Source: Deltaproteobacteria bacterium (GTDB lineage Bacteria > Myxococcota_A > Polyangia > JAAYKL01). From it: a stretch of 64,000 nucleotides of DNA. The notes under the pieces were generated by a model. That model did not search any database. It was given only the letters and a program-made list of their open reading frames with translations, and had not been told where the DNA came from. The first letter of the stretch is position 1, and every line of letters starts with the position of its first letter. Positions 1 to 64,000 of the stretch are shown in pieces. Location of the stretch: contig JAKQNG010000197.1 in assembly GCA_029565915.1 (NCBI GenBank), forward strand, positions 12,759-76,758, in the 5' to 3' direction. A program made the translations under genes and the position numbers.

Positions 1-155
1 CGATCGGCCTCCATGGCGCGGCGCAGGAAACGGCCATCCCCCAGCAGATGTTCCTGTCCCGCCATGTCTTCGATTCGAGACGGACGCATGCGATCGGCGA
101 GGGGCGTCATCCGGGGATCGCCCTTCACGGCTCTGCTGAACAGGTCTTCACTCAT
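1..155 (-). CDS. rarA: Replication-associated recombination protein A (RarA/MgsA), N-terminal fragment; gene continues beyond the window start
   Basis: Reverse translation from ATG (cat at 153-155) gives MSEDLFSRAVKGDPRMTPLADRMRPSRIEDMAGQEHLLGDGRFLRRAMEAD. This matches the conserved RarA N-terminus (PLAxRMRP...GQxHLL...RAxEA). Confidence 0.7.
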   Translation of the reverse strand, partial: MSEDLFSRAVKGDPRMTPLADRMRPSRIEDMAGQEHLLGDGRFLRRAMEAD

Positions 156-192
156 GAAACTCTCCCGCACGGCGGCGGAGGTGTCCCGGAGG

Positions 193-519
193 CTATTTCT
201 TCTTTGCCCGGGAAGGCGTTCGAGAAGGCCGCGCAACCGGTTCCGCGGGAGCCGGCGTCGACTGGACGGATTTCAGTTCGTCCTCCAGGCGACATACAGT
301 GCGCTTCAGCTCATCGATATCGGCGCGCGTGGCGAGTTCCATGAAGCCGGTAATCCGATCCCGGTTGCTGCGGATGCCCTCCGAGACTTTAATGGGCAGG
401 GACATCGCCTTTTCAATCATCACGCCAACCTGCTCGCTCTCCATGGCCTTTGCCACCAGCGGCGAGTTGAGCAGCTTGATGCCCTTTGCCACTACCTTTT
501 CCTTGAGTCCTTCCATCAT
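193..519 (-). CDS. Phasin-like / PHA granule-associated small coiled-coil protein (108 aa)
   Basis: Small K/E-rich alpha-helical protein ending in a basic tail (SRAKKK). It resembles the phasin/PHA synthesis regulator family. Family assignment is from memory, not searched. Confidence 0.4.
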   Translation of the reverse strand: MMEGLKEKVVAKGIKLLNSPLVAKAMESEQVGVMIEKAMSLPIKVSEGIRSNRDRITGFMELATRADIDELKRTVCRLEDELKSVQSTPAPAEPVARPSRTPSRAKKK

Positions 520-613
520 GATGTCACCTTGTCTTTCCGCTCACAGAATCGTTGGTATCGAACGCAGCGACAAATCTACCGAGTCGGGACCAATGTTGTC
601 AATGGAGAGTTCG

Positions 614-1615
614 CTACAACCCCAGCGGCAGCTGCACTGGTTGATGGCAGCGATGCACAGGAAGCGACGAACGCGCAAACGCCTCCACCATATCCGGACT
701 GCACCCGGGGCCCAGCATGATGGCGGATGCACCGGTACGGCGGGCGAAGGCCACGTATTCCCTGGCGGACTCCGGCGCGCAGAAGGCGAATTGATCACTG
801 TCGTCGCCGACGGCACCGGCCCGGCAAACCCTCACGTCGGCCCGCGTGCGGAACCGCGACACCTGAAAGGCGTGACGCAGAAACAGCACGACGCCGGATG
901 CGGGCCAGAGGCTCTCTTGTCTCAGAATGGCTCCGCTCCCGGACACCAGGGCTCCCGTGTCCCGCAGCATCTCGTAGGCACTGCGATGGGCATGGACGGG
1001 AACGGGCAGTTCGGACAGGATGGACACCACATCGTACAACGCCGTGCGACAGTCGCATACGACGGCAACGGCGATGGCAGACTGCTGTTCCATCACCCAA
1101 CGGACAAATTGCTTTTTCACTGTCCTTGGCGCCATGGTCCGCTCCGGTCGGGAGACCGCATCGAGCAGCAGCAGATCGCAGTGGACATTTACCGACGGTT
1201 CGCCGCTCAGGGGCTGGGACACGCGCAACCCGCCGCAGAATACAATCGTCCGCCCCTGCACGCGGATTTCCAGCATGGCCGAACCGGGGCCCCATCCGGC
1301 CGGCAACAGACGCAGATCCATGCGGCCCAGACGGAAGGGGCGATCATAGTCCACGGCCAGGGTGTCCACGTGGCGACGGCCGGATCGGAGGGCGGCCATC
1401 ACCAGGCCGGTGCCGATGAGGCGGGGCGCGTTGAGGGGCACCGCCTGATCGAGGTGCGCGCAGAAGAGCAATCCCGGATTTCTGGCGCCGACAAAGGCGA
1501 GGGGCGTTCCGGTCAGTTTGAACCCGCCGTCGCAGATGACGCCCCGGGGCAACCGATCCACTGCCTGAATGTCGATTAATTCTTTTGTCTCACCAATGTG
1601 TCGATTTTCGTCCAC
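614..1615 (-). CDS. Hypothetical protein, possibly degenerate metallo-beta-lactamase fold (333 aa)
   Basis: Long ORF with coding-like composition. It has weak MBL-like segments (LFCAHLDQA) but no clean HxHxDH motif. Confidence 0.3.
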   Translation of the reverse strand: MDENRHIGETKELIDIQAVDRLPRGVICDGGFKLTGTPLAFVGARNPGLLFCAHLDQAVPLNAPRLIGTGLVMAALRSGRRHVDTLAVDYDRPFRLGRMDLRLLPAGWGPGSAMLEIRVQGRTIVFCGGLRVSQPLSGEPSVNVHCDLLLLDAVSRPERTMAPRTVKKQFVRWVMEQQSAIAVAVVCDCRTALYDVVSILSELPVPVHAHRSAYEMLRDTGALVSGSGAILRQESLWPASGVVLFLRHAFQVSRFRTRADVRVCRAGAVGDDSDQFAFCAPESAREYVAFARRTGASAIMLGPGCSPDMVEAFARSSLPVHRCHQPVQLPLGL

Positions 1616-1774
1616 CGGTTTTCAGGCTAGGGAAGCGGCTGGTTATTGTCAAGAGGCGCAAAAAAGGGCCGGAGGCTGCGGTCACGGCGGATTCGAACGA
1701 CGGTTTCCGAGTCGATGATTTCACTCGCGATATCCTGCGTGTCGCTGGATGTACGGGTTGATTGGCGTTTCCGG

Positions 1775-1975
1775 TCAGTCCTGCGGCAGGTACTTTTTTT
1801 GTTGATACCGACGGGCGAAATCCAATCGTTCTTCTTCGGGCAGAGAGGTCATGAATGCCTTCCATCCGGGACACCAGTTGGCGTGCCAGCGCCAGAATCG
1901 GCCCGCAAGGGACCTGGGTGCTGTGTCATACTTTCTTCGGAGGGCACAGGTCCGGCAGTTGTGTTCGTCGCTCAT
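1775..1975 (-). CDS. Small Cys/Trp-containing hypothetical protein (66 aa)
   Basis: Short ORF 19 bp downstream of the GH3 gene on the same strand. It carries a CxxC...WC pattern. Function unknown. Confidence 0.3.
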   Translation of the reverse strand: MSDEHNCRTCALRRKYDTAPRSLAGRFWRWHANWCPGWKAFMTSLPEEERLDFARRYQQKKYLPQD

Positions 1976-1993
1976 CGGCAGGTCTCCTGTGGG

Positions 1994-3865
1994 CTACCAG
2001 GTCAGGCCGTAACCCAGGGGAAACAGGGGCTGGTCGTCCTTGTCTCCCTCGTTGATGGGAATCTGTTCCATGGCGGCGGGCCAAGAATGGGAAAGCTTTC
2101 CCGTGGGCGCCACATCGCCGAACAGGACATCCGCAATACCGTCCCCTTCGGAGCCGGGAAGCCATGCGGCAATGAAGCCGTCGGCCATGTCGATTTCGTC
2201 GGTGACGATCATCGGCCGTCCCGAGAACAGAATGACAACATAGGGCACGCCACTCTTTTCCATGTTCGCGATGGCCCGTCGATCCCCCTGGTCGAGGTGC
2301 AGGTCATCCCGATCGCCGTGCCATTCCGCATAGGGCATTTCTCCCACCACCACCACTCCCGCATCCGTCCGCCGCGAAATTCCCGAACCATCCAGGCTCC
2401 AGGTCACCCGCGCGCGCTTCTGCAGGGCCGAAAGAACCGTGGTGCCCTCGGTCCGACGTCCTTCGCCGGCCCAGGTCACCGTCCATCCGCCGCACTGGAT
2501 GGTCAAATCGTCGGCGCCGCTGCCGGCTACGTGAATCCGTGCCCCCGGCGTCAGCGGCAGCAGGCCGGCATTTTTCAGCACGACCAGCGACTTCGCCACT
2601 GCTTCCCGGGCCACCTGCCGATGACCGTCACAGCCCACTTTTGCCGTCAGCGCCGGATCCGTTTTCGGTGAATAGCCTTCATCGAACATGCCCATCTCGC
2701 ACTTCACCTGCAGAATTCGCCGCACCGCATCATCCAGCCGTTCCAGAGAAATCCGGTCCGGCACCGCGGACACCACCGCGGCGATGAATTCCCTGTAGCG
2801 ATCGGGCACCATCACCATGTCCACCCCCGCATTAATGGCGGTTTCCACATCCGAGGCAAAGCCGCCGGGCAGATCGTCAATGCCTTCCCAGTCGGAAATG
2901 ACAAACCCGGCGAAGCCCAGCTCGCCTTTCAGCACGTCTGTCAGCAGATGCTTTTCGCCGTGCATTTTTGTTCCCATGTAACTGCTGTAGGACACCATCA
3001 CTGTGCCGGCTCCGGCCGCAATCGCGGGAATGTACTGGTCCACCGCCAGTGCGCGGAACCGGGCCATGTCCAGCCGCACGTCCCCCCGGTCGAGAAATGC
3101 GTTGTCCATGTGTGACGTGCCGTACAGGGTGGCGCCATCGCCGGCGAAATGCTTGATGCTCGCCAGCACTGAGCCGGGGCTCCGCAGGGACGCGCCCTGT
3201 AACCCCTGCACGGCTGCCGTCCCATACAGAGCGGCCAGTTCCGGTGTTTCGCCAAAGGCCTCGTAGGTGCGGCCCCATCGTTCGTCCCGCGCGGCTGCGA
3301 GAACCGGTGCAAACGCCCAGTCCACACCGCTGCCGCGGGTTTCCAGTGCGGTGACCCGCGCGGCTTTTCGCACCAGGTCGGGATCTCCCGTGCACCCCAG
3401 ACCGATGTTGTGAGGGAATACCACCGCACCCGTGCTCTTGGCGTTTCCGTGCACGGCGTCGATGCCGAACAGCAGGGGAATGCCGGGTTCGGAGCGCAGG
3501 GCGATTTTTCTGACTTCATCGATCCAGGCAGCCCAGGCACCGGCGCTCAAATCGGTTCCGGGAAAATCCGTGCCGCCGGCCAGCATGGAACCGATGGCAT
3601 AGCGGGCCAGATCTTCCTTGTCCGTCAGATAACGCATGGCAACCTGGGTCATCTGACCCGCCTTCTGTTCGGTCGTCAGTCGGGCGAGGACCGATGCGGC
3701 CGTTTCCTTGCAGGCCGGGGACGGCGACCACGGTCCGTCACGCAAAGGAGACGGGAGTTCGTCTGCGAAGGGCGTCGTTGGCGCAGGCGACGGCTGCGTC
3801 CCGGGATTCGCACCACAGGACAGACACAGCAGGGACAGGAGTACAGCGGGGCGGATCAGGAACAT
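1994..3865 (-). CDS. Glycoside hydrolase family 3 (beta-glucosidase / beta-hexosaminidase-like) lipoprotein
   Basis: GH3 N-terminal-domain signature GFAGFVISDWEGI. Lipoprotein signal MFLIRPAVLLSLLCLSCG. An alternative upstream start lies at 3931. Confidence 0.85.
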   Translation of the reverse strand: MFLIRPAVLLSLLCLSCGANPGTQPSPAPTTPFADELPSPLRDGPWSPSPACKETAASVLARLTTEQKAGQMTQVAMRYLTDKEDLARYAIGSMLAGGTDFPGTDLSAGAWAAWIDEVRKIALRSEPGIPLLFGIDAVHGNAKSTGAVVFPHNIGLGCTGDPDLVRKAARVTALETRGSGVDWAFAPVLAAARDERWGRTYEAFGETPELAALYGTAAVQGLQGASLRSPGSVLASIKHFAGDGATLYGTSHMDNAFLDRGDVRLDMARFRALAVDQYIPAIAAGAGTVMVSYSSYMGTKMHGEKHLLTDVLKGELGFAGFVISDWEGIDDLPGGFASDVETAINAGVDMVMVPDRYREFIAAVVSAVPDRISLERLDDAVRRILQVKCEMGMFDEGYSPKTDPALTAKVGCDGHRQVAREAVAKSLVVLKNAGLLPLTPGARIHVAGSGADDLTIQCGGWTVTWAGEGRRTEGTTVLSALQKRARVTWSLDGSGISRRTDAGVVVVGEMPYAEWHGDRDDLHLDQGDRRAIANMEKSGVPYVVILFSGRPMIVTDEIDMADGFIAAWLPGSEGDGIADVLFGDVAPTGKLSHSWPAAMEQIPINEGDKDDQPLFPLGYGLTW

Positions 3866-6624
3866 CCGGAGGTGGAGCCGCAGTTGATGCAGCGGTGACA
3901 GGCACCGTTGCGCACCATGATGGAACCGCATTCCGGGCAGGGAGGGGCATCGACTTCCGTCTGGAATCCCACCAGCGACGTGGGGGACCCCGGCCCGAGG
4001 CTGTCCGTTTCAACCGATGGCGCGGACACGGGCGCCGGCGGCAGGCTGGTCAGTCCGCCATTCTGTATGAACCGCCGTCCGTCTGCCTTCTGGAACTTCA
4101 GATCCAGCCAGCGGAAGATGTAGTCCATGATCGATTTTGCAATGGGGATTTCCGGGTTTCTTGTGATGCCGGAGGGCTCAAACCGGGTGTGACAGAATTT
4201 GTCCACCAGGACCGACAGGGGCACGCCGTACTGCAGCGCCAGGGAAATCGCCGTGGCAAATGAATCCATGAGTCCCGAGACCACGGATCCTTCCTTGGCC
4301 ATGCGGATGAAAATTTCGCCCACCTGACCGTCTTCGTACAGCCCGGCGGTGATGTAGCCTTCGTGACCGGAGATGTCGAACTTGTGGGTGATGCTCTGCC
4401 GCTCATCGGGGAGCCTTCTGCGCCGCATGCCCGGCTCAATGGCAAAGCCCACGGGCGGCCTGGAAGCGGTTTTCGCGGTCGCGGAGGTGTTGAGGGGTTG
4501 CGTGCGCTTGGAACCATCCCGGTAGATGGCGATGGCCTTGAGACCCAGCTTCCACGCATCCGTATAGATGCGGAAGATGTCGTCCGGCGTGGCCTCCGTG
4601 GGAACGTTCACGGTCTTGGAAATGGCGCCGGAGATGAACGGCTGCACGGCGGCCATCATGCGGACGTGTCCTTCGGGCGCGATGCACCGCTTTCCGTTGG
4701 AAGCCTTGAAGGCGCAGTCGAAGACGGGCAGGTGCTCGTCGTTCAGTCCCGGTGCGCCTTCGATGGTGCCCTTCGCGTCGATGTGGTTGATGATGGCCTC
4801 GATTTCCGCATCGTCATAACCGAGTCGCTCCAGTGCCGCGGTAACCGAGTTGTTCACAATTTTCAGGACGCCGCCGCCGACGAGGCTCTTGTACTTCACA
4901 AGGGCGATATCCGGTTCCACGCCGGTGGTATCGCAGTCCATCATGAAGGCAATGGTGCCCGTGGGGGCCAGCACTGTGGTCTGCGCGTTGCGGAAACCGT
5001 GGCGGGAGCCCATGGAAATGGCCCCGTCCCAGACGTCCCGCGCCGCCTCCAGCATCCATGGGGACGCCAGCTCCTCGTCAATGTCGTCCACGGCTTCCCG
5101 GTGCATCCGCATCACTTCGAGCATGGATTCCGCATTGGGCGTGTACTCGGAGAAGGGTCCGATGGCCGAGGCCATGCGGGTGGACTGGGCGTAGGCCTCA
5201 CCGGTCATGAGCGCCGAAATCCCCGCCGCGTATGCCCTTCCCGCATCGCTGTCGTAGGGAATGCCGCGCCGCATGAGCAGGGCGCCCAGGTTCGCATATC
5301 CCAGCCCCAGAGGCCGGAACAGGTGGCTGTTCTTTTCGATGCGCGCCGTCGGGTACTGGGCGTTGTCCACAAAGATATCCTGCGCCGTAATCATGATGTC
5401 GATTACATGCTTGAACAAATCAATATCAAATTCGCCTTCTTCCGTAATGTACCGCATCAGGTTGAGCGAGGCGAGGTTGCAGGCGGAGTTGTCGAGGAAC
5501 ATGTATTCAGAGCAGGGGTTGGACGCATTGATGCGACCGGAGGCCTTGCAGGTGTGCCAGCGATTGCAGGCGTCGTCGAACTGCATGCCCGGATCCCCGC
5601 AGAGGTGAGTGGCTTCGGCGATGTCCTTCATGACCTCTTTTGCCTGCAGGGTTTCCATTGGTCGACCGTCCTTGACGGAAAGGGTCTGGTATTCCCTGTT
5701 TTCCACCACTGCATGCATGAAGTCGTCGGACGCGCGAACGGAATTGTTGGAGTTCTGAAAAAAAACAGAGCTGTAGGCCTCTCCGTTGATGTCGCCGCTG
5801 TAGCCGGCATCGATGAGATCCCATGCCTTCTTTTCTTCATGCACCTTGCAGTTTACGAATTCGCGGATGTCCGGATGGTTGGCGTTGAGAATAACCATCT
5901 TTGCCGCCCGACGGGTCTTCCCGCCGCTCTTTATCACGCCGGCAAAGGAGTCGAATCCGCGCATGAACGATACGGGACCGGAGGCCATGCCTCCCGAAGA
6001 GAGCTGTTCTCTGGATGATCGAATGGTGGAGAAGTTCGTTCCCGAGCCGGAACCGCCCTTGAACAGGTGCGCTTCCGTGGCGGCGAGTTCCATGATGGAT
6101 TCCATGGTGTCGTCCACGGAATTGATGAAACATGCGGAGGCCTGTGGGTGGGGATCGATGCCCACGTTGAACCACACGGGACTGTTGAATGTGGCCATCT
6201 GATGCAACAGGATGTGCGTCAACTCGGCTTCGAAAGTTTCCGCATCGTGCTCGGAGGAAAAATAGCCGTCCTTGCGACCCCACGTGCAGATGCAGCCCAC
6301 CACGCGATTGATGATCTCGCGGACGGATTTTTCCCGTTCCTGCACATCCGATTTGCTGCGGAAATATTTGGACACCACCACGTTCGTGGCCAGCTGGCTC
6401 CAGAATGAGGGAATTTCCACATCATTGGCATCAAGGATCTTTTCGCCCTTGTCATTGGTGATGCTCGCGTGTCGCAGTTCCCACTTCACCTGATCGTAGG
6501 GATGCTCTCCCACCCGGGTGAGAACACGGGAAAACTTGAGTCCTCCTCCCGCATGAAGAGCCGTCCGTTTCAGTTTCTCCATCTGTCCGTCTTTTCTGGG
6601 TCTGGTCTGCTGTATGGTGCTCAT
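3856..6624 (-). CDS. nrdJ: Adenosylcobalamin-dependent ribonucleoside-diphosphate reductase (class II RNR)
   Basis: 922 aa with the RNR catalytic core and a C-terminal zinc ribbon (CPECGSIMVRNGACHRCINCGS) typical of NrdJ. Confidence 0.93.
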   Translation of the reverse strand: MSTIQQTRPRKDGQMEKLKRTALHAGGGLKFSRVLTRVGEHPYDQVKWELRHASITNDKGEKILDANDVEIPSFWSQLATNVVVSKYFRSKSDVQEREKSVREIINRVVGCICTWGRKDGYFSSEHDAETFEAELTHILLHQMATFNSPVWFNVGIDPHPQASACFINSVDDTMESIMELAATEAHLFKGGSGSGTNFSTIRSSREQLSSGGMASGPVSFMRGFDSFAGVIKSGGKTRRAAKMVILNANHPDIREFVNCKVHEEKKAWDLIDAGYSGDINGEAYSSVFFQNSNNSVRASDDFMHAVVENREYQTLSVKDGRPMETLQAKEVMKDIAEATHLCGDPGMQFDDACNRWHTCKASGRINASNPCSEYMFLDNSACNLASLNLMRYITEEGEFDIDLFKHVIDIMITAQDIFVDNAQYPTARIEKNSHLFRPLGLGYANLGALLMRRGIPYDSDAGRAYAAGISALMTGEAYAQSTRMASAIGPFSEYTPNAESMLEVMRMHREAVDDIDEELASPWMLEAARDVWDGAISMGSRHGFRNAQTTVLAPTGTIAFMMDCDTTGVEPDIALVKYKSLVGGGVLKIVNNSVTAALERLGYDDAEIEAIINHIDAKGTIEGAPGLNDEHLPVFDCAFKASNGKRCIAPEGHVRMMAAVQPFISGAISKTVNVPTEATPDDIFRIYTDAWKLGLKAIAIYRDGSKRTQPLNTSATAKTASRPPVGFAIEPGMRRRRLPDERQSITHKFDISGHEGYITAGLYEDGQVGEIFIRMAKEGSVVSGLMDSFATAISLALQYGVPLSVLVDKFCHTRFEPSGITRNPEIPIAKSIMDYIFRWLDLKFQKADGRRFIQNGGLTSLPPAPVSAPSVETDSLGPGSPTSLVGFQTEVDAPPCPECGSIMVRNGACHRCINCGSTSGCS

Positions 6625-6793
6625 CCTCGACTCCTGAAAAAGGCCCGTTCATCCATGCGATTAACGCCCAATCGCCCGATTTTGACAAAACCGGTCCGAA
6701 AACCGATTGAATTACAGGCCCATTGTGAAAAAAGTTGTTCAGTGTTTGACGCACCATGGTTTGTGCGGCATTCGAAACCTGAAGTCAAGAATT

Positions 6794-6845
6794 TTGACAC
6801 AATATGTTGGGTTTCAGTTTCCCTGAAAACCCATATATTGTGCCT
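6794..6845. promoter_or_regulatory. Two candidate NrdR boxes in the nrdJ 5' leader
   Basis: ACACAATATGTTGG (approx. 6797-6810) and CCCATATATTGTGC (approx. 6830-6843) both resemble the NrdR box palindrome acacwAtATaTwgtgt. Centres lie ~33 bp (3 helical turns) apart, 170-220 bp upstream of the nrdJ ATG. Confidence 0.45.
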
Positions 6846-7035
6846 GACTGGACGCATCTCCAGTCTTTCCCACAGGTTACCCACACTTTCTTCCACTGTT
6901 TCCCCCACTGAACAGACTGTTATCCACAGTTCCTCCCCATTCATATACTTCTGTTCAGCTGCCGTGAGCATTCGCCCGGAAGGATGTTTTTGCCGGTTTT
7001 TTGCGCCCCCGGGTCCGTCCCTTTATATAGAAATC

Positions 7036-7794
7036 ATGCCGATAACGAAACCATCAACCAACTCTGACATACCGCTCATCCGCCTCGAACGGGTGAGCCG
7101 CTTCTTTCGACCCGACAAGCCGGCGCTGTTCGATGTTTCCTTCGACATTGCCCGGGGCGAATTCCTTTACATCACCGGGGCATCCGGCGCAGGGAAGAGC
7201 ACCCTGCTGAAGCTCATTCACCTGTCGGAGCCGCCGGATACAGGAGCTGTTTTCGTGAACGGCCACGATGTGGCCACCCTTCGCGCGGGCGCCGTGTCGG
7301 TGCTGCGCCGTTCCATGGGCGTGGTGTTTCAGGATTTCCACCTCATCGGCGACCTCACCGTGGGCGCCAACATCGGCCTGTCCCTCGAAGTGCTGGGCGT
7401 CTCGCCGTCCTTCATCGCTCGCCGCATCCGGGAGGTCCTCGCGGAAGTGGGTCTCGAAGACATGGAGGATGAAATCGCCGGCTCCCTGTCCGGCGGGGAG
7501 CAGCAACGGGTGGCGGTGGCCCGGGCCCTGGCACCCCGGCCCCAGCTCATTCTCGCGGATGAACCCACGGGAAGCCTCGATGCGTACAGCGCGGACTTCA
7601 TCCTCGACCTGCTCGAAACTGTCAACGGGAACGGCGCCACGGTGGTGGTTGCCACGCATGATCGCATGCTGATGGCCGCGCGACCCCACCGGATTCTCGC
7701 GCTGGATGCCGGACGGCTCGTCGGTATGTCACCGCGCCAGAAAGCCGCTTCCGGCCATGGTCAGCCGGACGCCGGCGTCAAAGAGGTTGGATGA
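7036..7794 (+). CDS. ftsE: Cell division ABC transporter ATP-binding protein FtsE
   Basis: Walker A GASGAGKST, ABC signature LSGGEQQRV, Walker B ILADEP. Immediately followed by ftsX. Confidence 0.9.
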   Translation: MPITKPSTNSDIPLIRLERVSRFFRPDKPALFDVSFDIARGEFLYITGASGAGKSTLLKLIHLSEPPDTGAVFVNGHDVATLRAGAVSVLRRSMGVVFQDFHLIGDLTVGANIGLSLEVLGVSPSFIARRIREVLAEVGLEDMEDEIAGSLSGGEQQRVAVARALAPRPQLILADEPTGSLDAYSADFILDLLETVNGNGATVVVATHDRMLMAARPHRILALDAGRLVGMSPRQKAASGHGQPDAGVKEVG

Positions 7795-7795
7795 C

Positions 7796-8713
7796 ATGGA
7801 AGCAAAACCCACAGGACAGTTCATTTATCGCGCGGCGCACATCCTGCTGCGCGCCACCGGCGGTATCCGCCGTCGACCATGGCTCCACCTGCTGTCCACG
7901 CTCACGCTGGCAGCGGCGTTTCTCAGCTTCGCCGCCACGCTGACCGTGGCCCGCAACCTGAACCATCTCATCGACCGGTGGGTGGGGAATTCCGAAATGA
8001 CGGTGTACCTGAAGGACACATCAACGGCGGATCTGGAGCGACTGCGCAACGCAATTGCCGCCATCGATGGCGTGGAACGGGTCGAGGTGATTCGACCGTC
8101 CGCGGCGAGACAGAATTTTGCCCGGGATCTGGGGGCCTTCGGCGATCTGGGCGCCACCCTTCCCGAAGCGGCCTTCCCCGCTTCCATCGACATTCATCTG
8201 TCTCGGCGCCTCGCGGACAACGACCGGGAGCGCCATGCGCTGTCCGCGCGCCTGTCGAAGGTGCACATGGTGGAGGAAGTGGAGGTCTACGACGACTGGT
8301 TCAAGCGATTGTCCGCCATGAGTACCATGGGCCGCACGGCCTCGTGGGGGCTGGGCATCCTCGCGGCCATCGTTGCCATCCTGGTCGTCGCTGCCACGGT
8401 CCGCACGGGCGTGGCGGCACGGCGCAAGGAAATTGCCGTGCTGCGGCTCGTCGGAGCCACCGAAACCTATGTGCGGACGCCGTTTCTCATCGAGGGAGGC
8501 ATCGAAGCGGCCATTGCCATGGGGATTGCACTGTTCTGCCTCCAGCAGATGATGAATCACGTGGACGCCGTTGTGGGAGGCATCATGCCGCTGCTCGGCG
8601 GAGGGCGCATTCTACGATTGGAGTCCACCTGGCTGCTGTTCATGGTGGTCGGCGGCCTGCTGGCGGGACTGGTTGGCGCGCGGTTGTCCCTGCGGCGTCT
8701 GGAGGAAGCATGA
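7796..8713 (+). CDS. ftsX: Cell division permease-like protein FtsX
   Basis: Begins 1 nt after the ftsE stop. Has an N-terminal TM, a periplasmic domain and a C-terminal 3-TM FtsX fold (VLRLVGATETYVRTPFLIEG). Confidence 0.85.
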   Translation: MEAKPTGQFIYRAAHILLRATGGIRRRPWLHLLSTLTLAAAFLSFAATLTVARNLNHLIDRWVGNSEMTVYLKDTSTADLERLRNAIAAIDGVERVEVIRPSAARQNFARDLGAFGDLGATLPEAAFPASIDIHLSRRLADNDRERHALSARLSKVHMVEEVEVYDDWFKRLSAMSTMGRTASWGLGILAAIVAILVVAATVRTGVAARRKEIAVLRLVGATETYVRTPFLIEGGIEAAIAMGIALFCLQQMMNHVDAVVGGIMPLLGGGRILRLESTWLLFMVVGGLLAGLVGARLSLRRLEEA

Positions 8714-9249
8714 GGCGGGCATGGTGGCTGGCGATGGTGCTGTTTCTGGTCGGCATCCCGGCGGCCCGGGCCGGGGAACTCATCTGGGTCACAGACGAGG
8801 AAATCACCGCCGAACTGGCCTCCCGGCAGAACGATCTGGTCCGCACCACCTCCCGCATTGAACAGCTGGGTGAGCGGCGGGATGCCCTGCGCCGGGAAAT
8901 CGACATCATCACCGCCGACCTGGCGTCCATCGACAACCGGCTGACCGCCCGGATTTCGATGCTCTACCGCCTGTCCCGCAATGGACGAAGCCTGCAATAC
9001 CTCGTTGCGTCCAGTTCAGCCATTGAATTTCTGAAGCGAATGGCCACTCTGCGCCGGCTGATCACGTCCGAGCTCGAAGCGCGACGGGAGGTCAGTCTCG
9101 CCCTGTCGAGGACCATGGACGAAGCGGTACAGGTGGAAACCGAAATGACCGGTGCGGTCCGTTTCTGCGAAGAGCTGCAGCTGGCCATCGACGAACTGAC
9201 ACTGGAGCTGGCCGGCCGCACATCGGGAACGACGACCCGTCATTCATGA
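8710..9249 (+). CDS. Secreted coiled-coil protein, EnvC-like N-terminal domain only (no M23/LytM domain)
   Basis: ATGA overlap with the ftsX stop. Signal peptide MRRAWWLAMVLFLVGIPAARA, then ~150 aa of heptad-rich coiled coil. Its position after ftsEX is where EnvC-type activators sit. Confidence 0.5.
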   Translation: MRRAWWLAMVLFLVGIPAARAGELIWVTDEEITAELASRQNDLVRTTSRIEQLGERRDALRREIDIITADLASIDNRLTARISMLYRLSRNGRSLQYLVASSSAIEFLKRMATLRRLITSELEARREVSLALSRTMDEAVQVETEMTGAVRFCEELQLAIDELTLELAGRTSGTTTRHS

Positions 9250-9894
9250 CAGGACGACCACCGCGCGAGCCTGTTCCTCGTCGAGGGTGATTTCGAATCC
9301 GCCGAGGGCCACCACCTGTCGATGTCCGGCAGTGCGCCGGACGAGTCGGATCCGGGCATCCGGCAGCAGTCCCATGTCGATGAGGCGGTGATGCGCTTCG
9401 CCCACCGCACGGATGAGGGAGACAGTGGCCTCCTCGCCCGGCGCCATTGATGCAATGGTCCGCTCCGGCGCCTGCGGTGCCGATGGCAGCGGAATGGCGG
9501 AAACAGGTGGATGGGCCAGCAGGGCATTCATCTGCGACATGGTTTCGGGAAACAGCGCGTGGGCCACCGCATCGGTCTGCCGACGGGCCGTCGGTTCGTC
9601 CATCTGCAGTATCCGGCAGAAGAACGCGAAGACGGTCTGCCTCTTTTTCTCGATCCGCCGCACCGCATCCCGCCCTTCCGCTGTCAGGGTCACCGATTCC
9701 CGCTTCGCATGGGCAACAAGGCCGCGCGCCGCCAGTAACCGCATGGCGGGAGTGGCGGAACCCGGTTTGACGGCCCGCAGACGGGCAATGTCGCGGACCT
9801 TTGCCACGCCGCCATCGCGGACCAGAGTTGCCACCGCGCAGAGGTAGTCCTCCTGCGAGGAGGACAGGGCCTGGAATCGGGAATGTGCATTCAT
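9244..9894 (-). CDS. DtxR/MntR-family metal-dependent transcriptional regulator with C-terminal FeoA (SH3-like) domain
   Basis: N-terminal winged HTH similar to DtxR/IdeR, a metal-binding/dimerisation region, and a C-terminal FeoA-like segment (EEATVSLIRAVGEAHHRLIDMGLLPDARIRLV). Confidence 0.8.
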   Translation of the reverse strand: MNAHSRFQALSSSQEDYLCAVATLVRDGGVAKVRDIARLRAVKPGSATPAMRLLAARGLVAHAKRESVTLTAEGRDAVRRIEKKRQTVFAFFCRILQMDEPTARRQTDAVAHALFPETMSQMNALLAHPPVSAIPLPSAPQAPERTIASMAPGEEATVSLIRAVGEAHHRLIDMGLLPDARIRLVRRTAGHRQVVALGGFEITLDEEQARAVVVLS

Positions 9895-9930
9895 CGGTTA
9901 TCGGTATCCGCCATCGCTTATCTGCCTTTT

Positions 9931-9951
9931 CATACATCACGGATGAATGAC
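9931..9951. promoter_or_regulatory. Imperfect inverted repeat, candidate autoregulatory operator of the DtxR-family gene
   Basis: TCATACATC-acg-GATGAATGA has 8/9 complementary arms. It lies 37 bp upstream of the regulator start, in the divergent intergenic region shared with the EF-G paralog. Confidence 0.25.
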
Positions 9952-10052
9952 TTTAAAATTAAATGAGCCCCGGCCGTAGTGGATTGATTTTATCGCCTGA
10001 TTGGTCTACGTTGCTCCTTCCTGAAAATGGCATCAACCGTCGGAGAATCACC

Positions 10053-12131
10053 ATGAAAAAGTACGACACCAGGCTTATCCGGAACATCTGTTTCGCCGGA
10101 CATCTCGGCAGCGGCAAAACCTCCCTTGCGGAGGCGATTCTGTTCAACGCGGGCGCGACGAGCCGGCTCGGCTCGGTCATGGACGGTACCTCGACGTTCG
10201 ATTTTGAACCCGAAGAAATCAAGCGACAGGGTTCTATTTCGGCGGCGTTTGCCGCGGCCGAGTGGAAGAAGTTCAAGATTCAGCTCTGCGATACTTCGGG
10301 TGACTCCAACTTTTTTGTGGACTCCCGCAATACGCTGGCGGTCAACGACATCGCGGCGATTGTCATTTCGGCCGTGGACGGTGTTCAGGTGGTGACCGAA
10401 AAGCTGTTTCAGGTCGCGGCGGACAACAACATCCCCGCGGTGGTCATCATCAATAAAATGGATCGGGAGCGATCAAGTTTCTCGACGGCCCTGTCCCAGG
10501 CCCAGGAATCCCTGTCGCGGAAGATCGCTCCGGTCATCATTCCCATCGGTGCCGAGGACAGCTTCACGGGCGTAGTGGACGTGCTGAAGAACAAGGCATG
10601 GTCATTCCCTGCGGATGGATCCAGAAATGTCTCTGAAATCCCGGTGCCGGCGGATCTCGAAGCGGACGTGCAGAGCGCCCGCGAGGCGCTGGTCGAAGTC
10701 ATTGCGGAATCAGATGACGTATTAATGGAAAAGTATCTGGAAACCATGGAGCTCACCGAAGACGAAATTCGCATCGCTCTGCCGAAGGCTATTTCGTCAG
10801 GTGCGCTGATCCCCGCCGTCGCCGCCTCCGCAACAAAGAACGTGGGCATCGCGCCGCTGCTCGACCTGATTTGCGACAGCTTCCCCTCGCCGGCGGATCG
10901 CCCCGCGCGCACCGCAAAGGTCGGCGACAACACCGTTGAGATTGCACCGACGGAGGATCAGCCCTTTGCCGCAACGGTGTTCAAGACGGTACAGGACAAG
11001 TTTACCGGTTCTCTGGCCATCTGCCGCATCTGGTCGGGCACCATCGAAGCCGACAGCGGGTTCTTCAACGCGACGCGCAGCGAAAAGGAGCGGTTCGGCC
11101 AGATTCTGGTGCCCATGGGCAAGAAGCAGGACAACGTGCCGAAGGCCGGCGCGGGCGACATCATCGCCTTTGCCAAGCTGAAGGAAACCAAGGTCGGCGA
11201 TTCCATCTGCGACGAGTCGCGGAAGGTCATTTTCCCGGCCCTGCCCACCATCAATCCGGTTATCACCTACGCGGTGCATGCCAGGGACAAGAACGAAGAA
11301 GACAAACTCGGCCAGGCGCTGAACCGCATCGCCGAAGAAGATCCGACCATCCACATCATCCGCAACAAGGAAGTGAAGCAGACCCAGATCGCCGGGATGG
11401 GTCAGGTGCACATCGATACGGCCATCGAGAAAATCAAGCGGATCTTCGATATTGAAGTGGAATTGCTGCCCCCGCGGATTCCCTACCGGGAGACCATCCG
11501 TAAAAAAGTGCAGAATGTGGAAGGCAAGCACAAGAAGCAGTCCGGCGGACGGGGACAGTTCGGTGTCTGCTATCTGCATGTGGAGCCGAATCCCGCAATG
11601 GGTTTCGAGTTCGTAAATGCCATCGTCGGCGGATCCATTCCCAGACAATGGATTCCGTCTGTCGAAAAGGGGATTGTTGATCGCATGGAACGGGGCGTCA
11701 TCGCCGGTTATCCGGTGGTGGATGTGAAGGTCACGCTGTATGACGGCAAGTACCACGATGTGGACTCTTCCGACGCGGCGTTCCAGATGGCCGGATCAAA
11801 GGGATTCAAGGCGGCCACGGAGCAGGCAGGGCCCTATCTGCTCGAGCCCATCTGGAATCTCGAAGTCGTGTGCCCGGAGGACTGCATGGGAGACGTGATG
11901 GGCGACATCAGCTCCCGGCGCGGAAGAGTGCAGGGCATGGAAGCCAGCGGACACAATCAGATTGTCCGTGCCCAGGCGCCCATGGCTGAGCTTCTCCGTT
12001 ACGCACCGGACTTGAATTCGATTACGGGGGGGCGCGGTACCTTCACGGTGAGTTTTTCCCACTACGAAGAAGTACCCCGGGAAATTCAGGAAAAAGTCGT
12101 CGCCGAGTACAAGCACGAAGAAGAAGAGTAG
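10053..12131 (+). CDS. Elongation factor G-like GTPase (EF-G paralog)
   Basis: G1 motif GHLGSGKTS, DTSG switch, NKMD (G4), and EF-G domains II-V. Start at MKKYDTRLIRNI with a GGAGA RBS. Confidence 0.85.
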   Translation: MKKYDTRLIRNICFAGHLGSGKTSLAEAILFNAGATSRLGSVMDGTSTFDFEPEEIKRQGSISAAFAAAEWKKFKIQLCDTSGDSNFFVDSRNTLAVNDIAAIVISAVDGVQVVTEKLFQVAADNNIPAVVIINKMDRERSSFSTALSQAQESLSRKIAPVIIPIGAEDSFTGVVDVLKNKAWSFPADGSRNVSEIPVPADLEADVQSAREALVEVIAESDDVLMEKYLETMELTEDEIRIALPKAISSGALIPAVAASATKNVGIAPLLDLICDSFPSPADRPARTAKVGDNTVEIAPTEDQPFAATVFKTVQDKFTGSLAICRIWSGTIEADSGFFNATRSEKERFGQILVPMGKKQDNVPKAGAGDIIAFAKLKETKVGDSICDESRKVIFPALPTINPVITYAVHARDKNEEDKLGQALNRIAEEDPTIHIIRNKEVKQTQIAGMGQVHIDTAIEKIKRIFDIEVELLPPRIPYRETIRKKVQNVEGKHKKQSGGRGQFGVCYLHVEPNPAMGFEFVNAIVGGSIPRQWIPSVEKGIVDRMERGVIAGYPVVDVKVTLYDGKYHDVDSSDAAFQMAGSKGFKAATEQAGPYLLEPIWNLEVVCPEDCMGDVMGDISSRRGRVQGMEASGHNQIVRAQAPMAELLRYAPDLNSITGGRGTFTVSFSHYEEVPREIQEKVVAEYKHEEEE

Positions 12132-12156
12132 CCGACCAACCGTCCAGCGTTTTTTT

Positions 12157-14016
12157 CTATTTGCCGAAAATCTTTCCGAAAAGGCCCTTTTTCTTCCCTC
12201 CGCCGGGGAAGTCGCCGGGGCCGGTCAGATCGTCGTCTGCACCCATGGTTGGTGGAGCGACGAACGGTGGCGGCATGACCGGCGGCGGCAGGGAAGGTGG
12301 CGGCAGGGAGCGCCGCTGAGCCACCAGCCTGGCGAGATCGGCCGGCAGCGCGTCATCGGGAAGGGTTTCCGGGGCATGGGAGACGCGCGCCAGGTGCTGT
12401 TCCCGTTCGCTGACGGGGTGTTCGGTCCGGGTCGCCTCACCGTCAAAAATGTCATCCAGCGCAGGGCCAACGGAACCGCCTTCCAGCAGGGATTCGCTCC
12501 AGGTGGGTCTCGGCAGGGCGTCATCCTTTGACAGGTCTTCGATCAGAGTGCCGATCCGGTCGTTGGCGGACACGGTCTCATCGTCGTCCTCAAGAGGTTC
12601 CGGTTCAAAGACGTCGTCATCGCCGATCAGCTCGTCCACCATGTGCCGGGGAACCGCCGTGGAAACCTCAATGTCCATCTCATCGGTGGATTCGGCGATA
12701 ATGTAGTCCTTCGCGTCGAGGAAGCCGCTGTCATCAAAATCCATATCCGAATCCTCGATGTGTTCTCCAATGATGATGGAATCGTCCAGCTCATCGTCGT
12801 CGTCGAGAACAATCGCATCGTCGTCGTCGAGAGACGCCACATCCAACTCTCCGCTGTCGGAACGCAGGGACGACGCGGTGATGATGCCGGTGGCGTCTTC
12901 GTCTTCATCGGCCTCTATCGAAGAGCTCGGTGCAATGGACAGGGGGGGGACGGACAAAGGTTCCACGCCGTCGGGTTCCAGGGTTTCGGTGAGGCCGCCG
13001 TCTCCGATTTCGGACGAAATCAGATCGGCGATGCTGGTGCTGGTGCTTCGGGGTTTCGGGCGATGGAGCGCGGGCACGTCCGTCCGCGGGACCGGCGGCG
13101 CAGCAGAAATCTTCTTTGGCGGCGGAAGTTCGTCGCCCGGCATCTGGATGGCATCAAACGCGGCAATGACGTCGTCGATTTCTTCCTGGTCAGCCTCAAT
13201 GCGGGCGGCCTTCTGCTCTGCCTTGCGCTTCTGCTCGGCTGCCCTTGCCCGGGCCTGAATGATGTCCTCTTCGTCGGCCTTCTGTCGGACTTCCTGTTCA
13301 GCCTTCTGCCGGGCTTCTTCATCAGCCTTCTGTCGGGCGTCCTGTTCAGCCTTCTGCCGGGCTTCTTCATCAGCCTTCTGCCGGGCCTCCTGTTCAGCCT
13401 TCTGCCGCGCTTCCTGTTCGGCCTTCTGCCGCGCTTCTTCGGCTGAACGGTCTTCCGCGGGTGGATCGGCGGATTCCCCATGGACCTTCTTGTGCCGTTT
13501 CTTCAGTGTGCCTGCCGCGATGTCCTCCAGCATGGAATCCACATCGCTCAGGCTCACATCGGAATGCCGATGCCGACGGACCCGGTGCGCGTCGCCCTCA
13601 TGAGCATCCTGCACAGCGGCGGTTGTTTCCGGCGCCGGCTCCGTCACTGCCGGCGGCGGCGCTTCCGAATACCTGGAGGGCCCGAGCACGTCGTCCTGTT
13701 TCTTGTGGACGAGGATCTTGCGGATGGTTTCCTTGCTGGTTGCATCCAGCTTGAGAAATTTGATTCCCATTCCCGCGGGCTTGCTGCCCTCGTCGAGTGT
13801 CCTGTTCCACGCCACTTCGCCCAGACCCAGCAGCACGACCGTGTCGTCCGCCAGCTTCAGCTCGAATTTAACCGGTGTCCCCACCTCGCGAGGTTGCGGG
13901 GTCTTGAAGAAAATGCCGTACTTGGAAACGTTCTGTGCATACCCTGTTACAAAGGATTCCACCGTCGGATACTTCAACTTCGCCCGTATCACTGCATGTT
14001 TCGATGCTTCGGTCAC
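12157..14016 (-). CDS. PilZ-like N-domain protein with TolA-like 8-aa repeats, acidic disordered region and C-terminal basic amphipathic tail
   Basis: GTG start. The N-terminal ~105 aa has a PilZ-fold pattern (NVSKYG, GMGIKFL), followed by (EEARQKAEQ)n repeats, a long D/E-rich low-complexity region, and a C-terminus GGGKKKGLFGKIFGK resembling a MinD-type membrane-targeting helix. Confidence 0.6.
   Translation of the reverse strand: MTEASKHAVIRAKLKYPTVESFVTGYAQNVSKYGIFFKTPQPREVGTPVKFELKLADDTVVLLGLGEVAWNRTLDEGSKPAGMGIKFLKLDATSKETIRKILVHKKQDDVLGPSRYSEAPPPAVTEPAPETTAAVQDAHEGDAHRVRRHRHSDVSLSDVDSMLEDIAAGTLKKRHKKVHGESADPPAEDRSAEEARQKAEQEARQKAEQEARQKADEEARQKAEQDARQKADEEARQKAEQEVRQKADEEDIIQARARAAEQKRKAEQKAARIEADQEEIDDVIAAFDAIQMPGDELPPPKKISAAPPVPRTDVPALHRPKPRSTSTSIADLISSEIGDGGLTETLEPDGVEPLSVPPLSIAPSSSIEADEDEDATGIITASSLRSDSGELDVASLDDDDAIVLDDDDELDDSIIIGEHIEDSDMDFDDSGFLDAKDYIIAESTDEMDIEVSTAVPRHMVDELIGDDDVFEPEPLEDDDETVSANDRIGTLIEDLSKDDALPRPTWSESLLEGGSVGPALDDIFDGEATRTEHPVSEREQHLARVSHAPETLPDDALPADLARLVAQRRSLPPPSLPPPVMPPPFVAPPTMGADDDLTGPGDFPGGGKKKGLFGKIFGK
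13255..13445. repeat. Approximately seven imperfect 24-bp tandem repeats (cagccttctgccgggcttcttcat)
   Basis: Direct tandem repeats seen in the sequence, encoding the EEARQKAEQ/QEARQKAD repeat block of the PilZ-like protein. Confidence 0.7.
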
Positions 14017-14037
14017 GTGTGCGTTCCTCGCTTGGTT

Positions 14038-16689
14038 CTATCCGGCCGGCTGCATGACGCGATCATAGATGAGAGCCACCGCATCGGCCAGTCGTCCCAC
14101 TTCCGTACCGCCCGCCTGGGCCAGATCCGGACGCCCGCCGCCCCGCCCGCCGACCACCTTTGCGATGTCGCCGATCAGCCTGCCCGCGTGAAAACGACCG
14201 ACCAGATCCGGGGTCACCGCCACGACCAGCGCGGCCTTCCCGCCGTTGTCCCCACCCAGGCAGATGACGCCGGAACCGATTTTCTGCCGCAGCGTATCCG
14301 CGCTGTCGCGCAGTGCCGCCGGATCTCCGGTGGGCAGCACCGCACCGATGACATTTACACCGGCAACCTTCTTCATCTGACTCATCAGGTCCGCCCCGCC
14401 GCCACTGGCCAGCTCCCGCTGCAGCTTTTCAACCTGGCGCACCAGTTCCTTTTCGCGGACGACGCATTTTTCCACTCGATCGAGGAGCGTTGATGGGGTC
14501 GTTTTCAACAGGTCCGCACAGGCGGCCATCCGCTCCCGTTCCCGGGCGATGAAAGCCACCGCCGCGTGACCACAGACCGCTTCAATGCGCCGCACGCCCG
14601 CTGCGACACCACCTTCGCTGACAATGAAGAAGGGGCCAACGTCGCCGCTGCGGGACGCGTGGGTGCCGCCGCAGAGTTCGCGGCTCTGTCCACCCACGTC
14701 GACGAGCCGTACCCGATCACCGTAGTTTTCTTCGAACAGGGCCATGGCACCGGTGGCCCTGGCGTCCTGCAGGGAGGTGACCGTCGTCTCCACCGGATAA
14801 TTGTCAATCACCAGTTCTGCGACGATGCGCTCAATGTCCCGGAGCTGTGCATCCGGGAGGGCTTCGAAATGCGTGAAGTCGAACCGCAGGGAATCGGGTG
14901 CCACCCGGGATCCCTTCTGGGTCGCGTGAGGGCCCAGCACCCGCCGGATGGCGAGATGGAGCAGATGGGTAGCCGTGTGGTGGCGGGCAATATCCTTGCG
15001 CCGATCACCGTCCACGGTCGCCGTGATCGGATCGCCTGCCCGGAAAGTGCCTCCGGCCACGCGGACGCGATGGGCGAAGAGACCCGGGAGAGGTCTGGTC
15101 ACATCCGTCACCGTCGCCTCCGCGCCCGCCGCCGTCAACCGGCCCGTATCCCCCACCTGGCCGCCGGACTCTCCGTAGAAGGGCGTCCGCGACAGGACGA
15201 TGTCGCCTTCCTGTCCCGCAGACAGGGACTGTACCGACGCACCATCGACGACGATGCCCAGCACCACGGCGTCGTCCGTCAGGCGATCATAACCGGTGAA
15301 CTCGGTTTTCCCCCGGGCTTCCAGGATGTCCCGATAACCGGGCGCCGCGGCTTCTTCGCCGATCCGCCCGGCACCGGAGCGGAGCTTGTGGGAATCCTTC
15401 GCGCTCTCGTAGCCGTCGTAATCCACGGTGAATCCGTCTTCCGCGCCGATGACCTCCACCAGGTCGAGGGGAAATCCATATGTGGCAGAAAGTTCGAACG
15501 CGATATTTCCGGGCAGGATCCGTTTCCCCGCCGGTCCCTGGTGCCAGTCGCTGTTCTCCGCGAGCAGCGAGAGTCCCCGGGTCAGGGTCAGGCGGAATCG
15601 CTCCTCTTCCTGGGCGCACACCTTTTCGATGAGCTCCCGGCGCTCCACCAGCTCCGGATAGGCGCTCCCCATGCCGTCCACGACGGCCATGGCCACCCGG
15701 TGGAGGAACAGGTCCTCGATACCCAGTCGATGTCCGTGGCGGATGGCCCGGCGCATCACCCGGCGCAGCACGTATTCGCGTCCGGTCTTTTCGGGAAAGA
15801 TGCCTTCGGAAATCAGATGAGCCGCCATCCGGGCGTGGTCCGCGATGACCCGCATGGACACGTCGTCCTCCGCATCCGAGCCGTATTTCTTTTTCGCGAT
15901 AGTGCCGGCCAGGGACACGAGGGGCGCGAACAAGTCGATGTCGTAGTTGGATTCCACGTTCTGCAGCACGGAAACGATGCGTTCGAGGCCCGCGCCCGTG
16001 TCGATGCAGGGGGCCGGCAGCTTTTTCATGGGTCCGCCCGCTTCCTCCACCATGTACTGCATGAACACCAGGTTCCAGACTTCGAAGAAGCGCTCGCCGT
16101 TTTCGAGTTTTGCTTCGCCGAAGCGCTCACCGCGGTCGTACATGATTTCTGAACAGGGGCCGCAGGGGCCCGTGTCGCCCATGGACCAGAAATTGTCCGC
16201 GGCAGATCCCTCCAGCACCCGCTCCGCCGGCACGCCGAGCTGCTGTGTCCAGATGCGGACGGCCTCTTCGTCCCGTGGGGCATTGTCATCCCCGCGGAAG
16301 ACAGATACCCACAGACGGCTCCTGTCGAAGCCGAGCACGTCCGTCAGGAATTCCCAGCCGAACCGGCAGGCGTCCTGCTTGAAGTAATCGCCGAAGGAAA
16401 AGTTGCCCAGCATCTCGAAAAATGTGTGGTGACGGCTGGTGCGTCCGACGTTTTCGAGGTCGTTGTGTTTGCCGCTGATGCGGATGCACTTCTGCACCGT
16501 GGTGGCGCGGGGCGCGGGGCGCTTCTGACGGCCGGTGAACACGTTCTTGAACTGCACCATTCCCGCGTTGGCGAACATGAGGGTCGGATCCTGCGGCGGT
16601 ACAAGGGAACCGGAGGGAATCACCTGATGGCCGTTCGATTCGAAATAGCGAAGGAATGCGCTTCTGACGTCACTGGTGGTTCTGATCAT
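14038..16689 (-). CDS. alaS: Alanine--tRNA ligase
   Basis: 883 aa. N-terminus MIRTTSDVRSAFLRYFESNGHQVIPSGSLVPPQDPTLMFANAGMVQFK is diagnostic of AlaRS. Editing and C-Ala domains are present. Confidence 0.97.
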   Translation of the reverse strand: MIRTTSDVRSAFLRYFESNGHQVIPSGSLVPPQDPTLMFANAGMVQFKNVFTGRQKRPAPRATTVQKCIRISGKHNDLENVGRTSRHHTFFEMLGNFSFGDYFKQDACRFGWEFLTDVLGFDRSRLWVSVFRGDDNAPRDEEAVRIWTQQLGVPAERVLEGSAADNFWSMGDTGPCGPCSEIMYDRGERFGEAKLENGERFFEVWNLVFMQYMVEEAGGPMKKLPAPCIDTGAGLERIVSVLQNVESNYDIDLFAPLVSLAGTIAKKKYGSDAEDDVSMRVIADHARMAAHLISEGIFPEKTGREYVLRRVMRRAIRHGHRLGIEDLFLHRVAMAVVDGMGSAYPELVERRELIEKVCAQEEERFRLTLTRGLSLLAENSDWHQGPAGKRILPGNIAFELSATYGFPLDLVEVIGAEDGFTVDYDGYESAKDSHKLRSGAGRIGEEAAAPGYRDILEARGKTEFTGYDRLTDDAVVLGIVVDGASVQSLSAGQEGDIVLSRTPFYGESGGQVGDTGRLTAAGAEATVTDVTRPLPGLFAHRVRVAGGTFRAGDPITATVDGDRRKDIARHHTATHLLHLAIRRVLGPHATQKGSRVAPDSLRFDFTHFEALPDAQLRDIERIVAELVIDNYPVETTVTSLQDARATGAMALFEENYGDRVRLVDVGGQSRELCGGTHASRSGDVGPFFIVSEGGVAAGVRRIEAVCGHAAVAFIARERERMAACADLLKTTPSTLLDRVEKCVVREKELVRQVEKLQRELASGGGADLMSQMKKVAGVNVIGAVLPTGDPAALRDSADTLRQKIGSGVICLGGDNGGKAALVVAVTPDLVGRFHAGRLIGDIAKVVGGRGGGRPDLAQAGGTEVGRLADAVALIYDRVMQPAG

Positions 16690-16909
16690 GAATGTCGTGC
16701 CCGTTCTTTATTTGTCATACAAATTCGACAGTACTTAAAATCGTTTTTCTTTAACAGATCGATGGTGTGCTTGCAACCGGTCCCGGTACGGGGTTTTTTG
16801 CGGAAGACGAACCAAACAGACCGACAGGCATCCGGGCAGGCCACATTATTCTTGACAAATCTGCATCTGCCGGGATACGAAAGCCGCCTGTTTTTCAACG
16901 GAGGATACC

Positions 16910-17179
16910 TTGGCCAATCATCAGCAAGCAAAAAAGAGAGCCCGCCAGACCACGAAGCGGAATACGAGAAACGCCGCACTTCGCTCGACCACGCGCAAGT
17001 GCGTCACCCGCGTCCGCGCGGCCGTTGCCGCCGGCGATGCCGCTCCCGCGAAGGAAGCCCTGGAAACGGCCATTTCCCAGCTGGATCGGATGGTGACAAA
17101 AGATATCGTGAAGCGCCACACCGCGTCCCGCACGATTTCGCGCCTGACCGTCGCCGTCAACAAGATGGCATCGAAGTAA
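16910..17179 (+). CDS. rpsT: 30S ribosomal protein S20
   Basis: TTG start preceded by a GGAGGA RBS. MANHQQAKKRARQTTKRNTRNAALRS matches S20. Confidence 0.93.
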   Translation: MANHQQAKKRARQTTKRNTRNAALRSTTRKCVTRVRAAVAAGDAAPAKEALETAISQLDRMVTKDIVKRHTASRTISRLTVAVNKMASK

Positions 17180-18185
17180 TTCCCGCTCTTTCCTGACCCG
17201 GAAAACACAGGTCCAGCAGCGCTTCTTCGAGCACCCGTTCGCCGGGTCGGCGACAGGATTTCAGCTGCAGGTCAACCTGAGCGAGTCGCTGCAGGGCGGT
17301 CTCCAGAGCGGGCCCCGAAAAGCCATTGCTCTGGGACACCAGCTTGTTGGCCACGAAGGGCGACACCCCCAGCGACTGCGCCACATCGCTGTCCGTCATG
17401 CCGGCGCGACGGTGGATACGCACCAGCAGCAGCTGCCGGATGTGCCGGGCCAGCATCGCGTTGATGCGAATGGGTTCTTCCCGGTTGGCCAGCAGCTCCA
17501 GCAGGTAGCGGATGGCCCGGGGCGCCTGTCGTTGTCCCAGGGCATCCACCAGTTCGAACACAGAGTGGCGTCGGACCGACGTCACCACCTGCTCCACGTG
17601 GGCGGGTTCCACCCGATCACCTCCGGCGAAGAGTCCCGTCCGTTCCAGCGCATCGCTGAGAGCGGCACAGTCCGTACCCACCGCGTCGGCAATGGCTTCC
17701 GCCGCACCCCGGCCGAGGGAGATGTCCGCCTGTTGTGCGCACCGGGTCACAAAGGCGGCCGATTCCCGATCCTTCAGGGGTTCGGCCCGGTGAACCATCT
17801 TCAGCCCGTTCGCCTTTTTGAACAGACCCTTGCGCAGATCGAATTTCTGGCCGATGAGCACGAGGCACGCTTCTGTCACCGGTCCATCCAGATAGGCCGC
17901 CAGCACCTCCATGTCCGCCGCCCGCAGCTTTTCCACATCGTCGACGATGACGAGCCGCCGCGCCGCCATCATGGGCAGGGATTTCACCTCGGCCACTACC
18001 TGTGCGCCGGTCACCTCGGAGGCCTTCTTCCGGCTGTAATTGAACGAACCCATGGGCCCGGAAACCGCGATGGCCTTCAGGGCTTCGACAAATCGTTCGA
18101 TGAGGAACGGCTCTTCTCCGTGCAGCAGGTAGACGGGCGCCAGATTTTCGACCGAGAGTCCCCGCATCAGTGACAGGATGTCCAT
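17157..18185 (-). CDS. holA: DNA polymerase III subunit delta
   Basis: 342 aa with the HolA pattern (LHGEEPFLIERFVEALKAI...). It overlaps the rpsT 3' end convergently by 23 bp. Confidence 0.8.
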   Translation of the reverse strand: MDILSLMRGLSVENLAPVYLLHGEEPFLIERFVEALKAIAVSGPMGSFNYSRKKASEVTGAQVVAEVKSLPMMAARRLVIVDDVEKLRAADMEVLAAYLDGPVTEACLVLIGQKFDLRKGLFKKANGLKMVHRAEPLKDRESAAFVTRCAQQADISLGRGAAEAIADAVGTDCAALSDALERTGLFAGGDRVEPAHVEQVVTSVRRHSVFELVDALGQRQAPRAIRYLLELLANREEPIRINAMLARHIRQLLLVRIHRRAGMTDSDVAQSLGVSPFVANKLVSQSNGFSGPALETALQRLAQVDLQLKSCRRPGERVLEEALLDLCFPGQERAGITSMPSC

Positions 18186-18299
18186 GGGCCGACTCTACAC
18201 ACAGGGCCGTCGCCGGGACAACCGCAAAACTTTGTATTGAGAAGGAGGCCCCATGTGTGCTTTATTGCGCGGCGAAAACAATGCACCAGAGGCGGTGCG

Positions 18300-18590
18300 A
18301 TGGAGCAGAACATGGCCGATATCAGCATTCAAAAAAATCATTCCCTGGACGTGAACACATTGAAGGAGCGCCTGCAGAAGGTTTCCGCCGAGCTGGAAAA
18401 GAAGTTCGGCCTGAAAACGGACTGGAGCGGCAATTCCTGCCGGCTGTCCGGCACGGGCCTCAAGTCGGCGGAGGTGTCGTTCGACGCGGCGACAGTGTCC
18501 ATCGAAATCACGCTGGGCATGCTCGGCAAAGCCCTGAAACCCACCATCGAAAAGCAGATCCACGCGGAATTCGACAAGGTCATTTCCTGA
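18300..18590 (+). CDS. Putative polyhydroxyalkanoic-acid system family protein (~96 aa)
   Basis: MEQNMADISIQKNHSLDVNTLKERLQKVSAELEKKFGLKTDWSGNSCRLSGTGLKSAEVSFDAATVSIEITLG resembles the small PHA system protein family (recalled, not searched). Confidence 0.45.
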   Translation: MEQNMADISIQKNHSLDVNTLKERLQKVSAELEKKFGLKTDWSGNSCRLSGTGLKSAEVSFDAATVSIEITLGMLGKALKPTIEKQIHAEFDKVIS

Positions 18591-18664
18591 ACGGCCGCCG
18601 GTTTTTTTCCGGTCGGGACACCCCGGTCGTGAAAGCGACAATCATTCGCGAATTGGGAAATGAG

Positions 18665-19528
18665 TCAGAATTCCGCGCCGGCGCTGAGAGATCCGTAGAC
18701 CATGTATTCGTCGCCCACGAGGGCCTTTGTGCCGTCGGCATTGGTATGGAGGTTCGTCCAGGCCGCGCTGATGGCCGGCGTCACATAAAACCCGTCCGGC
18801 ATAGAGATGGGAAATCCCGCGTTGAAGGCGATGTCGACAACATTGTTGCCGGCCTCCCTCGTCGCTTCGTCCGTCCAGACCTTGAAGCCCGCGGACAGGC
18901 CCAGATCCATGCCGAACGCCTCGCCGAATGAGAAGCTCTTGCCCATCCACGGCTTGATGTAAAGATGGCTGTACACGTCCATGTCTCCCAGGCCGGCAAA
19001 GAATGACAGGTTCAGGCCGAAGTCGATTTTCGTCGCCAGAGAGACCCCGATCAGGGGCTCGATGAGGGACGGGTTCTTCGAGCCGTTCACCGCCTCGCTG
19101 GCAAACGGATAGAAGTAGTACGTGAAGGCGGTGCTGAGGGTGAGCAGGTCATCCTTGAACCCTTTGTCGTAGCCCACGAACAGATCCTGCTCATGGCCCA
19201 GTGCGTTGCGGATCACGTCCCGCCGGTTGTCCCCGGAAAGCTGGTAGGCGCCCCAGTAGCCGACATACAGCCCCGTGTTCAGGATGGCCCAGTTGATGGA
19301 CGGGAAGAACGCCGCGTGGCTGTCCATCTGGGCATCTTCCTTGAACACGTTGATGCCGCGGAAGTTGTAGATGGACGCCACCGTCATGTCGATGCCGACG
19401 CCGTAACTCTTTTCCGCCGCCGGGGCGGTCGCGTCCTGCGCTCCGCCATCGTCCTGCGCACGGGCCACCGTGCCGATGAGCACCGCCCACATGGCTGCCA
19501 CAATCATCATGTACATTCGCAAAGACAT
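18665..19528 (-). CDS. Outer-membrane beta-barrel protein (porin/MipA-like)
   Basis: Signal peptide, alternating amphipathic beta-strands rich in Y/F/G, and a C-terminal aromatic residue (…SAGAEF). Confidence 0.6.
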   Translation of the reverse strand: MSLRMYMMIVAAMWAVLIGTVARAQDDGGAQDATAPAAEKSYGVGIDMTVASIYNFRGINVFKEDAQMDSHAAFFPSINWAILNTGLYVGYWGAYQLSGDNRRDVIRNALGHEQDLFVGYDKGFKDDLLTLSTAFTYYFYPFASEAVNGSKNPSLIEPLIGVSLATKIDFGLNLSFFAGLGDMDVYSHLYIKPWMGKSFSFGEAFGMDLGLSAGFKVWTDEATREAGNNVVDIAFNAGFPISMPDGFYVTPAISAAWTNLHTNADGTKALVGDEYMVYGSLSAGAEF

Positions 19529-19782
19529 CGAAGACCTCCACCTGAGTTGGACCGGCCGTCGAGGGACCGGTAGTTGACGGTCCGGAACTTCTCAATTCCC
19601 GTGCCACCTTCCGCGGGCGGACAAAAAAACAATCAGAATCGGTGGGTTGCGGGGAAACGGACGGCTTCGGGGACCTGTCGAAATGGTTCAAAATCGTGTC
19701 GTTTGCGTTTTCCGGGACGGAATTGTCCAATGTCGGAGCGGAGGTTGACAGGATCGGGTCCGGTGCACAGGATGGTCATTCA

Positions 19783-21354
19783 ATGAAACCTTATTTATTT
19801 ACAGCGATTCTGTTTCTGGCGGCCTGCGGCAAGGTCGATGTCCCGGCAGAGAAGGCCCCCGCGGGTTCAGCGACTCCACCCTCCCCCACCGGCGACGGAG
19901 GGAAAGAATCTTCCGCACAGACCGACGACGGATTTCCCCGCGCGGCGGATGCCCATTTCGGCCACCTGCCTTCTACCCTCATCCGCAAGCCCCACAAAAT
20001 TGCGCGGATCGATCGCCCCTCCGTGGTGCTGATTGTCATCGACACCCTGAACGCGAAACACATGTCGACCTACGGTTACGAGCGCCCCACCACGCCGCGC
20101 ATCGACGCCCTGGCGCAGAAGGGCATCCGGTTCACCGGTTACGTTTCGAATTCGTCATGGACCCGCCCGTCCTTTACCACAATCATCACCGGACTGCCCA
20201 AGCGGGAGCACGGAGTGGAGCTGGCGAAAAGGGACGTGGACAGGGACATCACCACCATTGCCGAGTACTTCCGGGCCGCCGGCTACCGGACCGCCGGTTT
20301 CGTGGGCAATCCGCTGGTCCGCGGCGTGTGGGGCTTCAACCAGGGATATCAGGTGTACGGGGATACGGCGTCGATGAACAAGGCGTTTCCGCCGGACGGC
20401 CGGGTGGCGCAGCTCGCCGTGGACTGGCTGAAAAAGAACGCGGACGCCCCGTTCTTTCTAAAAATATTTTTTACGGCACCCCACGCGCCCTACCGGCCCC
20501 TGGACAGCGCAAAGCATTTTGTCAACACCGTCGAAAGAGGCACCGTGGTGGAGTATCCCTTCCGCGAATACGCGCAACCCATGCCCCGGGCCGACCATGA
20601 AAAAACCGTGGCTGCCTACGACGACGAAGTGCGCTATGCCGACGCCCAGGTGGGCCGCATCGTGGACGCCCTGCAGGAGCTGGGAGCTTTGTCCCGCACG
20701 GCCATCGTCGTCACCGCGGACCACGGCGAAGTCTTTGGCGACCACAACTGCTGGCAGCACACCTACCACATGTGGGAAGCGGCCCTGCGGGTGCCCTTTG
20801 TGCTGTACCTGCCCTTTTCGGAAACGACGGGGCTGCGGGATGACCGACCCTTCACCCACGTGGATATCCTGCCCACCCTGCTGGACATCGCGGGCATCGC
20901 GCCCGATGGCCTGCGGCCCGCGGGGCTGTCCATCGTGGACGCCCTCGCGCGCAACACCGATCTGTCCGACCGCATCCTGCTGTCCCAGTACAACGCCCAC
21001 GGCATCCGGCGGCAGGCGGTCCGGCAGGGCGCCTTCAAGCTCGTCCACCACCATCCGGTCAGCGCTGACGCCCTCGCCCACCTGAACAGCCTCCACGAGG
21101 ACATTCCCCACGAGGATCCCGCGGACCTGAAGACCCTGGCCACGGACGGCGAGCGCTGGGAGTTCTTCGATCTGGCCGCGGACCCGGGGGAACAGAGGAG
21201 CCTCCACACCACCATGAAGGAGGCCCCTGCCTACCCGGCCCTGATGGACGCCCTTCAACGCGAGCTCGAAGGGGACGACGAGAACAGCGCCCTGTCGAAG
21301 GAGCTGCTGGAGGCCCTGGAGGCGGCGGGCTACATCATGCACGACTCGCCTTGA
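19783..21354 (+). CDS. Sulfatase-family (alkaline-phosphatase superfamily) lipoprotein
   Basis: Lipobox LAAC. Sulfatase N-domain blocks IDTLNAKHMSTYGY and TADHGE. The region where the canonical C/S-x-P-x-R motif should be reads SSWTRPS, which is non-canonical. Confidence 0.75.
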   Translation: MKPYLFTAILFLAACGKVDVPAEKAPAGSATPPSPTGDGGKESSAQTDDGFPRAADAHFGHLPSTLIRKPHKIARIDRPSVVLIVIDTLNAKHMSTYGYERPTTPRIDALAQKGIRFTGYVSNSSWTRPSFTTIITGLPKREHGVELAKRDVDRDITTIAEYFRAAGYRTAGFVGNPLVRGVWGFNQGYQVYGDTASMNKAFPPDGRVAQLAVDWLKKNADAPFFLKIFFTAPHAPYRPLDSAKHFVNTVERGTVVEYPFREYAQPMPRADHEKTVAAYDDEVRYADAQVGRIVDALQELGALSRTAIVVTADHGEVFGDHNCWQHTYHMWEAALRVPFVLYLPFSETTGLRDDRPFTHVDILPTLLDIAGIAPDGLRPAGLSIVDALARNTDLSDRILLSQYNAHGIRRQAVRQGAFKLVHHHPVSADALAHLNSLHEDIPHEDPADLKTLATDGERWEFFDLAADPGEQRSLHTTMKEAPAYPALMDALQRELEGDDENSALSKELLEALEAAGYIMHDSP

Positions 21355-21421
21355 CACCCGTAGCACCCGATGACATATCCGTAGCACGGAGGCCTGACAC
21401 CCCTTTTAAAGGAGGTTCCTG

Positions 21422-22021
21422 ATGACGACAATCGAACGCCCGGCGGCCTTCGTCAGCGCCGCAACCCTGCTGCTGGTGGCCCTGCCGGTCCTCGCCCACA
21501 CGGACGCGGGGTCCGTGTCGGGTTTCGCCTCGGGATTTCTGCACCCCGTTTCCGGGCTCGACCACGTGGCCGCCATGGCCGCCGTGGGCCTGTGGGGGGC
21601 CTTTCTGGGACAGCCCGCCATCTGGCTGCTGCCGGTGGTGTTTCCCATGGTGATGGCCCTGGGGGGTGTGCTCGGCATCGCCGGCATTCCCGTGCCCGGC
21701 GTGGAAATCCTCATCGCCCTGTCGGGGATGGTCCTCGGTTCCATGGTGGTCTTCAGGGTCAAGCCGCCCATTGCCGTTGCCGCCGCCCTGGTGGGGCTCT
21801 TTGCGATTTTCCACGGCCACGCCCACGGCATGGAGCTGCCCGGCGCCGCCAGCCCCCTTGGCTACAGCGCGGGATTCGTCATCTGCACGGGGCTCATCCA
21901 CCTGTCCGGCATCGCCTTCGGCCTGCTGACAAAATGGAAAAAGGGCGAAATCGCCGTGCGCATTCTGGGCGGCGTCATCGTCCTCGCCGGTGCGTACTTC
22001 CTTGTGAACAGCCTGCGATGA
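21422..22021 (+). CDS. hupE: HupE/UreJ-family Ni/Co transporter
   Basis: Signal peptide plus HPVSGLDH (HPxxGxDH) and FHGHAHG motifs. Six TMs. AAAGGAGG RBS. Confidence 0.85.
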   Translation: MTTIERPAAFVSAATLLLVALPVLAHTDAGSVSGFASGFLHPVSGLDHVAAMAAVGLWGAFLGQPAIWLLPVVFPMVMALGGVLGIAGIPVPGVEILIALSGMVLGSMVVFRVKPPIAVAAALVGLFAIFHGHAHGMELPGAASPLGYSAGFVICTGLIHLSGIAFGLLTKWKKGEIAVRILGGVIVLAGAYFLVNSLR

Positions 22022-22614
22022 ACACCCGGATCTGCGCGATCGCCCTCCTCCTCACCCTCGTGCCCGCCACGGCGCTGGCCCATGCGCCCATCCGGGGCAT
22101 CGGCGATTTTTACAACGGCATCCTCCACCCGCTGATGGTGCCCGCCCACCTCATCGTCCTCATTGCCCTGGGGCTGCTCATCGGACAGCAGATGGCGGAC
22201 CGGATTACGCTGGCCCCCCGGGTGTTCATGGCCGGCCTCCTGCCGGGCCTCGCCGCCGCGACCCTGTTGCCGGTATTCGACTGCGAACCCTTTCTGCTGC
22301 CGGCGGCCCTCGCCTGCGCCATGGCCTGCGCCCTGAAACCCGCCGTGAAGCCGGTCTTAATTCTTTTGGCGGCCGCCCTCTGCGGACTGCTGCTGGGAAT
22401 GGACTCCGCACCTGCCGACCTTCCGCTCCGGGGCCGGCTCATGTCCCTTGGCGGCACGTTCATCGGCGCGTCCCTGTCCCTGTTTTACCTGGCCCTCCTG
22501 TGCACGAAGGCCCGCCGGCCGTGGCAGCAGGTGGGCATCCGGGTGGTTGCCTCGTGGACCGCTGCCAGCGCCCTGCTGGTGCTGGCCCTGCGACTGCTGT
22601 CGAAAAAGGGTTGA
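22018..22614 (+). CDS. HupE/UreJ-like paralog with degenerate metal-binding motifs
   Basis: ATGA overlap with the hupE stop and the same topology, but HPLMVPAH replaces HPxxGxDH and there is no HGxAHG. Confidence 0.55.
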   Translation: MNTRICAIALLLTLVPATALAHAPIRGIGDFYNGILHPLMVPAHLIVLIALGLLIGQQMADRITLAPRVFMAGLLPGLAAATLLPVFDCEPFLLPAALACAMACALKPAVKPVLILLAAALCGLLLGMDSAPADLPLRGRLMSLGGTFIGASLSLFYLALLCTKARRPWQQVGIRVVASWTAASALLVLALRLLSKKG

Positions 22615-22618
22615 AAAA

Positions 22619-23791
22619 TCAGAAGCTGGCGGTGAGGAATGCGCCCTTCAGGTCCGGCGACAGGACGGGCGTAAACGAGAGGCGGGGCTGCTTCGGGGCT
22701 GCGGCGAGGGGCGTCATGTTGCGCGTTTTGGCATACTGGACGAAAAAGACGATGCTGGTGATGATGAACGCACCGCCCACGGCAAAGAAAACGATGGCGC
22801 CCGCGTTGTTGGACTTCATAGCGGCCTCGGACTTGTCCATGTAACCAGAGATTCGGTACCACTCGGTCTGGTAATCATCGGCGTTATCCAGAACACATAC
22901 TGTATCTGGGTCGTCGTCCAAACATTTAAAACGTTCTGCAACTAGTTCATTGCGCTGCTCATCCCAGGACACGAAGACTTCCATTTCAGACTGGGAGCGC
23001 AGGAGAAAGCCCACGCCGCCGAGGGCAAGGCCTACTCCGACGGGCATCAGCACGCTGGCGGTGATGAGAAATGCGCGCTTTCGTCTCTGAATCTGATCCG
23101 CGGTGAGGGGTTCCGGCTCCGGTTCCGGTTCTTCGTAGACGGGCATGGTCGCCCGGGGCTGCGGCTGAGGCTGCGGCTGCGGCGCCACGGGGCCCACCTC
23201 GATGGGTGCATCGTCGGACGGGGCCGTGTACTGGGGGGGCGGCATCTCCCCCTGCCGGGACGCCAGTGCCGCCTTCTGGGCCTGGGACAGGGGCAGGTAC
23301 TGGGCCGAGAGCACATAGCGGATGGCCGCGTGCATGCCCGCCTCAATCTGCCGCAGGTCGCCGCCCTGCACGATGAAGCGCTTGGCCGACAGCACGGTCT
23401 GGTCACTGGTGTCGAGGAGCTTCACGAACCCGATGGTGCTGTTCTTGTAGGTGGAAAGCTCGCACAGCAGCGCGATGCTCGCGTTCGTTTTCTGGGCCGC
23501 CGTGAGGGCGCAGTCCTCGTTGCACCGACCGCTCGGCGTCTTCGCCGCCTGCTTTGCCTGGGGCTTGGGAATGAGCGAAACGTGTCCGGCCACCCGCAGG
23601 GAAGCCGATTCGAACATGGCGTCCAGCAGGTAGTCCGCGTCGCCGGCCCCGAGCTCCATGGAACCGCTCAGGGGAAGGACGATGAGCTTCGGTTTGTCCT
23701 GGGCAGCGGCTTCTGACGGAAGTGCCAGGGCGCCGACCACAAGGGCGGCAAGGGACAGTCTGATAAACGATGCAAGCGGGTGATGGGTCAT
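22619..23791 (-). CDS. Hypothetical secreted/membrane protein with PQ and PE dipeptide repeats
   Basis: Signal peptide MTHHPLASFIRLSLAALVVGALALPSEAAAQ. Carries PQPQPQPQ and PEPEPEPEP runs and two C-terminal hydrophobic helices. Confidence 0.45.
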   Translation of the reverse strand: MTHHPLASFIRLSLAALVVGALALPSEAAAQDKPKLIVLPLSGSMELGAGDADYLLDAMFESASLRVAGHVSLIPKPQAKQAAKTPSGRCNEDCALTAAQKTNASIALLCELSTYKNSTIGFVKLLDTSDQTVLSAKRFIVQGGDLRQIEAGMHAAIRYVLSAQYLPLSQAQKAALASRQGEMPPPQYTAPSDDAPIEVGPVAPQPQPQPQPRATMPVYEEPEPEPEPLTADQIQRRKRAFLITASVLMPVGVGLALGGVGFLLRSQSEMEVFVSWDEQRNELVAERFKCLDDDPDTVCVLDNADDYQTEWYRISGYMDKSEAAMKSNNAGAIVFFAVGGAFIITSIVFFVQYAKTRNMTPLAAAPKQPRLSFTPVLSPDLKGAFLTASF

Positions 23792-23894
23792 GATATCTCC
23801 TTGAATCAGATGGATGCGCGTCCGGGTTTCCGCAAGGAGGGCTCCGGACGCCCGCACTCAGAAACGCACATTACCGGAAAGCGGGAATTCCCGT

Positions 23895-23935
23895 ACAGTT
23901 AAAATTTAAAAAAGCTCCGACGGGCCGGCTCCGGC
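23895..23935 (-). terminator. Hairpin+T-run terminator overlapping the last codons of the pectate-lyase gene
   Basis: On the minus strand: GCCGGAGCCGGCCCGTCGGAGC followed by TTTTTTAA. The stop codon TAA is embedded in the T-run. Confidence 0.35.
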
Positions 23936-25072
23936 GAGGATGGCCGGGACATCCGCCGCCGCGTTTCGAACGTCGAGATACGGGTAGGGCGGCACCAGGG
24001 TGCAGGTGGGGGTGTCGGCCAGGGTCGCGTAGTCGCCAAAATCGTTGCCGAGCAAATCCACGGCGCCCAGGGTGTCGAGGGTGCTGCCGCTGCCGTCGGT
24101 GATGGTGGGCGAGGCGATGCCCGAAAAGACGTTGTGTTCCACGCGGACGCAGGCACCCATACGGGCGCTGATGGCGGTACCTTCGGGGTCCTCACCGGCG
24201 GGCGGGTTTTCGAACAGGTTGTTGAACAGGTGGGCCCTGCCGAAGCGGATGCTCAGGGCCACGGGCCGCACGCCGGAAAACCGGTTGTGGTGAAAGGTGA
24301 CGCGCAGGGCTCCCGCGTCCCCGGTGGCGTCGTCCGAGGCCCCCACGTACATGGCCTTCACGTGGTCGCGGAAAATGCACCAGGACACGGTGATGCAGTC
24401 GGCGCCGTTGGAGATGTCGAGGAGGCTGTCAAAGGGCGTGCTACTGCTGTCACCGGTGCCGTCGTTCCAGATTTCGCAGTGGTCCACCCAGATGTGGTGG
24501 GAGCCGTCTGCGATGCGGATGCCGTCCTGGTCGTCGTCCTGCACGTGATGGATGCGCAGGTTCCGGATGATGACGTTGCTGCCGCCGGTGATGGAGATGC
24601 CGAAGCCGCTCAATTCCGCGTCGCCCGACGTGCCGATGATGGACACGTTCGATCGGTTGGAGATGACCACCCGGCCGGCGTCGTGGGCAATGGGTCCGTT
24701 CACGTGGATGATGAGAGGCGCGTCGCCGCCTTCGTCGATGGCTGCCTGCATGTCCGCGCCGCTGGTCGCGACCACGGGATCCGTGTCCCCGTCGCCCCCC
24801 GTGGTGCCGTCCCGGTCCAGGGCGTTGATGGTGGCGAATCCCCGCAGGCCCGGAACCGCGTCGTCGACAAAGGTGTCCGTGTCCGGATCCGACGGGGAGT
24901 CGGTGGCCGGCGGGTCCGTGTCCAGGGTATCCGTGTCCACCGTGTCACTGCCGGTGCCGGAATCCGTGCCCGGGACCGTGTCGTAAACGGCCGCGACGGG
25001 TTCGATGGTCCGGGAATCGCATCCCGGAAGGAGGACGGCGCCGATCAGAGCGAAGAATCGTATGCGCAGCAT
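23906..25072 (-). CDS. Pectate lyase (PL1 family) lipoprotein
   Basis: Lipobox LLPGC, a D/T/S-rich linker, and PL1 catalytic blocks (NVIIRNLRIHH, WVDHCE, FHHNRF). The stop codon overlaps a hairpin+T-run terminator. Confidence 0.8.
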   Translation of the reverse strand: MLRIRFFALIGAVLLPGCDSRTIEPVAAVYDTVPGTDSGTGSDTVDTDTLDTDPPATDSPSDPDTDTFVDDAVPGLRGFATINALDRDGTTGGDGDTDPVVATSGADMQAAIDEGGDAPLIIHVNGPIAHDAGRVVISNRSNVSIIGTSGDAELSGFGISITGGSNVIIRNLRIHHVQDDDQDGIRIADGSHHIWVDHCEIWNDGTGDSSSTPFDSLLDISNGADCITVSWCIFRDHVKAMYVGASDDATGDAGALRVTFHHNRFSGVRPVALSIRFGRAHLFNNLFENPPAGEDPEGTAISARMGACVRVEHNVFSGIASPTITDGSGSTLDTLGAVDLLGNDFGDYATLADTPTCTLVPPYPYLDVRNAAADVPAILAGAGPSELF

Positions 25073-26097
25073 TACCACAGGGTCAGCTCCACCATCAGGT
25101 TCATGGCCAGCCAGGGATTGCCCGGAGAGGCCACATAGCGCCCGGCCATTTCCAGGCGATGGCGGCGCAGGGCATATCCCGCCTGCACATCGAAGCGCAT
25201 GGACACAAACTTTGACATCCGCGCGACGAGGCCCGTGCGCACCCACGGCGTAAAGCCTGCGGCGGTGGTTTCCCGGGCCGACAGGGACAGCAGGCCCGGC
25301 TCGCTGAACCGCTGGTTCACTTCGCCCCTGGTGCGCAGGATGAGCGCGCCGGCGCCCAGTCCGAAGAGGGGCCGGATGCGGTAGTCCGGTGCCAGGGCAA
25401 AGAAGGTGGCGTCGCCGCCGACGACAAAGGGCACGATGATGGCGCTGCCCTCGGGCTCCGAGATGCGGTGGCGGGAAAGGGGCGCGATGCCACTGACGCT
25501 GAGGAAGAGCCGTCCTGCCAGGAGGACGCCGAGGGCCGCGGACACGTTGGCCGAAATGCCCGTGCGGGCACCAAGGAAGGTAAAGCCGGGTCCCAGGACC
25601 ACCTGCAGCCGGGGGGCGGTTGGTTGGTCCTTCGCCGGAGGCGCCGAAAACGCGGTGGCCGCAGCGGAGGGCGGGACTTCGCCGGCGGGTCTGTGCCGGG
25701 CGTGGATTTCCATGAGGCTGGCCCGCAGCAGCTCCACGGCCGCGAGCACCACCAGAGGTTCCAGCGGTTCTTCGCCGGGCGCGATGTCGATGGTACGGAT
25801 GACCACCTTGTCTGTCACCCGGTCGGCCACCCACACCTGCACCGTGCGCCCGGACAGGCTTGCCCGGATGGCCGCAGCTGCATCCGCCTCCCGCGCCGCG
25901 GACGCGATATCCTGCCCGTCGTCCGTCTGTACTTCTGCATCGAACCCGGCGGTGGCCAGCTCCCGCACCAGCCGGTGGGCCGTGTCATCTCCTTGACGGG
26001 CGAGGACGACGACCCGGTTCTCCGCCGCAAAGGACAAGGTGGACGCCAGCATCAGCGCCAGCAGGGCGACGGCGGCAGGGACGTATGGCTTTGTCAT
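25072..26097 (-). CDS. Hypothetical secreted beta-rich protein, translationally coupled (TAATG) to the downstream pectate lyase
   Basis: Signal peptide [26 protein letters not shown] and a C-terminus ...MVELTLW typical of OM beta-barrels. No recognisable family. Confidence 0.45.
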
Positions 26098-26224
26098 GGG
26101 CATCGGGTGCAGCTTACCATTTCCGGGCATCGCCGAACAGATCTGGCACTCATCCGCAGCGGCGGGGCACTTCTGGTGCAGAACCGCCCGGCGGCGGTCT
26201 TCTCACTGTTTAAAGGAGTATCAG

Positions 26225-28063
26225 ATGAAAAGTGCCATTCGATGGGTTCTCTGTTTTCTGGCCATCCTGATTCCCGCCTGTAACGGCGGCACGGATGCCG
26301 CTGCCGTGGACGGCGATGCGGATACGGACAGCGATGCGGACACCGACGCCGACAGCGACACCGACACCGACACCGACGCCGACAGCGACAGCGACAGCGA
26401 TGCCGACAGCGACAGCGATGCCGACACGGATGCGGACAGTGATTCAGACAGCGACACCGACGCCGACACGGATGCGGACAGTGATTCAGACAGCGACACC
26501 GATACGGATGCCGACACGGACAGCGATGGGGACACGGACACAATGGAACCGGTCACGCTGATCATCGACGAACTGGATGCGGGCTTCTGCTCCCTGTCCG
26601 AAGAAATCGAGAATGAACACACGGGCTACACCGGTTCCGGATATGTGAACACCATCAACGCGGCGAGCAGCGCCATCGAGTGGGCCGTGGCATCACCGGT
26701 GGCCGGGACGGTTACCCTTTCGTGGCGGTATGCGACCACGACGGATCGGCCGGCGGATGTCCGGGTCAACGGCGTGGTAGTGGTGGACGATCTGGCCTTT
26801 GACGCCACCGGCGCATGGGCCACCTGGGCCGTGGCCTCCACCTCCGCGGACCTGGCGGCGGGCGTCAACCTCATCCGGTTGGAAGCGACCACCGCCGACG
26901 GCCTCCCGAATATCGATTCCCTCACAGTGGACGGCATGGGCATTTCTGCCGGCGACTGCGGCGGCGATGGAGATACCGACACCGACACTGACACGGATAC
27001 CGACACGGACACGGACACCGACACCGACACGGACACCGACACGGACACCGACACCGACACGGATACCGACACCGACACGGATACCGACACCGACACCGAC
27101 GTCGACGTCGGCGTGATCCGCATCACGGATACCGTTCCCGGCTGGGCTTCCGTTCCGGTCTCCGGCCTGCCTTCCGGAACCACGGGGGGCGGTACGAATC
27201 TCGCCGGCGCCATCACTGTGAGCAACATGACGGCCCTGCAGAACGCAGCGGAGGCGGACGGCGCGGCCATCATCCTGGTGCAGCCGGGCACCTACACGGG
27301 ATCCCTGGAGCCGGCGGCCAATAAAACAATCATCGGGACCGCACCGGGAGTGGTGATTGCGGGGCGCATCCGCCTCTCCGGCGAAGATGTGTTCAACGTC
27401 ATCATCCGCAACCTGGCCGTGCGGGGCAACACCTGCTCCTCCTATGATGAATGCCGTGCGGGAGACGACGCGGTGGCTGTGGAAAACAAGGCCCATCACG
27501 TGTGGCTCGACCACATCGACATCGCGGACGGGCAGGACGGCAACTGCGACTTCTCCAAGGAAGCAGACTACATCACCACATCGTTCAGCCGGTTCCGCTA
27601 CACCTACAACAAGGAACACCGGTTCTCGAACCTCATTTCCAGCAGCGATGATTCCACCGCGGACGCGGACAACCTGCGCATCACCTACATGAACTGCTGG
27701 TGGGGCGAGCGGGTGAACCAGCGCCAGCCAAGGGGACGATTCGGCGACGTGCACCTGTTCAACAACTTCCACAACTCCGGCGACGACGGGCAGATTGTCC
27801 ACGGGCCCGGGGTGCAGATTTCGATGATCATCGAGAACTGCTACTACGAGGTTCCCTCCGGCACGGAAGCCATCAAGATCTACGATGCGTCCGCCACCAT
27901 CCGGGCAACGGGCAACGCGGGAACGGCCACAGACATGAACATGACCGTGGGCTCCGTGTTCACCATTCCCTACGACTACACCCTGCTGCCTGCCGCATCG
28001 GTGAAGGCCGCGGTCACCGCTTCTGTCGGCGGTGCCGGCAACACCTGCACCTTCGCAAACTGA
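26225..28063 (+). CDS. Modular pectate lyase (PL1) with CBM6/35-like domain and two (Asp-Thr/Ser)n linkers
   Basis: Lipobox LIPAC, a (DT/DS)~45 linker, a CBM-like beta-sandwich ([21 protein letters not shown]), (DT)~30, then the PL1 domain ([27 protein letters not shown]). Confidence 0.85.
26320..26530. repeat. Simple-sequence repeat (gacacc/gacagc/gatgcc)n encoding the (DT/DS/DA)n linker
   Basis: Long imperfect hexanucleotide repeat visible directly in the sequence. Confidence 0.8.
26975..27105. repeat. Near-perfect (gacacc)n / (gacacg) repeat encoding (DT)~30
   Basis: Roughly 20 tandem GACACN hexamers visible directly in the sequence. Confidence 0.85.
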
Positions 28064-28166
28064 CCCGGAACTGTATCCGTTCATCGTACAGGTTGAAGAA
28101 GTGTTCTTTTTCTGTGAATCATCGCGCAGAGAAATCTGACACAAACCATTTTCAAGGGAGTGGAAC

Positions 28167-28742
28167 ATGAAAGTGATTGCATTCAATGGAAGTCCGCGGC
28201 GCGGTGGCAACACGCGGGCGATGATCGACGCGGTGTGCACTGTTCTGAATGGCGAGGGCATCGAAACGGAGGTGGTGCAGCTTGGCGGGGAGCTGCAGCG
28301 CGGCTGCCGGGGCTGCTATGTCTGCCGGGATCGGCTGGACCAGCGCTGCGTGTACGACAAGGACATCCTGAACGAATCCATTCAGAAAATGATGGCGGCG
28401 GACGGCATTCTGCTGGGTTCCCCCACGTACTTTTCCGACGTCACCGCCGAGATGAAAGCCTTCATCGACCGGGCGGGATTTGTCACCCGCGGCAACGGGT
28501 TCCTGCTGCAAAAAAGGGTGGGCGCGGCGATCGTGGCGGCCCGTCGGGGCGGTGCGATTCACTCCTTTGACACGATGAACCACTTTTTCACCATCTCGCA
28601 GATGATCGTGGTGGGGTCCAGCTACTGGAACGACGGCATCGGCGGCCGACCGGAAGGTGAAGTCACCGGTGACGAAGAGGGAATGAAGACCCTGCGGACC
28701 CTGGGGGAAAACATGTCCTGGCTTTTAAAGAAACTCGCCTGA
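28167..28742 (+). CDS. Iron-sulfur flavoprotein / NADPH-dependent FMN reductase-like
   Basis: Flavodoxin-like fold (MKVIAFNGSPRRGGNT) plus a CRGCYVCRDRLDQRC cysteine cluster. Confidence 0.7.
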   Translation: MKVIAFNGSPRRGGNTRAMIDAVCTVLNGEGIETEVVQLGGELQRGCRGCYVCRDRLDQRCVYDKDILNESIQKMMAADGILLGSPTYFSDVTAEMKAFIDRAGFVTRGNGFLLQKRVGAAIVAARRGGAIHSFDTMNHFFTISQMIVVGSSYWNDGIGGRPEGEVTGDEEGMKTLRTLGENMSWLLKKLA

Positions 28743-28764
28743 ATAAAGGAAGCGATTGTGGCGC

Positions 28765-30684
28765 TCATGGCCGGGTTTCCGGTTGTACCGGATGAGTGGA
28801 CACGCGCGCCCAGGCCGTGACGATGTCTTCCTGGGTGAGAAGGGCTGTCAACCGGGCTTCGCTGTTCACGACGGGAATCTGGCGGATACCGTTGGCGGCC
28901 AGCAGCTCCACCGCAGCGCGCAGGTCGTTTCCTTCAAACACAGCGACCGGTGGCTGCATGACATCCGACGCGATAATCCACGGCAGAAAATCCCGGTTGG
29001 AGGACGCGGTGGCCACCGACGACCAGCTGATGATGCCGCGGATGGTGCCGTCCCCCTTCACCACGGGAAAGATTTCCTGGTCGGGATGGGCACGGCATTC
29101 CGCAGTGATGTGCTCAATGGGATCGGATGGCTGGAAGCGGGCGAAGGATCGATTTTTCAATGCCGCTTCTTCCACGGGAATGGTTTTCAGCAGATCCGTC
29201 GTCCGATCCGGTCGCCGCACCGGAGAGTGGATGTGATCGCTTTCCTGAGCTTCATACAGGGATCGATTGCGCAGGACGACAAAGGCAATGCCCTGGGCGA
29301 GCATCAGCGGAACCAGCAGATCGTAGCTGCCGGCGAGTTCGCAGACGAGGATGACCGCGGCCAGGGGCACGTGGGCCAGTCCGCCATAAAAAGCGCCCAT
29401 GCCCACCAGTGCAAAGGCACCCGGATCGATGGCCGGATCGGCGAACAGAATCCGGGCCGTCTGTCCGAAAGCGCCTCCCACCAGCCCGCCGATGGCCAGG
29501 GAAGGGGCAAAGTCGCCCGCACTGCCGCCGGAGCCGATGGTGAAGGAGGTGGCGACCATTTTTGCAAAGGCGATGACCGACAGCAGCAGCACCGCGTGCC
29601 AGCCGTCCGGCAGCCAGGAAACCCCGGAGATGGCCATCTGGACCGCGCCATATCCACCGCCCAGCAGGCCGATTCCCTGTCCCGGAATGTGAACGAAGTT
29701 GCCGACCAGCAGGATGATGGGTACAGACAGTAGTCCAAGCGCCAGTCCACCGATGCCAGGACGGATCCAGACCGGGCCGGGCAGCTTTGTAAATGCCGTG
29801 CGGATCAGGCGGAAGACGCCGAGGAACAAGGTAGCCGCAGCGGCCACGACCACCGCCAGCAGCGCGTAGAGTGGCAGATGCGCGGGGAGAAACGGAAAAT
29901 GGCCGTCGTGGGCGAACAGGGTGCTCTCGCCGGTGATGGATACCGCAAGGGAGTAGGACACCACGCTCGCAAACACCGAGGGAATGAGCGCGTCCGATTC
30001 GAATCCGTCCCGGTAGAGCACCTCCACGGCCAGGAGGGCGGCACCGAGGGGCGTCTTGAATACGGCGGAAATGCCGGCCGCGATGCCTGCCACCAGCAGG
30101 ATGCGCCGTTCCCGCGCGGTTAACTGCAGGAGCTGTCCGGTGAGGGAACCCAGTGCACCGCCGATGTACATGGTCGGGCCCTCCCGTCCGCCGGAGCCGC
30201 CGGTGCCCAGCGTCAGCAGGGAGGCCAGTGCCTTGATGCCGATGACGCGCTTGCGCATGGTGCCGCTCTGATGGTGGAAGGAGGTGATGATGGCATCGGT
30301 GCCGCCGCCGCGCACCTCAACCGCGTAGCGACTGATCAGACCGCAGATGAGACCGCCGATGGCGGGCAGGATCGCCAGCAGCCAGGGGCGAAAATCCCTG
30401 ACCCCAACTGATGCCGGAGATGGCTCTCCGTGGGCCCGCAACACCGTGTATCCGGCTGCCTGTTCCAACAGGAGCCACTGCAGGAGTTCCAGCAGGTAAA
30501 AGAACGCGACTCCCGCGAGGCCGGCTGCGAGGCCCACGAGGCTGGCGTGTAACAGCATGCGCGACACAATGCGCAGATCGATGGACGAATGGGTGGACGG
30601 GAAGAATGGCAGCAGCCGTCCCGGCGAAGGGATGGGCTGGCGCCAGCGATCGACCGTTTCCCTGATCAGGGTCCGCCACGTCAT
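28765..30684 (-). CDS. ClC-family chloride channel/H+-Cl- antiporter with C-terminal CBS pair
   Basis: GSGGREGP selectivity motif, GxFxP-like segments, ~10 TMs and a C-terminal tandem CBS domain. Start chosen at MTWRTL; the ORF extends to 30795. Confidence 0.85.
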   Translation of the reverse strand: MTWRTLIRETVDRWRQPIPSPGRLLPFFPSTHSSIDLRIVSRMLLHASLVGLAAGLAGVAFFYLLELLQWLLLEQAAGYTVLRAHGEPSPASVGVRDFRPWLLAILPAIGGLICGLISRYAVEVRGGGTDAIITSFHHQSGTMRKRVIGIKALASLLTLGTGGSGGREGPTMYIGGALGSLTGQLLQLTARERRILLVAGIAAGISAVFKTPLGAALLAVEVLYRDGFESDALIPSVFASVVSYSLAVSITGESTLFAHDGHFPFLPAHLPLYALLAVVVAAAATLFLGVFRLIRTAFTKLPGPVWIRPGIGGLALGLLSVPIILLVGNFVHIPGQGIGLLGGGYGAVQMAISGVSWLPDGWHAVLLLSVIAFAKMVATSFTIGSGGSAGDFAPSLAIGGLVGGAFGQTARILFADPAIDPGAFALVGMGAFYGGLAHVPLAAVILVCELAGSYDLLVPLMLAQGIAFVVLRNRSLYEAQESDHIHSPVRRPDRTTDLLKTIPVEEAALKNRSFARFQPSDPIEHITAECRAHPDQEIFPVVKGDGTIRGIISWSSVATASSNRDFLPWIIASDVMQPPVAVFEGNDLRAAVELLAANGIRQIPVVNSEARLTALLTQEDIVTAWARVSTHPVQPETRP

Positions 30685-30803
30685 GGAAGGAGGCCTACCA
30701 CGAATGCGCCGTCGCCAGAAGATGAACCCGGCGAAAAACGGTGGTAGGCTCACAAACATCCGATGGGAGGACAAAGGCAGGCCCTCCTGTCGCATGAAGT
30801 GGG

Positions 30804-31481
30804 ATGAAGAAAAGAAACAGGAAGAAAACGAAACCGGGAAAGGCAGCGGTGTTTACCAACACACCGTTCCGTATGCTGCAGCAGAAAAAAAACGCCATCC
30901 CTGCCGCATCCCCCGTGATGCCTGTTCCCGAAGCGCCGGCGCCGGAATCCGCTGGTTCCCCCGACGAGGAGGCCCTGCGCGCGATGATGGACGGGGCCGC
31001 TCCCATCGATCATCGGCTGGTCCGGCCTGAACCGCAAATCGCAGAACCCCGCATTGTGGACGATCAGGAATGGGTCATTCAGGAACTGGACGACCTGGTG
31101 AACGGCCGCACCGTGTTCGACATCGCCGACACGGACGAGTACATCGAGGCGTCGGTGCAGGGCCTCGACCAGCGCATTGTGAAGAAGCTGCGGCGCGGTG
31201 ACTATTCATTTCAGTCCCACCTCGATCTCCACGGGTTCACCCGGGTGGAAGCCCGGGCAAGGGTGGCGGCATTCATCGACGACGCCCACCGGAGAGGGCT
31301 GCGCTGTGTGCTGATTGTCCACGGACGGGGCCTCGGTTCGAAAGACCACATGCCCGTGCTGAAGGAGAAGCTGCGCGCATGGTTGACCCGGGGCGCTCTG
31401 GGAAGAAAGGTGCTCGCCTTCACGTCCGCGCGTCCGTATGACGGGGGCACCGGTGCGGTATACGTCCTGTTGCGGGGATAA
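30804..31481 (+). CDS. Smr-domain protein
   Basis: C-terminal Smr domain (LDLHGFTRVEARARVAAFIDDAHRRGLRCVLIVHGRG). Confidence 0.7.
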   Translation: MKKRNRKKTKPGKAAVFTNTPFRMLQQKKNAIPAASPVMPVPEAPAPESAGSPDEEALRAMMDGAAPIDHRLVRPEPQIAEPRIVDDQEWVIQELDDLVNGRTVFDIADTDEYIEASVQGLDQRIVKKLRRGDYSFQSHLDLHGFTRVEARARVAAFIDDAHRRGLRCVLIVHGRGLGSKDHMPVLKEKLRAWLTRGALGRKVLAFTSARPYDGGTGAVYVLLRG

Positions 31482-33320
31482 TCAGCCGGTGATGACGATG
31501 CGGGTACCCGGATTGGCGGCAGTCGAAATCACGCCGTGGTTGCCCGCCGGAACGTGGGGTCCGGTCCAGAAGAACAGCCGCCGCGCGTCCGTTGGAGACA
31601 GGTTGATACATCCGTGGGAGCGCACCCGGCCGAAGCGATCGTGCCAGAAGGCGGCGTGGAGCGCATATCCTTCCTTAAAATACTGGGTCCAGGGCACGTC
31701 TTCGATAGAATAGGCCTCGTCTCCGGCCTCCGGGTCGTCCATGGTGATGGTGACGTGCTTGTTGTAGATGCGGAATTCTCCCGTGGGCGTTTCGAAATCC
31801 CGTTTGCCCGTTGCCACCAGCGTGGCAAATACGGGGGTCGGGCCTTCATAGGCGACGAGCACCTGCTGCTTCAGGTCCACGTGGATCCAGCGCTCGTTTT
31901 CGGCCAGGTCGGCGGGAGGGTCCACCATGGCGGCCACGGCGGCTACCCGGCTGTTCACAAACCGGTTGTCGCCAATCTGCAGGTAGGTGGCATTGCCCTT
32001 CTGCAGTTCCCCGAGCAGGGGAAACACATCGTAGCGGTTCAGTGCCTCCGCGCTTTTCAACGGTCCATCCGCCTTTTCCCGGTGCAGGCTTTTTGAACCG
32101 CTGCCCACGACGAACACCAGGGGAAGCTGTGTCTTTCCGCCGATCAGGCGCCCTTCAAATGTGGATGCCGTGGCGGGATAGAGTTCGTCCGCGTTCACGT
32201 AACGCCCTCTGACGGTCTTGAAGAAATCGGTTCCATCCTCGGCCCGTATCCGGTCCACGGTGCTCACGTAGTAGCCCTTTGCCATGCGCATGTGGACATA
32301 GGGCGGCAGTGCGAAAGGGTCCGCGATGTCGCTGTCGGCCGCCGGCAGGTCCGTCGGTCCGCTGTCCTGTGCAACGGGCGTTGCGCCATCCCGATCCGCC
32401 GCCGGTGCTGGTGCGTCATCTGCGGGCGAAGGAGGCGCTTCATTCTCCGCCGTCAGTGCCGCGGCCATGACCTGTTTGAGGGCCGCTTCATCGTAGGCCG
32501 GGTCCGACGCGGCATCGGGTTCTGCCGGAGGTGATTCCGGGGCTGGCGCGGCGGCCGCGTCCCGGCGATCGATGGCATCGAGAACCGCCTGTGCCGCTGC
32601 GATTTCTTCCGCACTCGGGATTTTCCAGTATTCCACCACGCCGTCCCGTTTCGTGTAGCGGTAGCTGTAGGGCAACGGTTCGTTCAGCGCCGGCGGTGGT
32701 GGCGCCGGTTCATAGGACACCGGCTCCCGTCCCACGTGCACACCGGCACCATCACATACGAATCCGCCACCGGCGACCTCATGCCATCCGCGGCTGCAAT
32801 CTTTCTTCGATACCCGCTCGCTCACCCGGAAGGTGGCGCCTCGTCTCGCATAGGCCAGCACACCGGACGCCCGATCGGGCGCTTCCTTGATCTGGGTGTG
32901 AAACTGATAGGCGACCGCGTACAGGGGAAAGCGATCCGGTTCGTTGCCCGTGTCGGCGTCCAGGTGGCCGCCCGCTTCTGCGATGCTCGGTCCGTCGTCC
33001 ACGGTGCCTGTTGTCTGCGGTTCTGCCGCCGCGGGGGAATCTTCCGCCTTCAGCAGGCTGGATTCGTTGACGATGGTAGGGTCGACGGGCTCTTTGCCCG
33101 TGTCCACCCGGACGGCAGAGACCGGCGGATCGCCCGTGTCCATCTTCTGTTCATCGCTGTCAAAACACTGCCAGACGCCCAAAGCGCCCAAAACGATGAT
33201 GATGGCCGTGATCAGTGTGCCCCGCAGTCGGGAAGCGCCCCCCGATCCATTCCGCGGTTCCTTCTTCCTGTTCTGCGTCGTTCGCCGGACGCCGGTGCCC
33301 ACCCGTCTGTTGGCTGCCAT
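31482..33320 (-). CDS. L,D-transpeptidase (YkuD domain), membrane-anchored with Pro/Ala-rich region
   Basis: C-terminal YkuD catalytic motif HAAFWHDRFGRVRSHGCINLS and an N-terminal TM anchor. It abuts the Smr gene convergently. Confidence 0.8.
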   Translation of the reverse strand: MAANRRVGTGVRRTTQNRKKEPRNGSGGASRLRGTLITAIIIVLGALGVWQCFDSDEQKMDTGDPPVSAVRVDTGKEPVDPTIVNESSLLKAEDSPAAAEPQTTGTVDDGPSIAEAGGHLDADTGNEPDRFPLYAVAYQFHTQIKEAPDRASGVLAYARRGATFRVSERVSKKDCSRGWHEVAGGGFVCDGAGVHVGREPVSYEPAPPPPALNEPLPYSYRYTKRDGVVEYWKIPSAEEIAAAQAVLDAIDRRDAAAAPAPESPPAEPDAASDPAYDEAALKQVMAAALTAENEAPPSPADDAPAPAADRDGATPVAQDSGPTDLPAADSDIADPFALPPYVHMRMAKGYYVSTVDRIRAEDGTDFFKTVRGRYVNADELYPATASTFEGRLIGGKTQLPLVFVVGSGSKSLHREKADGPLKSAEALNRYDVFPLLGELQKGNATYLQIGDNRFVNSRVAAVAAMVDPPADLAENERWIHVDLKQQVLVAYEGPTPVFATLVATGKRDFETPTGEFRIYNKHVTITMDDPEAGDEAYSIEDVPWTQYFKEGYALHAAFWHDRFGRVRSHGCINLSPTDARRLFFWTGPHVPAGNHGVISTAANPGTRIVITG

Positions 33321-33420
33321 GAACCCTTTCCTCCTCAAGCCATTTCTGACATCCAATATTTGTCGCGACAATGTCCAGAAAACGGCCTGATTTTTCAACG
33401 CGGGAGGGAGGGGCAGAATT

Positions 33421-33741
33421 TCAGCGGTCCGCCGGGACGTCGGAGGGGTCTCCAGTGCCGGCTTCGTCGTCGGTTGCGACGGCGTCATCGGGAGGAACGG
33501 AGGCTTTCTGCAGTGACCGGTATTCCTCCAGCAACTGCCTGCCCCGTTCGAGATGGACGTCGAGGATGCGGAAGATCACCGGGTTCACCGACCCGGGCAT
33601 GAGTCCGGAGAGTATTCCCGCGCCGGATCGGTTGATCACTTCGTAGTCCACCTCGCCGTCCTCCAGAAAGGCACCAAACAGATCGGCCTCAATCGGATCG
33701 GCGATGCGGACCAGCTCCACGAACTGCTCTTCTCGTGCCAT
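33421..33741 (-). CDS. Small DUF2007-like protein
   Basis: The N-terminal ~65 aa (QFVELVRIADPIEADLFGAFLEDGEV...) resembles the DUF2007 fold (recalled), followed by an acidic tail. Confidence 0.4.
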   Translation of the reverse strand: MAREEQFVELVRIADPIEADLFGAFLEDGEVDYEVINRSGAGILSGLMPGSVNPVIFRILDVHLERGRQLLEEYRSLQKASVPPDDAVATDDEAGTGDPSDVPADR

Positions 33742-33887
33742 GTTTCACCTCCGGATGAATGGTTGCGGGCTCAGTTGAAAATGTAGCGCACGAAACGCGC
33801 TGGCGCCACCCGTCGGATGGACCGTTTTCGTCCGGCCACTTTTCTGCAGCGGTTCCGGGCAGAAAAAAACCGTGGTAAACTCGTTCC

Positions 33888-34997
33888 ATGGATGCGGATC
33901 GGCGCCGACTATTGCAGCTGCTGACAGCCACCTGTGCGGTCTGTCCGTTGGCGGCAGCGGGCATTCTGCGGGCGGAGGATGGCGATGGTGCGGTGGCCGC
34001 GGAATTCTGGAGCGAAGCCGGTGAGCAGAAGGTGACGTGCGCCCTGTGTCCGCGGAAATGTACGGTGGCCGATCTGGAAAGGGGCACCTGCGGCGTGCGG
34101 GAGAATCGCGGCGGAAAATACTACACGCTGGTCCATTCCAGCGTGTGCGCGATGAACAACGACCCCATCGAAAAAAAGCCCCTGTTTCATTTCCGGCCCG
34201 GCAGCATGGCGTTTTCCATTGCGACGGCGGGTTGCAACATGGAATGCCGCTTCTGCCAGAACTGGGAGATCAGCCAGTTCCGGCCCGAGCAGGTGACGAG
34301 TCGGCGCCTGACCCCGGCGGAGGTGGTGGCGGAGGCAGGGCAGGCGGGGAGTCGCGCCATCGCGTTTACCTATTCGGAGCCCGTCGTGGCCTGGGAATAC
34401 GTGCGGGACGTCTGCGCAGCGGCGCAGGACACGGGAATCGGCCGGGTGATGATTTCCAACGGCTACATCGAGAAGGAACCCATGCGCAGGCTGCTGCCCC
34501 TGCTGGACGCGGTGAAAATCGATTTCAAGGCGTTCAGCGAGTCCTTCTACCGGGAGTTATGCTCGGCCCGGTTGCGACCGGTGCTCGACACGCTGCGGAC
34601 CATCCGGGCATCCGGCGTCTGGCTGGAAATCGTCGTGCTCCTCATCCCCACGTTGAACGATGATCGCAGGGAAATCCGGGCCATGTGTCGCTGGATCGTG
34701 CAGGAGCTGGGCCCTTCCGTACCGGTCCACTTCACGCGTTTCCATCCGTCCTACAAGCTCGTCAATCTGCCCCCCACGCCGGTGAATACACTGGAGGCCG
34801 CCCGGCAGATCGCAAAGGAGCAGGGCATTCGCCATGCCTATGCGGGCAACGTGCCCGGGCATCCCGCCGAAGATACGATCTGCCACGCCTGTGGCCATAC
34901 GCTGATCAAGCGCTACGGTTTTCAGATCCGGTTCAACCGGATGCGGGACGGCACCTGTCCATCCTGCGGCGAACCGGTCGCCGGCGTGTGGAACTGA
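33888..34997 (+). CDS. AmmeMemoRadiSam-system-type radical SAM enzyme (PFL-activase-like)
   Basis: CNMECRFCQNW (Cx3Cx2C) plus the extra upstream cluster CALCPRKC...CGVREN characteristic of this family. The N-terminal ~40 aa RR+hydrophobic extension may be a start-site artefact. Confidence 0.7.
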   Translation: MDADRRRLLQLLTATCAVCPLAAAGILRAEDGDGAVAAEFWSEAGEQKVTCALCPRKCTVADLERGTCGVRENRGGKYYTLVHSSVCAMNNDPIEKKPLFHFRPGSMAFSIATAGCNMECRFCQNWEISQFRPEQVTSRRLTPAEVVAEAGQAGSRAIAFTYSEPVVAWEYVRDVCAAAQDTGIGRVMISNGYIEKEPMRRLLPLLDAVKIDFKAFSESFYRELCSARLRPVLDTLRTIRASGVWLEIVVLLIPTLNDDRREIRAMCRWIVQELGPSVPVHFTRFHPSYKLVNLPPTPVNTLEAARQIAKEQGIRHAYAGNVPGHPAEDTICHACGHTLIKRYGFQIRFNRMRDGTCPSCGEPVAGVWN

Positions 34998-35159
34998 TCG
35001 GTTCGCCGGATCTGTAAAAGTCAGGTTCCGGGTGGATTTTTCAGTGTTTTTCCGGTATGGAAGAAAACCTGTGATGGACGATTTCCGTCCAATCCACCGG
35101 TCAGGGCGCCGGAGGAGAAACGCTTCCGGACCGATTCCGGGAGCCCCATTCGCAAGGAG

Positions 35160-35390
35160 ATGAAGAGGATGGCAATTGAAGTTGTTGCTCCCATGGTCGG
35201 CAAGGTGGTCAGAATCGTTGCGGAGCCTGGGCAGTCAGTGTCCGAAGACGATCCCATTGTGATGATTGAAGCCATGAAAGTGGAAATGCCCGTATCCGCG
35301 CCCGAGGACGGAAAGGTCGCGGAACTCCGGGTGGCGGTCGGCGACACGGTGGAAGGCGGACAGGTCCTCGCCATTCTCGAAGAGGCCTGA
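35160..35390 (+). CDS. Stand-alone biotin/lipoyl attachment domain protein (76 aa)
   Basis: EAMKVEM biotinylation motif within a hybrid-motif fold. There is no adjacent carboxylase subunit. Confidence 0.75.
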   Translation: MKRMAIEVVAPMVGKVVRIVAEPGQSVSEDDPIVMIEAMKVEMPVSAPEDGKVAELRVAVGDTVEGGQVLAILEEA

Positions 35391-35421
35391 CCGTCGAACC
35401 GCGCCGGTTGGTCCGACGCCG

Positions 35422-36555
35422 TTGACAAACCATCGTTCTGCCATGCCCCCCATTGCCAGAATACGCCTTGCGAGCCCGCCATCGGATGAGCGGATTCACG
35501 AGCGCGTGCGGCGCGTGATTGACAGCGGCCAGCTGGTGGCTGGGCCTGCTGTGGCCGAATTCGAAGAGCGGTTGTGCGCGGTCTCGGGCCGTCGTCATGC
35601 GGTGGCGGTGTCGTCGGGAACCGCGGCGCTGATGGCTGCCATGGCTGCCATGGGTATCGGACAGGGCAGCGTGGTGCTGGTGCCCGCGTTGACCTTTCCC
35701 GCTCCCGCCATGGCCGCGGCCTTTCTGGGCGCCACCGTGCGCCTGTGCGACGTCGACCGGGACACCTTCAACATCAGTGTCGACACGCTGGAAGCCGGTT
35801 TGCGCGAGGATGTATCGCTGGTGATCGCCATCGACCAGTTCGGGGCCCCTGCCCCCTGTGCAGCCATCGAAGCGCGCTGCGCGGCGGCGGGCATTCCCGT
35901 GCTGGTGGATGCGGCCTGTTCCATCGGTTCGTCCCTCGGCGGCCGTCCCTGCGGCAGCTTCGGACAGGCGGCGATTTACAGTTTCCATCCGCGTAAAATC
36001 ATCACCACCGGGGAAGGGGGCGCGGTGCTGACGGACGACCCGTTGCTGGCCCGCGCGGTGCGCCACCTGCGCAATTTCGGCCTGGAGGACGGGCGGTTCG
36101 CGGGCATGGGCATCAACCTGCGCCCTTCGGAAATCGGCGCGGCCATGGGTCTTGTGCAACTGGATGATCTGGACCGGATCCTGGCGCAGCGGCGGATGCT
36201 GGCCGATATTTATCGGCAACTGCCCCTCCGCTTTCAGCGTCCCGTGGATGGCGCGTGGATGAACCACCAGACCATGGCGGCGATCATTCCCGGTATCGAC
36301 GAGGAGCGCCGCAACGGGTTGATGGCATTCCTGCGGGAAAACGGCGTCGAATCGCAGTTGGCGAGCTACTGCCTGTCCCGACTGGACGGCTTGAAGGAAA
36401 AATTTGATTTCTCCGATGACCGGGTTCCTGAAGCGCTGCAGATTTACAGGACGGGCATTTCGCTGCCCCTGCACGGTGCCCTGTCGCCGGATGACGTGCA
36501 GGAAGTGTCGCAGCTGGTTCTCCGCTTCATGGCGGACAACGGAGGGCATGCATGA
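35422..36555 (+). CDS. DegT/DnrJ/EryC1/StrS-family PLP-dependent sugar aminotransferase
   Basis: SFHPRKIITTGEGG lysine motif and the overall AAT-fold pattern. Confidence 0.85.
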   Translation: MTNHRSAMPPIARIRLASPPSDERIHERVRRVIDSGQLVAGPAVAEFEERLCAVSGRRHAVAVSSGTAALMAAMAAMGIGQGSVVLVPALTFPAPAMAAAFLGATVRLCDVDRDTFNISVDTLEAGLREDVSLVIAIDQFGAPAPCAAIEARCAAAGIPVLVDAACSIGSSLGGRPCGSFGQAAIYSFHPRKIITTGEGGAVLTDDPLLARAVRHLRNFGLEDGRFAGMGINLRPSEIGAAMGLVQLDDLDRILAQRRMLADIYRQLPLRFQRPVDGAWMNHQTMAAIIPGIDEERRNGLMAFLRENGVESQLASYCLSRLDGLKEKFDFSDDRVPEALQIYRTGISLPLHGALSPDDVQEVSQLVLRFMADNGGHA

Positions 36556-37310
36556 ATGAATCGACGGATGCGGTGCGGATTGACAACCTGACAAAGACCT
36601 TCCACATCGGTTTTTTCCGGCGGAAGGTGCAGGCCCTGCGCGGCGTGAGCTTTCACGTGAACAAAGGCGAAATCTTCGGCCTGCTGGGTCCCAACGGAGC
36701 GGGCAAGACGACCACCCTGAAAATCATGATGGGCCACATCTTTCCCGATTCGGGTACCGTGCAGCTGCTGGGTAAGGATGGCGGAACGCCCGCGTCGCGC
36801 AAGCGGATCGGCTATCTGCCGGAGAATGCCTATTTTCACGAATACCTCACGCCGGAGGAACTGCTGAAGTTCTACGGCGAGTTGTACGGAATGGCCCGGT
36901 CCGACATCCGGCGCCGCGCGGACGAACTCATCCACAAGGTCGGTCTGGCGGAGGCGGCGCGGCGGCCCCTGCGGAAGTTTTCCAAGGGGATGCTGCAGCG
37001 AATCGGGCTGGCCCAGGCACTGCTGCCGGATCCGGACCTGCTGGTGCTCGACGAACCCATGAGCGGTCTCGATCCGATTGGCCGCCGGTTCGTGGCGGAC
37101 CTGATTTCGGATCTGCACAAGGAAGGGAAGACGATCCTGTTTTCGTCGCATATCCTGTCGGATGTGGAGCGGCTCTGCGGTCGCGTAGTCATGCTGAACC
37201 GGGGCATCCGGGTGCACGAGGGAAGCCTGGCGGAACTGCTGCAGGGGGACGACCGGACCACCCGCACGCTGGAGGAAGTATTTGTGCAGAAGGCGATGGA
37301 GAAGGCCTGA
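36552..37310 (+). CDS. ABC transporter ATP-binding protein (ABC-2 type)
   Basis: Walker A GPNGAGKTT, signature FSKGMLQRI, Walker B LLVLDEP. ATGA overlap with the DegT stop. Confidence 0.9.
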   Translation: MNESTDAVRIDNLTKTFHIGFFRRKVQALRGVSFHVNKGEIFGLLGPNGAGKTTTLKIMMGHIFPDSGTVQLLGKDGGTPASRKRIGYLPENAYFHEYLTPEELLKFYGELYGMARSDIRRRADELIHKVGLAEAARRPLRKFSKGMLQRIGLAQALLPDPDLLVLDEPMSGLDPIGRRFVADLISDLHKEGKTILFSSHILSDVERLCGRVVMLNRGIRVHEGSLAELLQGDDRTTRTLEEVFVQKAMEKA

Positions 37311-37431
37311 ATCCGGCGGATTTCCGCACCGCTGGCCCTCGTTTGCCTGTTGACCACCCGGATGGCGCAGCATATAGTCCCCCGGTTTCAGGACGACCTG
37401 CTTCATCAGGTAGAAGATGCATAAGGAGTGA

Positions 37432-38310
37432 TTGATCGTGGCACGTCTCAAGATTTCAAAAAAAGAAGATCGAAAAGATAACCTTGATCCGACCAAGGAT
37501 GAATTTGTCATGCGTTCCATGTCATTTCTGGACTGGGCCGTGGAGCGCCGGCGGCAGATCGGTGTCCTGCTGGGCCTTGGTCTGGCCGCATGGATCGGGG
37601 TCATCGTGTTCAACCATGTACGGGACACGCACAGCGAAAAGGTGTCGGGCCTTCTGGCGGAAGGGCTGGATGCGTCCTTTGCCCCCGTAATAACCGCATC
37701 CTGGGAAGAAGCGGGCCTTTCGGCGCCGCAGGACGAAAAGAGTGCGCTCACGTTCGGCACAAGAGATGCCCGGGCCCGGGAGACCATCAAGCGGTTTGAC
37801 CGGGTCATCGCGGAAGCGGGCAATTCGCCCCTTGCTTCCGTGTCGTCCTTCATCAAGGCCGGTGCCCTCATGGATCAGGGACGGGCGAAGGATGCCGTGG
37901 CGCTGTATGAGGCCTGCCTGAAAGACGATGCGCTGTCGTTCATGGCGGACAGCATCCGCATGGCGCTGGCAGTGGCACTGGAAGCGGCTGGTCGCGGGGA
38001 CGAGGCCATCCGGCAATACGAAATGCTGAGCGCCGGTAGTGGTCGCACGGCCCTCTGGGCCCGCTTCAATGCGGTGCGGCTCCGGATGGATGCCGGCAAG
38101 GATACCGCCGGGGCGGAAAAGTCGCTGACAGAGATTGTAAAATCCATCGCTTCTGCCGGAGAACCCGACCGGAACGACTATCTGTTTGTCCAGGCCCGGG
38201 CCCGGCTGCTGGCCATCAATCCCGATGCGGATGTGCCGGAGCTTCCCTCGGGACTCAATCCCCAGATTCTGCAGCAACTCCTTTCGGCCCGGCAAGGGGC
38301 CCTTCAGTGA
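37432..38310 (+). CDS. Membrane-anchored TPR-like protein (YfgM-like)
   Basis: Single N-terminal TM (IGVLLGLGLAAWIGVIVF) plus an alpha-helical TPR-like periplasmic domain. It sits immediately upstream of and overlapping the bamB-like gene, as yfgM does in E. coli. The start may instead be 37510. Confidence 0.5.
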   Translation: MIVARLKISKKEDRKDNLDPTKDEFVMRSMSFLDWAVERRRQIGVLLGLGLAAWIGVIVFNHVRDTHSEKVSGLLAEGLDASFAPVITASWEEAGLSAPQDEKSALTFGTRDARARETIKRFDRVIAEAGNSPLASVSSFIKAGALMDQGRAKDAVALYEACLKDDALSFMADSIRMALAVALEAAGRGDEAIRQYEMLSAGSGRTALWARFNAVRLRMDAGKDTAGAEKSLTEIVKSIASAGEPDRNDYLFVQARARLLAINPDADVPELPSGLNPQILQQLLSARQGALQ

Positions 38311-39518
38311 CATCCGTGACCCGCGGCATCGTCACCCTGCTGCTGATTTTCTGCGGGACGGCGTTGCTCCCGGCGTGTCATCCTCCGAAGACGTCTGCTC
38401 ATCATTCCCTCCGGGGCAGAATGGATGTGCTGCAATTCCGGTGGCGGCGACAGCTGTATTCCAATACGCCCGATTTTATCATTCCACAGTTTTATGAGCG
38501 GTATGACCGGTTTCAGCCGGTGGAAACCGCCGGTGCCGCGTTTGACACGGATCGCCGTCGTGTTTTCATCGGCGCTGCCGTTGGCGGATTCTACTGTCTG
38601 GACGCAGGGACCGGCAAAACGGTCTGGCGCCGCGACTTCGACGATCCGATCGGCTCCACGCCGGTGTACGACAGTGCGCGCAGCCGCGTGTACGTAGGTG
38701 CGGATGACGGATTCCTCCACGCCTTCCATTCCCGCTCCGGTCGCCGGATCTGGACGGTGGATACGGGAGCGGAGCTGCGCCGGAATATCTGGATGGTCGC
38801 CGACACGCTGTTTGCCGTCAACGCGGACAACACGGTTGTCGCCGTGGATCCGCAGGGCGGTGAAATTGTCTGGCGCTACCGGCGCTCACCGGTCGAAGGA
38901 TTTTCTTCGGTCAGTTACGCCGATTTGAATCTGGTAGACGGGACAATATACGCGGGATTCAGCGACGGCATCCTGGCCGCCATCGATGCGGGCACGGGGC
39001 AGGAAAAGTGGACCGCCGATCTGGCCGCTGAAGTGGTGGCGTCCGCTGGCGGTGAAGACGTGCTCCTTGTCGATGTAGATGCGACCCCGGTGGTGGCAGG
39101 CAATCGGGTCATCGCCGCCACGCTGACCGGCGGCGTGCAGGCCGTGGACGCCGCATCCGGCAGTCTCCTGTGGACGCGTCCCGATCTCGACATGGTGACC
39201 GGCCTTGCATTCGTGAACGGCGAAGTGCAGGCAGTCCGCGCGGGAGATCGGGGGCTGGTGTCGCTTTCGGTGGAAACCGGCGAGACACTGCTGGAAAGCC
39301 GATTCGGGCTCGGTCTGAAATTCGACCCGGTCGTCTATGACGATCTGCTGCTCATCCCCGACACGGAAGCGGGCCTTTACATGGTGTCCGCCGGAACGGG
39401 GCGGGTGCTGAATCTGCTCGACGTGAACGGCGGGTTCTTCGCGCGGCCGACCATCCACGCCGGCTACCTGTTGATCATGGGGAACTGGACAACACTTTTT
39501 TCGTTTGCGATAAACTGA
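38307..39518 (+). CDS. bamB: Outer-membrane assembly lipoprotein BamB-like (PQQ-type beta-propeller)
   Basis: GTG start overlapping the upstream stop. Lipobox LLPAC. Repeated PQQ-like blades (GxxYCLDAGTGKTVW, LHAFHSRSGRRIW, VVAVDPQGGEIVW, LAAIDAGTGQEKW, VQAVDAASGSLLW). Confidence 0.7.
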   Translation: MTSVTRGIVTLLLIFCGTALLPACHPPKTSAHHSLRGRMDVLQFRWRRQLYSNTPDFIIPQFYERYDRFQPVETAGAAFDTDRRRVFIGAAVGGFYCLDAGTGKTVWRRDFDDPIGSTPVYDSARSRVYVGADDGFLHAFHSRSGRRIWTVDTGAELRRNIWMVADTLFAVNADNTVVAVDPQGGEIVWRYRRSPVEGFSSVSYADLNLVDGTIYAGFSDGILAAIDAGTGQEKWTADLAAEVVASAGGEDVLLVDVDATPVVAGNRVIAATLTGGVQAVDAASGSLLWTRPDLDMVTGLAFVNGEVQAVRAGDRGLVSLSVETGETLLESRFGLGLKFDPVVYDDLLLIPDTEAGLYMVSAGTGRVLNLLDVNGGFFARPTIHAGYLLIMGNWTTLFSFAIN

Positions 39519-39535
39519 CTTTCCGGGGAACGCAG

Positions 39536-40324
39536 ATGAAAAAAATCCTGGCGATTGCATACAACACCTACCGGGAAGCGATCCGCGACCGCATCCTGTA
39601 CGGCTTTCTCTTCTTTGCCATCTCCATCATCCTGTTCAGCCTGGTACTCGGAAAGCTGTCCATCAACCAGCAGATCCGCACCACCATCGACGTAGGGCTG
39701 GCGGGAATTTCGCTGTTTTCCGTGTTGATTGCCATCTTCATCGGCATCAACCTGCTCAACAAGGAAATCCAGAAACGCACCATCTATCCGATTCTGTCCA
39801 AGCCCGTGGGCCGTCACGCCTACCTCCTCGGCAAGTTCGGCGGCATCGCCATGGTGCTCGTCGTCCAGATCGCCCTCATGCTGGCCGTTTTCCTGCCGCT
39901 CATCGTCCTGCAGGGCGGCGAGATCACGTTCGGCCTGCTGACCGCGGTGGTGCTTATCTTCTTTGAAACGCTGATGGTCATTGCCATGGCCATGTTTTTT
40001 ACCTCGTTCTCCAGTCCGTTCCTGAGCGGGATATTCTGTCTGGGGCTGTTTGTCGCGGGGCGCAGCGCCGATCTGATTGCCGAACTGGGCCGGCAGAAAG
40101 AACTCGTTTCACTGGCGCCCCTGTTCGAAGGCGTTTCCGTTGTACTGCCGAACTTCTATCTCTTCTATCCGAGCGGCAAAATCGTCGAGGGTGCATTTGC
40201 CACCGTCCACGCCCAGTTCATTTCAACGGGATATCTCTATTCGGCGATTGCCTATTCGCTCATCTGTACGGCGTCATTCCTGGTTGCTGCCATGCTCATC
40301 TTCCGTCGAAGGGATTTCATCTAG
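39536..40324 (+). CDS. ABC-2 family transporter permease
   Basis: 262 aa with six TMs and an ABC-2 permease topology. Probable partner of the ATPase at 36552. Confidence 0.7.
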   Translation: MKKILAIAYNTYREAIRDRILYGFLFFAISIILFSLVLGKLSINQQIRTTIDVGLAGISLFSVLIAIFIGINLLNKEIQKRTIYPILSKPVGRHAYLLGKFGGIAMVLVVQIALMLAVFLPLIVLQGGEITFGLLTAVVLIFFETLMVIAMAMFFTSFSSPFLSGIFCLGLFVAGRSADLIAELGRQKELVSLAPLFEGVSVVLPNFYLFYPSGKIVEGAFATVHAQFISTGYLYSAIAYSLICTASFLVAAMLIFRRRDFI

Positions 40325-40929
40325 TGGGGGAGCGCGGGCGAACCCTGATCTCCGGCCTGTCCATCTTCCTGTTGCTCTGCGGCATTGCCGCCGGTGTCCT
40401 TTGCGGTCGATTGATATGGGAATCGCGGAAGTACTATGGACAAGGGGAGGAATACCTGCGAGCGGGCGATACGGACCGGGCCGCTGATGCTTTTGAAAAC
40501 GCGGTGCGGGCATACGTTCCGGGAAGCCCCTGGGGCGAAAGGGCGATGTGGCAGCTCAGTCTTCTGGCGCGACGGGCAACGATGGCGGGCGACCCGGTAT
40601 CCGCCCGTTTTCTGTGGGAACGGGTCCGCCGCAGCGCCCTGTCCGTGCGCCATGTCACCCAGCCCTACGGCGGCCAGCTCGCAGACGCGGAGAAACAGAT
40701 CCGCCGGCTCGCCCGGGGCATGTCAAAGGGACCGGATGCCACCGCATCGCTCGTGGCGCGGCCGGCGGATCCGGGCATCCTGATGTCGGTGCTGCTGGCG
40801 GTGGGCGTGTCGCTGTGGATTGGCGGCGCCGGCGTCGCTCTGACAGGGTCGGGACGCCGGGAGCGCATCGCCGCTGCTGCCAGCGCCGGGGGATTGCTGT
40901 TGTGGCTGATGGCAGCTGTCCTGGCGTGA
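40324..40929 (+). CDS. Hypothetical membrane protein
   Basis: GTG start overlapping the permease stop (TAGTG). N-terminal TM and two C-terminal TMs. No recognised family. Confidence 0.35.
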   Translation: MGERGRTLISGLSIFLLLCGIAAGVLCGRLIWESRKYYGQGEEYLRAGDTDRAADAFENAVRAYVPGSPWGERAMWQLSLLARRATMAGDPVSARFLWERVRRSALSVRHVTQPYGGQLADAEKQIRRLARGMSKGPDATASLVARPADPGILMSVLLAVGVSLWIGGAGVALTGSGRRERIAAAASAGGLLLWLMAAVLA

Positions 40930-40990
40930 CGGGGCCTGTTGTATTATTTTGACCGGACAGAGAAGCGGTGTAGGTTGAAATTCCCGGAGG

Positions 40991-41278
40991 ATGATCATGA
41001 CCAGCGAAAACAGAGATGTCTATGAACGATACCTGCGGATCTTTTCAGAGCGCTTCGGCGATCTGGATTTCGGACAGCCGGTCAGGAACGATGGCTACCT
41101 GGTGAAAAAGCTGACCGGGGAGGAGTTTTCCACATTGTGGACGCGCTATCGGCAGCTGGAAAACTATCTTCGCGACACGATGAGTGCGGGTCATACCCTG
41201 AGCGACGCCGTGGAGTATCAATACCGTGAACTCTGCGCCGCGGTTCTTGAGAAACCCAAGGATTTCAAATTGTTGTAA
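40991..41278 (+). CDS. Small hypothetical protein (95 aa)
   Basis: GGAGGATG RBS context and coding-like composition. No family recognised. Confidence 0.35.
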   Translation: MIMTSENRDVYERYLRIFSERFGDLDFGQPVRNDGYLVKKLTGEEFSTLWTRYRQLENYLRDTMSAGHTLSDAVEYQYRELCAAVLEKPKDFKLL

Positions 41279-41423
41279 TCCATCTGGACATCGTCCGGTC
41301 CCCGCCCGGGATTTTCGCAAACTTTCCTTGACACCCGATCCCCTTCAGACTAAGAAATAGCGCTCTGTTGACAGGGAAATGCCCCTTTCAACGGGATATG
41401 AATTTGACACTGGAGCAATGATC

Positions 41424-41861
41424 ATGCGGACATTCAATGCAAAACCCGGCCAGATTGAGCAGCGGTGGTACATCGTTGACGCGGCGGGAAAGAATCTGGG
41501 ACGGACGGCCTCCCAGATCGCAACCATCCTCATGGGGAAGAACAAGCCCACGTATACACCCCACGTCGACACCGGTGACCACGTGGTGGTCGTCAATGCG
41601 GAGAAGGTCGTTCTGACCGGCAAGAAGATGAAAGAAAAAATGTATTACCAGCACACCGGCTGGGTCGGCGGCCTCAACGCGCTGAATGCGGCGGACATGC
41701 TGGCCAAGGATCCGACGTCACTGCTGCGAATTGCCGTCAAGGGAATGCTTCCCAAAACGAAACTCGGTGCCGGCATGCTCGGCAAGCTCAAGGTTCACGC
41801 GGGAGACCTGCCCGCACATGGCTATAGTGCGCAGAAGGCACAGCCGCTGGAACTGAAATAA
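41424..41861 (+). CDS. rplM: 50S ribosomal protein L13
   Basis: MRTFNAKPGQIEQRWYIVDAAGKNLGRTASQIA is diagnostic of L13. Confidence 0.95.
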   Translation: MRTFNAKPGQIEQRWYIVDAAGKNLGRTASQIATILMGKNKPTYTPHVDTGDHVVVVNAEKVVLTGKKMKEKMYYQHTGWVGGLNALNAADMLAKDPTSLLRIAVKGMLPKTKLGAGMLGKLKVHAGDLPAHGYSAQKAQPLELK

Positions 41862-41876
41862 GAAGGGGAAGAATCA

Positions 41877-42275
41877 ATGTCTGATAATGCAGAACGCTGG
41901 TATGCCACGGGTCGACGGAAGAGGGCGGTTGCCCGCGTGTGGATGAGTCCCGGCAGCGGCAAGGTCACCGTGAATGACAAGGATGAAGAAATTTATTTTT
42001 CCCGCGCCATTCTGCGGATGATCATGCGTCAACCGCTGGAAGTGGCCGAAGCTGAAGGCAAATACGATTTCGTGATCAATGTGGTCGGTGGCGGGTGCTC
42101 TGCCCAGGCCGAAGCCTGCCGGTTCGGCATTTCCCGCGCCCTCACCCGGGCGGAAATTGATCGCCGCAGCCCTCTCAAGAAGGCCGGCTTCCTCACCCGC
42201 GACGCCCGCGAAGTCGAGCGCAAGAAGTACGGCAAGCGCGGCGCCCGTCGTTCCTTCCAGTTCTCCAAACGGTAA
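41877..42275 (+). CDS. rpsI: 30S ribosomal protein S9
   Basis: C-terminus [29 protein letters not shown] is diagnostic of S9. Confidence 0.95.
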
Positions 42276-42391
42276 ATCCGGTTTCCCGTCATCAACTCCA
42301 GTCGAAACGCACGCATCTGTGCGCAGTTTCCTTGATGTGTATTTGGAGTTCGTTGGACGAGGTGAAAAGATACAGAAGATGCAGGAAGGGA

Positions 42392-42751
42392 CTACTCGCC
42401 GCACATGTTGGCACAGGCTTCCGGGAATCCGCTGGGATCGCCGCCCGACATGGCAACTACCGCGGCATTGAAGTCGGCGCATTCCATCGCTTCGGCTTCG
42501 TCCACGCAGGTGGCAGCGACTTCGCCATCGAATGCAGCACAGTTGGCAAAAATGATGCCGTTGACGGTGGTCGCGCATCCATCGAGCCCACCCATTCCGG
42601 TGACCATTGCCTCGTTGCATTCCAGCATCTTTCCACACTCTCCGGCAACGACTTCCTCCTGTGTCAGGCTGGCAGGTTCATCGGACTCTTCGTCACATCC
42701 AGCGATAACCCCGCACAGCAGTGCAGACATCATGATGATGAGGACCTTTTT
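42392..42751 (-). CDS. Small acidic Cys-rich lipoprotein (119 aa, 10 Cys after the lipobox)
   Basis: MKKVLIIMMSALLCGVIAGC lipobox. The mature region is acidic (D/E) with ten Cys spaced as CGKMLEC, C, C, C, C, C, CANMC. Confidence 0.5.
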   Translation of the reverse strand, partial: KKVLIIMMSALLCGVIAGCDEESDEPASLTQEEVVAGECGKMLECNEAMVTGMGGLDGCATTVNGIIFANCAAFDGEVAATCVDEAEAMECADFNAAVVAMSGGDPSGFPEACANMCGE

Positions 42752-42848
42752 CATTTCTTGTTCCTTTCGTTGATCGTCTTCGACGAGTTGGTTGCGCAGA
42801 TAAATGTAGCGGCATTTTTTACGGGGGCAAGCAAACCGGTCTTTGTTT

Positions 42849-43226
42849 TCAGATCGGTTCGATGAAGGGTTGGACATTTGCCAGCAGTTTGGGGCCGATG
42901 CCGGGAACCCTGATCAGCTCCTCAACATCCTCAAAGGGACCGTGAAACTCCCGGTACTGCACAATGGCGCGGGCCCGCTCTGATCCGATGCCCGGCAGAT
43001 ACTGGAGTTCCATTTCGTTGTCCCGGTTCAGGTCCACACCCACACCGCACAGATGCCGTCGGGAAGCGGGCTCCTGCCTTACGGTGGGTCCGCAGGACGG
43101 CTTTACGGAATCCGGTTTGTCCTCGTCCGACGGGTGAAAGGTTTGCGGGCAACGGAGGAGGGCCGTTGCGACAATCACAAACAGGGTGATGGCTGCGGCA
43201 ATGATTCGATGATGGACACTTTTCAT
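42849..43226 (-). CDS. ComEA-family helix-hairpin-helix DNA-binding protein
   Basis: N-terminal TM, then ELQYLPGIGSERARAIVQYREFHGPFEDVEELIRVPGIGPKL, a tandem HhH ComEA motif. Confidence 0.7.
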   Translation of the reverse strand: MKSVHHRIIAAAITLFVIVATALLRCPQTFHPSDEDKPDSVKPSCGPTVRQEPASRRHLCGVGVDLNRDNEMELQYLPGIGSERARAIVQYREFHGPFEDVEELIRVPGIGPKLLANVQPFIEPI

Positions 43227-43314
43227 GTTGTTCAATATCCTTCGCGCGCGTTGCAACAACAGATATCGGCCGTTCTGTCCGGATTGTGCCGAAAAAATGC
43301 GCGGGAAAGAAAAT

Positions 43315-45795
43315 ATGCGGTTCGGTGAACGACAGTTTGACAGCTTTGTGCAGTTCCTGCTCCGTCGCCCATTGGTGCCGGTGGGGATCGTTGTTCTGCT
43401 CACCGCGATCTCCGCCTTCTGGCTCATCGCGTTCAAGCCGTTGCGGCTGGACACGAATTTCACCACGCTGCTCCCCGACGAGCTGCCCTGTGTCGTGGAA
43501 TCCCGAAGGGTTTCCCGGCTCGTGGGTTCCACGGATTTTTTATATATCGCCATTACCTCGCCGGTGCCCGCCGACAACATGGCGTTTGCACAGGACATGG
43601 CAAAGCGGCTGGCATCCCTGCCGTTCATCGACTGGGTGACCACCCGGGAGGACAAGTCCTTTTTCCGACGACACCGGTTGCTGTATCTCGAAACGGCGGA
43701 CCTGCAAACGATTGTCCGGCGGGCGAAGGCGCGGGTGGCCTATGAAAAGAAAGTTGCCAACCCGTTCTTTGTCAGCCTGGACGATGAACCGCCTCCGGAT
43801 ATCGGGTTTGACGATATCATGGAGAAGTATGACGAGCGACTGGCGCGCGCCGGTGTCAAGGGAATCCTCGGAACGTCGAAGAAGGCCGGCCAGGACGCCG
43901 GGAACGGGGATACCTCGAAGAAGGTGGATACGGGGGACTTCATCGCCAGTCCGGATGGCACGCTGGTCACGGTCATGGCGCGGCCCTCGCGGCCGGCGGT
44001 GGACATGGACTTTGCGCGGATGCTGGTCGAACGCGCGCAGAAGCTGATCGACGCATCGAATCCCCACCGCAACGACCGGATGCGGGTGAAGGTGGCCGGC
44101 TCCTATCGGAACCGGACAATGGAGTACAACAACATTGTCAATGACATCGTCACATCCATCGCGTCGTCCCTTGTCCTCATTGTCCTGATCATCATCGTGT
44201 ATTTCCGACGGGCCCGCTCGCTGGTGCTGGTGCTGTTGCCGCTGGTGGCCGGCACGGTGTTGAGCGTAGCGGTGACTGCGTTAACCCTGGGTCGCCTGAA
44301 CATGGTGACCGCGCTCATTTTTGCGGTGGTCATGGGGCTCGGGATCGATTTCGGCGTGCACATGACCACGCGCTATCTCGATGAACGGGGACGTGGGAAG
44401 ACGCTGCAGGAATCCATGATGCTGGCGCTGTCGAAGACGGGACGGGCGATTCTCACGGCGGGGTTGACCACCGCTGGCGCCCTCGGCGTCATGGCAGCCG
44501 CCGAATTCAAGGGCTTCATGGAGTTCGGCATCATTGCCATGCTGGGTATCCTCATCTGCTTGGTTGTCTATATCGTCATGGTGCCGGCCCTGGGAGCGAT
44601 GATGGAGCGCTTTTCCGCGCCCTCGCCGTGGCGCAGAAAATCAATGGTAGGCGATCGCCCGGTCCGACGCATTCCCGCGTGGTTGCCCGGGGTGGCGCTG
44701 GTGGTCATCGCCGCGGTGACCGCCGTGGCCTTCGTTCAGGCGCGTCGCATCGAATTTGAATATGACTTCCGCCGGCTGGGCAGTCAGAAAAAGGTGTCCA
44801 CAACGATTCAGTATGGCCGGACGCTGTCCCAGAGTTCGTCACCGGTAGTGATTCTTCTCAATACGCCGCAACAGGCGAAGGCGGCCACGCGGCATCTGGA
44901 AAAGGTCATGGAATCGCCCGCCAACGTGGATGGACTGCTGCGGAACGTCTTTTCCCTGTTCACCTTCATTCCCGATGATCAGGAAAGGAAGATAGCACTG
45001 CTAGGGGAGTTGCAGGGATACGTGGATGAGGCGCTGGCCCTGCGGAAGCTGAAAAAGGACGTCCGGGAGCAACTGGAGGAGCTGCGGGAGTGGACCGACG
45101 TGGCGCCCATTACAGAGAAGTCCCTGCCCGACTGGGTGACCGCGAAATTCACCCGCAAGGACGGTCAGGTGGGCGGCATGGTGTACCTCTTTCCCCGGGT
45201 AAACGAGTTTCACGTGGACCAGATGGCCCGGTTCTACGATCTGTTCGGCGTGATAGACATTCCCGACGTGGGCCGGGTGCACCCGACCGCATCTGGCTTC
45301 ATTCTGGTAGAAGTCATTCGTGCGGTCCAACGGGACGGGGTGACGATGACCGCTATTTCCCTGGCCGTCGTGCTGCTGGTGCTGGTGCTGGATTTCCGCC
45401 GTCCCGGACCGGTGCTCCTCACCTTCGGCCCGCTGCTGGTGAGCCTCATCTGGGTGGCGGGCATCATGGGGATGACGGGGATGAAACTGGGCCTTTACAA
45501 CATGCTGGTGCTGCCGCTTCTGCTGGGCGTGGGCATCGACACTGCCGTGCACATTTATCACTCCTATCAGGAACAGGGCCCGGGTTCGCTGAGGTCCGTG
45601 ATCCGGACGACCGGAATGGCAACGCTGATCGCCTCCGTGACCACCGGTGTCGGATTCGTGGGGATGATGACCGTGTCTCACAACGGACTGCGCACCATCG
45701 GCTCCCTGGCCATCGTCGGCATCAGCGTCACCCTGATCGGCAGCATGATCACGCTGGTTGCATTTCTGGCGTGGCGGGAATCCCGCAAAAAATAG
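43315..45795 (+). CDS. MMPL/RND-superfamily exporter
   Basis: Two 6-TM bundles separated by large periplasmic loops. Start at MRFGERQFDSF. Confidence 0.8.
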   Translation: MRFGERQFDSFVQFLLRRPLVPVGIVVLLTAISAFWLIAFKPLRLDTNFTTLLPDELPCVVESRRVSRLVGSTDFLYIAITSPVPADNMAFAQDMAKRLASLPFIDWVTTREDKSFFRRHRLLYLETADLQTIVRRAKARVAYEKKVANPFFVSLDDEPPPDIGFDDIMEKYDERLARAGVKGILGTSKKAGQDAGNGDTSKKVDTGDFIASPDGTLVTVMARPSRPAVDMDFARMLVERAQKLIDASNPHRNDRMRVKVAGSYRNRTMEYNNIVNDIVTSIASSLVLIVLIIIVYFRRARSLVLVLLPLVAGTVLSVAVTALTLGRLNMVTALIFAVVMGLGIDFGVHMTTRYLDERGRGKTLQESMMLALSKTGRAILTAGLTTAGALGVMAAAEFKGFMEFGIIAMLGILICLVVYIVMVPALGAMMERFSAPSPWRRKSMVGDRPVRRIPAWLPGVALVVIAAVTAVAFVQARRIEFEYDFRRLGSQKKVSTTIQYGRTLSQSSSPVVILLNTPQQAKAATRHLEKVMESPANVDGLLRNVFSLFTFIPDDQERKIALLGELQGYVDEALALRKLKKDVREQLEELREWTDVAPITEKSLPDWVTAKFTRKDGQVGGMVYLFPRVNEFHVDQMARFYDLFGVIDIPDVGRVHPTASGFILVEVIRAVQRDGVTMTAISLAVVLLVLVLDFRRPGPVLLTFGPLLVSLIWVAGIMGMTGMKLGLYNMLVLPLLLGVGIDTAVHIYHSYQEQGPGSLRSVIRTTGMATLIASVTTGVGFVGMMTVSHNGLRTIGSLAIVGISVTLIGSMITLVAFLAWRESRKK

Positions 45796-46905
45796 TCAGA
45801 GTTCCCGCGCCGCAAGCCATCCGGCAGAAAAGGACGCCAGACGCCCCTCCGCGATGGCCATCCGTGCGCCCTTCATCAGGTCGCCGTAGTGGGTCAGGTT
45901 GTGGATGGTGAGCAGGCGGTGGATGAGCAGCTCACTGCTCATGAACAGGTGGCGGAGATATCGGCGGTCGAACGTGCGGCAGGTGTAGCAGGAACAGTCC
46001 GGGTCCAGGGGTCGCGCATCGTCGGCGAACCGGGCGCCCTTGATGCCGATTTTTCCACCCCGCACAAATGCCTGACCGTTGCGGGCGTTCCGCGTGGGCA
46101 TGACACAGTCGAACATGTCAATGCCGCAGGCGATGCCCGTGAGAATGTCCGCCGGCGTGCCGACACCCATGACATAGCGGGGACGCTCCGCCGGCATGTC
46201 CTTCCCGGTGCACTGGAAAATGCGGTACATGTCTTCCCGGGGTTCGCCGACGGACAGTCCGCCCAGAGCGATGCCGTCAAAGGGAAGGGACGCGATTTCC
46301 TGCAGGTGGGCCGCGCGAAGGTCTTCGTGGATGCCGCCCTGCACGATGCCGAAGAGTGCCTGTCCATCGGCCCGGGGCACATCGAGCTGTTGCTTTGCCC
46401 ACGCGGTGGTGCGGTCCATGGCGCGGCGGACCGTATCCCTGTCCGCATTGCCCGGTGGGCACTCGTCCAGCACCATGGCGATGTCAGACGAGAGGGCGGC
46501 CTGGACGTCAATGGCCCGCCGGGGCGTCAGGGCGATGCGGGCGCCATCGATGTGGGAGGAGAACACGACCCCTTCATCGTCAATTTTTGCCCGGTCGCTC
46601 AGGCTGAAAATCTGGAACCCACCGGAATCGGTGAGGGTGGGTCCGTTCCATGCCATGAAGCGCGCGAGACCGCCGGCACGGGCAATGCGTCCTTCGCCGG
46701 GTCGGAGCATCAGGTGGTAGGTGTTGCCCAGCAGGATATCGGCGCCCGTGGCACGCACGTCGTCGGGAGACAGGGCCTTGACAGCGGCCCGGGTTCCCAC
46801 CGGCATGAACGCGGGGGTTGGTACGACGCCCCGCGAGGTGCGGATTTCACCGGCACGGGCGTGGCCGTCCGTCGCTTTCACGCAAAACGAGAATCCATCG
46901 GTCAT
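45796..46905 (-). CDS. tgt: Queuine tRNA-ribosyltransferase
   Basis: MTDGFSFCVKATDGHARAGEIRTSRGVVPTPAFMPVGT and a C-terminal CxCxxC zinc site. ATGA-coupled to queA. It abuts the MMPL stop with 0-bp spacing. Confidence 0.92.
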   Translation of the reverse strand: MTDGFSFCVKATDGHARAGEIRTSRGVVPTPAFMPVGTRAAVKALSPDDVRATGADILLGNTYHLMLRPGEGRIARAGGLARFMAWNGPTLTDSGGFQIFSLSDRAKIDDEGVVFSSHIDGARIALTPRRAIDVQAALSSDIAMVLDECPPGNADRDTVRRAMDRTTAWAKQQLDVPRADGQALFGIVQGGIHEDLRAAHLQEIASLPFDGIALGGLSVGEPREDMYRIFQCTGKDMPAERPRYVMGVGTPADILTGIACGIDMFDCVMPTRNARNGQAFVRGGKIGIKGARFADDARPLDPDCSCYTCRTFDRRYLRHLFMSSELLIHRLLTIHNLTHYGDLMKGARMAIAEGRLASFSAGWLAAREL

Positions 46906-47954
46906 GACATCACCGGAAGAACAAGCATGGCGTCGCCGTAGCTGTAAAAGCGGTAACTCCGGGCAATTGCTTCTTCGTAACAGCGCAGAATGAATTCGCG
47001 GCCCGCCAGAGCGGAAACCAGGCACAGCAGCGTGGACCGCGGCAGATGGAAGTTGGTGAGGAGGCCGTTGACCACCTTGAACGAAAAAGGAGGAACAATG
47101 AACATCCGCGTGGAACCTCCGCCGGCCGCCAGGTTGCCGCCATGCTGCGCGGCGCAGCCCTCAAGGGCCCGCACGGCGGTCGTGCCGATGGCGATCACGG
47201 GTCGTCCTTCGGACCGCGCACGAAAGACGGCTTCCACCGTGGCCCGGGGAATGTCGTAGTACTCAACGTCCATGGCGTGTTGTTCGACCACACCGGCGGT
47301 GATGGGGCGGAATGTGCCGGGACCCACGTGGAGGGTGACAAACTGCAGCTCGTGGCCCTCGGCAAATAGCGCATCGATCAGCGCCTGCGTGAGATGGAGT
47401 CCGGCGGTGGGGGCTGCCACGGATCCTTCGTGCTTCGCGTAGACGGTCTGGTAGCGCTCCTTATCGGCCTCTTCCACCGGTCGTTGAATGTACGGAGGAA
47501 GCGGGACCGCGCCGATCTGCGCAACGACGTCGCGGAACCCCGCTGCTCCGCAGTTCATGCGCAGGCGCCGGTCGCCCTGTTCGCCGCTGGCGGTGACAGT
47601 GGCTTCCACGTCGCCGATGAGCAGGCGGGAGCCGATGCGCAGGGGTTTGGCTGACCGGCACAGGGCCGTCCATTCACAGGTGTCCGCCGCGTCCATTTCC
47701 AGTCGGACGAGGAGCACTTCCACCGCGCCGCCGGTGGGGCGTCTGGCCGCGAGTCTGGCCGGGAACACCCGGCTGTCATTGGCAATGAGCAGGGACCGCG
47801 GTGGAAGCAGTGCCGCCAGATCGGAAATCCGTTCGTGGGCAATGGCGCCGGTTACCGGGTCGGCCACCAGCAGGCGTCCGCCGTCCCGCTCTAGTGGGGG
47901 ATGACTGGCGATGAGGTGAGCGGGCAGCGCGTAGTCGAACAGATCGGTGTCCAT
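46902..47954 (-). CDS. queA: S-adenosylmethionine:tRNA ribosyltransferase-isomerase
   Basis: MDTDLFDYALPAHLIASHPPLERDGGRLLV and overall QueA pattern. queA-tgt operon order is conserved. Confidence 0.92.
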   Translation of the reverse strand: MDTDLFDYALPAHLIASHPPLERDGGRLLVADPVTGAIAHERISDLAALLPPRSLLIANDSRVFPARLAARRPTGGAVEVLLVRLEMDAADTCEWTALCRSAKPLRIGSRLLIGDVEATVTASGEQGDRRLRMNCGAAGFRDVVAQIGAVPLPPYIQRPVEEADKERYQTVYAKHEGSVAAPTAGLHLTQALIDALFAEGHELQFVTLHVGPGTFRPITAGVVEQHAMDVEYYDIPRATVEAVFRARSEGRPVIAIGTTAVRALEGCAAQHGGNLAAGGGSTRMFIVPPFSFKVVNGLLTNFHLPRSTLLCLVSALAGREFILRCYEEAIARSYRFYSYGDAMLVLPVMS

Positions 47955-47965
47955 GGGCGGGATCG

Positions 47966-49834
47966 TCAGCGGTTGGTGCCGGGTTGGGCGCTGACCACGA
48001 AGCGGGCATCAACGGAAGGCAGCATCTGGGATTTACCGCCGGAGAAGTCCACGTCTTTCATCCCGGACACGGTGCCGTACACGTTGACCATGCTTTCGAG
48101 GCCCGCGTCGGTTTCACCCCGGAAGGTGACGTGCACCGCGCACCGGCCGCCCACCGGACATCCCCTGTCCACATACAGTAGAAATACGGTGACCCCCGCC
48201 GCCGTGTTGATGTTGATGATCCGCCCCGACAGGACGATTTTTCGGCCCGCGTGAACGGCCGTGTTCCGCGTCAGCTTCGGATAGTCAAATTTCGGGTCGG
48301 CGTCGGCCTTCCAGCTGTCGATGAAGGGTTGCAGGCTCTCCACGCGGCTGATTTCCAGTTCTTGCCGGTTCGGCGCGTGGTCGGCCAGGCGGGATGTGAC
48401 GGAGATGCGGTGGGGACCGGTCTTGTCCAGCGGAATGATCGTGGCGAAGCCGGATGCGTTGGACAAAACCAGTGCACCGTTTACCGTCACCTCCGCCTTG
48501 TCTCCAGCAGTGCCGGCAACTGTGACTTCCGCCGTGTCCACCACCGCGCCCGGCGCCGGTCGATCGATCTGGAGCGGCGTGACGGGAATGGCAATCAGGT
48601 GTTGACCCGATTCGGAACGACCGTCCGGATCGGTCAACTGGAAATTCAGGGTGTAGCGCAGTTCGTCGCCATCGGATCGGGTCTGGTGCTTGCGGATTTC
48701 CTCCAGCGCAATACGGTGGGTGCAGGTGTTGCCGGCCAGGGGGCAGGGCTGGTTGTTCACGGTGACGCGAAAGCCTTCCGCCACCTGGAACTTCACCTCC
48801 ACGGCCGCCGGATCTGCGGCGAGCAGGGACAGATCGTTGGTCACCACATGGCGCAGGGTGATGGGAAAGCTGCGTTTTTCCTGTCGGCCGTCCGGCTGGA
48901 CGAGGGTGAATTCCACGAGGTTGGTGCCGAGCACCAGCGCGGAGCGGGGCAGGAGGAACTGGGCGCTGCCTTCGGTCATGGGAATGGTCTGTCCCTGCAC
49001 GCTCAGGGAAGAACCCGGCGCCGCACCGGGAATCTGCAGTGTGACCGTCAGGTGCTGACCGTCGGCCGTCGGCGCGATCTGGGGCACCGGCTCGTTGCGA
49101 CCGGACAACAAGTAGCGGACGCCCAGAAACGCAAGCAGTCCCAGTACAACCGTTCCAGCCACGGCCACGGCAATGATGAGTCCCGTGGATGGTCCCCGGG
49201 ACGGTGTGTCATCTTCCTCTTCCGGTTCCGGCGGTGCGGACTTTGCCTGCGCGGGTCGTGCCTTCTGGGAAGGATCAGGAGGCGCCACGCGGGTTTCCTC
49301 CAGATCGGGGGATGGTCCGGTGGCCGGTGTGGTTACGGGCGCCCCGACGGCGGTCGCCTGCTTTGCCGCCTGGATGGCGGCCTGCACATCGCCGGAATCC
49401 ACCGCCGGCATTCCCAGCATGGTTCTGGCTGTATCCACGGCCACAGGGGCGCGTTGCGCGGTGGGCGCGGCAGGTTCCGCCTGTGCGGGTTTCGCGGAGG
49501 CCATCCGGATCATCGGAACGCCGGCCGCGGGCCTGGCAGTTTCATTCAGGTTGACCGGCGGCGCGCCGAGCATGGTGCGATTGGAGGCGAATCCCGGTTC
49601 CGCCGGCGCGAGGGCCGCGGGCTGGTGCGCCACGGGTTGCACCTGAACCGGTTTGACCGGGGAGGGCTTTGCCTGGGCTTCCGGAATCTGGGGCGCCCGT
49701 CCGAACAGCATGGTCTTTGCCGGCATCGATCCATCGGTCTGGACCGGACGCGCAACCGCCGGTGCCCCACCGCTCAGGGGAGTGCCACAGGCGGCACAGA
49801 ATTGCACGCCATCCGCATTCGAGGTACCGCACAT
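47966..49834 (-). CDS. Zinc-ribbon / single-TM protein with RTMLG repeats and beta-rich extracytoplasmic domains
   Basis: N-terminal CxxC-x12-CxxC ribbon (MCGTSNADGVQFCAACGTPL). A Pro/Ala-rich linker carries three K/RTMLGxP motifs. One TM (LIIAVAVAGTVVLGLLAFLGV), then ~370 aa of beta-strand-rich sequence. Confidence 0.55.
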   Translation of the reverse strand: MCGTSNADGVQFCAACGTPLSGGAPAVARPVQTDGSMPAKTMLFGRAPQIPEAQAKPSPVKPVQVQPVAHQPAALAPAEPGFASNRTMLGAPPVNLNETARPAAGVPMIRMASAKPAQAEPAAPTAQRAPVAVDTARTMLGMPAVDSGDVQAAIQAAKQATAVGAPVTTPATGPSPDLEETRVAPPDPSQKARPAQAKSAPPEPEEEDDTPSRGPSTGLIIAVAVAGTVVLGLLAFLGVRYLLSGRNEPVPQIAPTADGQHLTVTLQIPGAAPGSSLSVQGQTIPMTEGSAQFLLPRSALVLGTNLVEFTLVQPDGRQEKRSFPITLRHVVTNDLSLLAADPAAVEVKFQVAEGFRVTVNNQPCPLAGNTCTHRIALEEIRKHQTRSDGDELRYTLNFQLTDPDGRSESGQHLIAIPVTPLQIDRPAPGAVVDTAEVTVAGTAGDKAEVTVNGALVLSNASGFATIIPLDKTGPHRISVTSRLADHAPNRQELEISRVESLQPFIDSWKADADPKFDYPKLTRNTAVHAGRKIVLSGRIININTAAGVTVFLLYVDRGCPVGGRCAVHVTFRGETDAGLESMVNVYGTVSGMKDVDFSGGKSQMLPSVDARFVVSAQPGTNR

Positions 49835-50000
49835 ACTGCAGGTTACAGCCAAGAGAATCCTCCTTCGAGGCAAGCATGATTCGTCAATCGACACGCACGG
49901 AACGATTGGAACGATTGAACCGGGATCGTACTTTTCCACGGTCACCGCGTCAATTGATTAACGGTGAGAGTGGGGCAAAGGAGAGGGGCGTCCGGTGGTG

Positions 50001-50987
50001 TCAGGGCGCGTACAGAGTCCGGTAGCGACCCCGGTTTCCCGAAAACTCGACGATGTGGGCCATTCCGGCGCTCCGCCCACCGTTGGCCATCAGTACCGGT
50101 GCAGCCGAAGCGCTGCCCGCCTGAAGGATGAAGGAGGTATGCCAGAGGCCCGGCGGGATGGGGTCTTCTCCCGAAAGAGGCGTGGCGCTGCCGCCGGATT
50201 CCACCACATGGCCATGCAGCCCGAACCGCACCTCGTGGTCGACCATCGCGTCGGTGATGGCGGGATCGCCGATGTTCACGGCGCCTCGTCCCCGGTCCGC
50301 GGCGGCAGGACCCCGGCCCCGGGGAGGCGTCGGACTGACCAGCACCGCCGTCATGTTGGAAGGGGCGGCAGACACGATGGCCGTGACATCTTCGGGTTCA
50401 TAGGAACAGCCCTGATCTCCGGCCTCCAGATAAAAAGGGTTCTGTTCACCGGGCAGGGAGAGGAAGCAGATGTTTTTCATGAACACGCGCCGCACCAGGG
50501 TCAGGTCCACGATCTGCGGATGGGTGGTGCGGAGGGCAGCGATGGCGTTGCGGAAGCCGTGGAAGCTCTCCTGTGCGCCGGGAATCACCAGTATCGGAAT
50601 AGGCGCCTGTGCCAGGGCGTCCAGGATGGTTCTGATCTGCGATTCGGTGCGGCCGGTATCCCCTGCCACGATGATGGCCTGCACCCGGGCCGCCTTGAAC
50701 CGGTCCAGAAAATACTTGATGGCGGTAAGGGTTTCCGGTGCGGTGTCGGACAGGCCGGCGAGAAGGCCCACACGGACCACCGCGCTGTCGCCGCCGGTGA
50801 TTTTCAGGTCGCTGCCGTTGCGGATGGCGGTAAGGGGCGGCAGGGATATCTTTTCGGTCCGTCCGTCATCCTGCGCGTCGGCGCAGCGGAGAAATTCATG
50901 ACCGTCCCGGCGATCCGACGGAGGCTGGCTCCCGCCGCGACATCCGGCGGACAGCAGAAGCAGGAACAGGACGGTCAGGCGGTTCAT
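50001..50987 (-). CDS. Calcineurin-like metallophosphoesterase lipoprotein
   Basis: Lipobox LSAGC. GDTG..., GNHE-like and LHGH motifs spaced as in MPEs. Confidence 0.6.
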   Translation of the reverse strand: MNRLTVLFLLLLSAGCRGGSQPPSDRRDGHEFLRCADAQDDGRTEKISLPPLTAIRNGSDLKITGGDSAVVRVGLLAGLSDTAPETLTAIKYFLDRFKAARVQAIIVAGDTGRTESQIRTILDALAQAPIPILVIPGAQESFHGFRNAIAALRTTHPQIVDLTLVRRVFMKNICFLSLPGEQNPFYLEAGDQGCSYEPEDVTAIVSAAPSNMTAVLVSPTPPRGRGPAAADRGRGAVNIGDPAITDAMVDHEVRFGLHGHVVESGGSATPLSGEDPIPPGLWHTSFILQAGSASAAPVLMANGGRSAGMAHIVEFSGNRGRYRTLYAP

Positions 50988-51655
50988 CGGCGGACCGACA
51001 CGTCGAAGACCGTGGAATTTCCGGGTCGCTGTCGGAACTGCAGCACGGCGAGGCCGAGCTGAACGATGCGGCTGTCGGGTTTCTGAAGCGTGATGTGTTC
51101 GTCGTCCAGCTTGACTACCCGGCAGTCCCCGAACTGCCGATGGCAGACCGTATCGCCGGGAGCGGGAAGGGGCGGTTCCTCCTCATTCCACAGATGGGAG
51201 CGGGAACCCTGCTTCTCAAGCGTCGCTGATACCTCGATGGCCCGGTGCCAGTGTGCATCCGCCGCCTTTTTTTCGTTCGTTTCCTTCGGCACAGAAGCGG
51301 CATCGTCTGCGCGAAGGGGCGTGAACGTCAGCTCGAGCAGAGACGACTCACCGCCCGTCAAGCGCCCGCCGACCACCATGATGCCGTTGTCGGTATGCTT
51401 GGCAATGAGGCATCGGTAGTCGGAGATGACCATCCCCGCAGCACGCCGGATCCGGCCCTGCAGGTTGAGCAGGTCAAGAGGTCCTTCGATGTGAAGGGTG
51501 TTGCCAGCAGCGTCCGTCAGCTGTGCGCTGCGCAGGTTTCCGAAACCGCACACATCGCAGAATTCCCCCGCGGGAATGGCGATGTCGTCGATGGCGGCGG
51601 GCAGGTTTGACGGGGTTTCCAGCGTTTTCGCGATGGGTCGATCCTCGGTTGGCAT
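50984..51655 (-). CDS. Hypothetical protein, ATGA-coupled to the metallophosphoesterase
   Basis: 223 aa with coding-like composition. No recognised family. Confidence 0.35.
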   Translation of the reverse strand: MPTEDRPIAKTLETPSNLPAAIDDIAIPAGEFCDVCGFGNLRSAQLTDAAGNTLHIEGPLDLLNLQGRIRRAAGMVISDYRCLIAKHTDNGIMVVGGRLTGGESSLLELTFTPLRADDAASVPKETNEKKAADAHWHRAIEVSATLEKQGSRSHLWNEEEPPLPAPGDTVCHRQFGDCRVVKLDDEHITLQKPDSRIVQLGLAVLQFRQRPGNSTVFDVSVRR

Positions 51656-51718
51656 GGGGTTCTACTACAACCAAAATCACCGATTGTCCAGCGGTGGACC
51701 GGGTGTTATCCATGGGCT

Positions 51719-52402
51719 GTGGAACTGCAGATTCTCCATCGCGACGACGTCCTGCTGGCCGTGTTCAAACCCGCCTGGACCGTGGTCCACCGGGGACTCG
51801 CCCTGGACGGGCCGTTTCTGTCCGATGCGGTGCGCGAAACCCTTGGCGTCCGGCAGGTGCATCCAATTCACCGACTTGATCGACAGGCCAGCGGACCGGT
51901 CCTGTTTGCCCTGTCGTCCCGCATCGCCGCAGTGATGCAGTCCCAGTTCTTCAGCGGCGCCATTCACAAGTCCTACCTGGCGCTGGTGCGCGGTGTGCCA
52001 CCCCGCATCGGCGTGGTGGACAGCCCCGTTCCCGCAAAGGAAGGCGGCGAACGGATACCGGCGCGCACGGAATACACGCTGCTCGAAACGGCAAGGACGC
52101 AGCCCCGGGACGTGTCCCTGATCCGGGCCGTGCCCGTGACCGGTCGCTTTCACCAGATCCGGCGTCACTTCAAACACATCAACCACCCGTTGATCGGCGA
52201 TGCCAATTACGGCAAAGGAGACCTGAACCGCGCCTTCAAGGAGCGCTACGGACTCTGCCGCATGGGCCTCCACGCCGAGGCGTTTTCTTTTGACCATCCC
52301 GTCTCCCTGCAGCGGATGACTGTGCGCGCTGCCCTGCCGGACGATTTTCTCCGTCCTCTGCAGGCCATGGGTTTTCAGGTTTCAAATTTCGAAAACGAAT
52401 AA
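51719..52402 (+). CDS. RluA-family pseudouridine synthase (TruC-like)
   Basis: GTG start. Catalytic HRLDRQASG motif and TruC-like size (227 aa). Confidence 0.8.
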   Translation: MELQILHRDDVLLAVFKPAWTVVHRGLALDGPFLSDAVRETLGVRQVHPIHRLDRQASGPVLFALSSRIAAVMQSQFFSGAIHKSYLALVRGVPPRIGVVDSPVPAKEGGERIPARTEYTLLETARTQPRDVSLIRAVPVTGRFHQIRRHFKHINHPLIGDANYGKGDLNRAFKERYGLCRMGLHAEAFSFDHPVSLQRMTVRAALPDDFLRPLQAMGFQVSNFENE

Positions 52403-52406
52403 TTGC

Positions 52407-53228
52407 TCAGCGGTTGTATTTTGCCAGAAGCGGACGGTAGTCCTTGTCGGAAGCGGGAATCACGGCCGTGAGAGTGAGGGACCGACACAAATCCTTTCCC
52501 TCGGGCCGGTCGCACAGACCGACGAGGGACTTGCGGATGGCGTCGGCCTTTGCGCGCCCATCATTCAGCACCACCACGGCGGGCGCGGGAACCGGCGCGG
52601 ATGTGTGGATGATCTGCAGATCAGACGCAAATTCCAGCTCGCTCATGTGATCCTTTGCATCCTGGTCGATGAGGGCGGCGTCCGCATCACCGCGGTGCAC
52701 GTCCCGCAGGGATTTCAACGGTCGCCCCTGGGACACGAGCCGGATGTCGGTCGGAGCCTTTTTGTCGAGCAGGACGTTGAACACGTATTTCGGGTCGTGA
52801 ACCACGACGCCGCTCATCGTCTTGCCCGAGAGCGCCTTCAGATTCGCCGCGCCATCCTTGCGGGTAACCACGTAGTAGGTCTGTTCTCCGCGGCCATTGG
52901 CGTGGACCCGGGCGATGACCTGCATCTTCTGGGTCTTCTGGCTCATGGCGTAAACCGACGGCTCCATGAGGGCGATGCCCGGTTTGACAGATGCCAGCCG
53001 CTCGGCCGCATCAGCGCCGTCCGGGATGAAAATGCCCTTCATGCTGAAGGGTGTCTCTCCCATGTCGGTTTCCAGATAGCGGAGCATCTGATCCACGTAG
53101 GGCTGGGCCTGTTCGGTGGTGCCGGGAAACCCGGGCAGCAGCAGGAGCAGATCGGTGGCCGCCGCCACCGCGCTCAGGCAGGTGACAATTACCGTGCCGA
53201 GAATGGTCAGTCTGATGTGCCGTTTCAT
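52407..53228 (-). CDS. Periplasmic substrate-binding-like protein (PhnD/SsuA/transferrin-type fold, orphan)
   Basis: Signal peptide plus a two-lobed alpha/beta pattern typical of type-2 SBPs. No cognate ABC permease/ATPase is adjacent. Confidence 0.4.
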   Translation of the reverse strand: MKRHIRLTILGTVIVTCLSAVAAATDLLLLLPGFPGTTEQAQPYVDQMLRYLETDMGETPFSMKGIFIPDGADAAERLASVKPGIALMEPSVYAMSQKTQKMQVIARVHANGRGEQTYYVVTRKDGAANLKALSGKTMSGVVVHDPKYVFNVLLDKKAPTDIRLVSQGRPLKSLRDVHRGDADAALIDQDAKDHMSELEFASDLQIIHTSAPVPAPAVVVLNDGRAKADAIRKSLVGLCDRPEGKDLCRSLTLTAVIPASDKDYRPLLAKYNR

Positions 53229-53246
53229 CCCTTGCCTTCTCCGGGT

Positions 53247-53999
53247 CTACTCCCTCATCAGGGAGCGGGTGGTGAACGTGCTGTCGGGAATGCCCTGGTT
53301 CACTTTGCATTCGAAGAACCGCAGCTCCGTGCTGGAGCCGGTCTTGTGATCCGTGTAGACCATCTTTACGGGAATCGTGATGACGCCGAAGGTCTGCCAG
53401 TCGCTGCGGACCTGGGATTTCACGAGGGTGCCCTGGGAATTGTAGGATTCCACGCGCTCCACGCCGCCGTATTTTTTTGAAACCGTCACCAGCATGTAGC
53501 TGTAAATCGTTTCAGTGCCCTTCTGAGGGGTCATCCGGAGAACCCAGACCTTGTCATCATCCTTGATGATCTTCGCATCCCAGCCTTTGGACAGGGACGC
53601 GGTGCCCAGTTCCTCGGCAGAGATGTCGGTGCCCATGAAGCCCTGATCCTGTACATGGGAGGCCACCCGCCGCACGCGTTTGTAGCTGGGCATGTAAACA
53701 TAGGTGAGCCCGTCGTCCGTGGTGAGCACCGCCATGCCGCGCACGTCGCCGGGGCCGGTAAACGTGATGCGCTTCATGTTGAGACCCTTGAGGACCGCTT
53801 CAAAGGTCATGGTCTTGATTTTTTTACCGTCCCGGATGACCGAAACTTCCGCGTTGTAGGTGGTGTCGGACACCTTGAGCAGGTTATCGTCCACGGTGTC
53901 GAGGATCTGCTGCACGGTCTTCTTCTGCGCATGCGCGACGCCTCCCATGACAAGGAGCGACGCGAGGGTGAGCATGAAAAGGGATTGTTTTCGATTCAT
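53247..53999 (-). CDS. LolA-like outer-membrane lipoprotein-sorting family protein
   Basis: Signal peptide MNRKQSLFMLTLASLLVMGGVAHA and the ~250-aa beta-rich pattern of the LolA_like family (recalled). Confidence 0.45.
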   Translation of the reverse strand: MNRKQSLFMLTLASLLVMGGVAHAQKKTVQQILDTVDDNLLKVSDTTYNAEVSVIRDGKKIKTMTFEAVLKGLNMKRITFTGPGDVRGMAVLTTDDGLTYVYMPSYKRVRRVASHVQDQGFMGTDISAEELGTASLSKGWDAKIIKDDDKVWVLRMTPQKGTETIYSYMLVTVSKKYGGVERVESYNSQGTLVKSQVRSDWQTFGVITIPVKMVYTDHKTGSSTELRFFECKVNQGIPDSTFTTRSLMRE

Positions 54000-54265
54000 C
54001 AGCGATTGTTCCTTCCGTTGTATCCGGAATCCCGGTTCATTCCGAGGAGTCTGTCTGTGGACGAACCCGACCCGGGGGTTATTCATCCCGTTCCGCAGCA
54101 GGTATCTAAACCATTTTCAATGACCTGTTAAGTTATTCAACTCCCTGTTCCACAACATGCAAAACATGACATTGATATCAACGAAAAGGCATCCGGCGCG
54201 GACGTGCATTGGCCCGGCAGCGATACCGGGGAGTGTGGCCGCGAGCGATGCATCAGGGTGGGACC

Positions 54266-54679
54266 TCAGCGGGGGACGATTTCCAGCGTGTGGGTAATTT
54301 GCGCGGACTTTGCCAGCATGGCGGAAACGCCGCAGAACTGATTCTTCGACAGTTCGATGGCCCGCTCGATGTGGGGTCGATCGGCTTCGTCCGCCACAAA
54401 GCGATAGGTGATGTGAATGGTTTTAAACACCATTGGATGGGTGCTCGTCTGCTCGGCCGCCACGTCGATGTCGAACCGGTCCCAGGTCACCTTCTTCTTT
54501 TCGAGGATGGTTGCCACGTCGAGGCCCGTACACCCCGCCAGGCCGTGAAGGACCATGGCCTTGGGCGTGGGTGCTTCGCCTCTGCCGCCGGACGCCGCCG
54601 CCGCATCCATGGTGACCGACGCGGCCCCGTCGCCGCTGTGAAACCGCTTGTTCCCCTGATAACTGGTCGTGATCTGCAT
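54266..54679 (-). CDS. OsmC/Ohr-family peroxiredoxin-like protein
   Basis: MQITTSYQGNKRF...LHGLAGCTGLDVATILEKKK...QFCGVSAML. Both conserved OsmC cysteines are present. Confidence 0.8.
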   Translation of the reverse strand: MQITTSYQGNKRFHSGDGAASVTMDAAAASGGRGEAPTPKAMVLHGLAGCTGLDVATILEKKKVTWDRFDIDVAAEQTSTHPMVFKTIHITYRFVADEADRPHIERAIELSKNQFCGVSAMLAKSAQITHTLEIVPR

Positions 54680-54755
54680 GATGTTTCTCCTCTGACCGTG
54701 TCGGCTGAATCGAAACATGCACACGACACAGCCGATTGTAAAGAGACGGTCGTAC

Positions 54756-55676
54756 CTATCGGGATTCGCTGTCCGGCGGGGCAGATTTCGGTCGGCGGAA
54801 GCGAATGATGCCTGCAACGCCCGCGAAGATGAGGGCGGCACTGACAAACGTGCTGCCGTGAACGGTTTCATCGAGAAAGAACCAGCCCAGAAACACGGCG
54901 ATAACGGGATTCACAAAGGCGTAGCTGACGGCCAGGGTGGGAGACAGCACCTGCAGGCAGAAAATATAGGCGGTAAAGGCGACCAGTCCGCCGAAGACGG
55001 TCACATAAACGAAGGCGATCCACGGGCCTCTCCCATCGGGCAGCACCGGTGTTTCGAAAATGGCCGTTGCCACGAGAAAGCCCACCGAGGCAATGAGCTG
55101 CTGCCATCCCGCGGAAGCGATGGACGAGACGGCAACGGGACGCCGGGCCTGCAGGACGGAGCCCAGGGACCAGAAGACCGGCGCACAGAAAAGCGCAATT
55201 ACCCGGCCGATATCCTGTGGCGGCACCCGCGACAGCGTGCTGCCGTTCAGAATGAGCAGTCCCGAAAATCCCAGCAGGAGAGATAGAATCAGCCCCGGGG
55301 ACGGGCGGCGGTGGTCGGCGATGGAATCGATGAGCGTCGTCCACAAAGGAAGGGTTCCCACGGACAGGGCCGCATAACCCGAGTCGATGCGCTGCAGAGA
55401 CCAGGTAATGAGGCCGTTTCCGCCGAGCCAGAGCAGCAGCCCGGCGGGCACGAGGATGACGAAATCCGCCAACCCCGGACGCACTGCTTCTTTGCGGAGA
55501 GCCGCAAATGCCAGCAGCAGGGCACCGGCGGCCGCCGTCCGCAGGGCCACCATGAAGAACGGCGAAAACCCGTCCTCTCCCACGGCGATGGACAGGGCCA
55601 GATAGGTGGAACTCCAGATGACATAAAGGGAAAACAGGGCGGCAAGGCCCTTGCGATGTGGAGGGACGAAGTTCAC
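54756..55676 (-). CDS. EamA/DMT-family transporter
   Basis: 10-TM duplicated EamA topology. Confidence 0.8.
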   Translation of the reverse strand: MNFVPPHRKGLAALFSLYVIWSSTYLALSIAVGEDGFSPFFMVALRTAAAGALLLAFAALRKEAVRPGLADFVILVPAGLLLWLGGNGLITWSLQRIDSGYAALSVGTLPLWTTLIDSIADHRRPSPGLILSLLLGFSGLLILNGSTLSRVPPQDIGRVIALFCAPVFWSLGSVLQARRPVAVSSIASAGWQQLIASVGFLVATAIFETPVLPDGRGPWIAFVYVTVFGGLVAFTAYIFCLQVLSPTLAVSYAFVNPVIAVFLGWFFLDETVHGSTFVSAALIFAGVAGIIRFRRPKSAPPDSESR

Positions 55677-55677
55677 G

Positions 55678-56118
55678 TCAGTTGTTGGACGCCTCGTCGG
55701 GCGGCCATTTCTGCTCCACCGGGTCCGTCACCATGCCAAGCTTGGGAATGCCTGCCTTCTTGACGATGGCCATCACCTGCACGACAAAGCCGTAGGGAAT
55801 GGATGCGTCCGCCTGCAGATACAGTTCGCCCTCCCGCTGGAGGCGGGCGTTGGAGATGAGCGTCTGTTCGAGCGCCTCATGGGGAATCCGGGTTTCGCCC
55901 AGAAACACGTTGCGTTGCCGGTCGATGGTCATGACGAGTTTGGATTCGTCAACTTCCATTGGCGCTGCCTCGGCTTTGGGCAGATCCAGTTCCACGCCAC
56001 GGTCCATCATGGGCGCTGTGATCATGAAGATAATGAGGAGCACCAGCATCACGTCCACCAGGGGCGTGATGTTGATGTCGCTCATGGGAGTGCCGGGGCC
56101 GTTACCGGACAGTGCCAT
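55678..56118 (-). CDS. ExbD/TolR-family biopolymer transport protein
   Basis: ITPLVDVMLVLLIIFMITAP signature and single TM. Confidence 0.85.
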   Translation of the reverse strand: MALSGNGPGTPMSDINITPLVDVMLVLLIIFMITAPMMDRGVELDLPKAEAAPMEVDESKLVMTIDRQRNVFLGETRIPHEALEQTLISNARLQREGELYLQADASIPYGFVVQVMAIVKKAGIPKLGMVTDPVEQKWPPDEASNN

Positions 56119-56134
56119 CTGCGCAACTGCCTTT

Positions 56135-56884
56135 CTACTTGAAGAAGTGGCGTTTGACGATGTTCACGAAATCCGCCGAAAAGTTGTCCATCTCCGACGA
56201 CAGCACGCGGATGCGCCGGAGAAAGTAGTTATATGCGATCACCGCCGGAATGGCGGCCAGCAGGCCGATGGCCGTGGCAATGAGGGCCTCGGAAATGCCC
56301 TGGGATACAACCTCCATGCCCGCGGAGCCGCTGGCGCTGATCTGCATGAAGGAAATCATGATGCCGATGACAGTACCGAACAATCCCACAAAGGGTGCCG
56401 TCGATCCGATGGTGGCCAGAAAAGGCACCATGCTTTCGAGGTGCGTGACCTCGCTGGTCATGGCGCGACGCAGGGCCCGCTCCACGTTGCCGATGGCGCC
56501 GGCGCTGGTTTCATCCGACGTGGATTCGCTTTCCTTTTTCTGGGCCTTCAGCTTGGACAGCTCAATGTACCCCGCCTTGAACAACGACGAAATGGGGCTC
56601 CGTTCATATCGATCGGCGGCCTGGTAGATTTCGTCGAGGCGTTTGGAGGACCAGAAGATATTCAGGAAGCGGACGGTCTGTACCTGTGCGCGGCGGATCT
56701 GAATGAATTTGTAAACCACGATGAAAATGCCGATGAGGATGAACAGCACCAGCATCGCGATGACGCCTTTGACAATGGGGGACGCCTCCGCGATGAGCCG
56801 CATCATTTCAGCCATATTGCCGGCGGTGGCACCGCTTTTCCCGGGTACCGCACCGGCCAGGATGGTCGTAATCGTTTGATTCAT
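56135..56884 (-). CDS. MotA/TolQ/ExbB-family proton channel
   Basis: 3-TM pattern with the conserved C-terminal region (GLFGTVIGIMISF...EALIATAIGLLAAIPAVIAYN). Confidence 0.85.
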   Translation of the reverse strand: MNQTITTILAGAVPGKSGATAGNMAEMMRLIAEASPIVKGVIAMLVLFILIGIFIVVYKFIQIRRAQVQTVRFLNIFWSSKRLDEIYQAADRYERSPISSLFKAGYIELSKLKAQKKESESTSDETSAGAIGNVERALRRAMTSEVTHLESMVPFLATIGSTAPFVGLFGTVIGIMISFMQISASGSAGMEVVSQGISEALIATAIGLLAAIPAVIAYNYFLRRIRVLSSEMDNFSADFVNIVKRHFFK

Positions 56885-56998
56885 GGTGTCCCTTTTAACC
56901 GTTTAAAATGGTCTGTCTGCCCATGTTTATCGTTGCTTCCGCGCAAATTCGCAATTTTTCGATCCATTTTCCCGGTGGGAACGCCCGGGGAGAGCAGA

Positions 56999-58582
56999 CT
57001 ATTTCCGCTTTTCCATGTGGGCGTCGTAACAGGACATGAAGTCGCGCACCGCCCGGCGGGGATCAATTTTCAGAAACCGGGCGAATTCCGCCACAAAGCC
57101 CCGCGTGTACACGGCGGCCGGCAGATCGTCGTACCGCTCGTCCTCGATGGCCTGGAGGTAGCGGATGGACACCTTGGCGCGGTTGGAGATGTCGAGGAGC
57201 TCCACGTTGTTTTCGCGCCGGACACGGGCGAGAAATGCGCCGTCGACAAAGTGATCGTCTGTCAGCATGACCTCGGGAAGGGACTCCTGCGTCGCCGCCA
57301 CCGTTCCCGCGATGGAACGCTGCCGGGCCGCTTCCGCGTCCTTGTCCCGATGAAAGCCGCCGGGAAACTGTTCCCGATCGTACCGCCGCCGCTCGAACCG
57401 ATCGAGCAGCCGTGCATGGGCCGTTTCCGCCTGCTTTGTAAAGTCGTCCTGCTCTTCCCGCGCACACGCACCCCGCAGAGAAATGCCCCCGGGGCCGAAC
57501 CACAGGCGGATTTGCCGGATGGCGCGGCGCACTTCCTCTTCGGAAGCGCCCGGATAGATTTCAAGCAGCTCATAGTAATTCTGGTCCTTTGTGGCCGGCG
57601 GCAGAGGCACCGGCGCCACGAGTTCCCGGAGCTCCAGGTTCATCAGGCGTCGGACCACCTGCTCCAGATCCTTACAGGCCCGGCTGCGGGCAAACTCGAT
57701 GAGCAGAGGACGCCCCCGCCGCTGCGCCAGCCAGACATTGTCGTCCCAGCCGATGGAACCCAGGAGGACCGGAATGAATCCGAGCCAGCGGGTTGCCGCA
57801 CTGACCATGGCCGCGCCGAGTTCATCGTCTTCCCGGATGCGGATCTGGTTCACCACCAGCAGAGGGTGAAACGTCCGGGACAGATCTGCCGCAATGCCGG
57901 CAGCGGGGTTCTCCAACTGCATCAGGCGTTCCACAATCCGGCGCGGTGTCAGCGGTTGGAAGCCGCGATTTGCATGGGCGAGAAGAGATCGGGCCGCGTC
58001 GTTTCCGGCAAGCTGTCCTTCGAGGAGGCAGGCCCATGCGGATGAAAGGAATCGCCATGTGCCCTCCACGGCGTCGGGCATGGGCATTGTCACGCAGACC
58101 CGGTAATCGGCAGCACAGAAGAGGTGAAGGGTGAAATCATCGAGGCGCATGGGCAGATCGACGATGACCACATCCGTCTCGACACTGCGGATGCCCCGCC
58201 ACAGCTGTTGCGCGCCGTCAGCGCCCCTCTCCGCGGCCAGGGCAATGAATCGGGTGTCCTGCAGCAGCTGGAGTCCGGCGATCCCGGTGGCCACCGCGGC
58301 CTTCGGAATATCGCAGAAATCCCCGTCAATGGAAAACGCCGTCGGCGCCGGCGGCTCACTGCCCAGCCAGGTATGCAGGCCGGGCGTATCCGGATCGGCG
58401 TCCACGAGGAGGACCTGCCGGCCGATCTGCGCCAGAAAGATACCGAGATTAACCGCTACCATGCTGGCGCCGACACCACCCCGGGCACCCCGGACGGCGA
58501 TGGTGCGTCGGGCCGGTCGCTGTGGCTCAGCCGAATGGGACAATGGCGCCTCCCCGGGGACGCGGGCATCCGCTCCCGTCAT
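56999..58582 (-). CDS. Degenerate ParA/MinD-fold (pseudo-ATPase?) – J-like domain (no HPD) – RodZ-type HTH fusion protein
   Basis: MinD/ParA fold with P-loop GARGGVGAS (both Walker-A lysines replaced), VLLVDADPD and TDVVIVDLP. Then NYYELLEIYPGASEEEVRRAIRQIRLWFGP (J-domain-like, with WFGP in place of HPD). The C-terminus is an HTH_25/RodZ-like helix-turn-helix. Start uncertain; the ORF extends to 58894. Confidence 0.55.
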   Translation of the reverse strand: MTGADARVPGEAPLSHSAEPQRPARRTIAVRGARGGVGASMVAVNLGIFLAQIGRQVLLVDADPDTPGLHTWLGSEPPAPTAFSIDGDFCDIPKAAVATGIAGLQLLQDTRFIALAAERGADGAQQLWRGIRSVETDVVIVDLPMRLDDFTLHLFCAADYRVCVTMPMPDAVEGTWRFLSSAWACLLEGQLAGNDAARSLLAHANRGFQPLTPRRIVERLMQLENPAAGIAADLSRTFHPLLVVNQIRIREDDELGAAMVSAATRWLGFIPVLLGSIGWDDNVWLAQRRGRPLLIEFARSRACKDLEQVVRRLMNLELRELVAPVPLPPATKDQNYYELLEIYPGASEEEVRRAIRQIRLWFGPGGISLRGACAREEQDDFTKQAETAHARLLDRFERRRYDREQFPGGFHRDKDAEAARQRSIAGTVAATQESLPEVMLTDDHFVDGAFLARVRRENNVELLDISNRAKVSIRYLQAIEDERYDDLPAAVYTRGFVAEFARFLKIDPRRAVRDFMSCYDAHMEKRK

Positions 58583-58667
58583 CGAAATTGACTGATTATC
58601 TAAACGAATTGAACTAGAATTCCAACCCCATAAGAGCCGGGGCAAACCGCCTCGACCGGAAAGACCG

Positions 58668-61607
58668 ATGACCGCAGAAGGCACCAATGTCGCACTGATC
58701 GCGGAGCTGCACGCCATCCTGAACGCATGGCGGTACCGCGCGATGATGCAGATCGCGTTATCCGGGGCAGGATGGATGGGCACCCTGTGCGTTGTCTTCC
58801 TTGCGCTATTTGTCTTCTCCATGGGTTGGTGGGGCGGCGGCGGGCTGGAGACAGCGGGATGGACGCTGTTTGCACTGCTCCTGTCGGCGGTCACACTGCT
58901 CCTCCTTCTGCTGCCCCTGTGGCAGGTGCGATCCCGTTTGCACCTGGCCCGGATGATCGGACGCCATCATCCCCAACAGCTCTCCCTTCTCGTCTCTGCC
59001 TGTGAGCTGGCCGCGGCGCCCCACAACAGCGCGTTTTCCAGCACCCTCATCGCGTGCCACCTGACGTGGACCATCCACTTCCTCAAATCGATTTCCGCCG
59101 ATGCTGTCTTTCCATCCCGCAGGATGATATCCGCCCTGTCTGCCCTCATCCTGAGCGGCCTCGGTACCTGGGCCTTCGCGGCCACCTTTCCGGACACCAT
59201 GGAGAGCGGATTCGAAACCCTCGTCAGTGAGCATCTGGTTCCTGCCGAAAGCGCGGAGGAAACGTCCGGCGATCCGATCATCGGCGATCTGAGCGCCAAG
59301 CTCCGGTACCCAGACTACCTGGCCCGGGACGAACGCGTATTCGAGTCTCTTTCCGGCGGCATCGAAGCGCCGGTCGGTACGCTGGTGGTACTGCAGGGGT
59401 CCTCCCTTGTGCCGGATGCCCTTGGCGGCGCCATCCGTCTGTCCAGCGGACAGACCTCCGAGCTGCTGCTGCTGCAGGATGGTCGGTTGACCGGCAGTTT
59501 CATCGTCGATGACATCGAATGGTTCGCCCTGTCGGTGTACGGGGCGGGCGGAACAGTCAACGGCCCTCGCCGATCGGTGACCGTGGAGCCGGACCAGAGC
59601 CCGTCCATCCGCTTGCTGTCCCCGACCGCCGAGCTGGAAGTGGAAGGCACCGGCGAGGTAGCCATTGAATTCGAGGCCAACGACGACCACGGCATCGGCC
59701 GCGTGGATCTGATCATCTCGGGCACCCCGGATCTCGAGATTCACCGGACCATCGCCCACGGCGCGGCGGATCTCACCCATCTGCGTTCGGGCTACCGGTG
59801 GCCGGCGGGCTCCCTGCAGCTCGATGATGTGTCCGATGTGGAACTCAGCCTGCGGGTCTACGATGACGACACCATCCGAGGGCCCAAATTCAGCACCTCG
59901 GAATCCGTGCGGGTCCAGGTGATGACCCCCGAAAACCGCCGCCGCGATTTGCTGGAGCGTCAGACAAAGATCCTCGATGGGCTGGTGGACCTGCTCGGTG
60001 AGCGACTGGAGCATCCGATACCCGCGGGCAGAGACGGGGACGACGCGGCAAGGGAACGGTTCATCCGCGTAAGAGGTCTCACCGAAGACCTGTTGAACAT
60101 GCTGGCCCGACTGACCTCCCGGTTGCCGGGCCATGATCCCGGGACGTCGGGTCTGCTGGACACCTATGATCGCATTCGACAGGACATCGCCAGCCAGCTG
60201 CTGTTCGAATCCCGCCACAATGAAATGCCCCTCGCTCCCTTCCGACGGCGGACAGATGCGGACAAGGTGACCGTTCGCCTGCTGGAACGGGCCATCTCCC
60301 AGGTGGACGGCATCATCCTGGATCAGCAGTTTTCCGGCCTCACCTCCGGTGGCGAACTGCTGGGGCTCCAGCAGGAGGAACTGCAGCGCCTGCTCCAGAT
60401 CTACGAAAAAGGTCGCTCGGAAACGTCGCGTCGGGGCATCCTCGCGGTGATCGAAAAAATGGAACGGGCGGCCGGTCGACTGGCCAATCTGGTCGCTAAG
60501 GTCCGCGGACAGGTCCCGGACGCACGGGTGGCGGCCGCAGGTTCCGACGCCGTGTCGCTGCAGGAAGAATTCCGCCGGTTGCGGGAATTACTGACCGCAG
60601 ACCGGGTGGACGAGGCAATGGCCCTTTCTTCGTCGCTGTCCCGAACCCTGCGGGAACTGATGACCTCGCTGGAAAGCGGACACCTGGCATTCCGCACGGA
60701 GCGGTTCGGCGAACAGGATGCCTTCATGCAGAACCTGCTCGAACGGATCTCGGCCATCGAGATTGACCAGCGGGAGCTGCGCCGCAACACCATCGGGCTG
60801 AGCCGGCAGTACAAGGAACGCCTGCTGGCGCTCATGAAGAGCGATATCGATCCCCTGGTAAAATCCCAGCTGCCGGTGGTACGGGACATGCGAACCCGTC
60901 TGGCATCTCTGCAGAAGAAGCGCGCCGGGAAAATCGACGCGGCAGACCTGCAGGAAATGGTCATCCGCATGGAATCGGTTCTGAAACAGGGCGACCTGGA
61001 TCAGACCCTGCAGGTCGCCGGGGAAATTGAACGGCGCCTGTCCGCGGCGGAGGCGTCTGAAGATGCGGATCACACATTGCGCAGCCTGCGTGGGGCGGCG
61101 GCGCAGATTGTCGAACGGATCAACCGGGCGTTTCCCGCACCGGCCCGGGTCTTCTCGGAATCGGATCGACGCCGACTGCGGAATCATGCGGGCTCCCAAC
61201 GGCACGTCGCGGGCCGGACGACGAAGCTGCGCGCCTGGATTGACGAACAGGAAAACCGGATGCAGTTTATTTCCGGCCGGGCAATGGGCGAGCTGGCGGA
61301 CGCCGCTGATGACATGCGAAAGGGCGCCTCCGCCCTGGAAGAACAGAACCTGGAAGAGGCGATCCGACGACAGACCGTGGCCCTGGACGCCCTTTCCGCC
61401 CTGCAACAGCACCTGCGCAGCGGAACGCGGCCGGTGCTGTTCGAATCCCGTCCGTCAGATGGGTCGCGACGGGTGGAAATTCCCACGGTGGAAGACTACG
61501 AAGTGCCCGGCGAGTTCCGGGAGGATATTCTGGAGGCCATGAAGGCCGGCGCGCCGGAGCACTACAAGGATGCCATCAAGAGGTATTATGAAACCCTCGT
61601 ACGCTGA
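58668..61607 (+). CDS. Large membrane protein: 4 N-terminal TMs plus a ~800-aa alpha-helical domain (DUF4175-like)
   Basis: Four N-terminal hydrophobic helices, a long predicted helical/coiled region, and a C-terminal motif VPGEFREDILEAMKAGAPEHYKDAIKRYYETL. I recall this from DUF4175-type proteins; not verified. Confidence 0.5.
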   Translation: MTAEGTNVALIAELHAILNAWRYRAMMQIALSGAGWMGTLCVVFLALFVFSMGWWGGGGLETAGWTLFALLLSAVTLLLLLLPLWQVRSRLHLARMIGRHHPQQLSLLVSACELAAAPHNSAFSSTLIACHLTWTIHFLKSISADAVFPSRRMISALSALILSGLGTWAFAATFPDTMESGFETLVSEHLVPAESAEETSGDPIIGDLSAKLRYPDYLARDERVFESLSGGIEAPVGTLVVLQGSSLVPDALGGAIRLSSGQTSELLLLQDGRLTGSFIVDDIEWFALSVYGAGGTVNGPRRSVTVEPDQSPSIRLLSPTAELEVEGTGEVAIEFEANDDHGIGRVDLIISGTPDLEIHRTIAHGAADLTHLRSGYRWPAGSLQLDDVSDVELSLRVYDDDTIRGPKFSTSESVRVQVMTPENRRRDLLERQTKILDGLVDLLGERLEHPIPAGRDGDDAARERFIRVRGLTEDLLNMLARLTSRLPGHDPGTSGLLDTYDRIRQDIASQLLFESRHNEMPLAPFRRRTDADKVTVRLLERAISQVDGIILDQQFSGLTSGGELLGLQQEELQRLLQIYEKGRSETSRRGILAVIEKMERAAGRLANLVAKVRGQVPDARVAAAGSDAVSLQEEFRRLRELLTADRVDEAMALSSSLSRTLRELMTSLESGHLAFRTERFGEQDAFMQNLLERISAIEIDQRELRRNTIGLSRQYKERLLALMKSDIDPLVKSQLPVVRDMRTRLASLQKKRAGKIDAADLQEMVIRMESVLKQGDLDQTLQVAGEIERRLSAAEASEDADHTLRSLRGAAAQIVERINRAFPAPARVFSESDRRRLRNHAGSQRHVAGRTTKLRAWIDEQENRMQFISGRAMGELADAADDMRKGASALEEQNLEEAIRRQTVALDALSALQQHLRSGTRPVLFESRPSDGSRRVEIPTVEDYEVPGEFREDILEAMKAGAPEHYKDAIKRYYETLVR

Positions 61608-63156
61608 TCGCCGCCTCCGGATGTTTGCAGTGGTGCTGGGGCTGGCCGCCGTCTGCCCACCAGCCGCGGCTGCGGAGGTCATCGCGGCGGAGCGATTGAT
61701 CGACGCCTATCGCCTGGAGGAAGCGGCCCGGCAGGTTCCCGGCGAGCGTGCAAAGACCGCTGCAGAGCTGTACGTACAGGGAAAATTCCTGTTCTTCTCC
61801 GGCGACTATGCCGGGGCGGAGCCGTTGCTCCTCCAGGCCATCGAACGCAACCGCACCGAGCTGGACTGGAAATACCTGCGGGAACAGGTCCGGATTTCTG
61901 CACAGATGACCGCCGCCATGGTGGAAACGCAATTCCCGGACGGGCGGATGGTGTTCTTTCACGAGGATGGACCGGATTCCCTGCTGGTGTCCTATGCCGC
62001 GGAAACCCTTCTGGCCCAGGGCCGCGCGTTGAAGGCGCTGCTGGGAGATGAGGTGCCGCAGATCCGCGTGTATATCGTGCCCACGGTGGAAAAGCTGTCA
62101 GACCTGTGCGGACTGCCGGTGGAACAGATCGAGGCCACCGGCACCGTGGCGGTGACCCGCTACAACCGCATCATGCTGCTCTCGCCCCGGGCCGTCCTCA
62201 ACGGATATCCCTGGCTCGACACCCTGGCCCACGAGCTGGTTCACATGAGCGTGTCTCGGGTTTCCATGAACGAAGCGCCCATCTGGCTCCACGAGGGCGT
62301 GGCAAAAATTCTGGAGTCCCGCTGGCGGGACGGCCTCTCCGGCAACATGCCCCCGGAATCCGCGTGGCTGCTGGACCGGGCCGCGCGGGAAGGTCGACTG
62401 CTGCCCCTGCGGAAGTTTCACCCCTCCGTGTCCTGGCTGCCCAGTCAGGAAGATGCGGCCCTCGCCTACGCCCAGGTGCAGAGTTTTCTCGCGTGGCTGG
62501 AGAACCGCTATTTGAACAACAATGGGCTCCGCCATCTGCTGGAGCGACTCGCCGGAGGGCGGACCGTGGAGGCGGTGCTGAAGGAGCTCACCGGGTACGA
62601 GATGAAAAAACTGTACCGCTGGTGGCAGGAGCAGCTGCGGGGCACGCGGCAGGCCCCTGCGGAGATGGTGCCCTTGATGAAACGCCGCTACCTGAAAGGG
62701 GAATCCGCACCTCACGGGCTGGCGGATGCGGCTCTGTCCGACGATGCCCGCCGCTACCTGCGAATCGGCGACCTGCTGCGCCTGCGCGGTCACACGGCGG
62801 CGGCGGTGGAGGAATACTCCCTCGCCATGCAGGGCGCCGAAGGCATGGTGCCGGACGTGTTCGACCGGTTGACGGGGGCTCTGCTGGAGCTGCAGCGCAA
62901 CGACGAAGCGCTTTCCATTCTGGAAAAGGCGCAGGCGTATTACCCCTGGCATTCACCGGTGTTTCTCCACCTGGCGCAGGTGTTCATCCGTCGCGGCGAT
63001 CGAACGCGGGCAGAGGCGCATCTGCGGCAGGTCATCGCCCTCAACCCGTTTCACCCCGACGTGCACTGTCTGCTGGCCGACGTGTACCGGGGTCACGACG
63101 AAAAGCGGGCGGCCATGGAAAAAGAACACTGCCTGCTGATCGGAAAGAAGAACTGA
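61588..63156 (+). CDS. Secreted Peptidase_MA-like zinc metalloprotease with C-terminal TPR repeats
   Basis: Signal peptide. HELVH...(19 aa)...WLHEGVAKIL matches an HExxH + downstream Glu (Peptidase_MA_2-like) arrangement. The C-terminal third is TPR-like. Overlaps the upstream gene end. Confidence 0.55.
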   Translation: MKPSYADRRLRMFAVVLGLAAVCPPAAAAEVIAAERLIDAYRLEEAARQVPGERAKTAAELYVQGKFLFFSGDYAGAEPLLLQAIERNRTELDWKYLREQVRISAQMTAAMVETQFPDGRMVFFHEDGPDSLLVSYAAETLLAQGRALKALLGDEVPQIRVYIVPTVEKLSDLCGLPVEQIEATGTVAVTRYNRIMLLSPRAVLNGYPWLDTLAHELVHMSVSRVSMNEAPIWLHEGVAKILESRWRDGLSGNMPPESAWLLDRAAREGRLLPLRKFHPSVSWLPSQEDAALAYAQVQSFLAWLENRYLNNNGLRHLLERLAGGRTVEAVLKELTGYEMKKLYRWWQEQLRGTRQAPAEMVPLMKRRYLKGESAPHGLADAALSDDARRYLRIGDLLRLRGHTAAAVEEYSLAMQGAEGMVPDVFDRLTGALLELQRNDEALSILEKAQAYYPWHSPVFLHLAQVFIRRGDRTRAEAHLRQVIALNPFHPDVHCLLADVYRGHDEKRAAMEKEHCLLIGKKN

Positions 63157-63253
63157 TAGATGGAAAACGATTCCTACCGACCGGATGTGGATGGACTGCG
63201 GGCTCTGGCGGTGGGTATTGAACAGAGGCGAAAAGAAACGTGGAAGTTCGTCG

Positions 63254-63292
63254 AAAAAAAAAGCCCCCAGGATCTGTACATCCTGAGGGCTT
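63254..63292 (-). terminator. Rho-independent terminator downstream of tRNA-Glu
   Basis: On the minus strand: GCCCTCAGGATGTACAGATCCTGGGGGC hairpin followed by T9. Confidence 0.6.
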
Positions 63293-63295
63293 GGG

Positions 63296-63367
63296 TGACC
63301 CCGACGGGACTCGAACCCGTGCCGCCGGCGTGAAAGGCCGGTGTCCTAACCGCTAGACGACGGGGCC
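63296..63367 (-). tRNA. tRNA-Glu (anticodon TTC); CCA not encoded
   Basis: Hand-folded cloverleaf GGCCCCGTCGTCTAGCGGTTAGGACACCGGCCTTTCACGCCGG...GGTTCGAGTCCCGTCGGGGTCA. Anticodon loop CTTTCAC. Confidence 0.8.
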
Positions 63368-63433
63368 GTCTTCAAAAACATGGGGACGCTGTAAAGAACG
63401 CCGGTTAGGAAGCGTATTTTCTCAACAACGCGG

Positions 63434-63506
63434 TGAGCCGTGAAGGATTCGAACCTTCGACCCACGGATTAAAAGTCCGTTGCTCTACCATCTGAGCTAA
63501 CGGCCC
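63434..63506 (-). tRNA. tRNA-Lys (anticodon TTT); CCA not encoded
   Basis: GGGCCGTTAGCTCAGATGGTAGAGCAACGGACTTTTAATCCGT...GGTTCGAATCCTTCACGGCTCA. Anticodon loop CTTTTAA. Confidence 0.8.
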
Positions 63507-63720
63507 ATGGTATGGAATCTGATTGTCAAAAACCCCGCCGTCGCGCGGCCCGGGCGGCGTTATTACCAATCCCGTCCCGTTTGTTCAAGCGAATTTTTGA
63601 AAAACGCCCTCACCGTCACAGCGCCCGCGGGCCGGTCCGGACGGGCACATTCCACTTGTCCGGCGCAGTCAAGGCGCATATGGTGAGACCCGTTTCAACC
63701 CACCGCCGGAGGCGATATCC

Positions 63721-64000
63721 ATGGACCTGAAACGAACGCCCTTTTACGACCGACTCGCTGCCCTGGGCGCAAAATTCGTGCCCTATGCCGGTTTCGAAAT
63801 GCCGGTCCGGTTCGGTGCCATCACCGACGAACACCTGGCCGTCCGACGAGCCGCCGGCCTCTTTGACGTGAGTCACATGAGTGAATTCTGGTTTGAAGGA
63901 CGGGAGGCGCTCACCGCCGTTAACCGCCTGGTAACCAATGACCTTCGCCGGGCAAAAGACGGCGACATGCAGTACTCGTGCATGTGCACACCGTCGGGTG
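63721..64000 (+). CDS. gcvT: Glycine cleavage system T protein (aminomethyltransferase), 5' portion; continues beyond the window
   Basis: MDLKRTPFYDRLAALGAKFVPYAGFEMPVRFGAITDEHLAVRRAAGLFDVSHMSEF is diagnostic of GcvT. Confidence 0.9.
   Translation, partial: MDLKRTPFYDRLAALGAKFVPYAGFEMPVRFGAITDEHLAVRRAAGLFDVSHMSEFWFEGREALTAVNRLVTNDLRRAKDGDMQYSCMCTPSG

Follow-up and report, generated by a model that had tools for sequence, protein, structure and literature searches.

PilZ domains are the textbook receptors for c-di-GMP, and the genomes of Myxococcota encode dozens of PilZ proteins without assigned function. A PilZ-like protein of 619 aa is encoded in the 64-kb stretch of DNA analysed here (64,000 nucleotides, hereafter the window). 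An original prediction, made from the letters of the DNA, described it as a second-messenger-responsive, membrane-tethered protein in which the PilZ-like domain is followed by repeats, acidic disorder and a membrane-targeting tail. This raises the question of whether the protein senses c-di-GMP at all, and of what a PilZ domain may do at the head of such a chain.

The gene and its position downstream of alaS

The open reading frame, for which no strand had been named, lies on the minus strand immediately behind the gene for alanyl-tRNA synthetase:

12157..14016, minus strand: complete CDS of 619 aa, GTG start, stop codon at 12157-12159
14025..14029, minus strand: ribosome-binding site GAGGA (Shine-Dalgarno), within the 21 nt that separate the alaS stop codon (14038-14040) from the frame
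14038..16689, minus strand: alaS (alanyl-tRNA synthetase), conserved neighbour, immediately upstream on the same strand as the PilZ-like gene

The frame is a genuine conserved gene under purifying selection. Chance is excluded because its orthologues share the N-domain, the motifs and the tail, and because dN/dS against the gene of a 90%-identical orthologue (P0002) is 0.21 overall. Broken down by part, the same comparison gives 0.00 for the PilZ domain, 0.08 for the helix and 0.20-0.40 for the intrinsically disordered region (IDR). An identical protein is present in a public collection (P0001). Scanning genome contigs with the single protein as query gave no match, and a profile scan of the contigs found 10 loci, all in MAGs; every member of the family comes from an uncultured Myxococcota or ‘Deltaproteobacteria’ genome. 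The relatives discussed below were taken from an exhaustive search of representatives, a word-indexed profile search with the N-domain having given just four fragments. Kinase, TPR and TonB proteins are also found among the protein-search matches; in these the charged repeat alone was matched, and neither the domain nor the tail. A Pfam match to TFIIA (E 0.07) and other low-complexity NCBIfam matches were dismissed as compositional.

The PilZ-like gene is directly downstream of alaS in eight of the nine loci examined, a close linkage that spans the phylum, with gaps of 7-40 nt between the two genes and no terminator-like site found between them. These three observations were counted in favour of co-transcription with alaS, which is predicted from the sequence. 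The neighbouring genes are housekeeping genes, and a survey of the remaining genes of the 64-kb window found none for pili, flagella, the Min system or c-di-GMP that would point to a partner. As alaS is not mentioned in the supplement of a study of M. xanthus PilZ proteins (PMC8316039), no M. xanthus orthologue was assigned.

The N-terminal domain has a PilZ fold of the xPilZ type

The N-terminal domain and its [D/N]hSxxG motif are located as follows:

13687..13995, minus strand: PilZ-like β-barrel domain (TIGR02266, xPilZ-type), residues 8-110, from Pfam and NCBIfam matches above cut-off, AF2, Foldseek and HMM
13915..13932, minus strand: NVSKYG, corresponding to [D/N]hSxxG, residues 29-34, with N29, S31 and G34 invariant in the clade

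That this domain is PilZ-like, as first proposed, is borne out by sequence models and by fold. It matches Pfam PF07238 over residues 22-102 with 32.6 bits (gathering threshold 22.5) and the NCBIfam model TIGR02266 (gmx_TIGR02266 paralogous domain) over residues 11-102 with 71.3 bits (curated cut-off 68.7). The AF2 model of the head (pLDDT 90.9) has the element order E-H-E-E-E-E-H (E8-13, H19-29, E34-38, E48-54, E60-72, E82-90 and H92-107), forming the PilZ β-barrel with its C-terminal helix, and Foldseek assigns it to PilZ structures with a probability of 1.0. The segments RAKLK and GMGIKFL occupy residues 11-15 and 82-88. The top PDB match by fold is XAC1133/XC1028 (Foldseek E 3e-5, TM about 0.6, 22-24% identity), and a profile of the family searched against PDB sequences matched only Xanthomonas PilZ (E 1e-6).

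The likeness to this group extends to its defining features. As in Xanthomonas PilZ (XAC1133/XC1028) and P. aeruginosa PA2960, both of the xPilZ type, the RxxxR motif is missing and β2 is replaced by an α-helix (H19-29, between E8-13 and E34-38 in the model), a combination that has been described as an xPilZ feature (10.1101/814665). A tryptophan invariant in the family, W70, aligns with Trp69 of XAC1133, which is needed there for PilB binding, and a short conserved motif after the C-terminal helix occupies the position of XAC1133 motif V. W70 is also kept in TIGR02266 proteins that bear RxxxR, and may therefore be structural. There are also differences. The xPilZ type is a stand-alone protein of about 117 aa that ends in motif V and binds the N-domain of PilB (XAC1133 has 117 aa, and its motif V must end at a free C-terminus), whereas here the domain is the N-terminal head of a 619-aa protein and carries no terminal motif V. 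The [D/N]hSxxG motif is kept in the window protein but lost in XAC1133, and by our reading of the alignment the FimX-interface residues F49 and L51 of XAC1133 correspond to K50 and E52.

With the TIGR02266 paralogous family of Myxococcota the domain shares both a score above the cut-off and a phylum-level distribution. Two other architectures were seen in that family: PilZ-DnaK (P0045), and a PilZ+TM+PEGA form whose RxxxR is intact (P0022 and similar). For the characterised M. xanthus PilZ proteins covered here (PMC8316039, general background), no description mentions an ER/K helix, acidic IDR or membrane-targeting sequence (MTS). No literature on TIGR02266 was found, and nothing relevant that links PilZ to an amphipathic helix or to MinD.

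The c-di-GMP motif is lost in the core clade

RAKLK had been read as one half of an RxxxR motif. In the model this segment lies in strand β1 (E8-13), downstream of the position that RxxxR occupies in TIGR02266 relatives, and the reading is not upheld. Neither the window protein nor any core-clade member has an Arg at the aligned positions; the motif is present in TIGR02266 relatives of the TM/PEGA type (RKDKR and similar). Because RxxxR is absent throughout the core clade, the proposal of a second-messenger-responsive protein is unsupported, and the nearest solved structures, those of Xanthomonas XAC1133/XC1028, belong to proteins in which a helix replaces β2 and which do not bind c-di-GMP (10.1101/814665; 10.1101/2020.02.11.943704). 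Among myxobacterial PilZ proteins, an R-to-A change in the RxxxR of PixA abolishes binding, and even PlpA, whose motifs are intact, fails to bind c-di-GMP (PMC8316039).

Some features would be expected of a head that, although its N-terminal motif is degenerate, has kept the ability to bind c-di-GMP or a similar dinucleotide, with the ligand controlling tethering or partner binding. The Pfam PilZ model is matched, and the invariant N29, S31 and G34 of [D/N]hSxxG, together with basic K6 and R11 conserved near the lost RxxxR position, may permit residual or altered nucleotide binding. Three distant tail-bearing relatives (P0096, P0139 and P0170) retain RxxxR, and reception of c-di-GMP may thus have been the ancestral state; one of them, P0139, adjoins an RR-GAF-HD-GYP-like gene. 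Set against the absence of Arg at either RxxxR position in the core clade, the non-binding Xanthomonas proteins as best relatives in both structure and sequence, and the behaviour of PixA and PlpA, these features leave ligand control an unlikely reading. With the RxxxR arginines lost, the head is most likely a protein-binding module.

The repeat tract is predicted to form a single charged helix

Behind the head the chain contains a long predicted helix, within which the repeats lie:

13144..13458, minus strand: predicted continuous α-helix of 105 residues (187-291, about 15.8 nm), ER/K single-α-helix type, AF2 H187-291 with pLDDT about 90
13270..13437, minus strand: seven tandem octapeptide repeats [ED][AV]RQKA[ED][QE], residues 194-249, in 24-bp units

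The tract had been described as seven EEARQKAEQ repeats encoded by 24-bp DNA repeats. The seven copies and the 24-bp unit hold, whereas the nine-letter unit does not, the true period being eight residues. In Tandem Repeats Finder the tract at 13277-13437 resolves into 6.7 copies of a 24-bp unit, with 83% matches. Variation in repeat number, also foreseen, is seen between near-identical variants: P0215, a metagenomic variant otherwise identical to the window protein, has nine repeats in place of seven. As the unit is 24 bp, changes in copy number remain in frame, and phase variation was rejected.

The helix is rich in E, K and R and contains 31 i/i+4 opposite-charge pairs; its i+3/i+4 charge-pair sum was reached by none of 5000 shuffles. 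Only three hydrophobic residues occur in its 76-aa core, leaving no hydrophobic seam. A long helix of this composition with dense i/i+4 ion pairs is typical of ER/K single α-helix (SAH) domains, which are linkers rich in R, E and K that connect one functional domain with another (PMC5347031; PMC4183817; PMC5378345). With the ER/K spacers of myosin VI/X, INCENP and CAF-1 KER and with TolA domain II the helix shares an E/R/K/Q/A-rich composition, dense i/i+4 salt bridges, a near absence of hydrophobic residues and a position between two functional modules. The helix here is a predicted one, however, and unlike in SAH spacers it is exchanged in orthologues for AEEAAAAKR or PEPEPE repeats. On the model, ‘charged single-α-helix spacer’ suits the repeats better than ‘TolA-type’, with helicity predicted for the monomer; the helix could dimerise in vivo.

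The label ‘TolA-type’ reflects a likeness of composition only, the two TolA models scoring 43.2 bits against a cut-off of 59.45 and 38.3 against 213. The matches are weak and local (residues 181-284), confined to the charged helix. Local similarity to the helical domain of TolA does not make the two proteins homologous: the scores are below cut-off, and the protein described here has no transmembrane (TM) segment and is taken to be cytoplasmic. It also has no N-terminal TM anchor, signal peptide or TolA domain III. A periplasmic, TolA-like role was rejected on the sub-cut-off scores and the absence of a TM segment. The repetitive, low-complexity sequence might equally suggest a non-coding artefact, which is ruled out by the purifying selection and conserved orthologues of a real gene. 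An envelope-spanning TolA/TonB-like protein or an artefact frame is therefore extremely improbable.

The acidic disordered region carries conserved linear motifs

Outside the head and the helix, the chain contains a long region predicted to be disordered, and short conserved segments:

13651..13677, minus strand: post-domain linear motif SRYSEAPPP, residues 114-122, with S114-R-Y-S-E..P..P invariant in a 5-sequence alignment
13516..13551, minus strand: short predicted helix LSDVDSMLEDIA, residues 156-167, a DSML-type motif, from the alignment and AF2
12571..13143, minus strand: IDR, proline-rich then strongly acidic, residues 292-482, from low pLDDT and composition, dN/dS 0.40 (still constrained)
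12445..12564, minus strand: residues 485-524, C-terminal motif A (conserved), ..LIEDLSKDDALP....SLLE...VGPALDDIF, with two short helices in the prediction
12334..12375, minus strand: conserved motif B, APETLPDDALPADL, residues 548-561, L552-P-D-D-A.P..L invariant
12205..12306, minus strand: proline-rich spacer, residues 571-604, 30% Pro over residues 561-604

The D/E-rich disorder noted at the outset is confirmed by a pLDDT below 50 over residues 299-482 and by a D/E content of 31% (net charge -58) over residues 346-560. Among the 25 representatives that bear the C-terminal tail (see below), the net charge of the middle region is always negative, ranging from -29 to -148. The first motif, as S[RK][YF][ST] at about residues 112-121, occurs in 15 of these 25 and motif B in 14. 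A search with the C-terminal module returned just six short proteins, read as C-terminal fragments of family members; the module was thus not found with other N-domains.

Such a region might itself provide the main function, the acidic IDR and its motifs forming a multivalent polar or condensate-forming hub in which the head would be just one docking site among several, with the tail as an anchor that serves generally to attach the protein to the membrane. In composition the IDR is, we presume, comparable to HubP/FimV or PopZ. The negative charge common to all 25 representatives would suit a hub, as would the conservation of at least three linear motifs under purifying selection and a spacer chemistry that orthologues interchange (ER/K helix, AEEAAAAKR repeats or PEPEPE). 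No homology to known hub proteins was detected in Pfam or NCBIfam, however, conservation is far higher in the head (dN = 0) than elsewhere in the protein, and the head is the sole part retained in the alaS-linked Polyangia homologues that have no tail. On this evidence a hub is unlikely.

The C-terminal tail resembles the MinD membrane-targeting sequence

The protein ends in GGGKKKGLFGKIFGK (residues 605-619), which includes the final feature:

12160..12195, minus strand: polybasic and amphipathic C-terminal tail KKKGLFGKIFGK, residues 608-619, MinD-type membrane-targeting sequence, from the consensus, hydrophobic moment and AF2

A tail was predicted from the outset and is indeed conserved in orthologues, with the consensus KKKGFFKKLFGK-COOH in 25 of the 152 family representatives examined. 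Written as KKKGFF[KG]KLFGK, its G and last F are invariant in all 25. Like the C-termini of MinD and FtsA, it consists of a polybasic run followed at the extreme C-terminus by a short amphipathic helix, here within the 8-12 residues of a MinD-type MTS and with the same hydrophobic face at i, i+1, i+4 and i+5. Compared with the E. coli MinD MTS, KGFLKRLFGG (PMC5471200), the family tails are identical at 4-8 of 10 positions and share its hydrophobic pattern; the hydrophobic moment of the tail is 0.585 (0.616 for MinD). Unlike MinD and FtsA, the protein contains no ParA/MinD ATPase or actin-like domain, and neither Pfam nor NCBIfam gave a match to a deviant Walker A ATPase domain. As no TM or signal-like segment is present (maximum KD 19-mer 0.98), the membrane tethering originally proposed is plausible in the form of a peripheral tether.

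The tail could alternatively be a partner-binding peptide or a degradation or targeting signal that resembles the MinD MTS by convergence only. It is short and Gly-rich, the AF2 helix (H612-617) is of low confidence (pLDDT about 58), and the hydrophobic moment of the 11-mer, reached by 8052 of 20000 shuffles, is not unusual for its composition. This alternative is nevertheless improbable: the full MinD-type pattern of polybasic run, G and i/i+1/i+4/i+5 face ends 1-4 residues from the C-terminus in 25 of 25 representatives, up to 8 of 10 residues are identical to E. coli MinD, and motifs of this class have been transplanted experimentally as lipid-binding helices. The MinD MTS can be transplanted, and one copy by itself is too weak a binder (PMC8155659). 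Since the E. coli MinD sequence and the tail are equally short, stable attachment is predicted to need multivalency. In MinD the avidity comes from an oligomerisation switch, of which no counterpart was identified in the PilZ-like protein.

A model for the protein

Taken together, we infer, at somewhat better than even odds, a cytoplasmic, c-di-GMP-independent protein adaptor of four modules, held peripherally on the inner membrane by way of a long spacer. The divergent PilZ head, of TIGR02266/xPilZ topology, would most likely bind protein, as do the PilZ proteins of Xanthomonas and Pseudomonas, and not act as a c-di-GMP sensor. It would be followed by a stiff ER/K single α-helix of ~16 nm, its length set by in-frame 24-bp repeats, each of which would add eight residues or about 1.2 nm of helix. 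The anionic membrane should repel the acidic disordered region of ~300 residues, whose motifs (SRYSExPPP, LIxDL...ALDDIF and PETLPDDA[VL]P) probably dock further partners. Finally, the polybasic amphipathic helix of MinD type would insert in the cytoplasmic membrane on the side of its inner leaflet. Multivalency could arise through oligomerisation or partner-induced clustering, by which attachment to the membrane might be regulated.

More tentatively, the protein may be the first example of an undescribed, phylum-restricted class of ‘fishing-line’ adaptors. In these the octapeptide count and an electrostatically extended acidic IDR would tune how far an xPilZ head blind to its ligand stands off the inner membrane, and a MinD-type tail, weak and dependent on avidity, would serve as anchor. 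The head might then bring some cytoplasmic machine, such as a PilB-like ATPase of secretion or pili, to the membrane, with the unit genetically coupled to alaS throughout Myxococcota; this wider proposal is possible but doubtful.

The architecture, which joins a PilZ head without the ligand motif, a charged rigid helix, an acidic IDR with linear motifs and a MinD-type anchor, is previously undescribed. Its present value lies in a clear definition of the family with testable predictions rather than in a solved function. If the model is correct, the protein would be a simple bacterial membrane tether whose reach follows the repeat count, and would show that the MinD membrane-targeting sequence has found a second natural role beyond the ParA/MinD and FtsA families.

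Overall architecture of the protein

The protein encoded by the open reading frame (ORF) is modular, and it is somewhat more plausible than otherwise that it acts as a c-di-GMP-independent, membrane-anchored adaptor. The modular anatomy is well supported, and each module is of a known kind; membrane binding, ligand blindness and recruitment of a partner are what we infer. Its features are as follows:

12157–14016, minus strand: ORF of 619 aa, GTG start 8 nt downstream of GAGGA
Residues 11–15: RAKLK
Residues 29–34: NVSKYG
Residues 82–88: GMGIKFL
Residues 114–122: conserved island SRYSExPPP, right behind the N-terminal domain
Residues 156–167: conserved island, DSML-type helix
Residues 485–524: motif A, LIxDL..P...PLL...ALDDIF
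Residues 548–561: motif B, PETLPDDA[VL]P..L

All of the elements listed in the original prediction are present in the ORF, namely NVSKYG, GMGIKFL, RAKLK, a 24-bp tandem repeat, an acidic region and the terminal GGGKKKGLFGKIFGK. Public data hold one identical protein and one 90%-identical orthologue. Codon-level comparison with the gene of the orthologue (locus L018) gives a dN/dS of 0.21 overall, with 0.00 for the N-terminal domain, 0.08 for the helix and 0.20–0.40 for the disordered parts. The entire ORF, including its low-complexity parts, is under purifying selection.

The PilZ-like N-terminal domain

The N-terminal domain is PilZ-like, as first proposed, scoring 32.6 bits against Pfam PilZ (cut-off 22.5) and 71.3 bits against NCBIfam TIGR02266 (cut-off 68.7). 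With this domain as query, an exhaustive search gave 3649 relatives at E < 1e-3, of which 15 fall below 1e-30. Every named member is a 'TIGR02266 family protein', and all come from metagenome-assembled genomes with the label Deltaproteobacteria, Myxococcales or Myxococcota. No papers came up when the literature was searched for TIGR02266. The AlphaFold model, built on an 18-sequence alignment (pLDDT 90.9), has the order E8-13, H19-29, E34-38, E48-54, E60-72, E82-90, H92-107. Foldseek against the PDB matches this model to the Xanthomonas PilZ protein XAC1133/XC1028 in each of the top 11 hits (E 3e-5 to 3e-3, TM ~0.6, identity 22–24%), and these same proteins are the only ones with significant E-values (~1e-6) when the family profile is run over the full set of PDB sequences.

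[quoted passage not shown] Galperin and Chou describe loss of the RxxxR-bearing N-terminal loop and replacement of β2 by a helix in these proteins (10.1101/814665; also 10.1101/2020.02.11.943704), and the modelled domain has the same topology. The SRYSExPPP island appears to occupy the place of motif V of XAC1133, a disordered tail folding onto PilB, and Trp69 of XAC1133, required for PilB binding, aligns with the family-invariant W70. Both correspondences are leads rather than tests.

In TIGR02266 relatives that combine a TM segment with PEGA domains, the pre-β1 loop carries RKDKR, RKEKR, RKDRR or similar. No arginine was found at the aligned RxxxR positions in the window protein (T-E-A-S-K-H) or its orthologues (N-G-K-T, N-A-K-P, P-K-E-K). 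RAKLK, earlier read as half of this motif, is not so because it lies inside strand β1 and corresponds to LKVRFK of canonical relatives. Since a single Arg-to-Ala change in RxxxR abolishes c-di-GMP binding by M. xanthus PixA, and PlpA fails to bind even with intact motifs (PMC8316039), binding by this domain is unlikely. A c-di-GMP effector that is still functional would fit the [D/N]hSxxG motif, invariant in the alignment (N29, S31, G34), but is improbable given the missing arginines.

RxxxR is retained in three distant tail-bearing relatives (P0096, P0139 and P0170), and the P0139 gene adjoins an RR-GAF-HD-GYP-like gene; the ancestor may thus have been a c-di-GMP receptor and the window protein's clade its ligand-blind derivative. 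P0139 (L016, 5001–9365; 921 aa, tail-bearing) keeps the motif as RSEKR and is not beside alaS; its neighbour encodes a Response_reg-GAF-HD_5 (HD-GYP-like) protein. These surroundings hint at a c-di-GMP-responsive paralogue lineage.

The charged helix and the acidic region

Seven octapeptides, [ED][AV]RQKA[ED][QE], occupy residues 194–249, the protein-level view of a 24-bp unit found by Tandem Repeats Finder at 13277–13437 (6.7 copies, 83% matches). The predicted seven copies and 24-bp unit stand; the unit is of eight residues, not nine. The full-length model has an unbroken helix at residues 187–291 (pLDDT ~90) with 31 opposite-charge i/i+4 pairs, an i+3/i+4 count reached by 0/5000 shuffles, and only 3 hydrophobic residues in its 76-residue core. 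As modelled, these features mark an ER/K single α-helix rather than a coiled coil, ~15.8 nm long (at 0.15 nm per residue). Such helices are semi-rigid linkers between functional domains (PMC5347031, PMC4183817, PMC5378345). Matches to TolA are local, under the cut-off and compositional, and 'TolA-type' describes the composition of the repeats only; a TolA-like or artefactual protein, which we gave almost no credence, is refuted.

P0215 falls in the window protein's 90% cluster and differs from that protein only in having nine octapeptides rather than seven; P0002 has seven octapeptides and three PLSIA units rather than one. Copy number thus appears to vary, always in frame, as anticipated, although metagenome assemblies can mis-size tandem repeats. 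The PLSIA repeat (15-bp unit, one copy at ~12925–12950, residues ~356–363; three in the 90%-identical P0002) is a second in-frame length polymorphism, inside the disordered region. Repeat variation alters protein length, not expression. Distant orthologues have (AEEAAAAKR)5 or PEPEPE runs in place of the octapeptide tract; selection seems to favour the presence of a spacer rather than a particular spacer sequence.

The acidic disordered region is as described at the outset: residues 346–560 are 31% D/E with a net charge of −58, and residues 299–482 are predicted to be disordered. All 25 tail-bearing representatives have an acidic middle part (net charge −29 to −148). An acidic hub or scaffold to which the N-terminal domain is secondary would make use of this charge, and is an unlikely account of the whole.

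The MinD-like tail

Among 152 relatives of the N-terminal domain examined, the tail ends 25 full-length representatives; it is also borne by P0002, which nearly duplicates the window protein. The tail is thus kept in orthologues. Its consensus is a D/E-rich stretch followed by K-K-K-G-F-F-[K/G]-K-L-F-G-K-COOH; neither the Gly preceding the helix nor the last Phe varies, and only 1–4 residues come after that Phe. In E. coli MinD the membrane-targeting tag reads KGFLKRLFGG (PMC5471200); the window protein is identical to it at 4/10 positions, P0003 at 7/10 and P0059 at 8/10. The i, i+1, i+4, i+5 hydrophobic face of MinD is common to the family tails, and its hydrophobic moment is 0.616 versus 0.585 for the window protein. 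No TM or signal-like segment was found in the window protein. That the tail is instead a protein-binding peptide or degron is quite doubtful beside this likeness. Because a single E. coli-length copy binds membranes too weakly and MinD must dimerise (PMC8155659), attachment through the tail is predicted to be avidity-dependent.

Genomic context

The gene directly upstream is alaS:

14038–16689, minus strand: alaS

No terminator-like site was found between the two genes in the window. A same-strand alaS lies immediately upstream, with a gap of 7–40 nt, for the window protein, P0003, P0004, P0005, P0052, P0075, P0084 and P0170, P0139 being the exception among the loci examined. Pairing of alaS with a TIGR02266/xPilZ gene is operon-like across Myxococcota (L002, L004–L006, L008, L009, L011–L015, L017 and the window). 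In Polyangia and Haliangium loci the slot after alaS is held by shorter, tail-less TIGR02266 genes (314–336 aa, ending ...LSKKNGRNGKH); since these sit at the same position, the linkage of alaS to the PilZ-like domain predates the tail. The P0052 locus (L013, 1–3148) has another PilZ-like gene, of 338 aa and with a weak Pfam match, which is located upstream of alaS and adjoins a FliI/T3SS-type ATPase gene.

No partner candidate was found among the remaining window genes, which serve housekeeping and polysaccharide degradation. The PilZ-like gene and an EF-G paralogue (9963–12131, plus strand) are convergent, their 3' ends 25 nt apart, and the paralogue is again present close by, together with a radical-SAM gene, at two more loci (L012, 10996–13080; L014, 8451–9014). 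At 6469–9249 (plus strand), behind an ftsE-like ABC ATPase ORF, come overlapping ORFs that may represent ftsX and a small gene encoding a putative signal-anchored coiled-coil protein (...MRRAWWLAMVLFLVGIPAARAGE...); this is possibly an FtsEX-EnvC-type division module, ~3 kb from the PilZ-like gene. Genes for a GH3 glycosidase, a sulfatase and two pectate lyases, of which one carries CBM6/35 (1994–3931, minus; 19642–21354, plus; 23906–25834, minus; 26039–28063, plus), suggest a polysaccharide-degrading lifestyle. A class II (B12-dependent) ribonucleotide reductase with TSCPD (3856–6624), a DtxR/MntR-type repressor with FeoA (9244–9894) and a tgt-queA pair (45796–47954), all on the minus strand, are ordinary housekeeping genes.

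Implications

We found no earlier description of the conserved combination of modules, of RxxxR being lost inside it, of a spacer set by repeats or of the linkage to alaS. In the adaptor that we favour, the xPilZ domain would bind a protein partner independently of c-di-GMP, while the ER/K helix and acidic region would keep it tens of nanometres off the membrane and display further docking motifs, and the MinD-type tail would fix the assembly to the inner leaflet when several copies cluster.

Follow-up and report, generated by a model that had tools for sequence, protein, structure and literature searches.

Tol-type stator genes, a degenerate MinD-like protein and a DUF4175–peptidase pair: probably a lineage-specific juxtaposition

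Genes and proteins of the locus

In the window, which is the whole 64-kb stretch of DNA analysed here, two groups of genes diverge from an 85-bp spacer. On the minus strand, the gene of a protein with ParA-like, J-like, and HTH_25 domains (ParAJ; 56999–58582) is followed by those of a TolQ-like stator subunit (56135–56884), a TolR-like stator subunit (55678–56118), and a tightly abutting EamA/DMT-family transporter (54756–55676). The plus strand beyond the spacer encodes a predicted inner-membrane protein of the DUF4175 family (58668–61607) and, coupled to it, a peptidase with an HExxH motif and TPR repeats (61570–63156). All genes of the original prediction are present where it placed them and had been read correctly, as judged from the open reading frames and codon-position GC (GC3 of 0.74–0.80). 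Genes were called by the rule that GC3 exceeds GC1 and GC2, which yields the expected genes, and also antisense artefacts in very GC-rich distant loci; the census of distant loci is based on tblastn and not on this caller.

The divergent spacer (58583–58667) has a GC content of 48%, compared to about 63% in its surroundings, in agreement with the AT-rich 85-bp region that had been predicted. No conserved operator, inverted repeat, or promoter motif in the spacer is common to the related clade loci. A scan of positions 54600–58800 identified no promoter-like sites, and terminator-like sites occurred at chance level. The 114-bp spacer between the ParAJ and tolQ genes (56885–56998, 50% GC) contains neither a terminator-like nor a sigma-70-like site that the scan could find.

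ParAJ has a length of 527 residues, and its domains were assigned using Pfam, NCBIfam, and alignment A1. The start is the ATG at position 58582, as indicated by N-terminal conservation in 15 homologues; the 631-residue open reading frame is over-extended, and the 487-residue JGI call loses the P-loop. The NTPase domain scores above the cut-offs of the Pfam models ParA, AAA_31, and CbiA, and the family profile matches the structures of FleN (1.7e-31) and MinD (about 1e-23) in the PDB. The Walker A motif reads GARGGVGAS, without either of the two lysines; the Walker A′ and B aspartates are kept (alignment A1). The J-like domain has GPG at the position of the HPD tripeptide and reaches 18.6 bits with the Pfam DnaJ model, the cut-off of which is 27.8. 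HPD is absent wherever the J-like segment was captured by the pattern, as it was in about 50 of 70 ParAJ sequences. The designation of the protein as a pseudo-ParA/J protein was thus correct. The family profile also matches DnaJ J domains (about 1e-8) and CT009 (1.6e-8), the structure of which we take to be a RodZ-type HTH. The C-terminal 60 residues score 64.7 bits with HTH_25 and weakly with HTH_19, and match the HTH proteins CT009 and 3fym. Hydropathy gives no transmembrane segment, and ParAJ should therefore be cytoplasmic.

Species-representative genomes contain 265 relatives of ParAJ, and among the matches listed 80 out of 80 come from Myxococcota/Polyangia-type metagenome-assembled genomes. 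Walker A motifs of the GxS type occur throughout the window's clade, and GGVGKS is found in most other Polyangia homologues. A motif census indicated that the lysine loss recurs in several lineages irrespective of the neighbouring genes. Co-evolution of the lysine loss with the DUF4175 neighbourhood was considered and rejected, because the same loss occurs in Polyangiaceae lineages with a DsbA/PMT_2 context. The searched literature yielded no paper on the ParAJ architecture. The family is an uncharacterised architecture, and its combination of a degenerate MinD-like domain, an HPD-less J domain, and a RodZ-type HTH may be of interest for the study of bacterial cell organisation.

The TolQ-like subunit has 249 residues and three transmembrane segments. 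TIGR02796 (tolQ) is the best-scoring of all MotA/ExbB/TolQ models, with 218.1 bits against a cut-off of 221, whereas the exbB model gives 138.5 bits against 206. The TolR-like subunit (146 residues; PF02472, 102.6 bits) has a single transmembrane segment, residues 17–35, with a conserved aspartate (PLVDVML). It scores 122.6 bits with TIGR02801 (tolR; cut-off 127.3) and 92.6–94.7 bits with the ExbD models (cut-offs 153–216), so that both subunits fall 3–5 bits below the equivalog cut-offs of NCBIfam for TolQ and TolR. In the PDB, the TolQ-like subunit matches TolQ with 128 bits and ExbB with 89 bits, and the TolR-like subunit matches ExbD with 77 bits and TolR with 58 bits. The pair had been predicted to be ExbB and ExbD: the family assignment holds, but the NCBIfam scores are nearer to TolQ and TolR. 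It is, as proposed, a TonB-less motor pair downstream of the pseudo-ATPase gene on the same strand, with no TonB_C or TonB_2 gene in the 64-kb window. TolA, TolB, Pal, and CpoB have no match in the window or the close-clade loci. Identity of TolQR within the clade is 65–84%. The nearest TolQ relatives outside it (P0209, P0213, P0215) are 59–63% identical and are encoded in canonical tolQ-tolR-tolA(TonB_2)-tolB-pal(OmpA) operons.

The EamA protein (306 residues; Pfam EamA, 116 bits) starts with a GTG positioned 1 nt past the tolR stop codon, and is therefore probably encoded in the same transcript as tolQR. Its adjacency to tolR is specific to the window organism; the same arrangement is found in locus L164, and EamA is absent from the other loci.

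The DUF4175 protein was predicted to be a helical protein of about 980 residues with four transmembrane segments. Its length is 979 residues, but hydropathy identifies three strongly hydrophobic segments (34–52, 66–84, and 153–171) rather than four, which together with a K/R-rich loop (86–152) make up an N-terminal helical membrane region. The family, which had been suggested for the domain search, is supported by PF13779 (40.7 bits, gathering cut-off 27.3), with only positions 663–740 of the 825 in the profile being matched, and NCBI names the homologues "DUF4175 family protein". In the AlphaFold2 model (pLDDT 78.5), residues 205–419 form two Ig-like beta-sandwiches, and residues 421–918, about 500 in all, are entirely helical and are followed by a disordered linker. 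A Foldseek search of the model against the PDB returned generic tandem-Ig matches only. The conserved C-terminal motif ending in YYETL that had been noticed is real: residues 948–978 form an invariant two-helix motif, in which R951, D953, L955, A957, M958, P963, Y966, Y973, Y974, E975, L977, and V978 are identical in the 8–11 homologues compared, down to 23% overall identity. A word-indexed search for homologues gave eight proteins, to which a pattern scan of metagenome contigs and a full HMM search were added; the latter delimits a family of 1,560 cluster representatives (E≤1e-30), mostly myxobacterial-looking. In the literature searched, DUF4175 is mentioned only as a short N-terminal match in AdvA of Acinetobacter. 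The protein was also considered as an analogue of TolA or TonB and rejected on two grounds: it has no invariant histidine or SHLS-like transmembrane motif, and TolQR is near in 2 of 73 loci outside the clade.

The peptidase open reading frame from position 61570 encodes 528 residues and overlaps the DUF4175 gene by 38 nt; an alternative ATG at 61621 lies 13 nt past the DUF4175 stop codon and would give 511 residues. The predicted overlapping HExxH…E metalloprotease with TPR repeats is accordingly supported in its motif and repeats, and in its overlap only if 61570 is the start. Peptidase_MA_2 (PF13485) scores 47.9 bits against a cut-off of 32.4. The zinc motif is intact, with HELVH at residues 226–230 and WLHEG about 17 residues downstream. 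HExxH is kept in 48 of 48 homologues, and W-x-[HQ]-E-G follows it in every homologue for which the motif region was inspected. TPR_19 and other TPR models match residues 393–517, and the N-terminus is hydrophobic (residues 20–38). Judged by its sequence, the protein is an exported gluzincin metallopeptidase.

Gene neighbourhood inside and outside the clade

In the window's clade, the peptidase and DUF4175 genes diverging from that of ParAJ are kept in 13 of 15 loci from species-level genomes, at 37–54% protein identity. The flanks are fully reshuffled, and the other genes of the window recur at no clade locus. The retention of the arrangement despite the reshuffled flanks and the low identity hints at selection for proximity. 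Several clade loci have YqeY inserted between the DUF4175 and ParAJ genes, and two (L006 and L014) have ParAJ and no DUF4175. TolQR directly follows ParAJ in only 6 of 14 clade loci; it lies within 15 kb in at least eight loci, and elsewhere in the clade unrelated genes displace it by 4 kb (L167) or 15 kb (the L004 genome). The 64-kb window and the close-clade flanks gave no match to MoxR, DUF58, BatA, or an ECF sigma factor. Since TolA, TolB, and Pal are likewise not nearby, the usual partners of the TolQR and DUF4175 units are unaccounted for in this lineage.

Outside the clade, each unit has other neighbours. The peptidase adjoins DUF4175 in 50 of 55 distant loci (23–30% identity), so that the two genes form a conserved pair, as the proposal of a membrane scaffold with its own protease implied. 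ECF sigma/anti-sigma is the usual divergent neighbour of the pair, with an ECF sigma gene in 39 of 53 distant loci. MoxR-DUF58-BatA genes are near it in 26 of 42, with MoxR adjacent in 22 and further downstream in 4. ParAJ is found upstream of DUF4175 in none of 53 distant loci, and the two are neighbours only in the window's own clade; TolQ is within 10 kb of the DUF4175 or peptidase gene in 2 of 73. In one locus (L081), a TolQR pair is positioned 6–8 kb upstream of an ECF-DUF4175 operon. The 65 ParAJ loci outside the window's clade contain neither DUF4175, nor the peptidase, nor adjacent TolQR. The neighbours there are divergent DsbA-like and RNase T genes and a PMT_2-like gene, or SelA, a small open reading frame, and RluD; the PMT_2-like gene overlaps or abuts that of ParAJ in 35 of 43 loci.

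Synteny in support of one functional unit, as originally proposed, thus extends to the DUF4175–peptidase pair in general and to its junction with ParAJ in the clade, but not to the rest of the genes. At 65 other Polyangia loci the neighbours of ParAJ are different but conserved to an equal degree, and the DUF4175–peptidase pair has different partners in 73 distant loci. The searched literature contained no paper on the combined gene set.

Origin of the arrangement and alternative explanations

The region is probably a lineage-specific juxtaposition of three separately evolving and separately inherited units rather than one dedicated machine, which leaves room for functional coupling of the units inside the window's lineage. 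The tolQ-tolR genes, perhaps with eamA, would encode a proton-driven stator of the Tol type. On the model of the TolQR and ExbBD structures, a TolQ pentamer would surround a TolR dimer and protons would pass via the transmembrane aspartate of TolR. The pair is most likely the Tol-Pal motor of the organism, split from tolA-tolB-pal in the clade, an assignment suggested by homology and by the operons of the relatives. The original prediction had allowed for such a canonical locus as evidence against a single unit, and the data come close to it, as tolQRAB-pal operons contain the genes of the closest TolQ relatives from outside the clade. The loss of the P-loop lysines and of HPD makes ParAJ most likely a cytoplasmic scaffold or adaptor that functions independently of nucleotide hydrolysis, and MreB or DNA may be the binding partner of its RodZ-type HTH. 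The DUF4175 protein would be anchored in the inner membrane, with its two Ig-like domains and helical stalk of about 500 residues facing the periplasm. The TPR domain of the peptidase may dock on the DUF4175 C-terminal motif, and the pair may serve the envelope as a membrane-tethered protease or in quality control.

The single machine of the original prediction, if restricted to the clade, is rather unlikely. In it, TolA-less TolQR would energise DUF4175, ParAJ would be a cytoplasmic scaffold for positioning, and the peptidase would have the scaffold or its cargo as substrate; the ancestral MoxR-DUF58-BatA and ECF partners would have given way to ParAJ and TolQR. The persistence of the arrangement in reshuffled flanks is in favour of such a machine, as is the presence of ParAJ and TolQR in clade neighbourhoods from which MoxR, DUF58, BatA, and ECF sigma are missing. 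The modelled layout of DUF4175 resembles that of TolA, in that a membrane anchor is followed by a long helical region in the periplasm and by a C-terminal element that is conserved. Its conserved K/R-rich cytoplasmic loop could contact ParAJ, and the TolQR pair near the ECF-DUF4175 operon of L081 points in the same direction. However, TolQR adjoins ParAJ in only six of 14 clade loci, with unrelated genes inserted in others, YqeY intervenes between DUF4175 and ParAJ in several, and L006 and L014 have ParAJ without DUF4175. Furthermore, there is no association among the loci surveyed outside the clade, the DUF4175 transmembrane segments lack an invariant histidine or SHLS-like motif, the intergenic region contains no conserved element, and the nearest outgroup TolQ genes are canonical Tol-Pal genes. 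It is very improbable that DUF4175 is a new TolA- or TonB-like force-transducing partner of TolQR, with a dead ParAJ scaffold and the usual partners exchanged; if true, this would be a previously undescribed energised envelope machine. Cooperation of the five genes in the clade is weakly supported; if real, it would put a Tol-type motor to a new use.

We consider it quite unlikely that TolQR is a specialised non-Tol motor for Agl-like gliding, TonB-like uptake, or another process, with partners elsewhere and unrelated to its neighbours. Myxococcota have multiple TolQR/ExbBD paralogues, TolA, TolB, Pal, and TonB are missing from the window and clade flanks, the scores narrowly miss the equivalog cut-offs for tolQ and tolR, and the TolR-like subunit scores higher against ExbD structures. 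Nevertheless, the window has a single TolR-like gene instead of the AglQ and AglS pair, the scores for exbB (138 against 206) and exbD (93–95 against 153–216) are far below the cut-offs, the closest relatives beyond the clade belong to tolQRAB-pal operons, and the within-clade identity of 65–84% fits a housekeeping role. The least probable of the explanations is that ParAJ is a DNA-binding regulator, the HTH of which controls the divergent DUF4175-peptidase operon from the 85-bp promoter region. The C-terminal HTH_25 match, the divergent layout with an AT-richer spacer, and the occupation of the divergent slot in distant loci by a regulator, ECF sigma, are consistent with such control. However, ParAJ has a RodZ/CT009-type HTH, and the RodZ HTH domain binds MreB, not DNA. 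The spacer has no inverted repeat or operator conserved across the clade, YqeY separates the two genes in several loci, and the same protein family occurs in unrelated contexts at 65 other loci. Juxtaposition of three units remains our preferred explanation.

Comparison with known systems

The TolQ-TolR stator of the Tol-Pal system (E. coli structures such as 8odt) belongs to the same two families as the window pair and shares its transmembrane layout, three segments in TolQ and one with an aspartate in TolR; the window pair is near the threshold of the tolQ/tolR equivalog models. Unlike Tol-Pal genes, it is preceded by ParAJ and followed by EamA, and tolA, tolB, pal, and cpoB are absent from the 64 kb. 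It differs from TonB-ExbB-ExbD in its scores far below the exbB and exbD equivalog cut-offs and in having no adjacent TonB. The Agl-Glt gliding motor of Myxococcus xanthus is likewise a TolQR-family motor of the Myxococcota without adjacent TolA, TolB, or Pal, but combines AglR with two TolR-like proteins, AglQ and AglS, whereas the window has a single TolR-like gene and then EamA. The nearest relatives of the window pair are Tol-Pal genes instead, and the neighbours scanned for domains included no recognisable Glt-type gene.

ParAJ is similar to the deviant Walker A ATPases MinD and FleN (FlhG) across the whole NTPase fold, but it does not have their KGGxGK[ST] motif, both Walker A lysines being replaced, and it carries a J-like domain and a RodZ-type HTH in the same polypeptide. 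It has no MinE/MinC or flagellar context, and its neighbours differ between clades. HTH_25 is common to ParAJ and RodZ, but is C-terminal in the former and N-terminal in the latter, and the transmembrane segment and periplasmic DUF4115 of RodZ are missing. The middle domain matches the J structures of DnaJ; in contrast to J-domain co-chaperones it has no HPD and is below the Pfam cut-off.

The original prediction could not be mapped to a described system. This is now half resolved, as the plus-strand pair fits the class of Bat/MoxR-DUF58-VWA operons, in which its partners, ECF sigma/anti-sigma and MoxR-DUF58-BatA, place it. In most relatives, the pair opens an ECF-sigma-linked operon, DUF4175-peptidase-MoxR-DUF58-BatA, which is a variant of that class: the distant DUF4175 and peptidase/TPR homologues are directly upstream of MoxR (AAA_3), DUF58, and BatA (two transmembrane segments and VWA). 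Examples of the class are batI of B. fragilis, bat of Leptospira, bb0170-bb0176 of Borrelia, and RL3499-RL3502 of R. leguminosarum, and such operons typically include a TPR protein and large membrane proteins whose function is unknown (PMC3557215, PMC5700661). [quoted passage not shown] The window peptidase resembles the periplasmic TPR component of Bat operons, but its gluzincin domain is intact. The Bat papers examined do not list DUF4175 as a component. ECF sigma/anti-sigma, the usual divergent neighbour, distinguishes the DUF4175 variant from Bat operons, and the combination ECF sigma/anti-sigma-DUF4175-gluzincin/TPR-MoxR-DUF58-BatA was not found described in the literature searched. Near the window pair and its counterparts in the clade, MoxR, DUF58, and BatA are absent. 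The practical gain is in annotation, as a "hypothetical" protein of 979 residues and its peptidase can be grouped under the Bat/MoxR-VWA envelope systems, and these long-unexplained systems gain two testable, putatively periplasmic components and a likely regulator.

Proteins of the divergent gene cluster

The window is chromosomal and GC-rich (about 62–64%), and pieces identical or near-identical to it are carried by JGI/ENA metagenome contigs, one of them bearing the title of an activated-sludge metagenome. Among the matches listed, the related genomes are all uncultured Myxococcota/Polyangia-type MAGs. The gene calls rest on an ORF listing and codon-position GC (GC3 of 0.74–0.80, higher than GC1 and GC2). 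The minus strand encodes EamA (54756–55676), TolR-like (55678–56118), TolQ-like (56135–56884) and ParAJ (56999–58582) proteins, the last with ParA-like, J-like and HTH parts, and the plus strand encodes a DUF4175 protein (58668–61607) and a Peptidase_MA_2/TPR protein (61570–63156). The ParAJ start at 58582, backed by the conserved N-terminal P-loop region in homologues, gives the divergent spacer exactly the predicted length of 85 bp; its GC content is 48%. The spacer contains no element conserved across the loci of the window's clade, the closest uncultured Polyangia-related genomes. The short motif TATGGATAnTACAAAA, located just upstream of the ParAJ ATG in L001, L004, and L007 and absent from the window, probably reflects the shared ancestry of these three closely related loci rather than a conserved site.

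The 979-aa DUF4175 protein clears the family threshold by matching part of the model. Where four transmembrane segments were originally predicted, it contains three strongly hydrophobic ones, and TM2 and TM3 are connected by a K/R-rich loop. The AlphaFold2 model (mean pLDDT 78.5) begins with a helical membrane region (residues 1–186) and two Ig-like sandwiches (205–419), continues with ~500 residues that are entirely helical (421–918), and ends in a pair of C-terminal helices after a disordered linker. Foldseek searches with the model returned generic tandem-Ig matches only. The C-terminal motif is indeed conserved and does not vary even among homologues with as little as 23% identity. The family comprises 12,306, 6,701, and 1,560 cluster representatives at E-values of at most 1e-3, 1e-10, and 1e-30, respectively, mostly full length; the few named members are from Myxococcota or 'Deltaproteobacteria' MAGs. 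The peptidase has a hydrophobic N-terminus, the motif HELVH...WLHEG, and C-terminal TPRs, and HExxH is present in 48/48 homologues.

ParAJ scores above the thresholds for ParA, AAA_31, and CbiA, strongly for HTH_25 (64.7 bits), and weakly against the DnaJ model (18.6 bits, cut-off 27.8). Among solved structures, the family profile matches FleN and MinD best over residues ~16–308, DnaJ J domains over the middle part, and, at the C-terminus, 3fym and CT009, the latter of which we take to be a RodZ-type HTH. The label 'pseudo-ParA/J/HTH' of the original prediction is accurate, since both lysines of the Walker A box are lost (GARGGVGAS) and GPG occupies the HPD position. The P-loop lysine (GGVGKS) is kept in most of the 65 examined loci outside the window's clade, and has been lost repeatedly, in that clade and in several Polyangiaceae lineages (GAS, GSS, GTS, GVS, and GCS among L001–L080); the losses are independent in several lineages. 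HPD is missing from all homologues whose J-like segment was captured. From these losses, ATP hydrolysis and Hsp70 stimulation seem dispensable in the family. The public JGI call of ParAJ (487 aa; L163:8423–9886 and L164:5017–6480) begins 40 codons late and lacks the P-loop (window 58463–58582), which is why its precomputed Pfam annotation contains HTH domains only.

The motor genes had been predicted as an ExbB/ExbD pair. A motor is present, but its subunits score best against the tolQ (218.1, cut-off 221) and tolR (122.6, cut-off 127.3) models and fall well short of the cut-offs for exbB and exbD. Against solved structures, the large subunit matches TolQ with 128 bits and ExbB with 89, and the small subunit ExbD with 77 and TolR with 58. 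Since a single nucleotide separates the TolR stop from the EamA GTG start (window 55676–55680), tolQ-tolR-eamA looks like one transcript; an EamA gene after tolR was seen in no contigs other than those of the window organism. The gap between ParAJ and tolQ is 114 bp, with no recognisable terminator.

Just upstream of the region (window 47966–49945(−) and 50001–51655(−)), one gene encodes a protein of 659 aa that carries a zinc ribbon at its N-terminus together with a Glucodextran_B-like domain, and two further ORFs (328 and 223 aa) have no Pfam match. Three window genes (43225–45795(+), 52407–53228(−), and 53247–54086(−)) may form a Bst-like set for the trafficking of lipids or sterols. They encode an MMPL/RND protein that weakly matches a sterol-sensing domain, a periplasmic binding protein that among NCBIfam models scores highest against the sterol transporter BstB (99 bits, well short of the cut-off of 350), and, next to the latter, a LolA_like protein.

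Neighbourhoods of homologous genes

A ParAJ alignment scan, with one genome per species, identified 265 relatives, and the loci of 80 were examined. In 13 of the 15 loci most similar to the window (40–54% identity), the DUF4175-peptidase pair divergently adjoins ParAJ, with a YqeY gene inserted in several; the clade loci L006 and L014 lack DUF4175. Downstream sequence is available for 14 clade loci, and TolQ-TolR comes after ParAJ in 6 of them. No other window gene recurs in any examined ParAJ locus, and background synteny is therefore essentially zero. The remaining 65 loci (32–37% identity), from Polyangiaceae, Sorangium, Haliangium, and Kofleriaceae, are devoid of DUF4175, the peptidase, and adjacent TolQR. 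Polyangiaceae loci have a DsbA-like gene and RNase T divergent from ParAJ and a PMT_2-like (GT-C type) membrane protein downstream, which abuts or overlaps ParAJ in 35/43 (L015–L080, e.g. L030:9998–13110); this context occurs in far more loci than that of the window. Haliangiales-type loci have SelA upstream, and a small ORF and RluD downstream. ParAJ is a Polyangia-wide cytoplasmic protein with clade-dependent neighbours.

Three distant DUF4175 homologues all lie in a DUF4175-Peptidase_MA_2/TPR-MoxR(AAA_3)-DUF58-BatA operon, two of them with a divergent ECF sigma and anti-sigma. Scanning metagenome contigs for the C-terminal motif yielded 322 relatives, and 80 loci were examined, 73 of them distant. 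At distant loci the peptidase is next after DUF4175 in 50/55, an ECF sigma is divergent upstream in 39/53, and MoxR comes immediately after the peptidase in 22/42 and at a greater distance downstream in 4/42, with DUF58 and BatA next. ParAJ is upstream in 0/53 and TolQ within 10 kb in 2/73; ParAJ precedes DUF4175 only among close homologues (3/3). Neither the window nor the close-clade loci contain MoxR, DUF58, or BatA.

TolQ homologues of at least 65% identity belong to the same clade, where tolQ-tolR is a two-gene unit. In the L004 genome, it lies ~15 kb from ParAJ, separated by unrelated genes. On an 886-kb contig (L167:6175–9823), ParAJ is separated from tolQR by a VIT-VWA gene, two small genes, and an ECF sigma that clusters with those beside distant DUF4175 genes. 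At L081:2006–9804, a TolQ-TolR-MshEN set is located 6–8 kb upstream of an ECF-DUF4175 operon. Both arrangements may be left over from an older linkage, or may be coincidental. The next-tier homologues (59–63% identity) are in canonical tolQ-tolR-tolA(TonB_2)-tolB-pal(OmpA) operons, which speaks against the motor as a part of the proposed module. TolA, TolB, and Pal were not detectable in the window or close-clade flanks. Most simply, TolQR is a Tol-Pal stator detached from tolA-tolB-pal in the window's lineage.

One module or three units

The original prediction joined five genes into one envelope module. Neighbourhood conservation bears out the DUF4175-peptidase pair widely and its link to ParAJ within the clade, but not a link to ParAJ or TolQR outside it. 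The pair is the sole association kept over a large evolutionary distance, and the evidence separates the region into three units: DUF4175-peptidase, ParAJ, and TolQR. By homology, TolQR would be a proton-driven stator working in the TolQR/ExbBD manner with a partner. ParAJ probably serves as a scaffold that does not depend on hydrolysis, and its RodZ-type HTH may bind MreB or DNA. The invariant C-terminal helices of DUF4175 would tether and present the TPR-gluzincin on the outer side of the inner membrane, and the two proteins would constitute an envelope protease or quality-control device, which in other lineages would be ECF-regulated and MoxR-VWA-assisted.

Functional coupling of all five genes, specific to the clade, is still tenable because they stay close while all their surroundings are reshuffled, and because the neighbourhood lacks the usual partners of the motor and of the DUF4175 pair. 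Nevertheless, we consider it unlikely, given the genes inserted between the units, the two clade loci without DUF4175, the spacer without a conserved element, and the lack of any association of the units outside the clade. DUF4175 also has no TolA-like transmembrane motif, and a new energised machine with DUF4175 as a TolA-like transducer is highly improbable.

Relationship to known systems

All proteins of the three units can be assigned to known families, and the motor is close to canonical. The literature searched contains no account of the MinD-like/J-like/RodZ-HTH combination of ParAJ, of the ECF-DUF4175 operon, or of its form in the window's clade. ParAJ is an uncharacterised architecture. 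Judged by its usual neighbours, the DUF4175-peptidase pair belongs with the envelope operons of the Bat/MoxR-DUF58-VWA class, which are known in Bacteroides, Leptospira, Borrelia, and Rhizobium, and the biochemical function of which is still unknown (PMC3557215, PMC5700661). The DUF4175-gluzincin/TPR-MoxR-DUF58-BatA operon with its divergent ECF sigma is a common, undescribed variant, and the form in the window's clade, truncated and without the MoxR part, is descriptively new.

Follow-up and report, generated by a model that had tools for sequence, protein, structure and literature searches.

A Myxococcota protein family in which a MinD/ParA-like domain is joined to an HPD-less J-like domain and a RodZ-type helix-turn-helix

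We show, by sequence comparison and predicted structure, that a gene in the window (the whole 64,000-nucleotide stretch of DNA that was analysed) encodes a protein composed of a MinD/ParA fold, a J-domain fold lacking the HPD motif, a flexible linker and a RodZ-type helix-turn-helix (HTH). The protein belongs to a conserved, unstudied family that is restricted to Myxococcota within our genome scan, and that has no characterised homolog in the databases and literature searched. In the clade to which it belongs the ATP-binding Lys of the Walker A motif is missing from every member, and most of the remaining nucleotide pocket is conserved.

Results

Architecture and distribution of the family

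The gene lies on the minus strand, starting at an ATG at position 58582 and stopping at 56999, and its translation is 527 aa long (Table 1). An alternative frame of 631 aa reaches back to 58894 and would overlap the divergent gene, which begins at 58668; because of this overlap, and because the homologs are 513-527 aa long, the ATG at 58582 was taken as the start. The public gene call for this locus (P0001) begins at Met41, leaving out the P-loop. Only one hydrophobic window was detected in the hydropathy profile (aa 42-60), corresponding to a core helix/strand of the ATPase fold, and since there is no transmembrane (TM) segment, the protein is soluble. The reading frame is unbroken and the AlphaFold (AF2) model is confident, with a pLDDT of 89.3 at full length and above 90 across most of the ATPase domain. 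The pTM of 0.76 suggests that, in the model, the J-like domain packs partly on the ATPase domain.

Table 1. Positions of the gene, its domains and motifs, and its neighbours in the window.
Feature	Position	Strand	Basis or remark
Complete gene, 527-aa soluble ParA/MinD-like + J-like + RodZ-type HTH protein	56999..58582	-	ORF, translation, homolog alignment
MinD/ParA-fold (SIMIBI) domain, aa 25-315, helical insertion ~aa 169-237	57638..58510	-	Pfam, PDB phmmer, AF2, Foldseek
Degenerate deviant Walker A, GARGGVGAS	58463..58489	-	Signature Lys replaced by Arg34, ATP-binding Lys by Ala39; Gly residues and Ser40 kept
Switch I, VLLVDADPD, Asp61 and Asp63	58388..58414	-	Translation, family alignment
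Walker B, DVVIVDLP, Asp137 and Asp142	58151..58174	-	Translation, family alignment
J-like domain, aa 333-405, four helices, longer loop between helices II and III	57368..57586	-	Profile, Foldseek, Pfam
FGPG where Y-H-P-D is expected	57488..57499	-	Alignment to T. thermophilus DnaJ2
Flexible linker, aa 406-446	57245..57367	-	pLDDT 41-50 in both models
RodZ-type HTH_25 domain, aa 447-513	57044..57244	-	Pfam, PDB matches, Foldseek
YTRGF, Tyr492 and Phe496	57095..57109	-	Equivalent to T. maritima RodZ Y53/Y57 (E. coli F60/Y64), gapless alignment to 2wus_R
TolQ-like MotA/ExbB-family gene, 114 bp downstream, same strand	56135..56884	-	Pfam MotA_ExbB 1e-34
TolR-like ExbD-family gene	55678..56118	-	Pfam ExbD 2e-29
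Divergent intergenic region, 85 bp, common to the 979-aa gene	58583..58667	.	Gene coordinates
979-aa membrane protein, N-terminal TM segments, Ig-like stretch, DUF4175-like C-terminal part	58668..61607	+	Pfam DUF4175 1e-10, Big_7 weak
TPR + Peptidase_MA_2 protein, N-terminal signal or anchor	61570..63156	+	Pfam, hydropathy, synteny

An earlier note, made from the sequence alone, had described this three-part architecture, and Pfam, the comparison of a family profile with the PDB, and AlphaFold with Foldseek all agree on it; the motifs quoted there (GARGGVGAS, VLLVDADPD and DVVIVDLP) translate exactly, as do W-FGPG at the HPD position and YTRGF in the HTH. The domain assignments exceed chance by a wide margin. 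The 527-aa protein matched Pfam ParA (E = 2.3e-10), AAA_31 (2.9e-10) and CbiA (1.2e-8), and phmmer searches of the PDB with the ATPase domain returned FleN (5j1j; 4e-10) and Soj (1e-9). The MinD fold was also recovered from the full-length AlphaFold model, for which Foldseek placed FleN, FlhG, MinD and Soj on top, with TM scores to the target of 0.70-0.84, and BcsQ was matched as well.

The genome scan detected at least 277 loci of the family, all in Myxococcota MAGs, and 94 protein clusters were found for it. Full-length relatives with distinct sequences number 234, and each of the three domains is conserved throughout them. Existing labels ("FlhG", which JGI attaches to many members, "helix-turn-helix domain-containing protein" and "P-loop NTPase") are misleading or uninformative, cluster names are generic only, and some gene calls, including that at this locus, cut off the P-loop. 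The statement that this architecture is not familiar from any characterised protein held against the PDB, Pfam, NCBIfam, source annotations and the literature searched, where none was found; a paper on Bdellovibrio ParA1-3 held no domain information tying those proteins to this family.

The nucleotide pocket

Both canonical Walker A lysines are replaced in this copy, the signature (trans) Lys by Arg and the ATP-binding (cis) Lys by Ala, and G35, G36, G38, S40, D61, D63 and D142 are retained, so that switch I and Walker B are intact, as originally described. Orthologs sharing the Arg/Ala P-loop had been proposed as a check, and here the two positions differed. Loss of the ATP-binding Lys is clade-wide, since it is absent in 65 of the 65 members of the clade containing the query (median pairwise identity 54%), but Arg at the signature position is a minority state, with K found in 89% of the same clade. 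Over the whole family, the signature position is K in 142/234 members and R in 79/234. The cis Lys is absent in 113/234, its place being taken in different lineages by A, T, S, V, C, H or R, and parsimony on a neighbour-joining tree gave at least 21 changes between K and non-K at this position. About half of the family keeps the canonical GK[ST]; these members may be normal ATPases, so it is uncertain whether one mechanism holds throughout the family.

To evaluate the remainder of the pocket, conservation was compared across the alignment. Within the Lys-less clade, G36, G38, S40 and D137 are conserved at 100%, D61 at 98%, G35 at 97%, and M41 and D142 at 95%, with a domain mean of 0.65. Family-wide, D61 is kept in 229/234 members and D142 in 226/234. 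D63 is kept in 149/234, and is found in 83% of the members in which the P-loop Lys is present versus 42% of those in which it is absent. As judged from the alignment, these values show that the pocket is under strong purifying selection, except at the cis Lys and the second switch I Asp, and catalytic decay appears to track loss of the Lys. R214, which lies in the helical insertion, occurs in 97% of the members of the Lys-less clade but in 8% of the Lys-containing ones, and R288 and R289 are likewise more conserved in the Lys-less clade; the clade-specific R214 could compensate for the lost Lys. The earlier note had predicted a non-hydrolysing scaffold, which is too strong a claim: with the rest of the pocket 95-100% conserved, and with the precedents of BcsQ, which carries R/T substitutions and binds ATP, and of TadZ, which brings in a lysine from another part of the protein, a "dead scaffold" is an over-reading.

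The J-like and RodZ-type domains

When the query alone was compared with Pfam DnaJ (PF00226), it scored 18.9 bits, below the cut-off of 27.8. The same model was matched at E<=0.01 by all 43 of the 43 aligned family members (best 4.3e-8), the family profile matched solved J-domains in the PDB with E = 9e-10, and a model of the C-terminal part aligned with J-domains in Foldseek at TM scores of 0.72-0.87, including 0.83 for DnaJ in its complex with DnaK (5nro_B). The His of the HPD motif is present in 0 of the 234 family members, which have G, A, Q, S or D there instead, and the query has GPG. Helices II and III are conserved, and E349, R352, R353, A388, L392, D394, R398 and Y401 are invariant in the homolog alignment. 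The J fold being found by both profile and model, the description of this segment as a J-like domain lacking HPD is upheld. Relatives having ParA and HTH_25 domains without the J-like domain were also found (19 representatives), so the ATPase and HTH form the conserved core, and the J-like domain is an accessory. When the J-like and HTH module alone was used to look for RodZ-like membrane proteins, all matches were fragments or short gene calls belonging to this same family.

The C-terminal domain matched Pfam HTH_25 with E = 4.7e-18, and its only PDB sequence matches were three RodZ structures (3fym, 4gqm, 2wus_R). The C-terminal model aligned with RodZ in its MreB complex (2wus_R) at TM 0.80 and an rmsd of 1.9 Å in Foldseek, in agreement with the RodZ/HTH_25-like assignment made at the outset. 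Weaker matches were obtained to HTH_19, HTH_31 and HTH_3, and to the structures of SinR, ClgR and DdrO. The position of Y492 holds Y or F in 234/234 family members, and that of F496 holds F or Y in 233/234. However, YxxGF is characteristic of Pfam HTH_25 as a whole, a family within the XRE superfamily, and conservation of the motif is thus not proof of MreB binding. K36 of T. maritima RodZ, which we take to be a third MreB contact, aligns to a Tyr in the query. The two aromatic residues of RodZ that correspond to Y492 and F496 contact MreB, their mutation weakens MreB binding, and the HTH of RodZ reportedly does not bind DNA (PMC6946637).

Gene neighbourhood

The gene pair downstream had been described as exbB-exbD. 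The pair is present, but it scores best as TolQ and TolR rather than as ExbB and ExbD, with 218.1 bits against TIGR02796 (tolQ; cut-off 221) and 122.6 bits against TIGR02801 (tolR; cut-off 127.3). The gene beyond the pair encodes an EamA transporter, and is not tolA. No terminator-like site was detected in the 114-bp gap before the tolQ-like gene. Whether orthologs are always followed by such a pair had also been raised, and they are not: it lies at most ~4 kb downstream in 6 of ~13 distinct close-clade loci, is directly adjacent in 4 of these, and is not adjacent in other clades. Some Sandaracinaceae-type loci have a TolQ-like gene ~6 kb upstream on the other strand, and elsewhere it is absent.

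In the opposite direction, the 85-bp intergenic region was scanned for a promoter, and no consensus sigma-70 site was found; neither this result nor the lack of a terminator is informative. Of the neighbours in the clade of the query, the divergent gene for the 979-aa DUF4175-like protein recurs most consistently (14 loci by neighbour clustering, including the more distant L072), it is always accompanied by the TPR-peptidase gene, and together they are a steadier neighbour than the TolQ/TolR-like pair. This divergent operon is missing from most of the clades that retain the fusion protein, and neighbours in other clades are maf, yggS and proC, or a PMT_2 glycosyltransferase. Neighbourhoods vary between clades, with no mreB adjoining any member in the loci viewed and no partner or activator candidate gene conserved across clades. 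In the loci whose genes were listed, there were no adjacent dnaK or dnaJ genes, and no flagellar or min genes. Envelope- or division-type neighbours of the query are the TolQ/TolR-like pair, the DUF4175-like membrane protein and the secreted TPR-peptidase.

Discussion

Proposed function and alternatives

We tentatively propose, with somewhat less than even confidence, that the protein descends from a MinD/ParA-type ATPase and acts as a dimeric adaptor, either ATP-locked or slow, which docks on MreB in cell-envelope organisation. By analogy with BcsQ, the ATPase domain would still bind ATP and form a nucleotide-sandwich dimer, and hydrolysis would be very slow or would take place only upon the action of a partner, making the dimer a long-lived hub rather than a fast oscillator. 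Judging from its sequence, the RodZ-type HTH of each protomer, carried on a tether of ~40 residues, might dock on MreB filaments, and the dimer would then represent a bivalent MreB-binding module. The J-like domain would not stimulate Hsp70 via an HPD, and might offer a surface for protein-protein interaction instead. The envelope-related neighbours suggest that the process served may be the organisation of the cell envelope or morphogenesis (elongation, division or a Tol/Agl-type motor). Counting against MreB docking are the location of the HTH at the C-terminus of a soluble protein, unlike the N-terminal, membrane-anchored HTH of RodZ, and the varied neighbourhoods among clades, with no mreB adjoining members.

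The HTH might alternatively bind DNA, either as an autoregulator or non-specifically, in a nucleoid- or DNA-bound ParA-type system that positions cargo or controls transcription, for example of the operon of the 979-aa gene. Type Ia ParA/SopA proteins carry an N-terminal HTH and bind specific DNA as autoregulators, and the XRE-superfamily fold of HTH_25, the weaker matches to HTH_19, HTH_31, HTH_3, SinR, ClgR and DdrO, and the 85-bp divergent region common to a conserved neighbour operon are all consistent with this idea. We consider it unlikely, since the best HTH matches by far are RodZ proteins, whose HTH is reported to be non-DNA-binding (PMC6946637), both MreB-contact aromatics are invariant, and the divergent operon is missing from most clades with the protein. 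It is also improbable, in our judgement, that the protein remains a dynamic ParA/MinD ATPase, in which a basic residue elsewhere replaces the cis Lys and which cycles to form gradients or patterns instead of a static hub. Some members of the A/D ATPase family do carry key lysines elsewhere (PMC11407121), and TadZ draws a lysine from a different helix (PMC10482377). The preference of the Lys-less clade for R214, R288 and R289, and its retention of the signature Lys, switch I Asp61 and Walker B, would fit such a mechanism. However, R214 lies in a helical insertion, D63 decays alongside the Lys, and the clades share no candidate partner or activator gene; moreover, recurrent loss of the Lys with varied replacements fits relaxed catalysis better than one specific compensation.

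The reality of the J-domain fold and sequence relationship, together with the conservation of helices II and III, raises the possibility of a chaperone-linked factor, whose J-like domain recruits or regulates DnaK or a true J-protein without an HPD, at a site of MreB or the envelope. Pam16/Tim16 is an HPD-less J-like regulator of this kind, and Pam16 regulates Pam18. Nevertheless, a role of this type has little probability, given that the HPD His is found in none of the 234 members, a longer loop separates helices II and III, ParA+HTH relatives manage without the J-like domain, and no dnaK or dnaJ is adjacent in the listed loci. Substitution of both Walker A lysines and the N-terminal truncation of the public gene call could also be taken as signs that an ordinary MinD/FlhG-type gene has given rise to a decaying paralog or a pseudogene, in line with the "FlhG" label of JGI. 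This explanation is effectively refuted and was rejected, since the frame is unbroken, AF2 gives a confident model, and the 234 members conserve all three domains; in addition, a clade of 65 members is uniformly Lys-less, yet strongly conserves the adjoining pocket residues. There are also no flagellar genes in the listed loci, and scores against MinD, Ssd and other ParA-family NCBIfam models are far under their cut-offs. The earlier note had reasoned that orthologs with an intact KGGxGKT P-loop and an HPD would mark this copy as decayed, and the closest orthologs do not combine the two.

Significance

ParA/MinD ATPases are general-purpose positioning engines of bacterial cells, and to our knowledge all characterised members pattern on the nucleoid or the membrane. 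The RodZ-type HTH is, as far as we know, the one domain that grips MreB. Myxococcota are noted for gliding, for multicellularity and for an unusual control of division (PomXYZ), and we know of no Min system in that control. If an ATP-locked adaptor on MreB is correct, fusion to a RodZ-type domain would link A/D ATPases with the actin-like cytoskeleton, both of them major organising systems. M. xanthus has five A/D ATPases, only two of which have been studied, according to a recent review (PMC11407121). A further, speculative extension, which we consider unlikely, is that the family represents a third kind of ParA/MinD system, positioned on MreB rather than on the nucleoid or membrane by means of a RodZ head domain that it has captured. 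The dimer would be ATP-locked in whole lineages and would organise Myxococcota envelope machines (elongasome, Tol/Agl-type motors or divisome) along MreB, possibly assuming part of what RodZ does. The family is also a natural experiment, in which the Lys has been lost repeatedly (at least ~21 times) and the rest of the ATP pocket kept, allowing a test of when an A/D ATPase turns into an ATP-locked scaffold, as BcsQ has, and it adds a bacterial case of a J-domain fold retained without the HPD.

Comparison with known systems

The resemblance to PomZ, PadC and FlhG that the earlier note had pointed out remains at the level of analogy, because every ParA-family NCBIfam model was matched below its cut-off. 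BcsQ, from the cellulose secretion system of E. coli, shares the fold (Foldseek 6yb5, 6yay and 6yar), and the Pfam CBP_BcsQ match spans the P-loop of the query. It also shares the replacement of the trans Lys by Arg (R10) and of the cis Lys by a small residue (T15); with these residues, BcsQ holds ATP in a stable sandwich dimer, is weakly active as an ATPase, and works as a factor for assembly or positioning (PMC7840130). In contrast to the query, which keeps D61 and D63, BcsQ has lost the catalytic Asp of switch I (C39), and it is a single-domain protein that works with BcsR, BcsE and BcsA, and contains no J-like or HTH domain. Membership in the BcsQ family was rejected, since the score against TIGR03371 was 37 bits (cut-off 158), and architecture and context do not fit.

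FlhG/FleN and MinD are the proteins to which the ATPase domain comes closest in sequence and in solved structure (FleN, 5j1j, E = 4e-10, TM 0.84). They differ from the query in having a canonical KGGxGK[ST], a C-terminal amphipathic membrane helix, and the partners FlhF/FleQ or MinC/MinE, whereas the query has neither the cis Lys nor a membrane helix, and a Pro-rich linker and then the J-like domain come after its ATPase domain. FlhG/MinD membership was rejected based on scores below the NCBIfam cut-offs (~31 bits against the minD models, with cut-offs above 200), the lack of flagellar context, and the lack of the C-terminal amphipathic helix. TadZ/CpaE and the actinobacterial Ssd are, like the query, of the MinD/ParA family with atypical Walker A usage, and serve as polar or septal landmarks. 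TIGR03815 (Ssd) was the best NCBIfam match for the P-loop region of the query (E = 7e-13), but its 48.5 bits fall below the cut-off of 154. These proteins have an N-terminal receiver-like domain and are encoded in tad/cpa pilus loci, whereas no pilus genes lie near the query, and Ssd membership was rejected on score, architecture and context.

RodZ has the same HTH_25 fold (2wus_R, TM 0.80) and both of the MreB-contact aromatics that the query conserves. RodZ carries a membrane-anchored HTH at its N-terminus, and has one TM helix and a C-terminal domain in the periplasm, whereas the query carries the HTH at its C-terminus and lacks TM segments; membership was rejected on these differences and on a score of 32.7 bits against the rodZ NCBIfam model (cut-off 375). 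ARC6/Ftn2/ZipN, of cyanobacterial and plastid division, and Pam16/Tim16 resemble the query in having a J fold. They are membrane-anchored and contain no ATPase or HTH domains. In both, the J fold without an HPD is kept as a structural or regulatory module, and ARC6/ZipN acts on a cytoskeletal division protein.

A ParA/MinD-J-HTH gene and its product

The gene limits were set from the reading frame and from alignment of homologs. The minus-strand frame with its stop at 56999 is open back to 58894, and the region 5' of the ATG at 58582 consists of an AT-richer 85-bp spacer plus an overlap with the start of the divergent gene (58668). Because homologs are 513-527 aa long and their alignment begins ∼25 residues before the first β-strand, we place the start at this ATG. 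For the identical metagenome contig, the public (JGI) annotation begins the gene (P0001) at Met41; the resulting 487-aa protein lacks the first strand and the whole P-loop, so its precomputed domains comprise the HTH only. This start, used for the identical contigs L004 and L005 as well, is an artefact of annotation and conceals the ATPase domain.

Features of the gene, its neighbourhood and related loci (window coordinates unless a locus is named)
Feature	Position	Strand	Remarks
ParA/MinD-J-HTH gene	56999..58582	(-)	527 aa; ORF reading and homolog alignment
Codons lost by public gene call	58462-58582	(-)	N-terminal 40 codons; P0001, L004, L005
Arg214 codon	57941-57943	(-)	Helical insertion of ATPase domain
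TolQ-like + TolR-like pair	55678-56884	(-)	TolQ-like starts 114 bp downstream of the ParA/MinD-J-HTH gene
EamA transporter	54756-55676	(-)	1 bp after TolR-like gene
979-aa membrane protein	58668-61607	(+)	N-terminal TM segments, weak Ig-like match, DUF4175-like region
TPR/Peptidase_MA_2 protein	61570-63156	(+)	Signal or anchor sequence
PMT_2 gene	L003 11596-13047		Polyangiaceae MAG; 37 other loci likewise
HNH gene	L008 9400-9936; L090 7318-7899; L091 858-1439		18 further loci

All the motifs quoted in the earlier note translate exactly within this gene, and Pfam, PDB profile matches and AlphaFold/Foldseek bear out each domain of the three-part architecture that it had proposed. Residues 25-315 have the MinD/ParA fold (Pfam ParA, 2.3e-10; AAA_31, 2.9e-10; CbiA, 1.2e-8) and match the solved structures of FleN (4e-10), Soj (1e-9) and MinD by sequence. 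AlphaFold models the full-length protein with confidence (pLDDT 89.3, pTM 0.76), the top Foldseek matches of the model are FleN, FlhG, Soj, MinD and also BcsQ (TM to target ≤0.84), and hydropathy indicates no membrane segment. Residues 333-405 have a J-domain fold; the query alone scores 18.9 bits, below the Pfam cut-off of 27.8, and PF00226 is matched by all 43 aligned family members (best E 4e-8). A profile of the C-terminal 206 residues finds solved J-domains (E 9e-10), and a separate model of the C-terminal region (pLDDT 83) superposes on J-domains, including DnaJ bound to DnaK, with TM 0.72-0.87. After a linker of ∼40 residues, modelled with low confidence, residues 447-513 form an HTH_25 domain (Pfam E 4.7e-18) with only three PDB sequence matches, all of them RodZ: S. 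aureus YmfM (3fym), Chlamydia CT009 (4gqm) and T. maritima RodZ from the MreB co-crystal (2wus_R), on which it superposes by Foldseek with TM 0.80 and rmsd 1.9 Å.

Family size and range

A word-indexed search found 94 clusters of relatives, dozens of full-length three-domain representatives ranked top when 1.8 billion representatives were searched exhaustively by HMM, and a scan covering one genome for each GTDB species confirmed at least 277 relatives among the 600 stretches listed. Pooling and de-duplication gave the 234 distinct full-length members used for the family counts. All 80 kept loci come from MAGs labelled Myxococcota, Polyangia, Polyangiaceae, Sandaracinaceae, Kofleriaceae or "Deltaproteobacteria". 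Source labels are generic ("helix-turn-helix domain-containing protein", "P-loop NTPase", "AAA family ATPase" or a KO-derived "FlhG"), no NCBIfam model matches the query at or above its cut-off, and our literature search found no characterised homolog, in agreement with the earlier note, which knew the architecture from no characterised protein. The family is a conserved, uncharacterised ParA/MinD branch, confined to Myxococcota MAGs among the matches listed, with a previously undescribed combination of domains.

The nucleotide pocket in members lacking the cis lysine

The P-loop of the query (GARGGVGAS) carries Arg34 at the trans, or signature, lysine and Ala39 at the cis, or ATP-binding, lysine. 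The loss of both lysines, as first described, holds for this copy; within its clade only the cis loss is universal. Among the 234 members the cis position is Lys in 121 and replaced in 113 (A 48, T 24, S 13, R 10, V 8, H 5, others), while the trans position is Lys in 142 and Arg in 79. By a rough estimate (neighbour-joining distance tree, Fitch parsimony), at least 21 changes between Lys and non-Lys are needed at the cis position. The Ser/Thr that follows it is kept in 231 members, switch I Asp61 in 229 and the Walker B Asp in 226.

The query belongs to a monophyletic clade of 65 sequences (median pairwise identity 54%), all without the cis Lys, in which G36, G38, S40 and D137 are conserved at 100%, D61 at 98%, G35 at 97%, and M41 and D142 at 95% (whole-domain mean 0.65). 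Strong purifying selection on a glycine-rich loop without its lysine argues for continued nucleotide binding. Among the other catalytic residues only the second switch-I Asp (D63) decays: 83% of Lys-containing members keep it, versus 42% of Lys-less members. The query retains D63, and its Arg at the signature position is the minority state. E. coli BcsQ, with Arg10 at the trans and Thr15 at the cis position, resembles the Lys-less members and provides a solved precedent for ATP held without the cis Lys: it binds ATP in a stable sandwich dimer that is essential for function, and its ATPase activity is only weak (PMC7840130). With the pocket conserved and this precedent at hand, we amend the non-hydrolysing scaffold of the earlier note, whose observation was confirmed and whose interpretation was partly right, to an ATPase domain that is probably ATP-binding and slow or locked.

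The J-like and RodZ-type domains

In the profile alignment, F362-G363-P364-G365 falls on the Y-H-P-D of DnaJ and is followed immediately by a six-residue insertion. The HPD His of J-domains is needed to stimulate the Hsp70 ATPase. No member of the family has it (0/234; G 81, A 50, Q 46, S 22, D 13; typical motifs WFGxDG, LYQPGS and IYGPES), so canonical co-chaperone activity appears excluded for the whole family. Since E349, R352, R353, A388, L392, D394, R398 and Y401 are invariant in the 43-sequence alignment, the domain is presumably functional in some other way. In 19 representatives of close relatives the J-like domain is missing and a disordered linker connects the same ATPase domain to HTH_25; some of them have a canonical KGGVGKS (P0160, P0181, P0178, P0179, P0195, P0201, P0216). 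The core that is conserved is thus ATPase plus HTH, and the J-like domain is an accessory confined to one large branch. ATPase-only relatives (300-350 aa, canonical KGGxGK[ST]) lie even nearer the root and score 250-300 bits against the family profile.

The surface that T. maritima RodZ presents to MreB subdomain IIA includes Y53 and Y57 (E. coli F60/Y64), whose mutation weakens MreB binding (PMC6946637). A gapless alignment with 2wus_R places Tyr492 of the query on Y53 and Phe496 on Y57. The former position is Y/F in 234 of 234 members and the latter F/Y in 233. These conserved MreB-contact aromatics are the strongest functional lead and suggest that the head may bind MreB, a reading kept at this strength because the aromatic motif characterises the HTH_25 Pfam family itself, because K36 of T. 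maritima RodZ, which we take to be a third MreB contact, aligns to a Tyr, and because the HTH, unlike that of RodZ, is C-terminal on a soluble protein.

Genomic neighbours

The pair that the earlier note called exbB-exbD is really TolQ/TolR-like. Its members fall slightly short of the equivalog cut-offs for TolQ and TolR, and beyond it lie the EamA transporter, then an OsmC-like and a LolA-like gene; because of these scores, and because EamA stands in place of tolA-tolB-pal, we class it as an orphan TolQR/ExbBD/AglRQ-type motor pair. The 114-bp gap before it holds no terminator-like site. The linkage is only partial: the pair is adjacent in the window, L011, L013 and L016, and it lies ∼1 kb off in L018 and ∼4 kb in L001. 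The steadier neighbour within the query's clade is the divergent pair formed by the 979-aa gene (no NCBIfam match) and the TPR/Peptidase_MA_2 gene, which overlap by 38 bp. Neighbour clustering places them together in 14 loci, among them the more distant L072; within the query's clade they occur in the window, L001, L006, L010-L013, L015, L016, L018, L019, L021 and L030, and the remaining loci of this list have no TolQ/TolR pair within their flanks.

In other clades, a PMT_2 membrane glycosyltransferase (ArnT/PMT-like, ∼483 aa) either overlaps the gene's 3' end or lies right against it in 38 loci by neighbour clustering, mostly with RGGVGKS-type P-loops, which suggests translational coupling. 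A same-strand gene for an HNH-domain protein (∼180-190 aa) lies directly upstream in 21 loci, beside ParA-J-HTH genes of one clade (e.g., Sandaracinaceae and Polyangia MAGs) and beside the J-less L090 and L091; its product is 50-59% identical between clades, and no other neighbour is kept next to the gene at such depth. Neither the window nor the query-clade loci contain this HNH gene. Downstream of the gene, ∼18 loci have maf and yggS, followed further on by proC, and no mreB, dnaK, min or flagellar genes were seen in the loci whose genes were listed. The neighbours share a theme of cell-envelope or division-type housekeeping, without a fixed operon partner.

A TolQ-like gene, 43-53% identical to that of the window, also lies ∼6 kb upstream on the opposite strand in L054, L064, L066, L067, L073, L079 and L084 (positions ∼20-3000; several Sandaracinaceae MAGs), accompanied in L066 and L067 by a weak ExbD/TolR match. 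The related L008 gave no TolQ match and has a TonB_C-containing gene at its upstream edge. There is a loose regional linkage to Tol-type genes that recurs across clades.

Proposed mechanism and alternatives

From the observed folds, pattern of conservation and loss, solubility and neighbours we infer a mechanism in which the ATPase domain would bind ATP and form a long-lived sandwich dimer like that of BcsQ, two tethered RodZ-type heads would dock it on MreB, partners would be recruited through the J-like domain and the ATPase surface, and the resulting system would organise an envelope process. As a whole we propose it tentatively, at somewhat short of an even chance.

The readings considered are not all mutually exclusive; a compensated ATPase, for example, could dock on MreB. 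TadZ, in which a neighbouring helix supplies the lysine (PMC10482377), is a precedent pointing the other way from BcsQ, and a review describes some ParA/MinD family members with key lysines placed elsewhere (PMC11407121). A search for clade-specific basic residues found Arg214, present in 97% of the Lys-less clade versus 8% of Lys-containing members, a candidate compensating or clade-specific functional residue. We nevertheless regard a compensated, still-dynamic ATPase as unlikely. A DNA-binding role for the HTH, set beside the report that the RodZ HTH is not DNA-binding (PMC6946637), seems to us equally improbable. With its invariant positions and missing His, the J-like domain might provide an HPD-independent chaperone link, which we consider more doubtful still, and gene decay, in a clade with so conserved a pocket, is very improbable.

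We rejected membership in FlhG, MinD, Ssd, BcsQ, RodZ or Hsp40, the defining features of each being incomplete in the query. In its way of working the protein would stand closest to BcsQ or TadZ-type landmark A/D ATPases with an atypical Walker A, while its HTH is like the head domain of RodZ and its J-like domain resembles the module of HPD-less J proteins.
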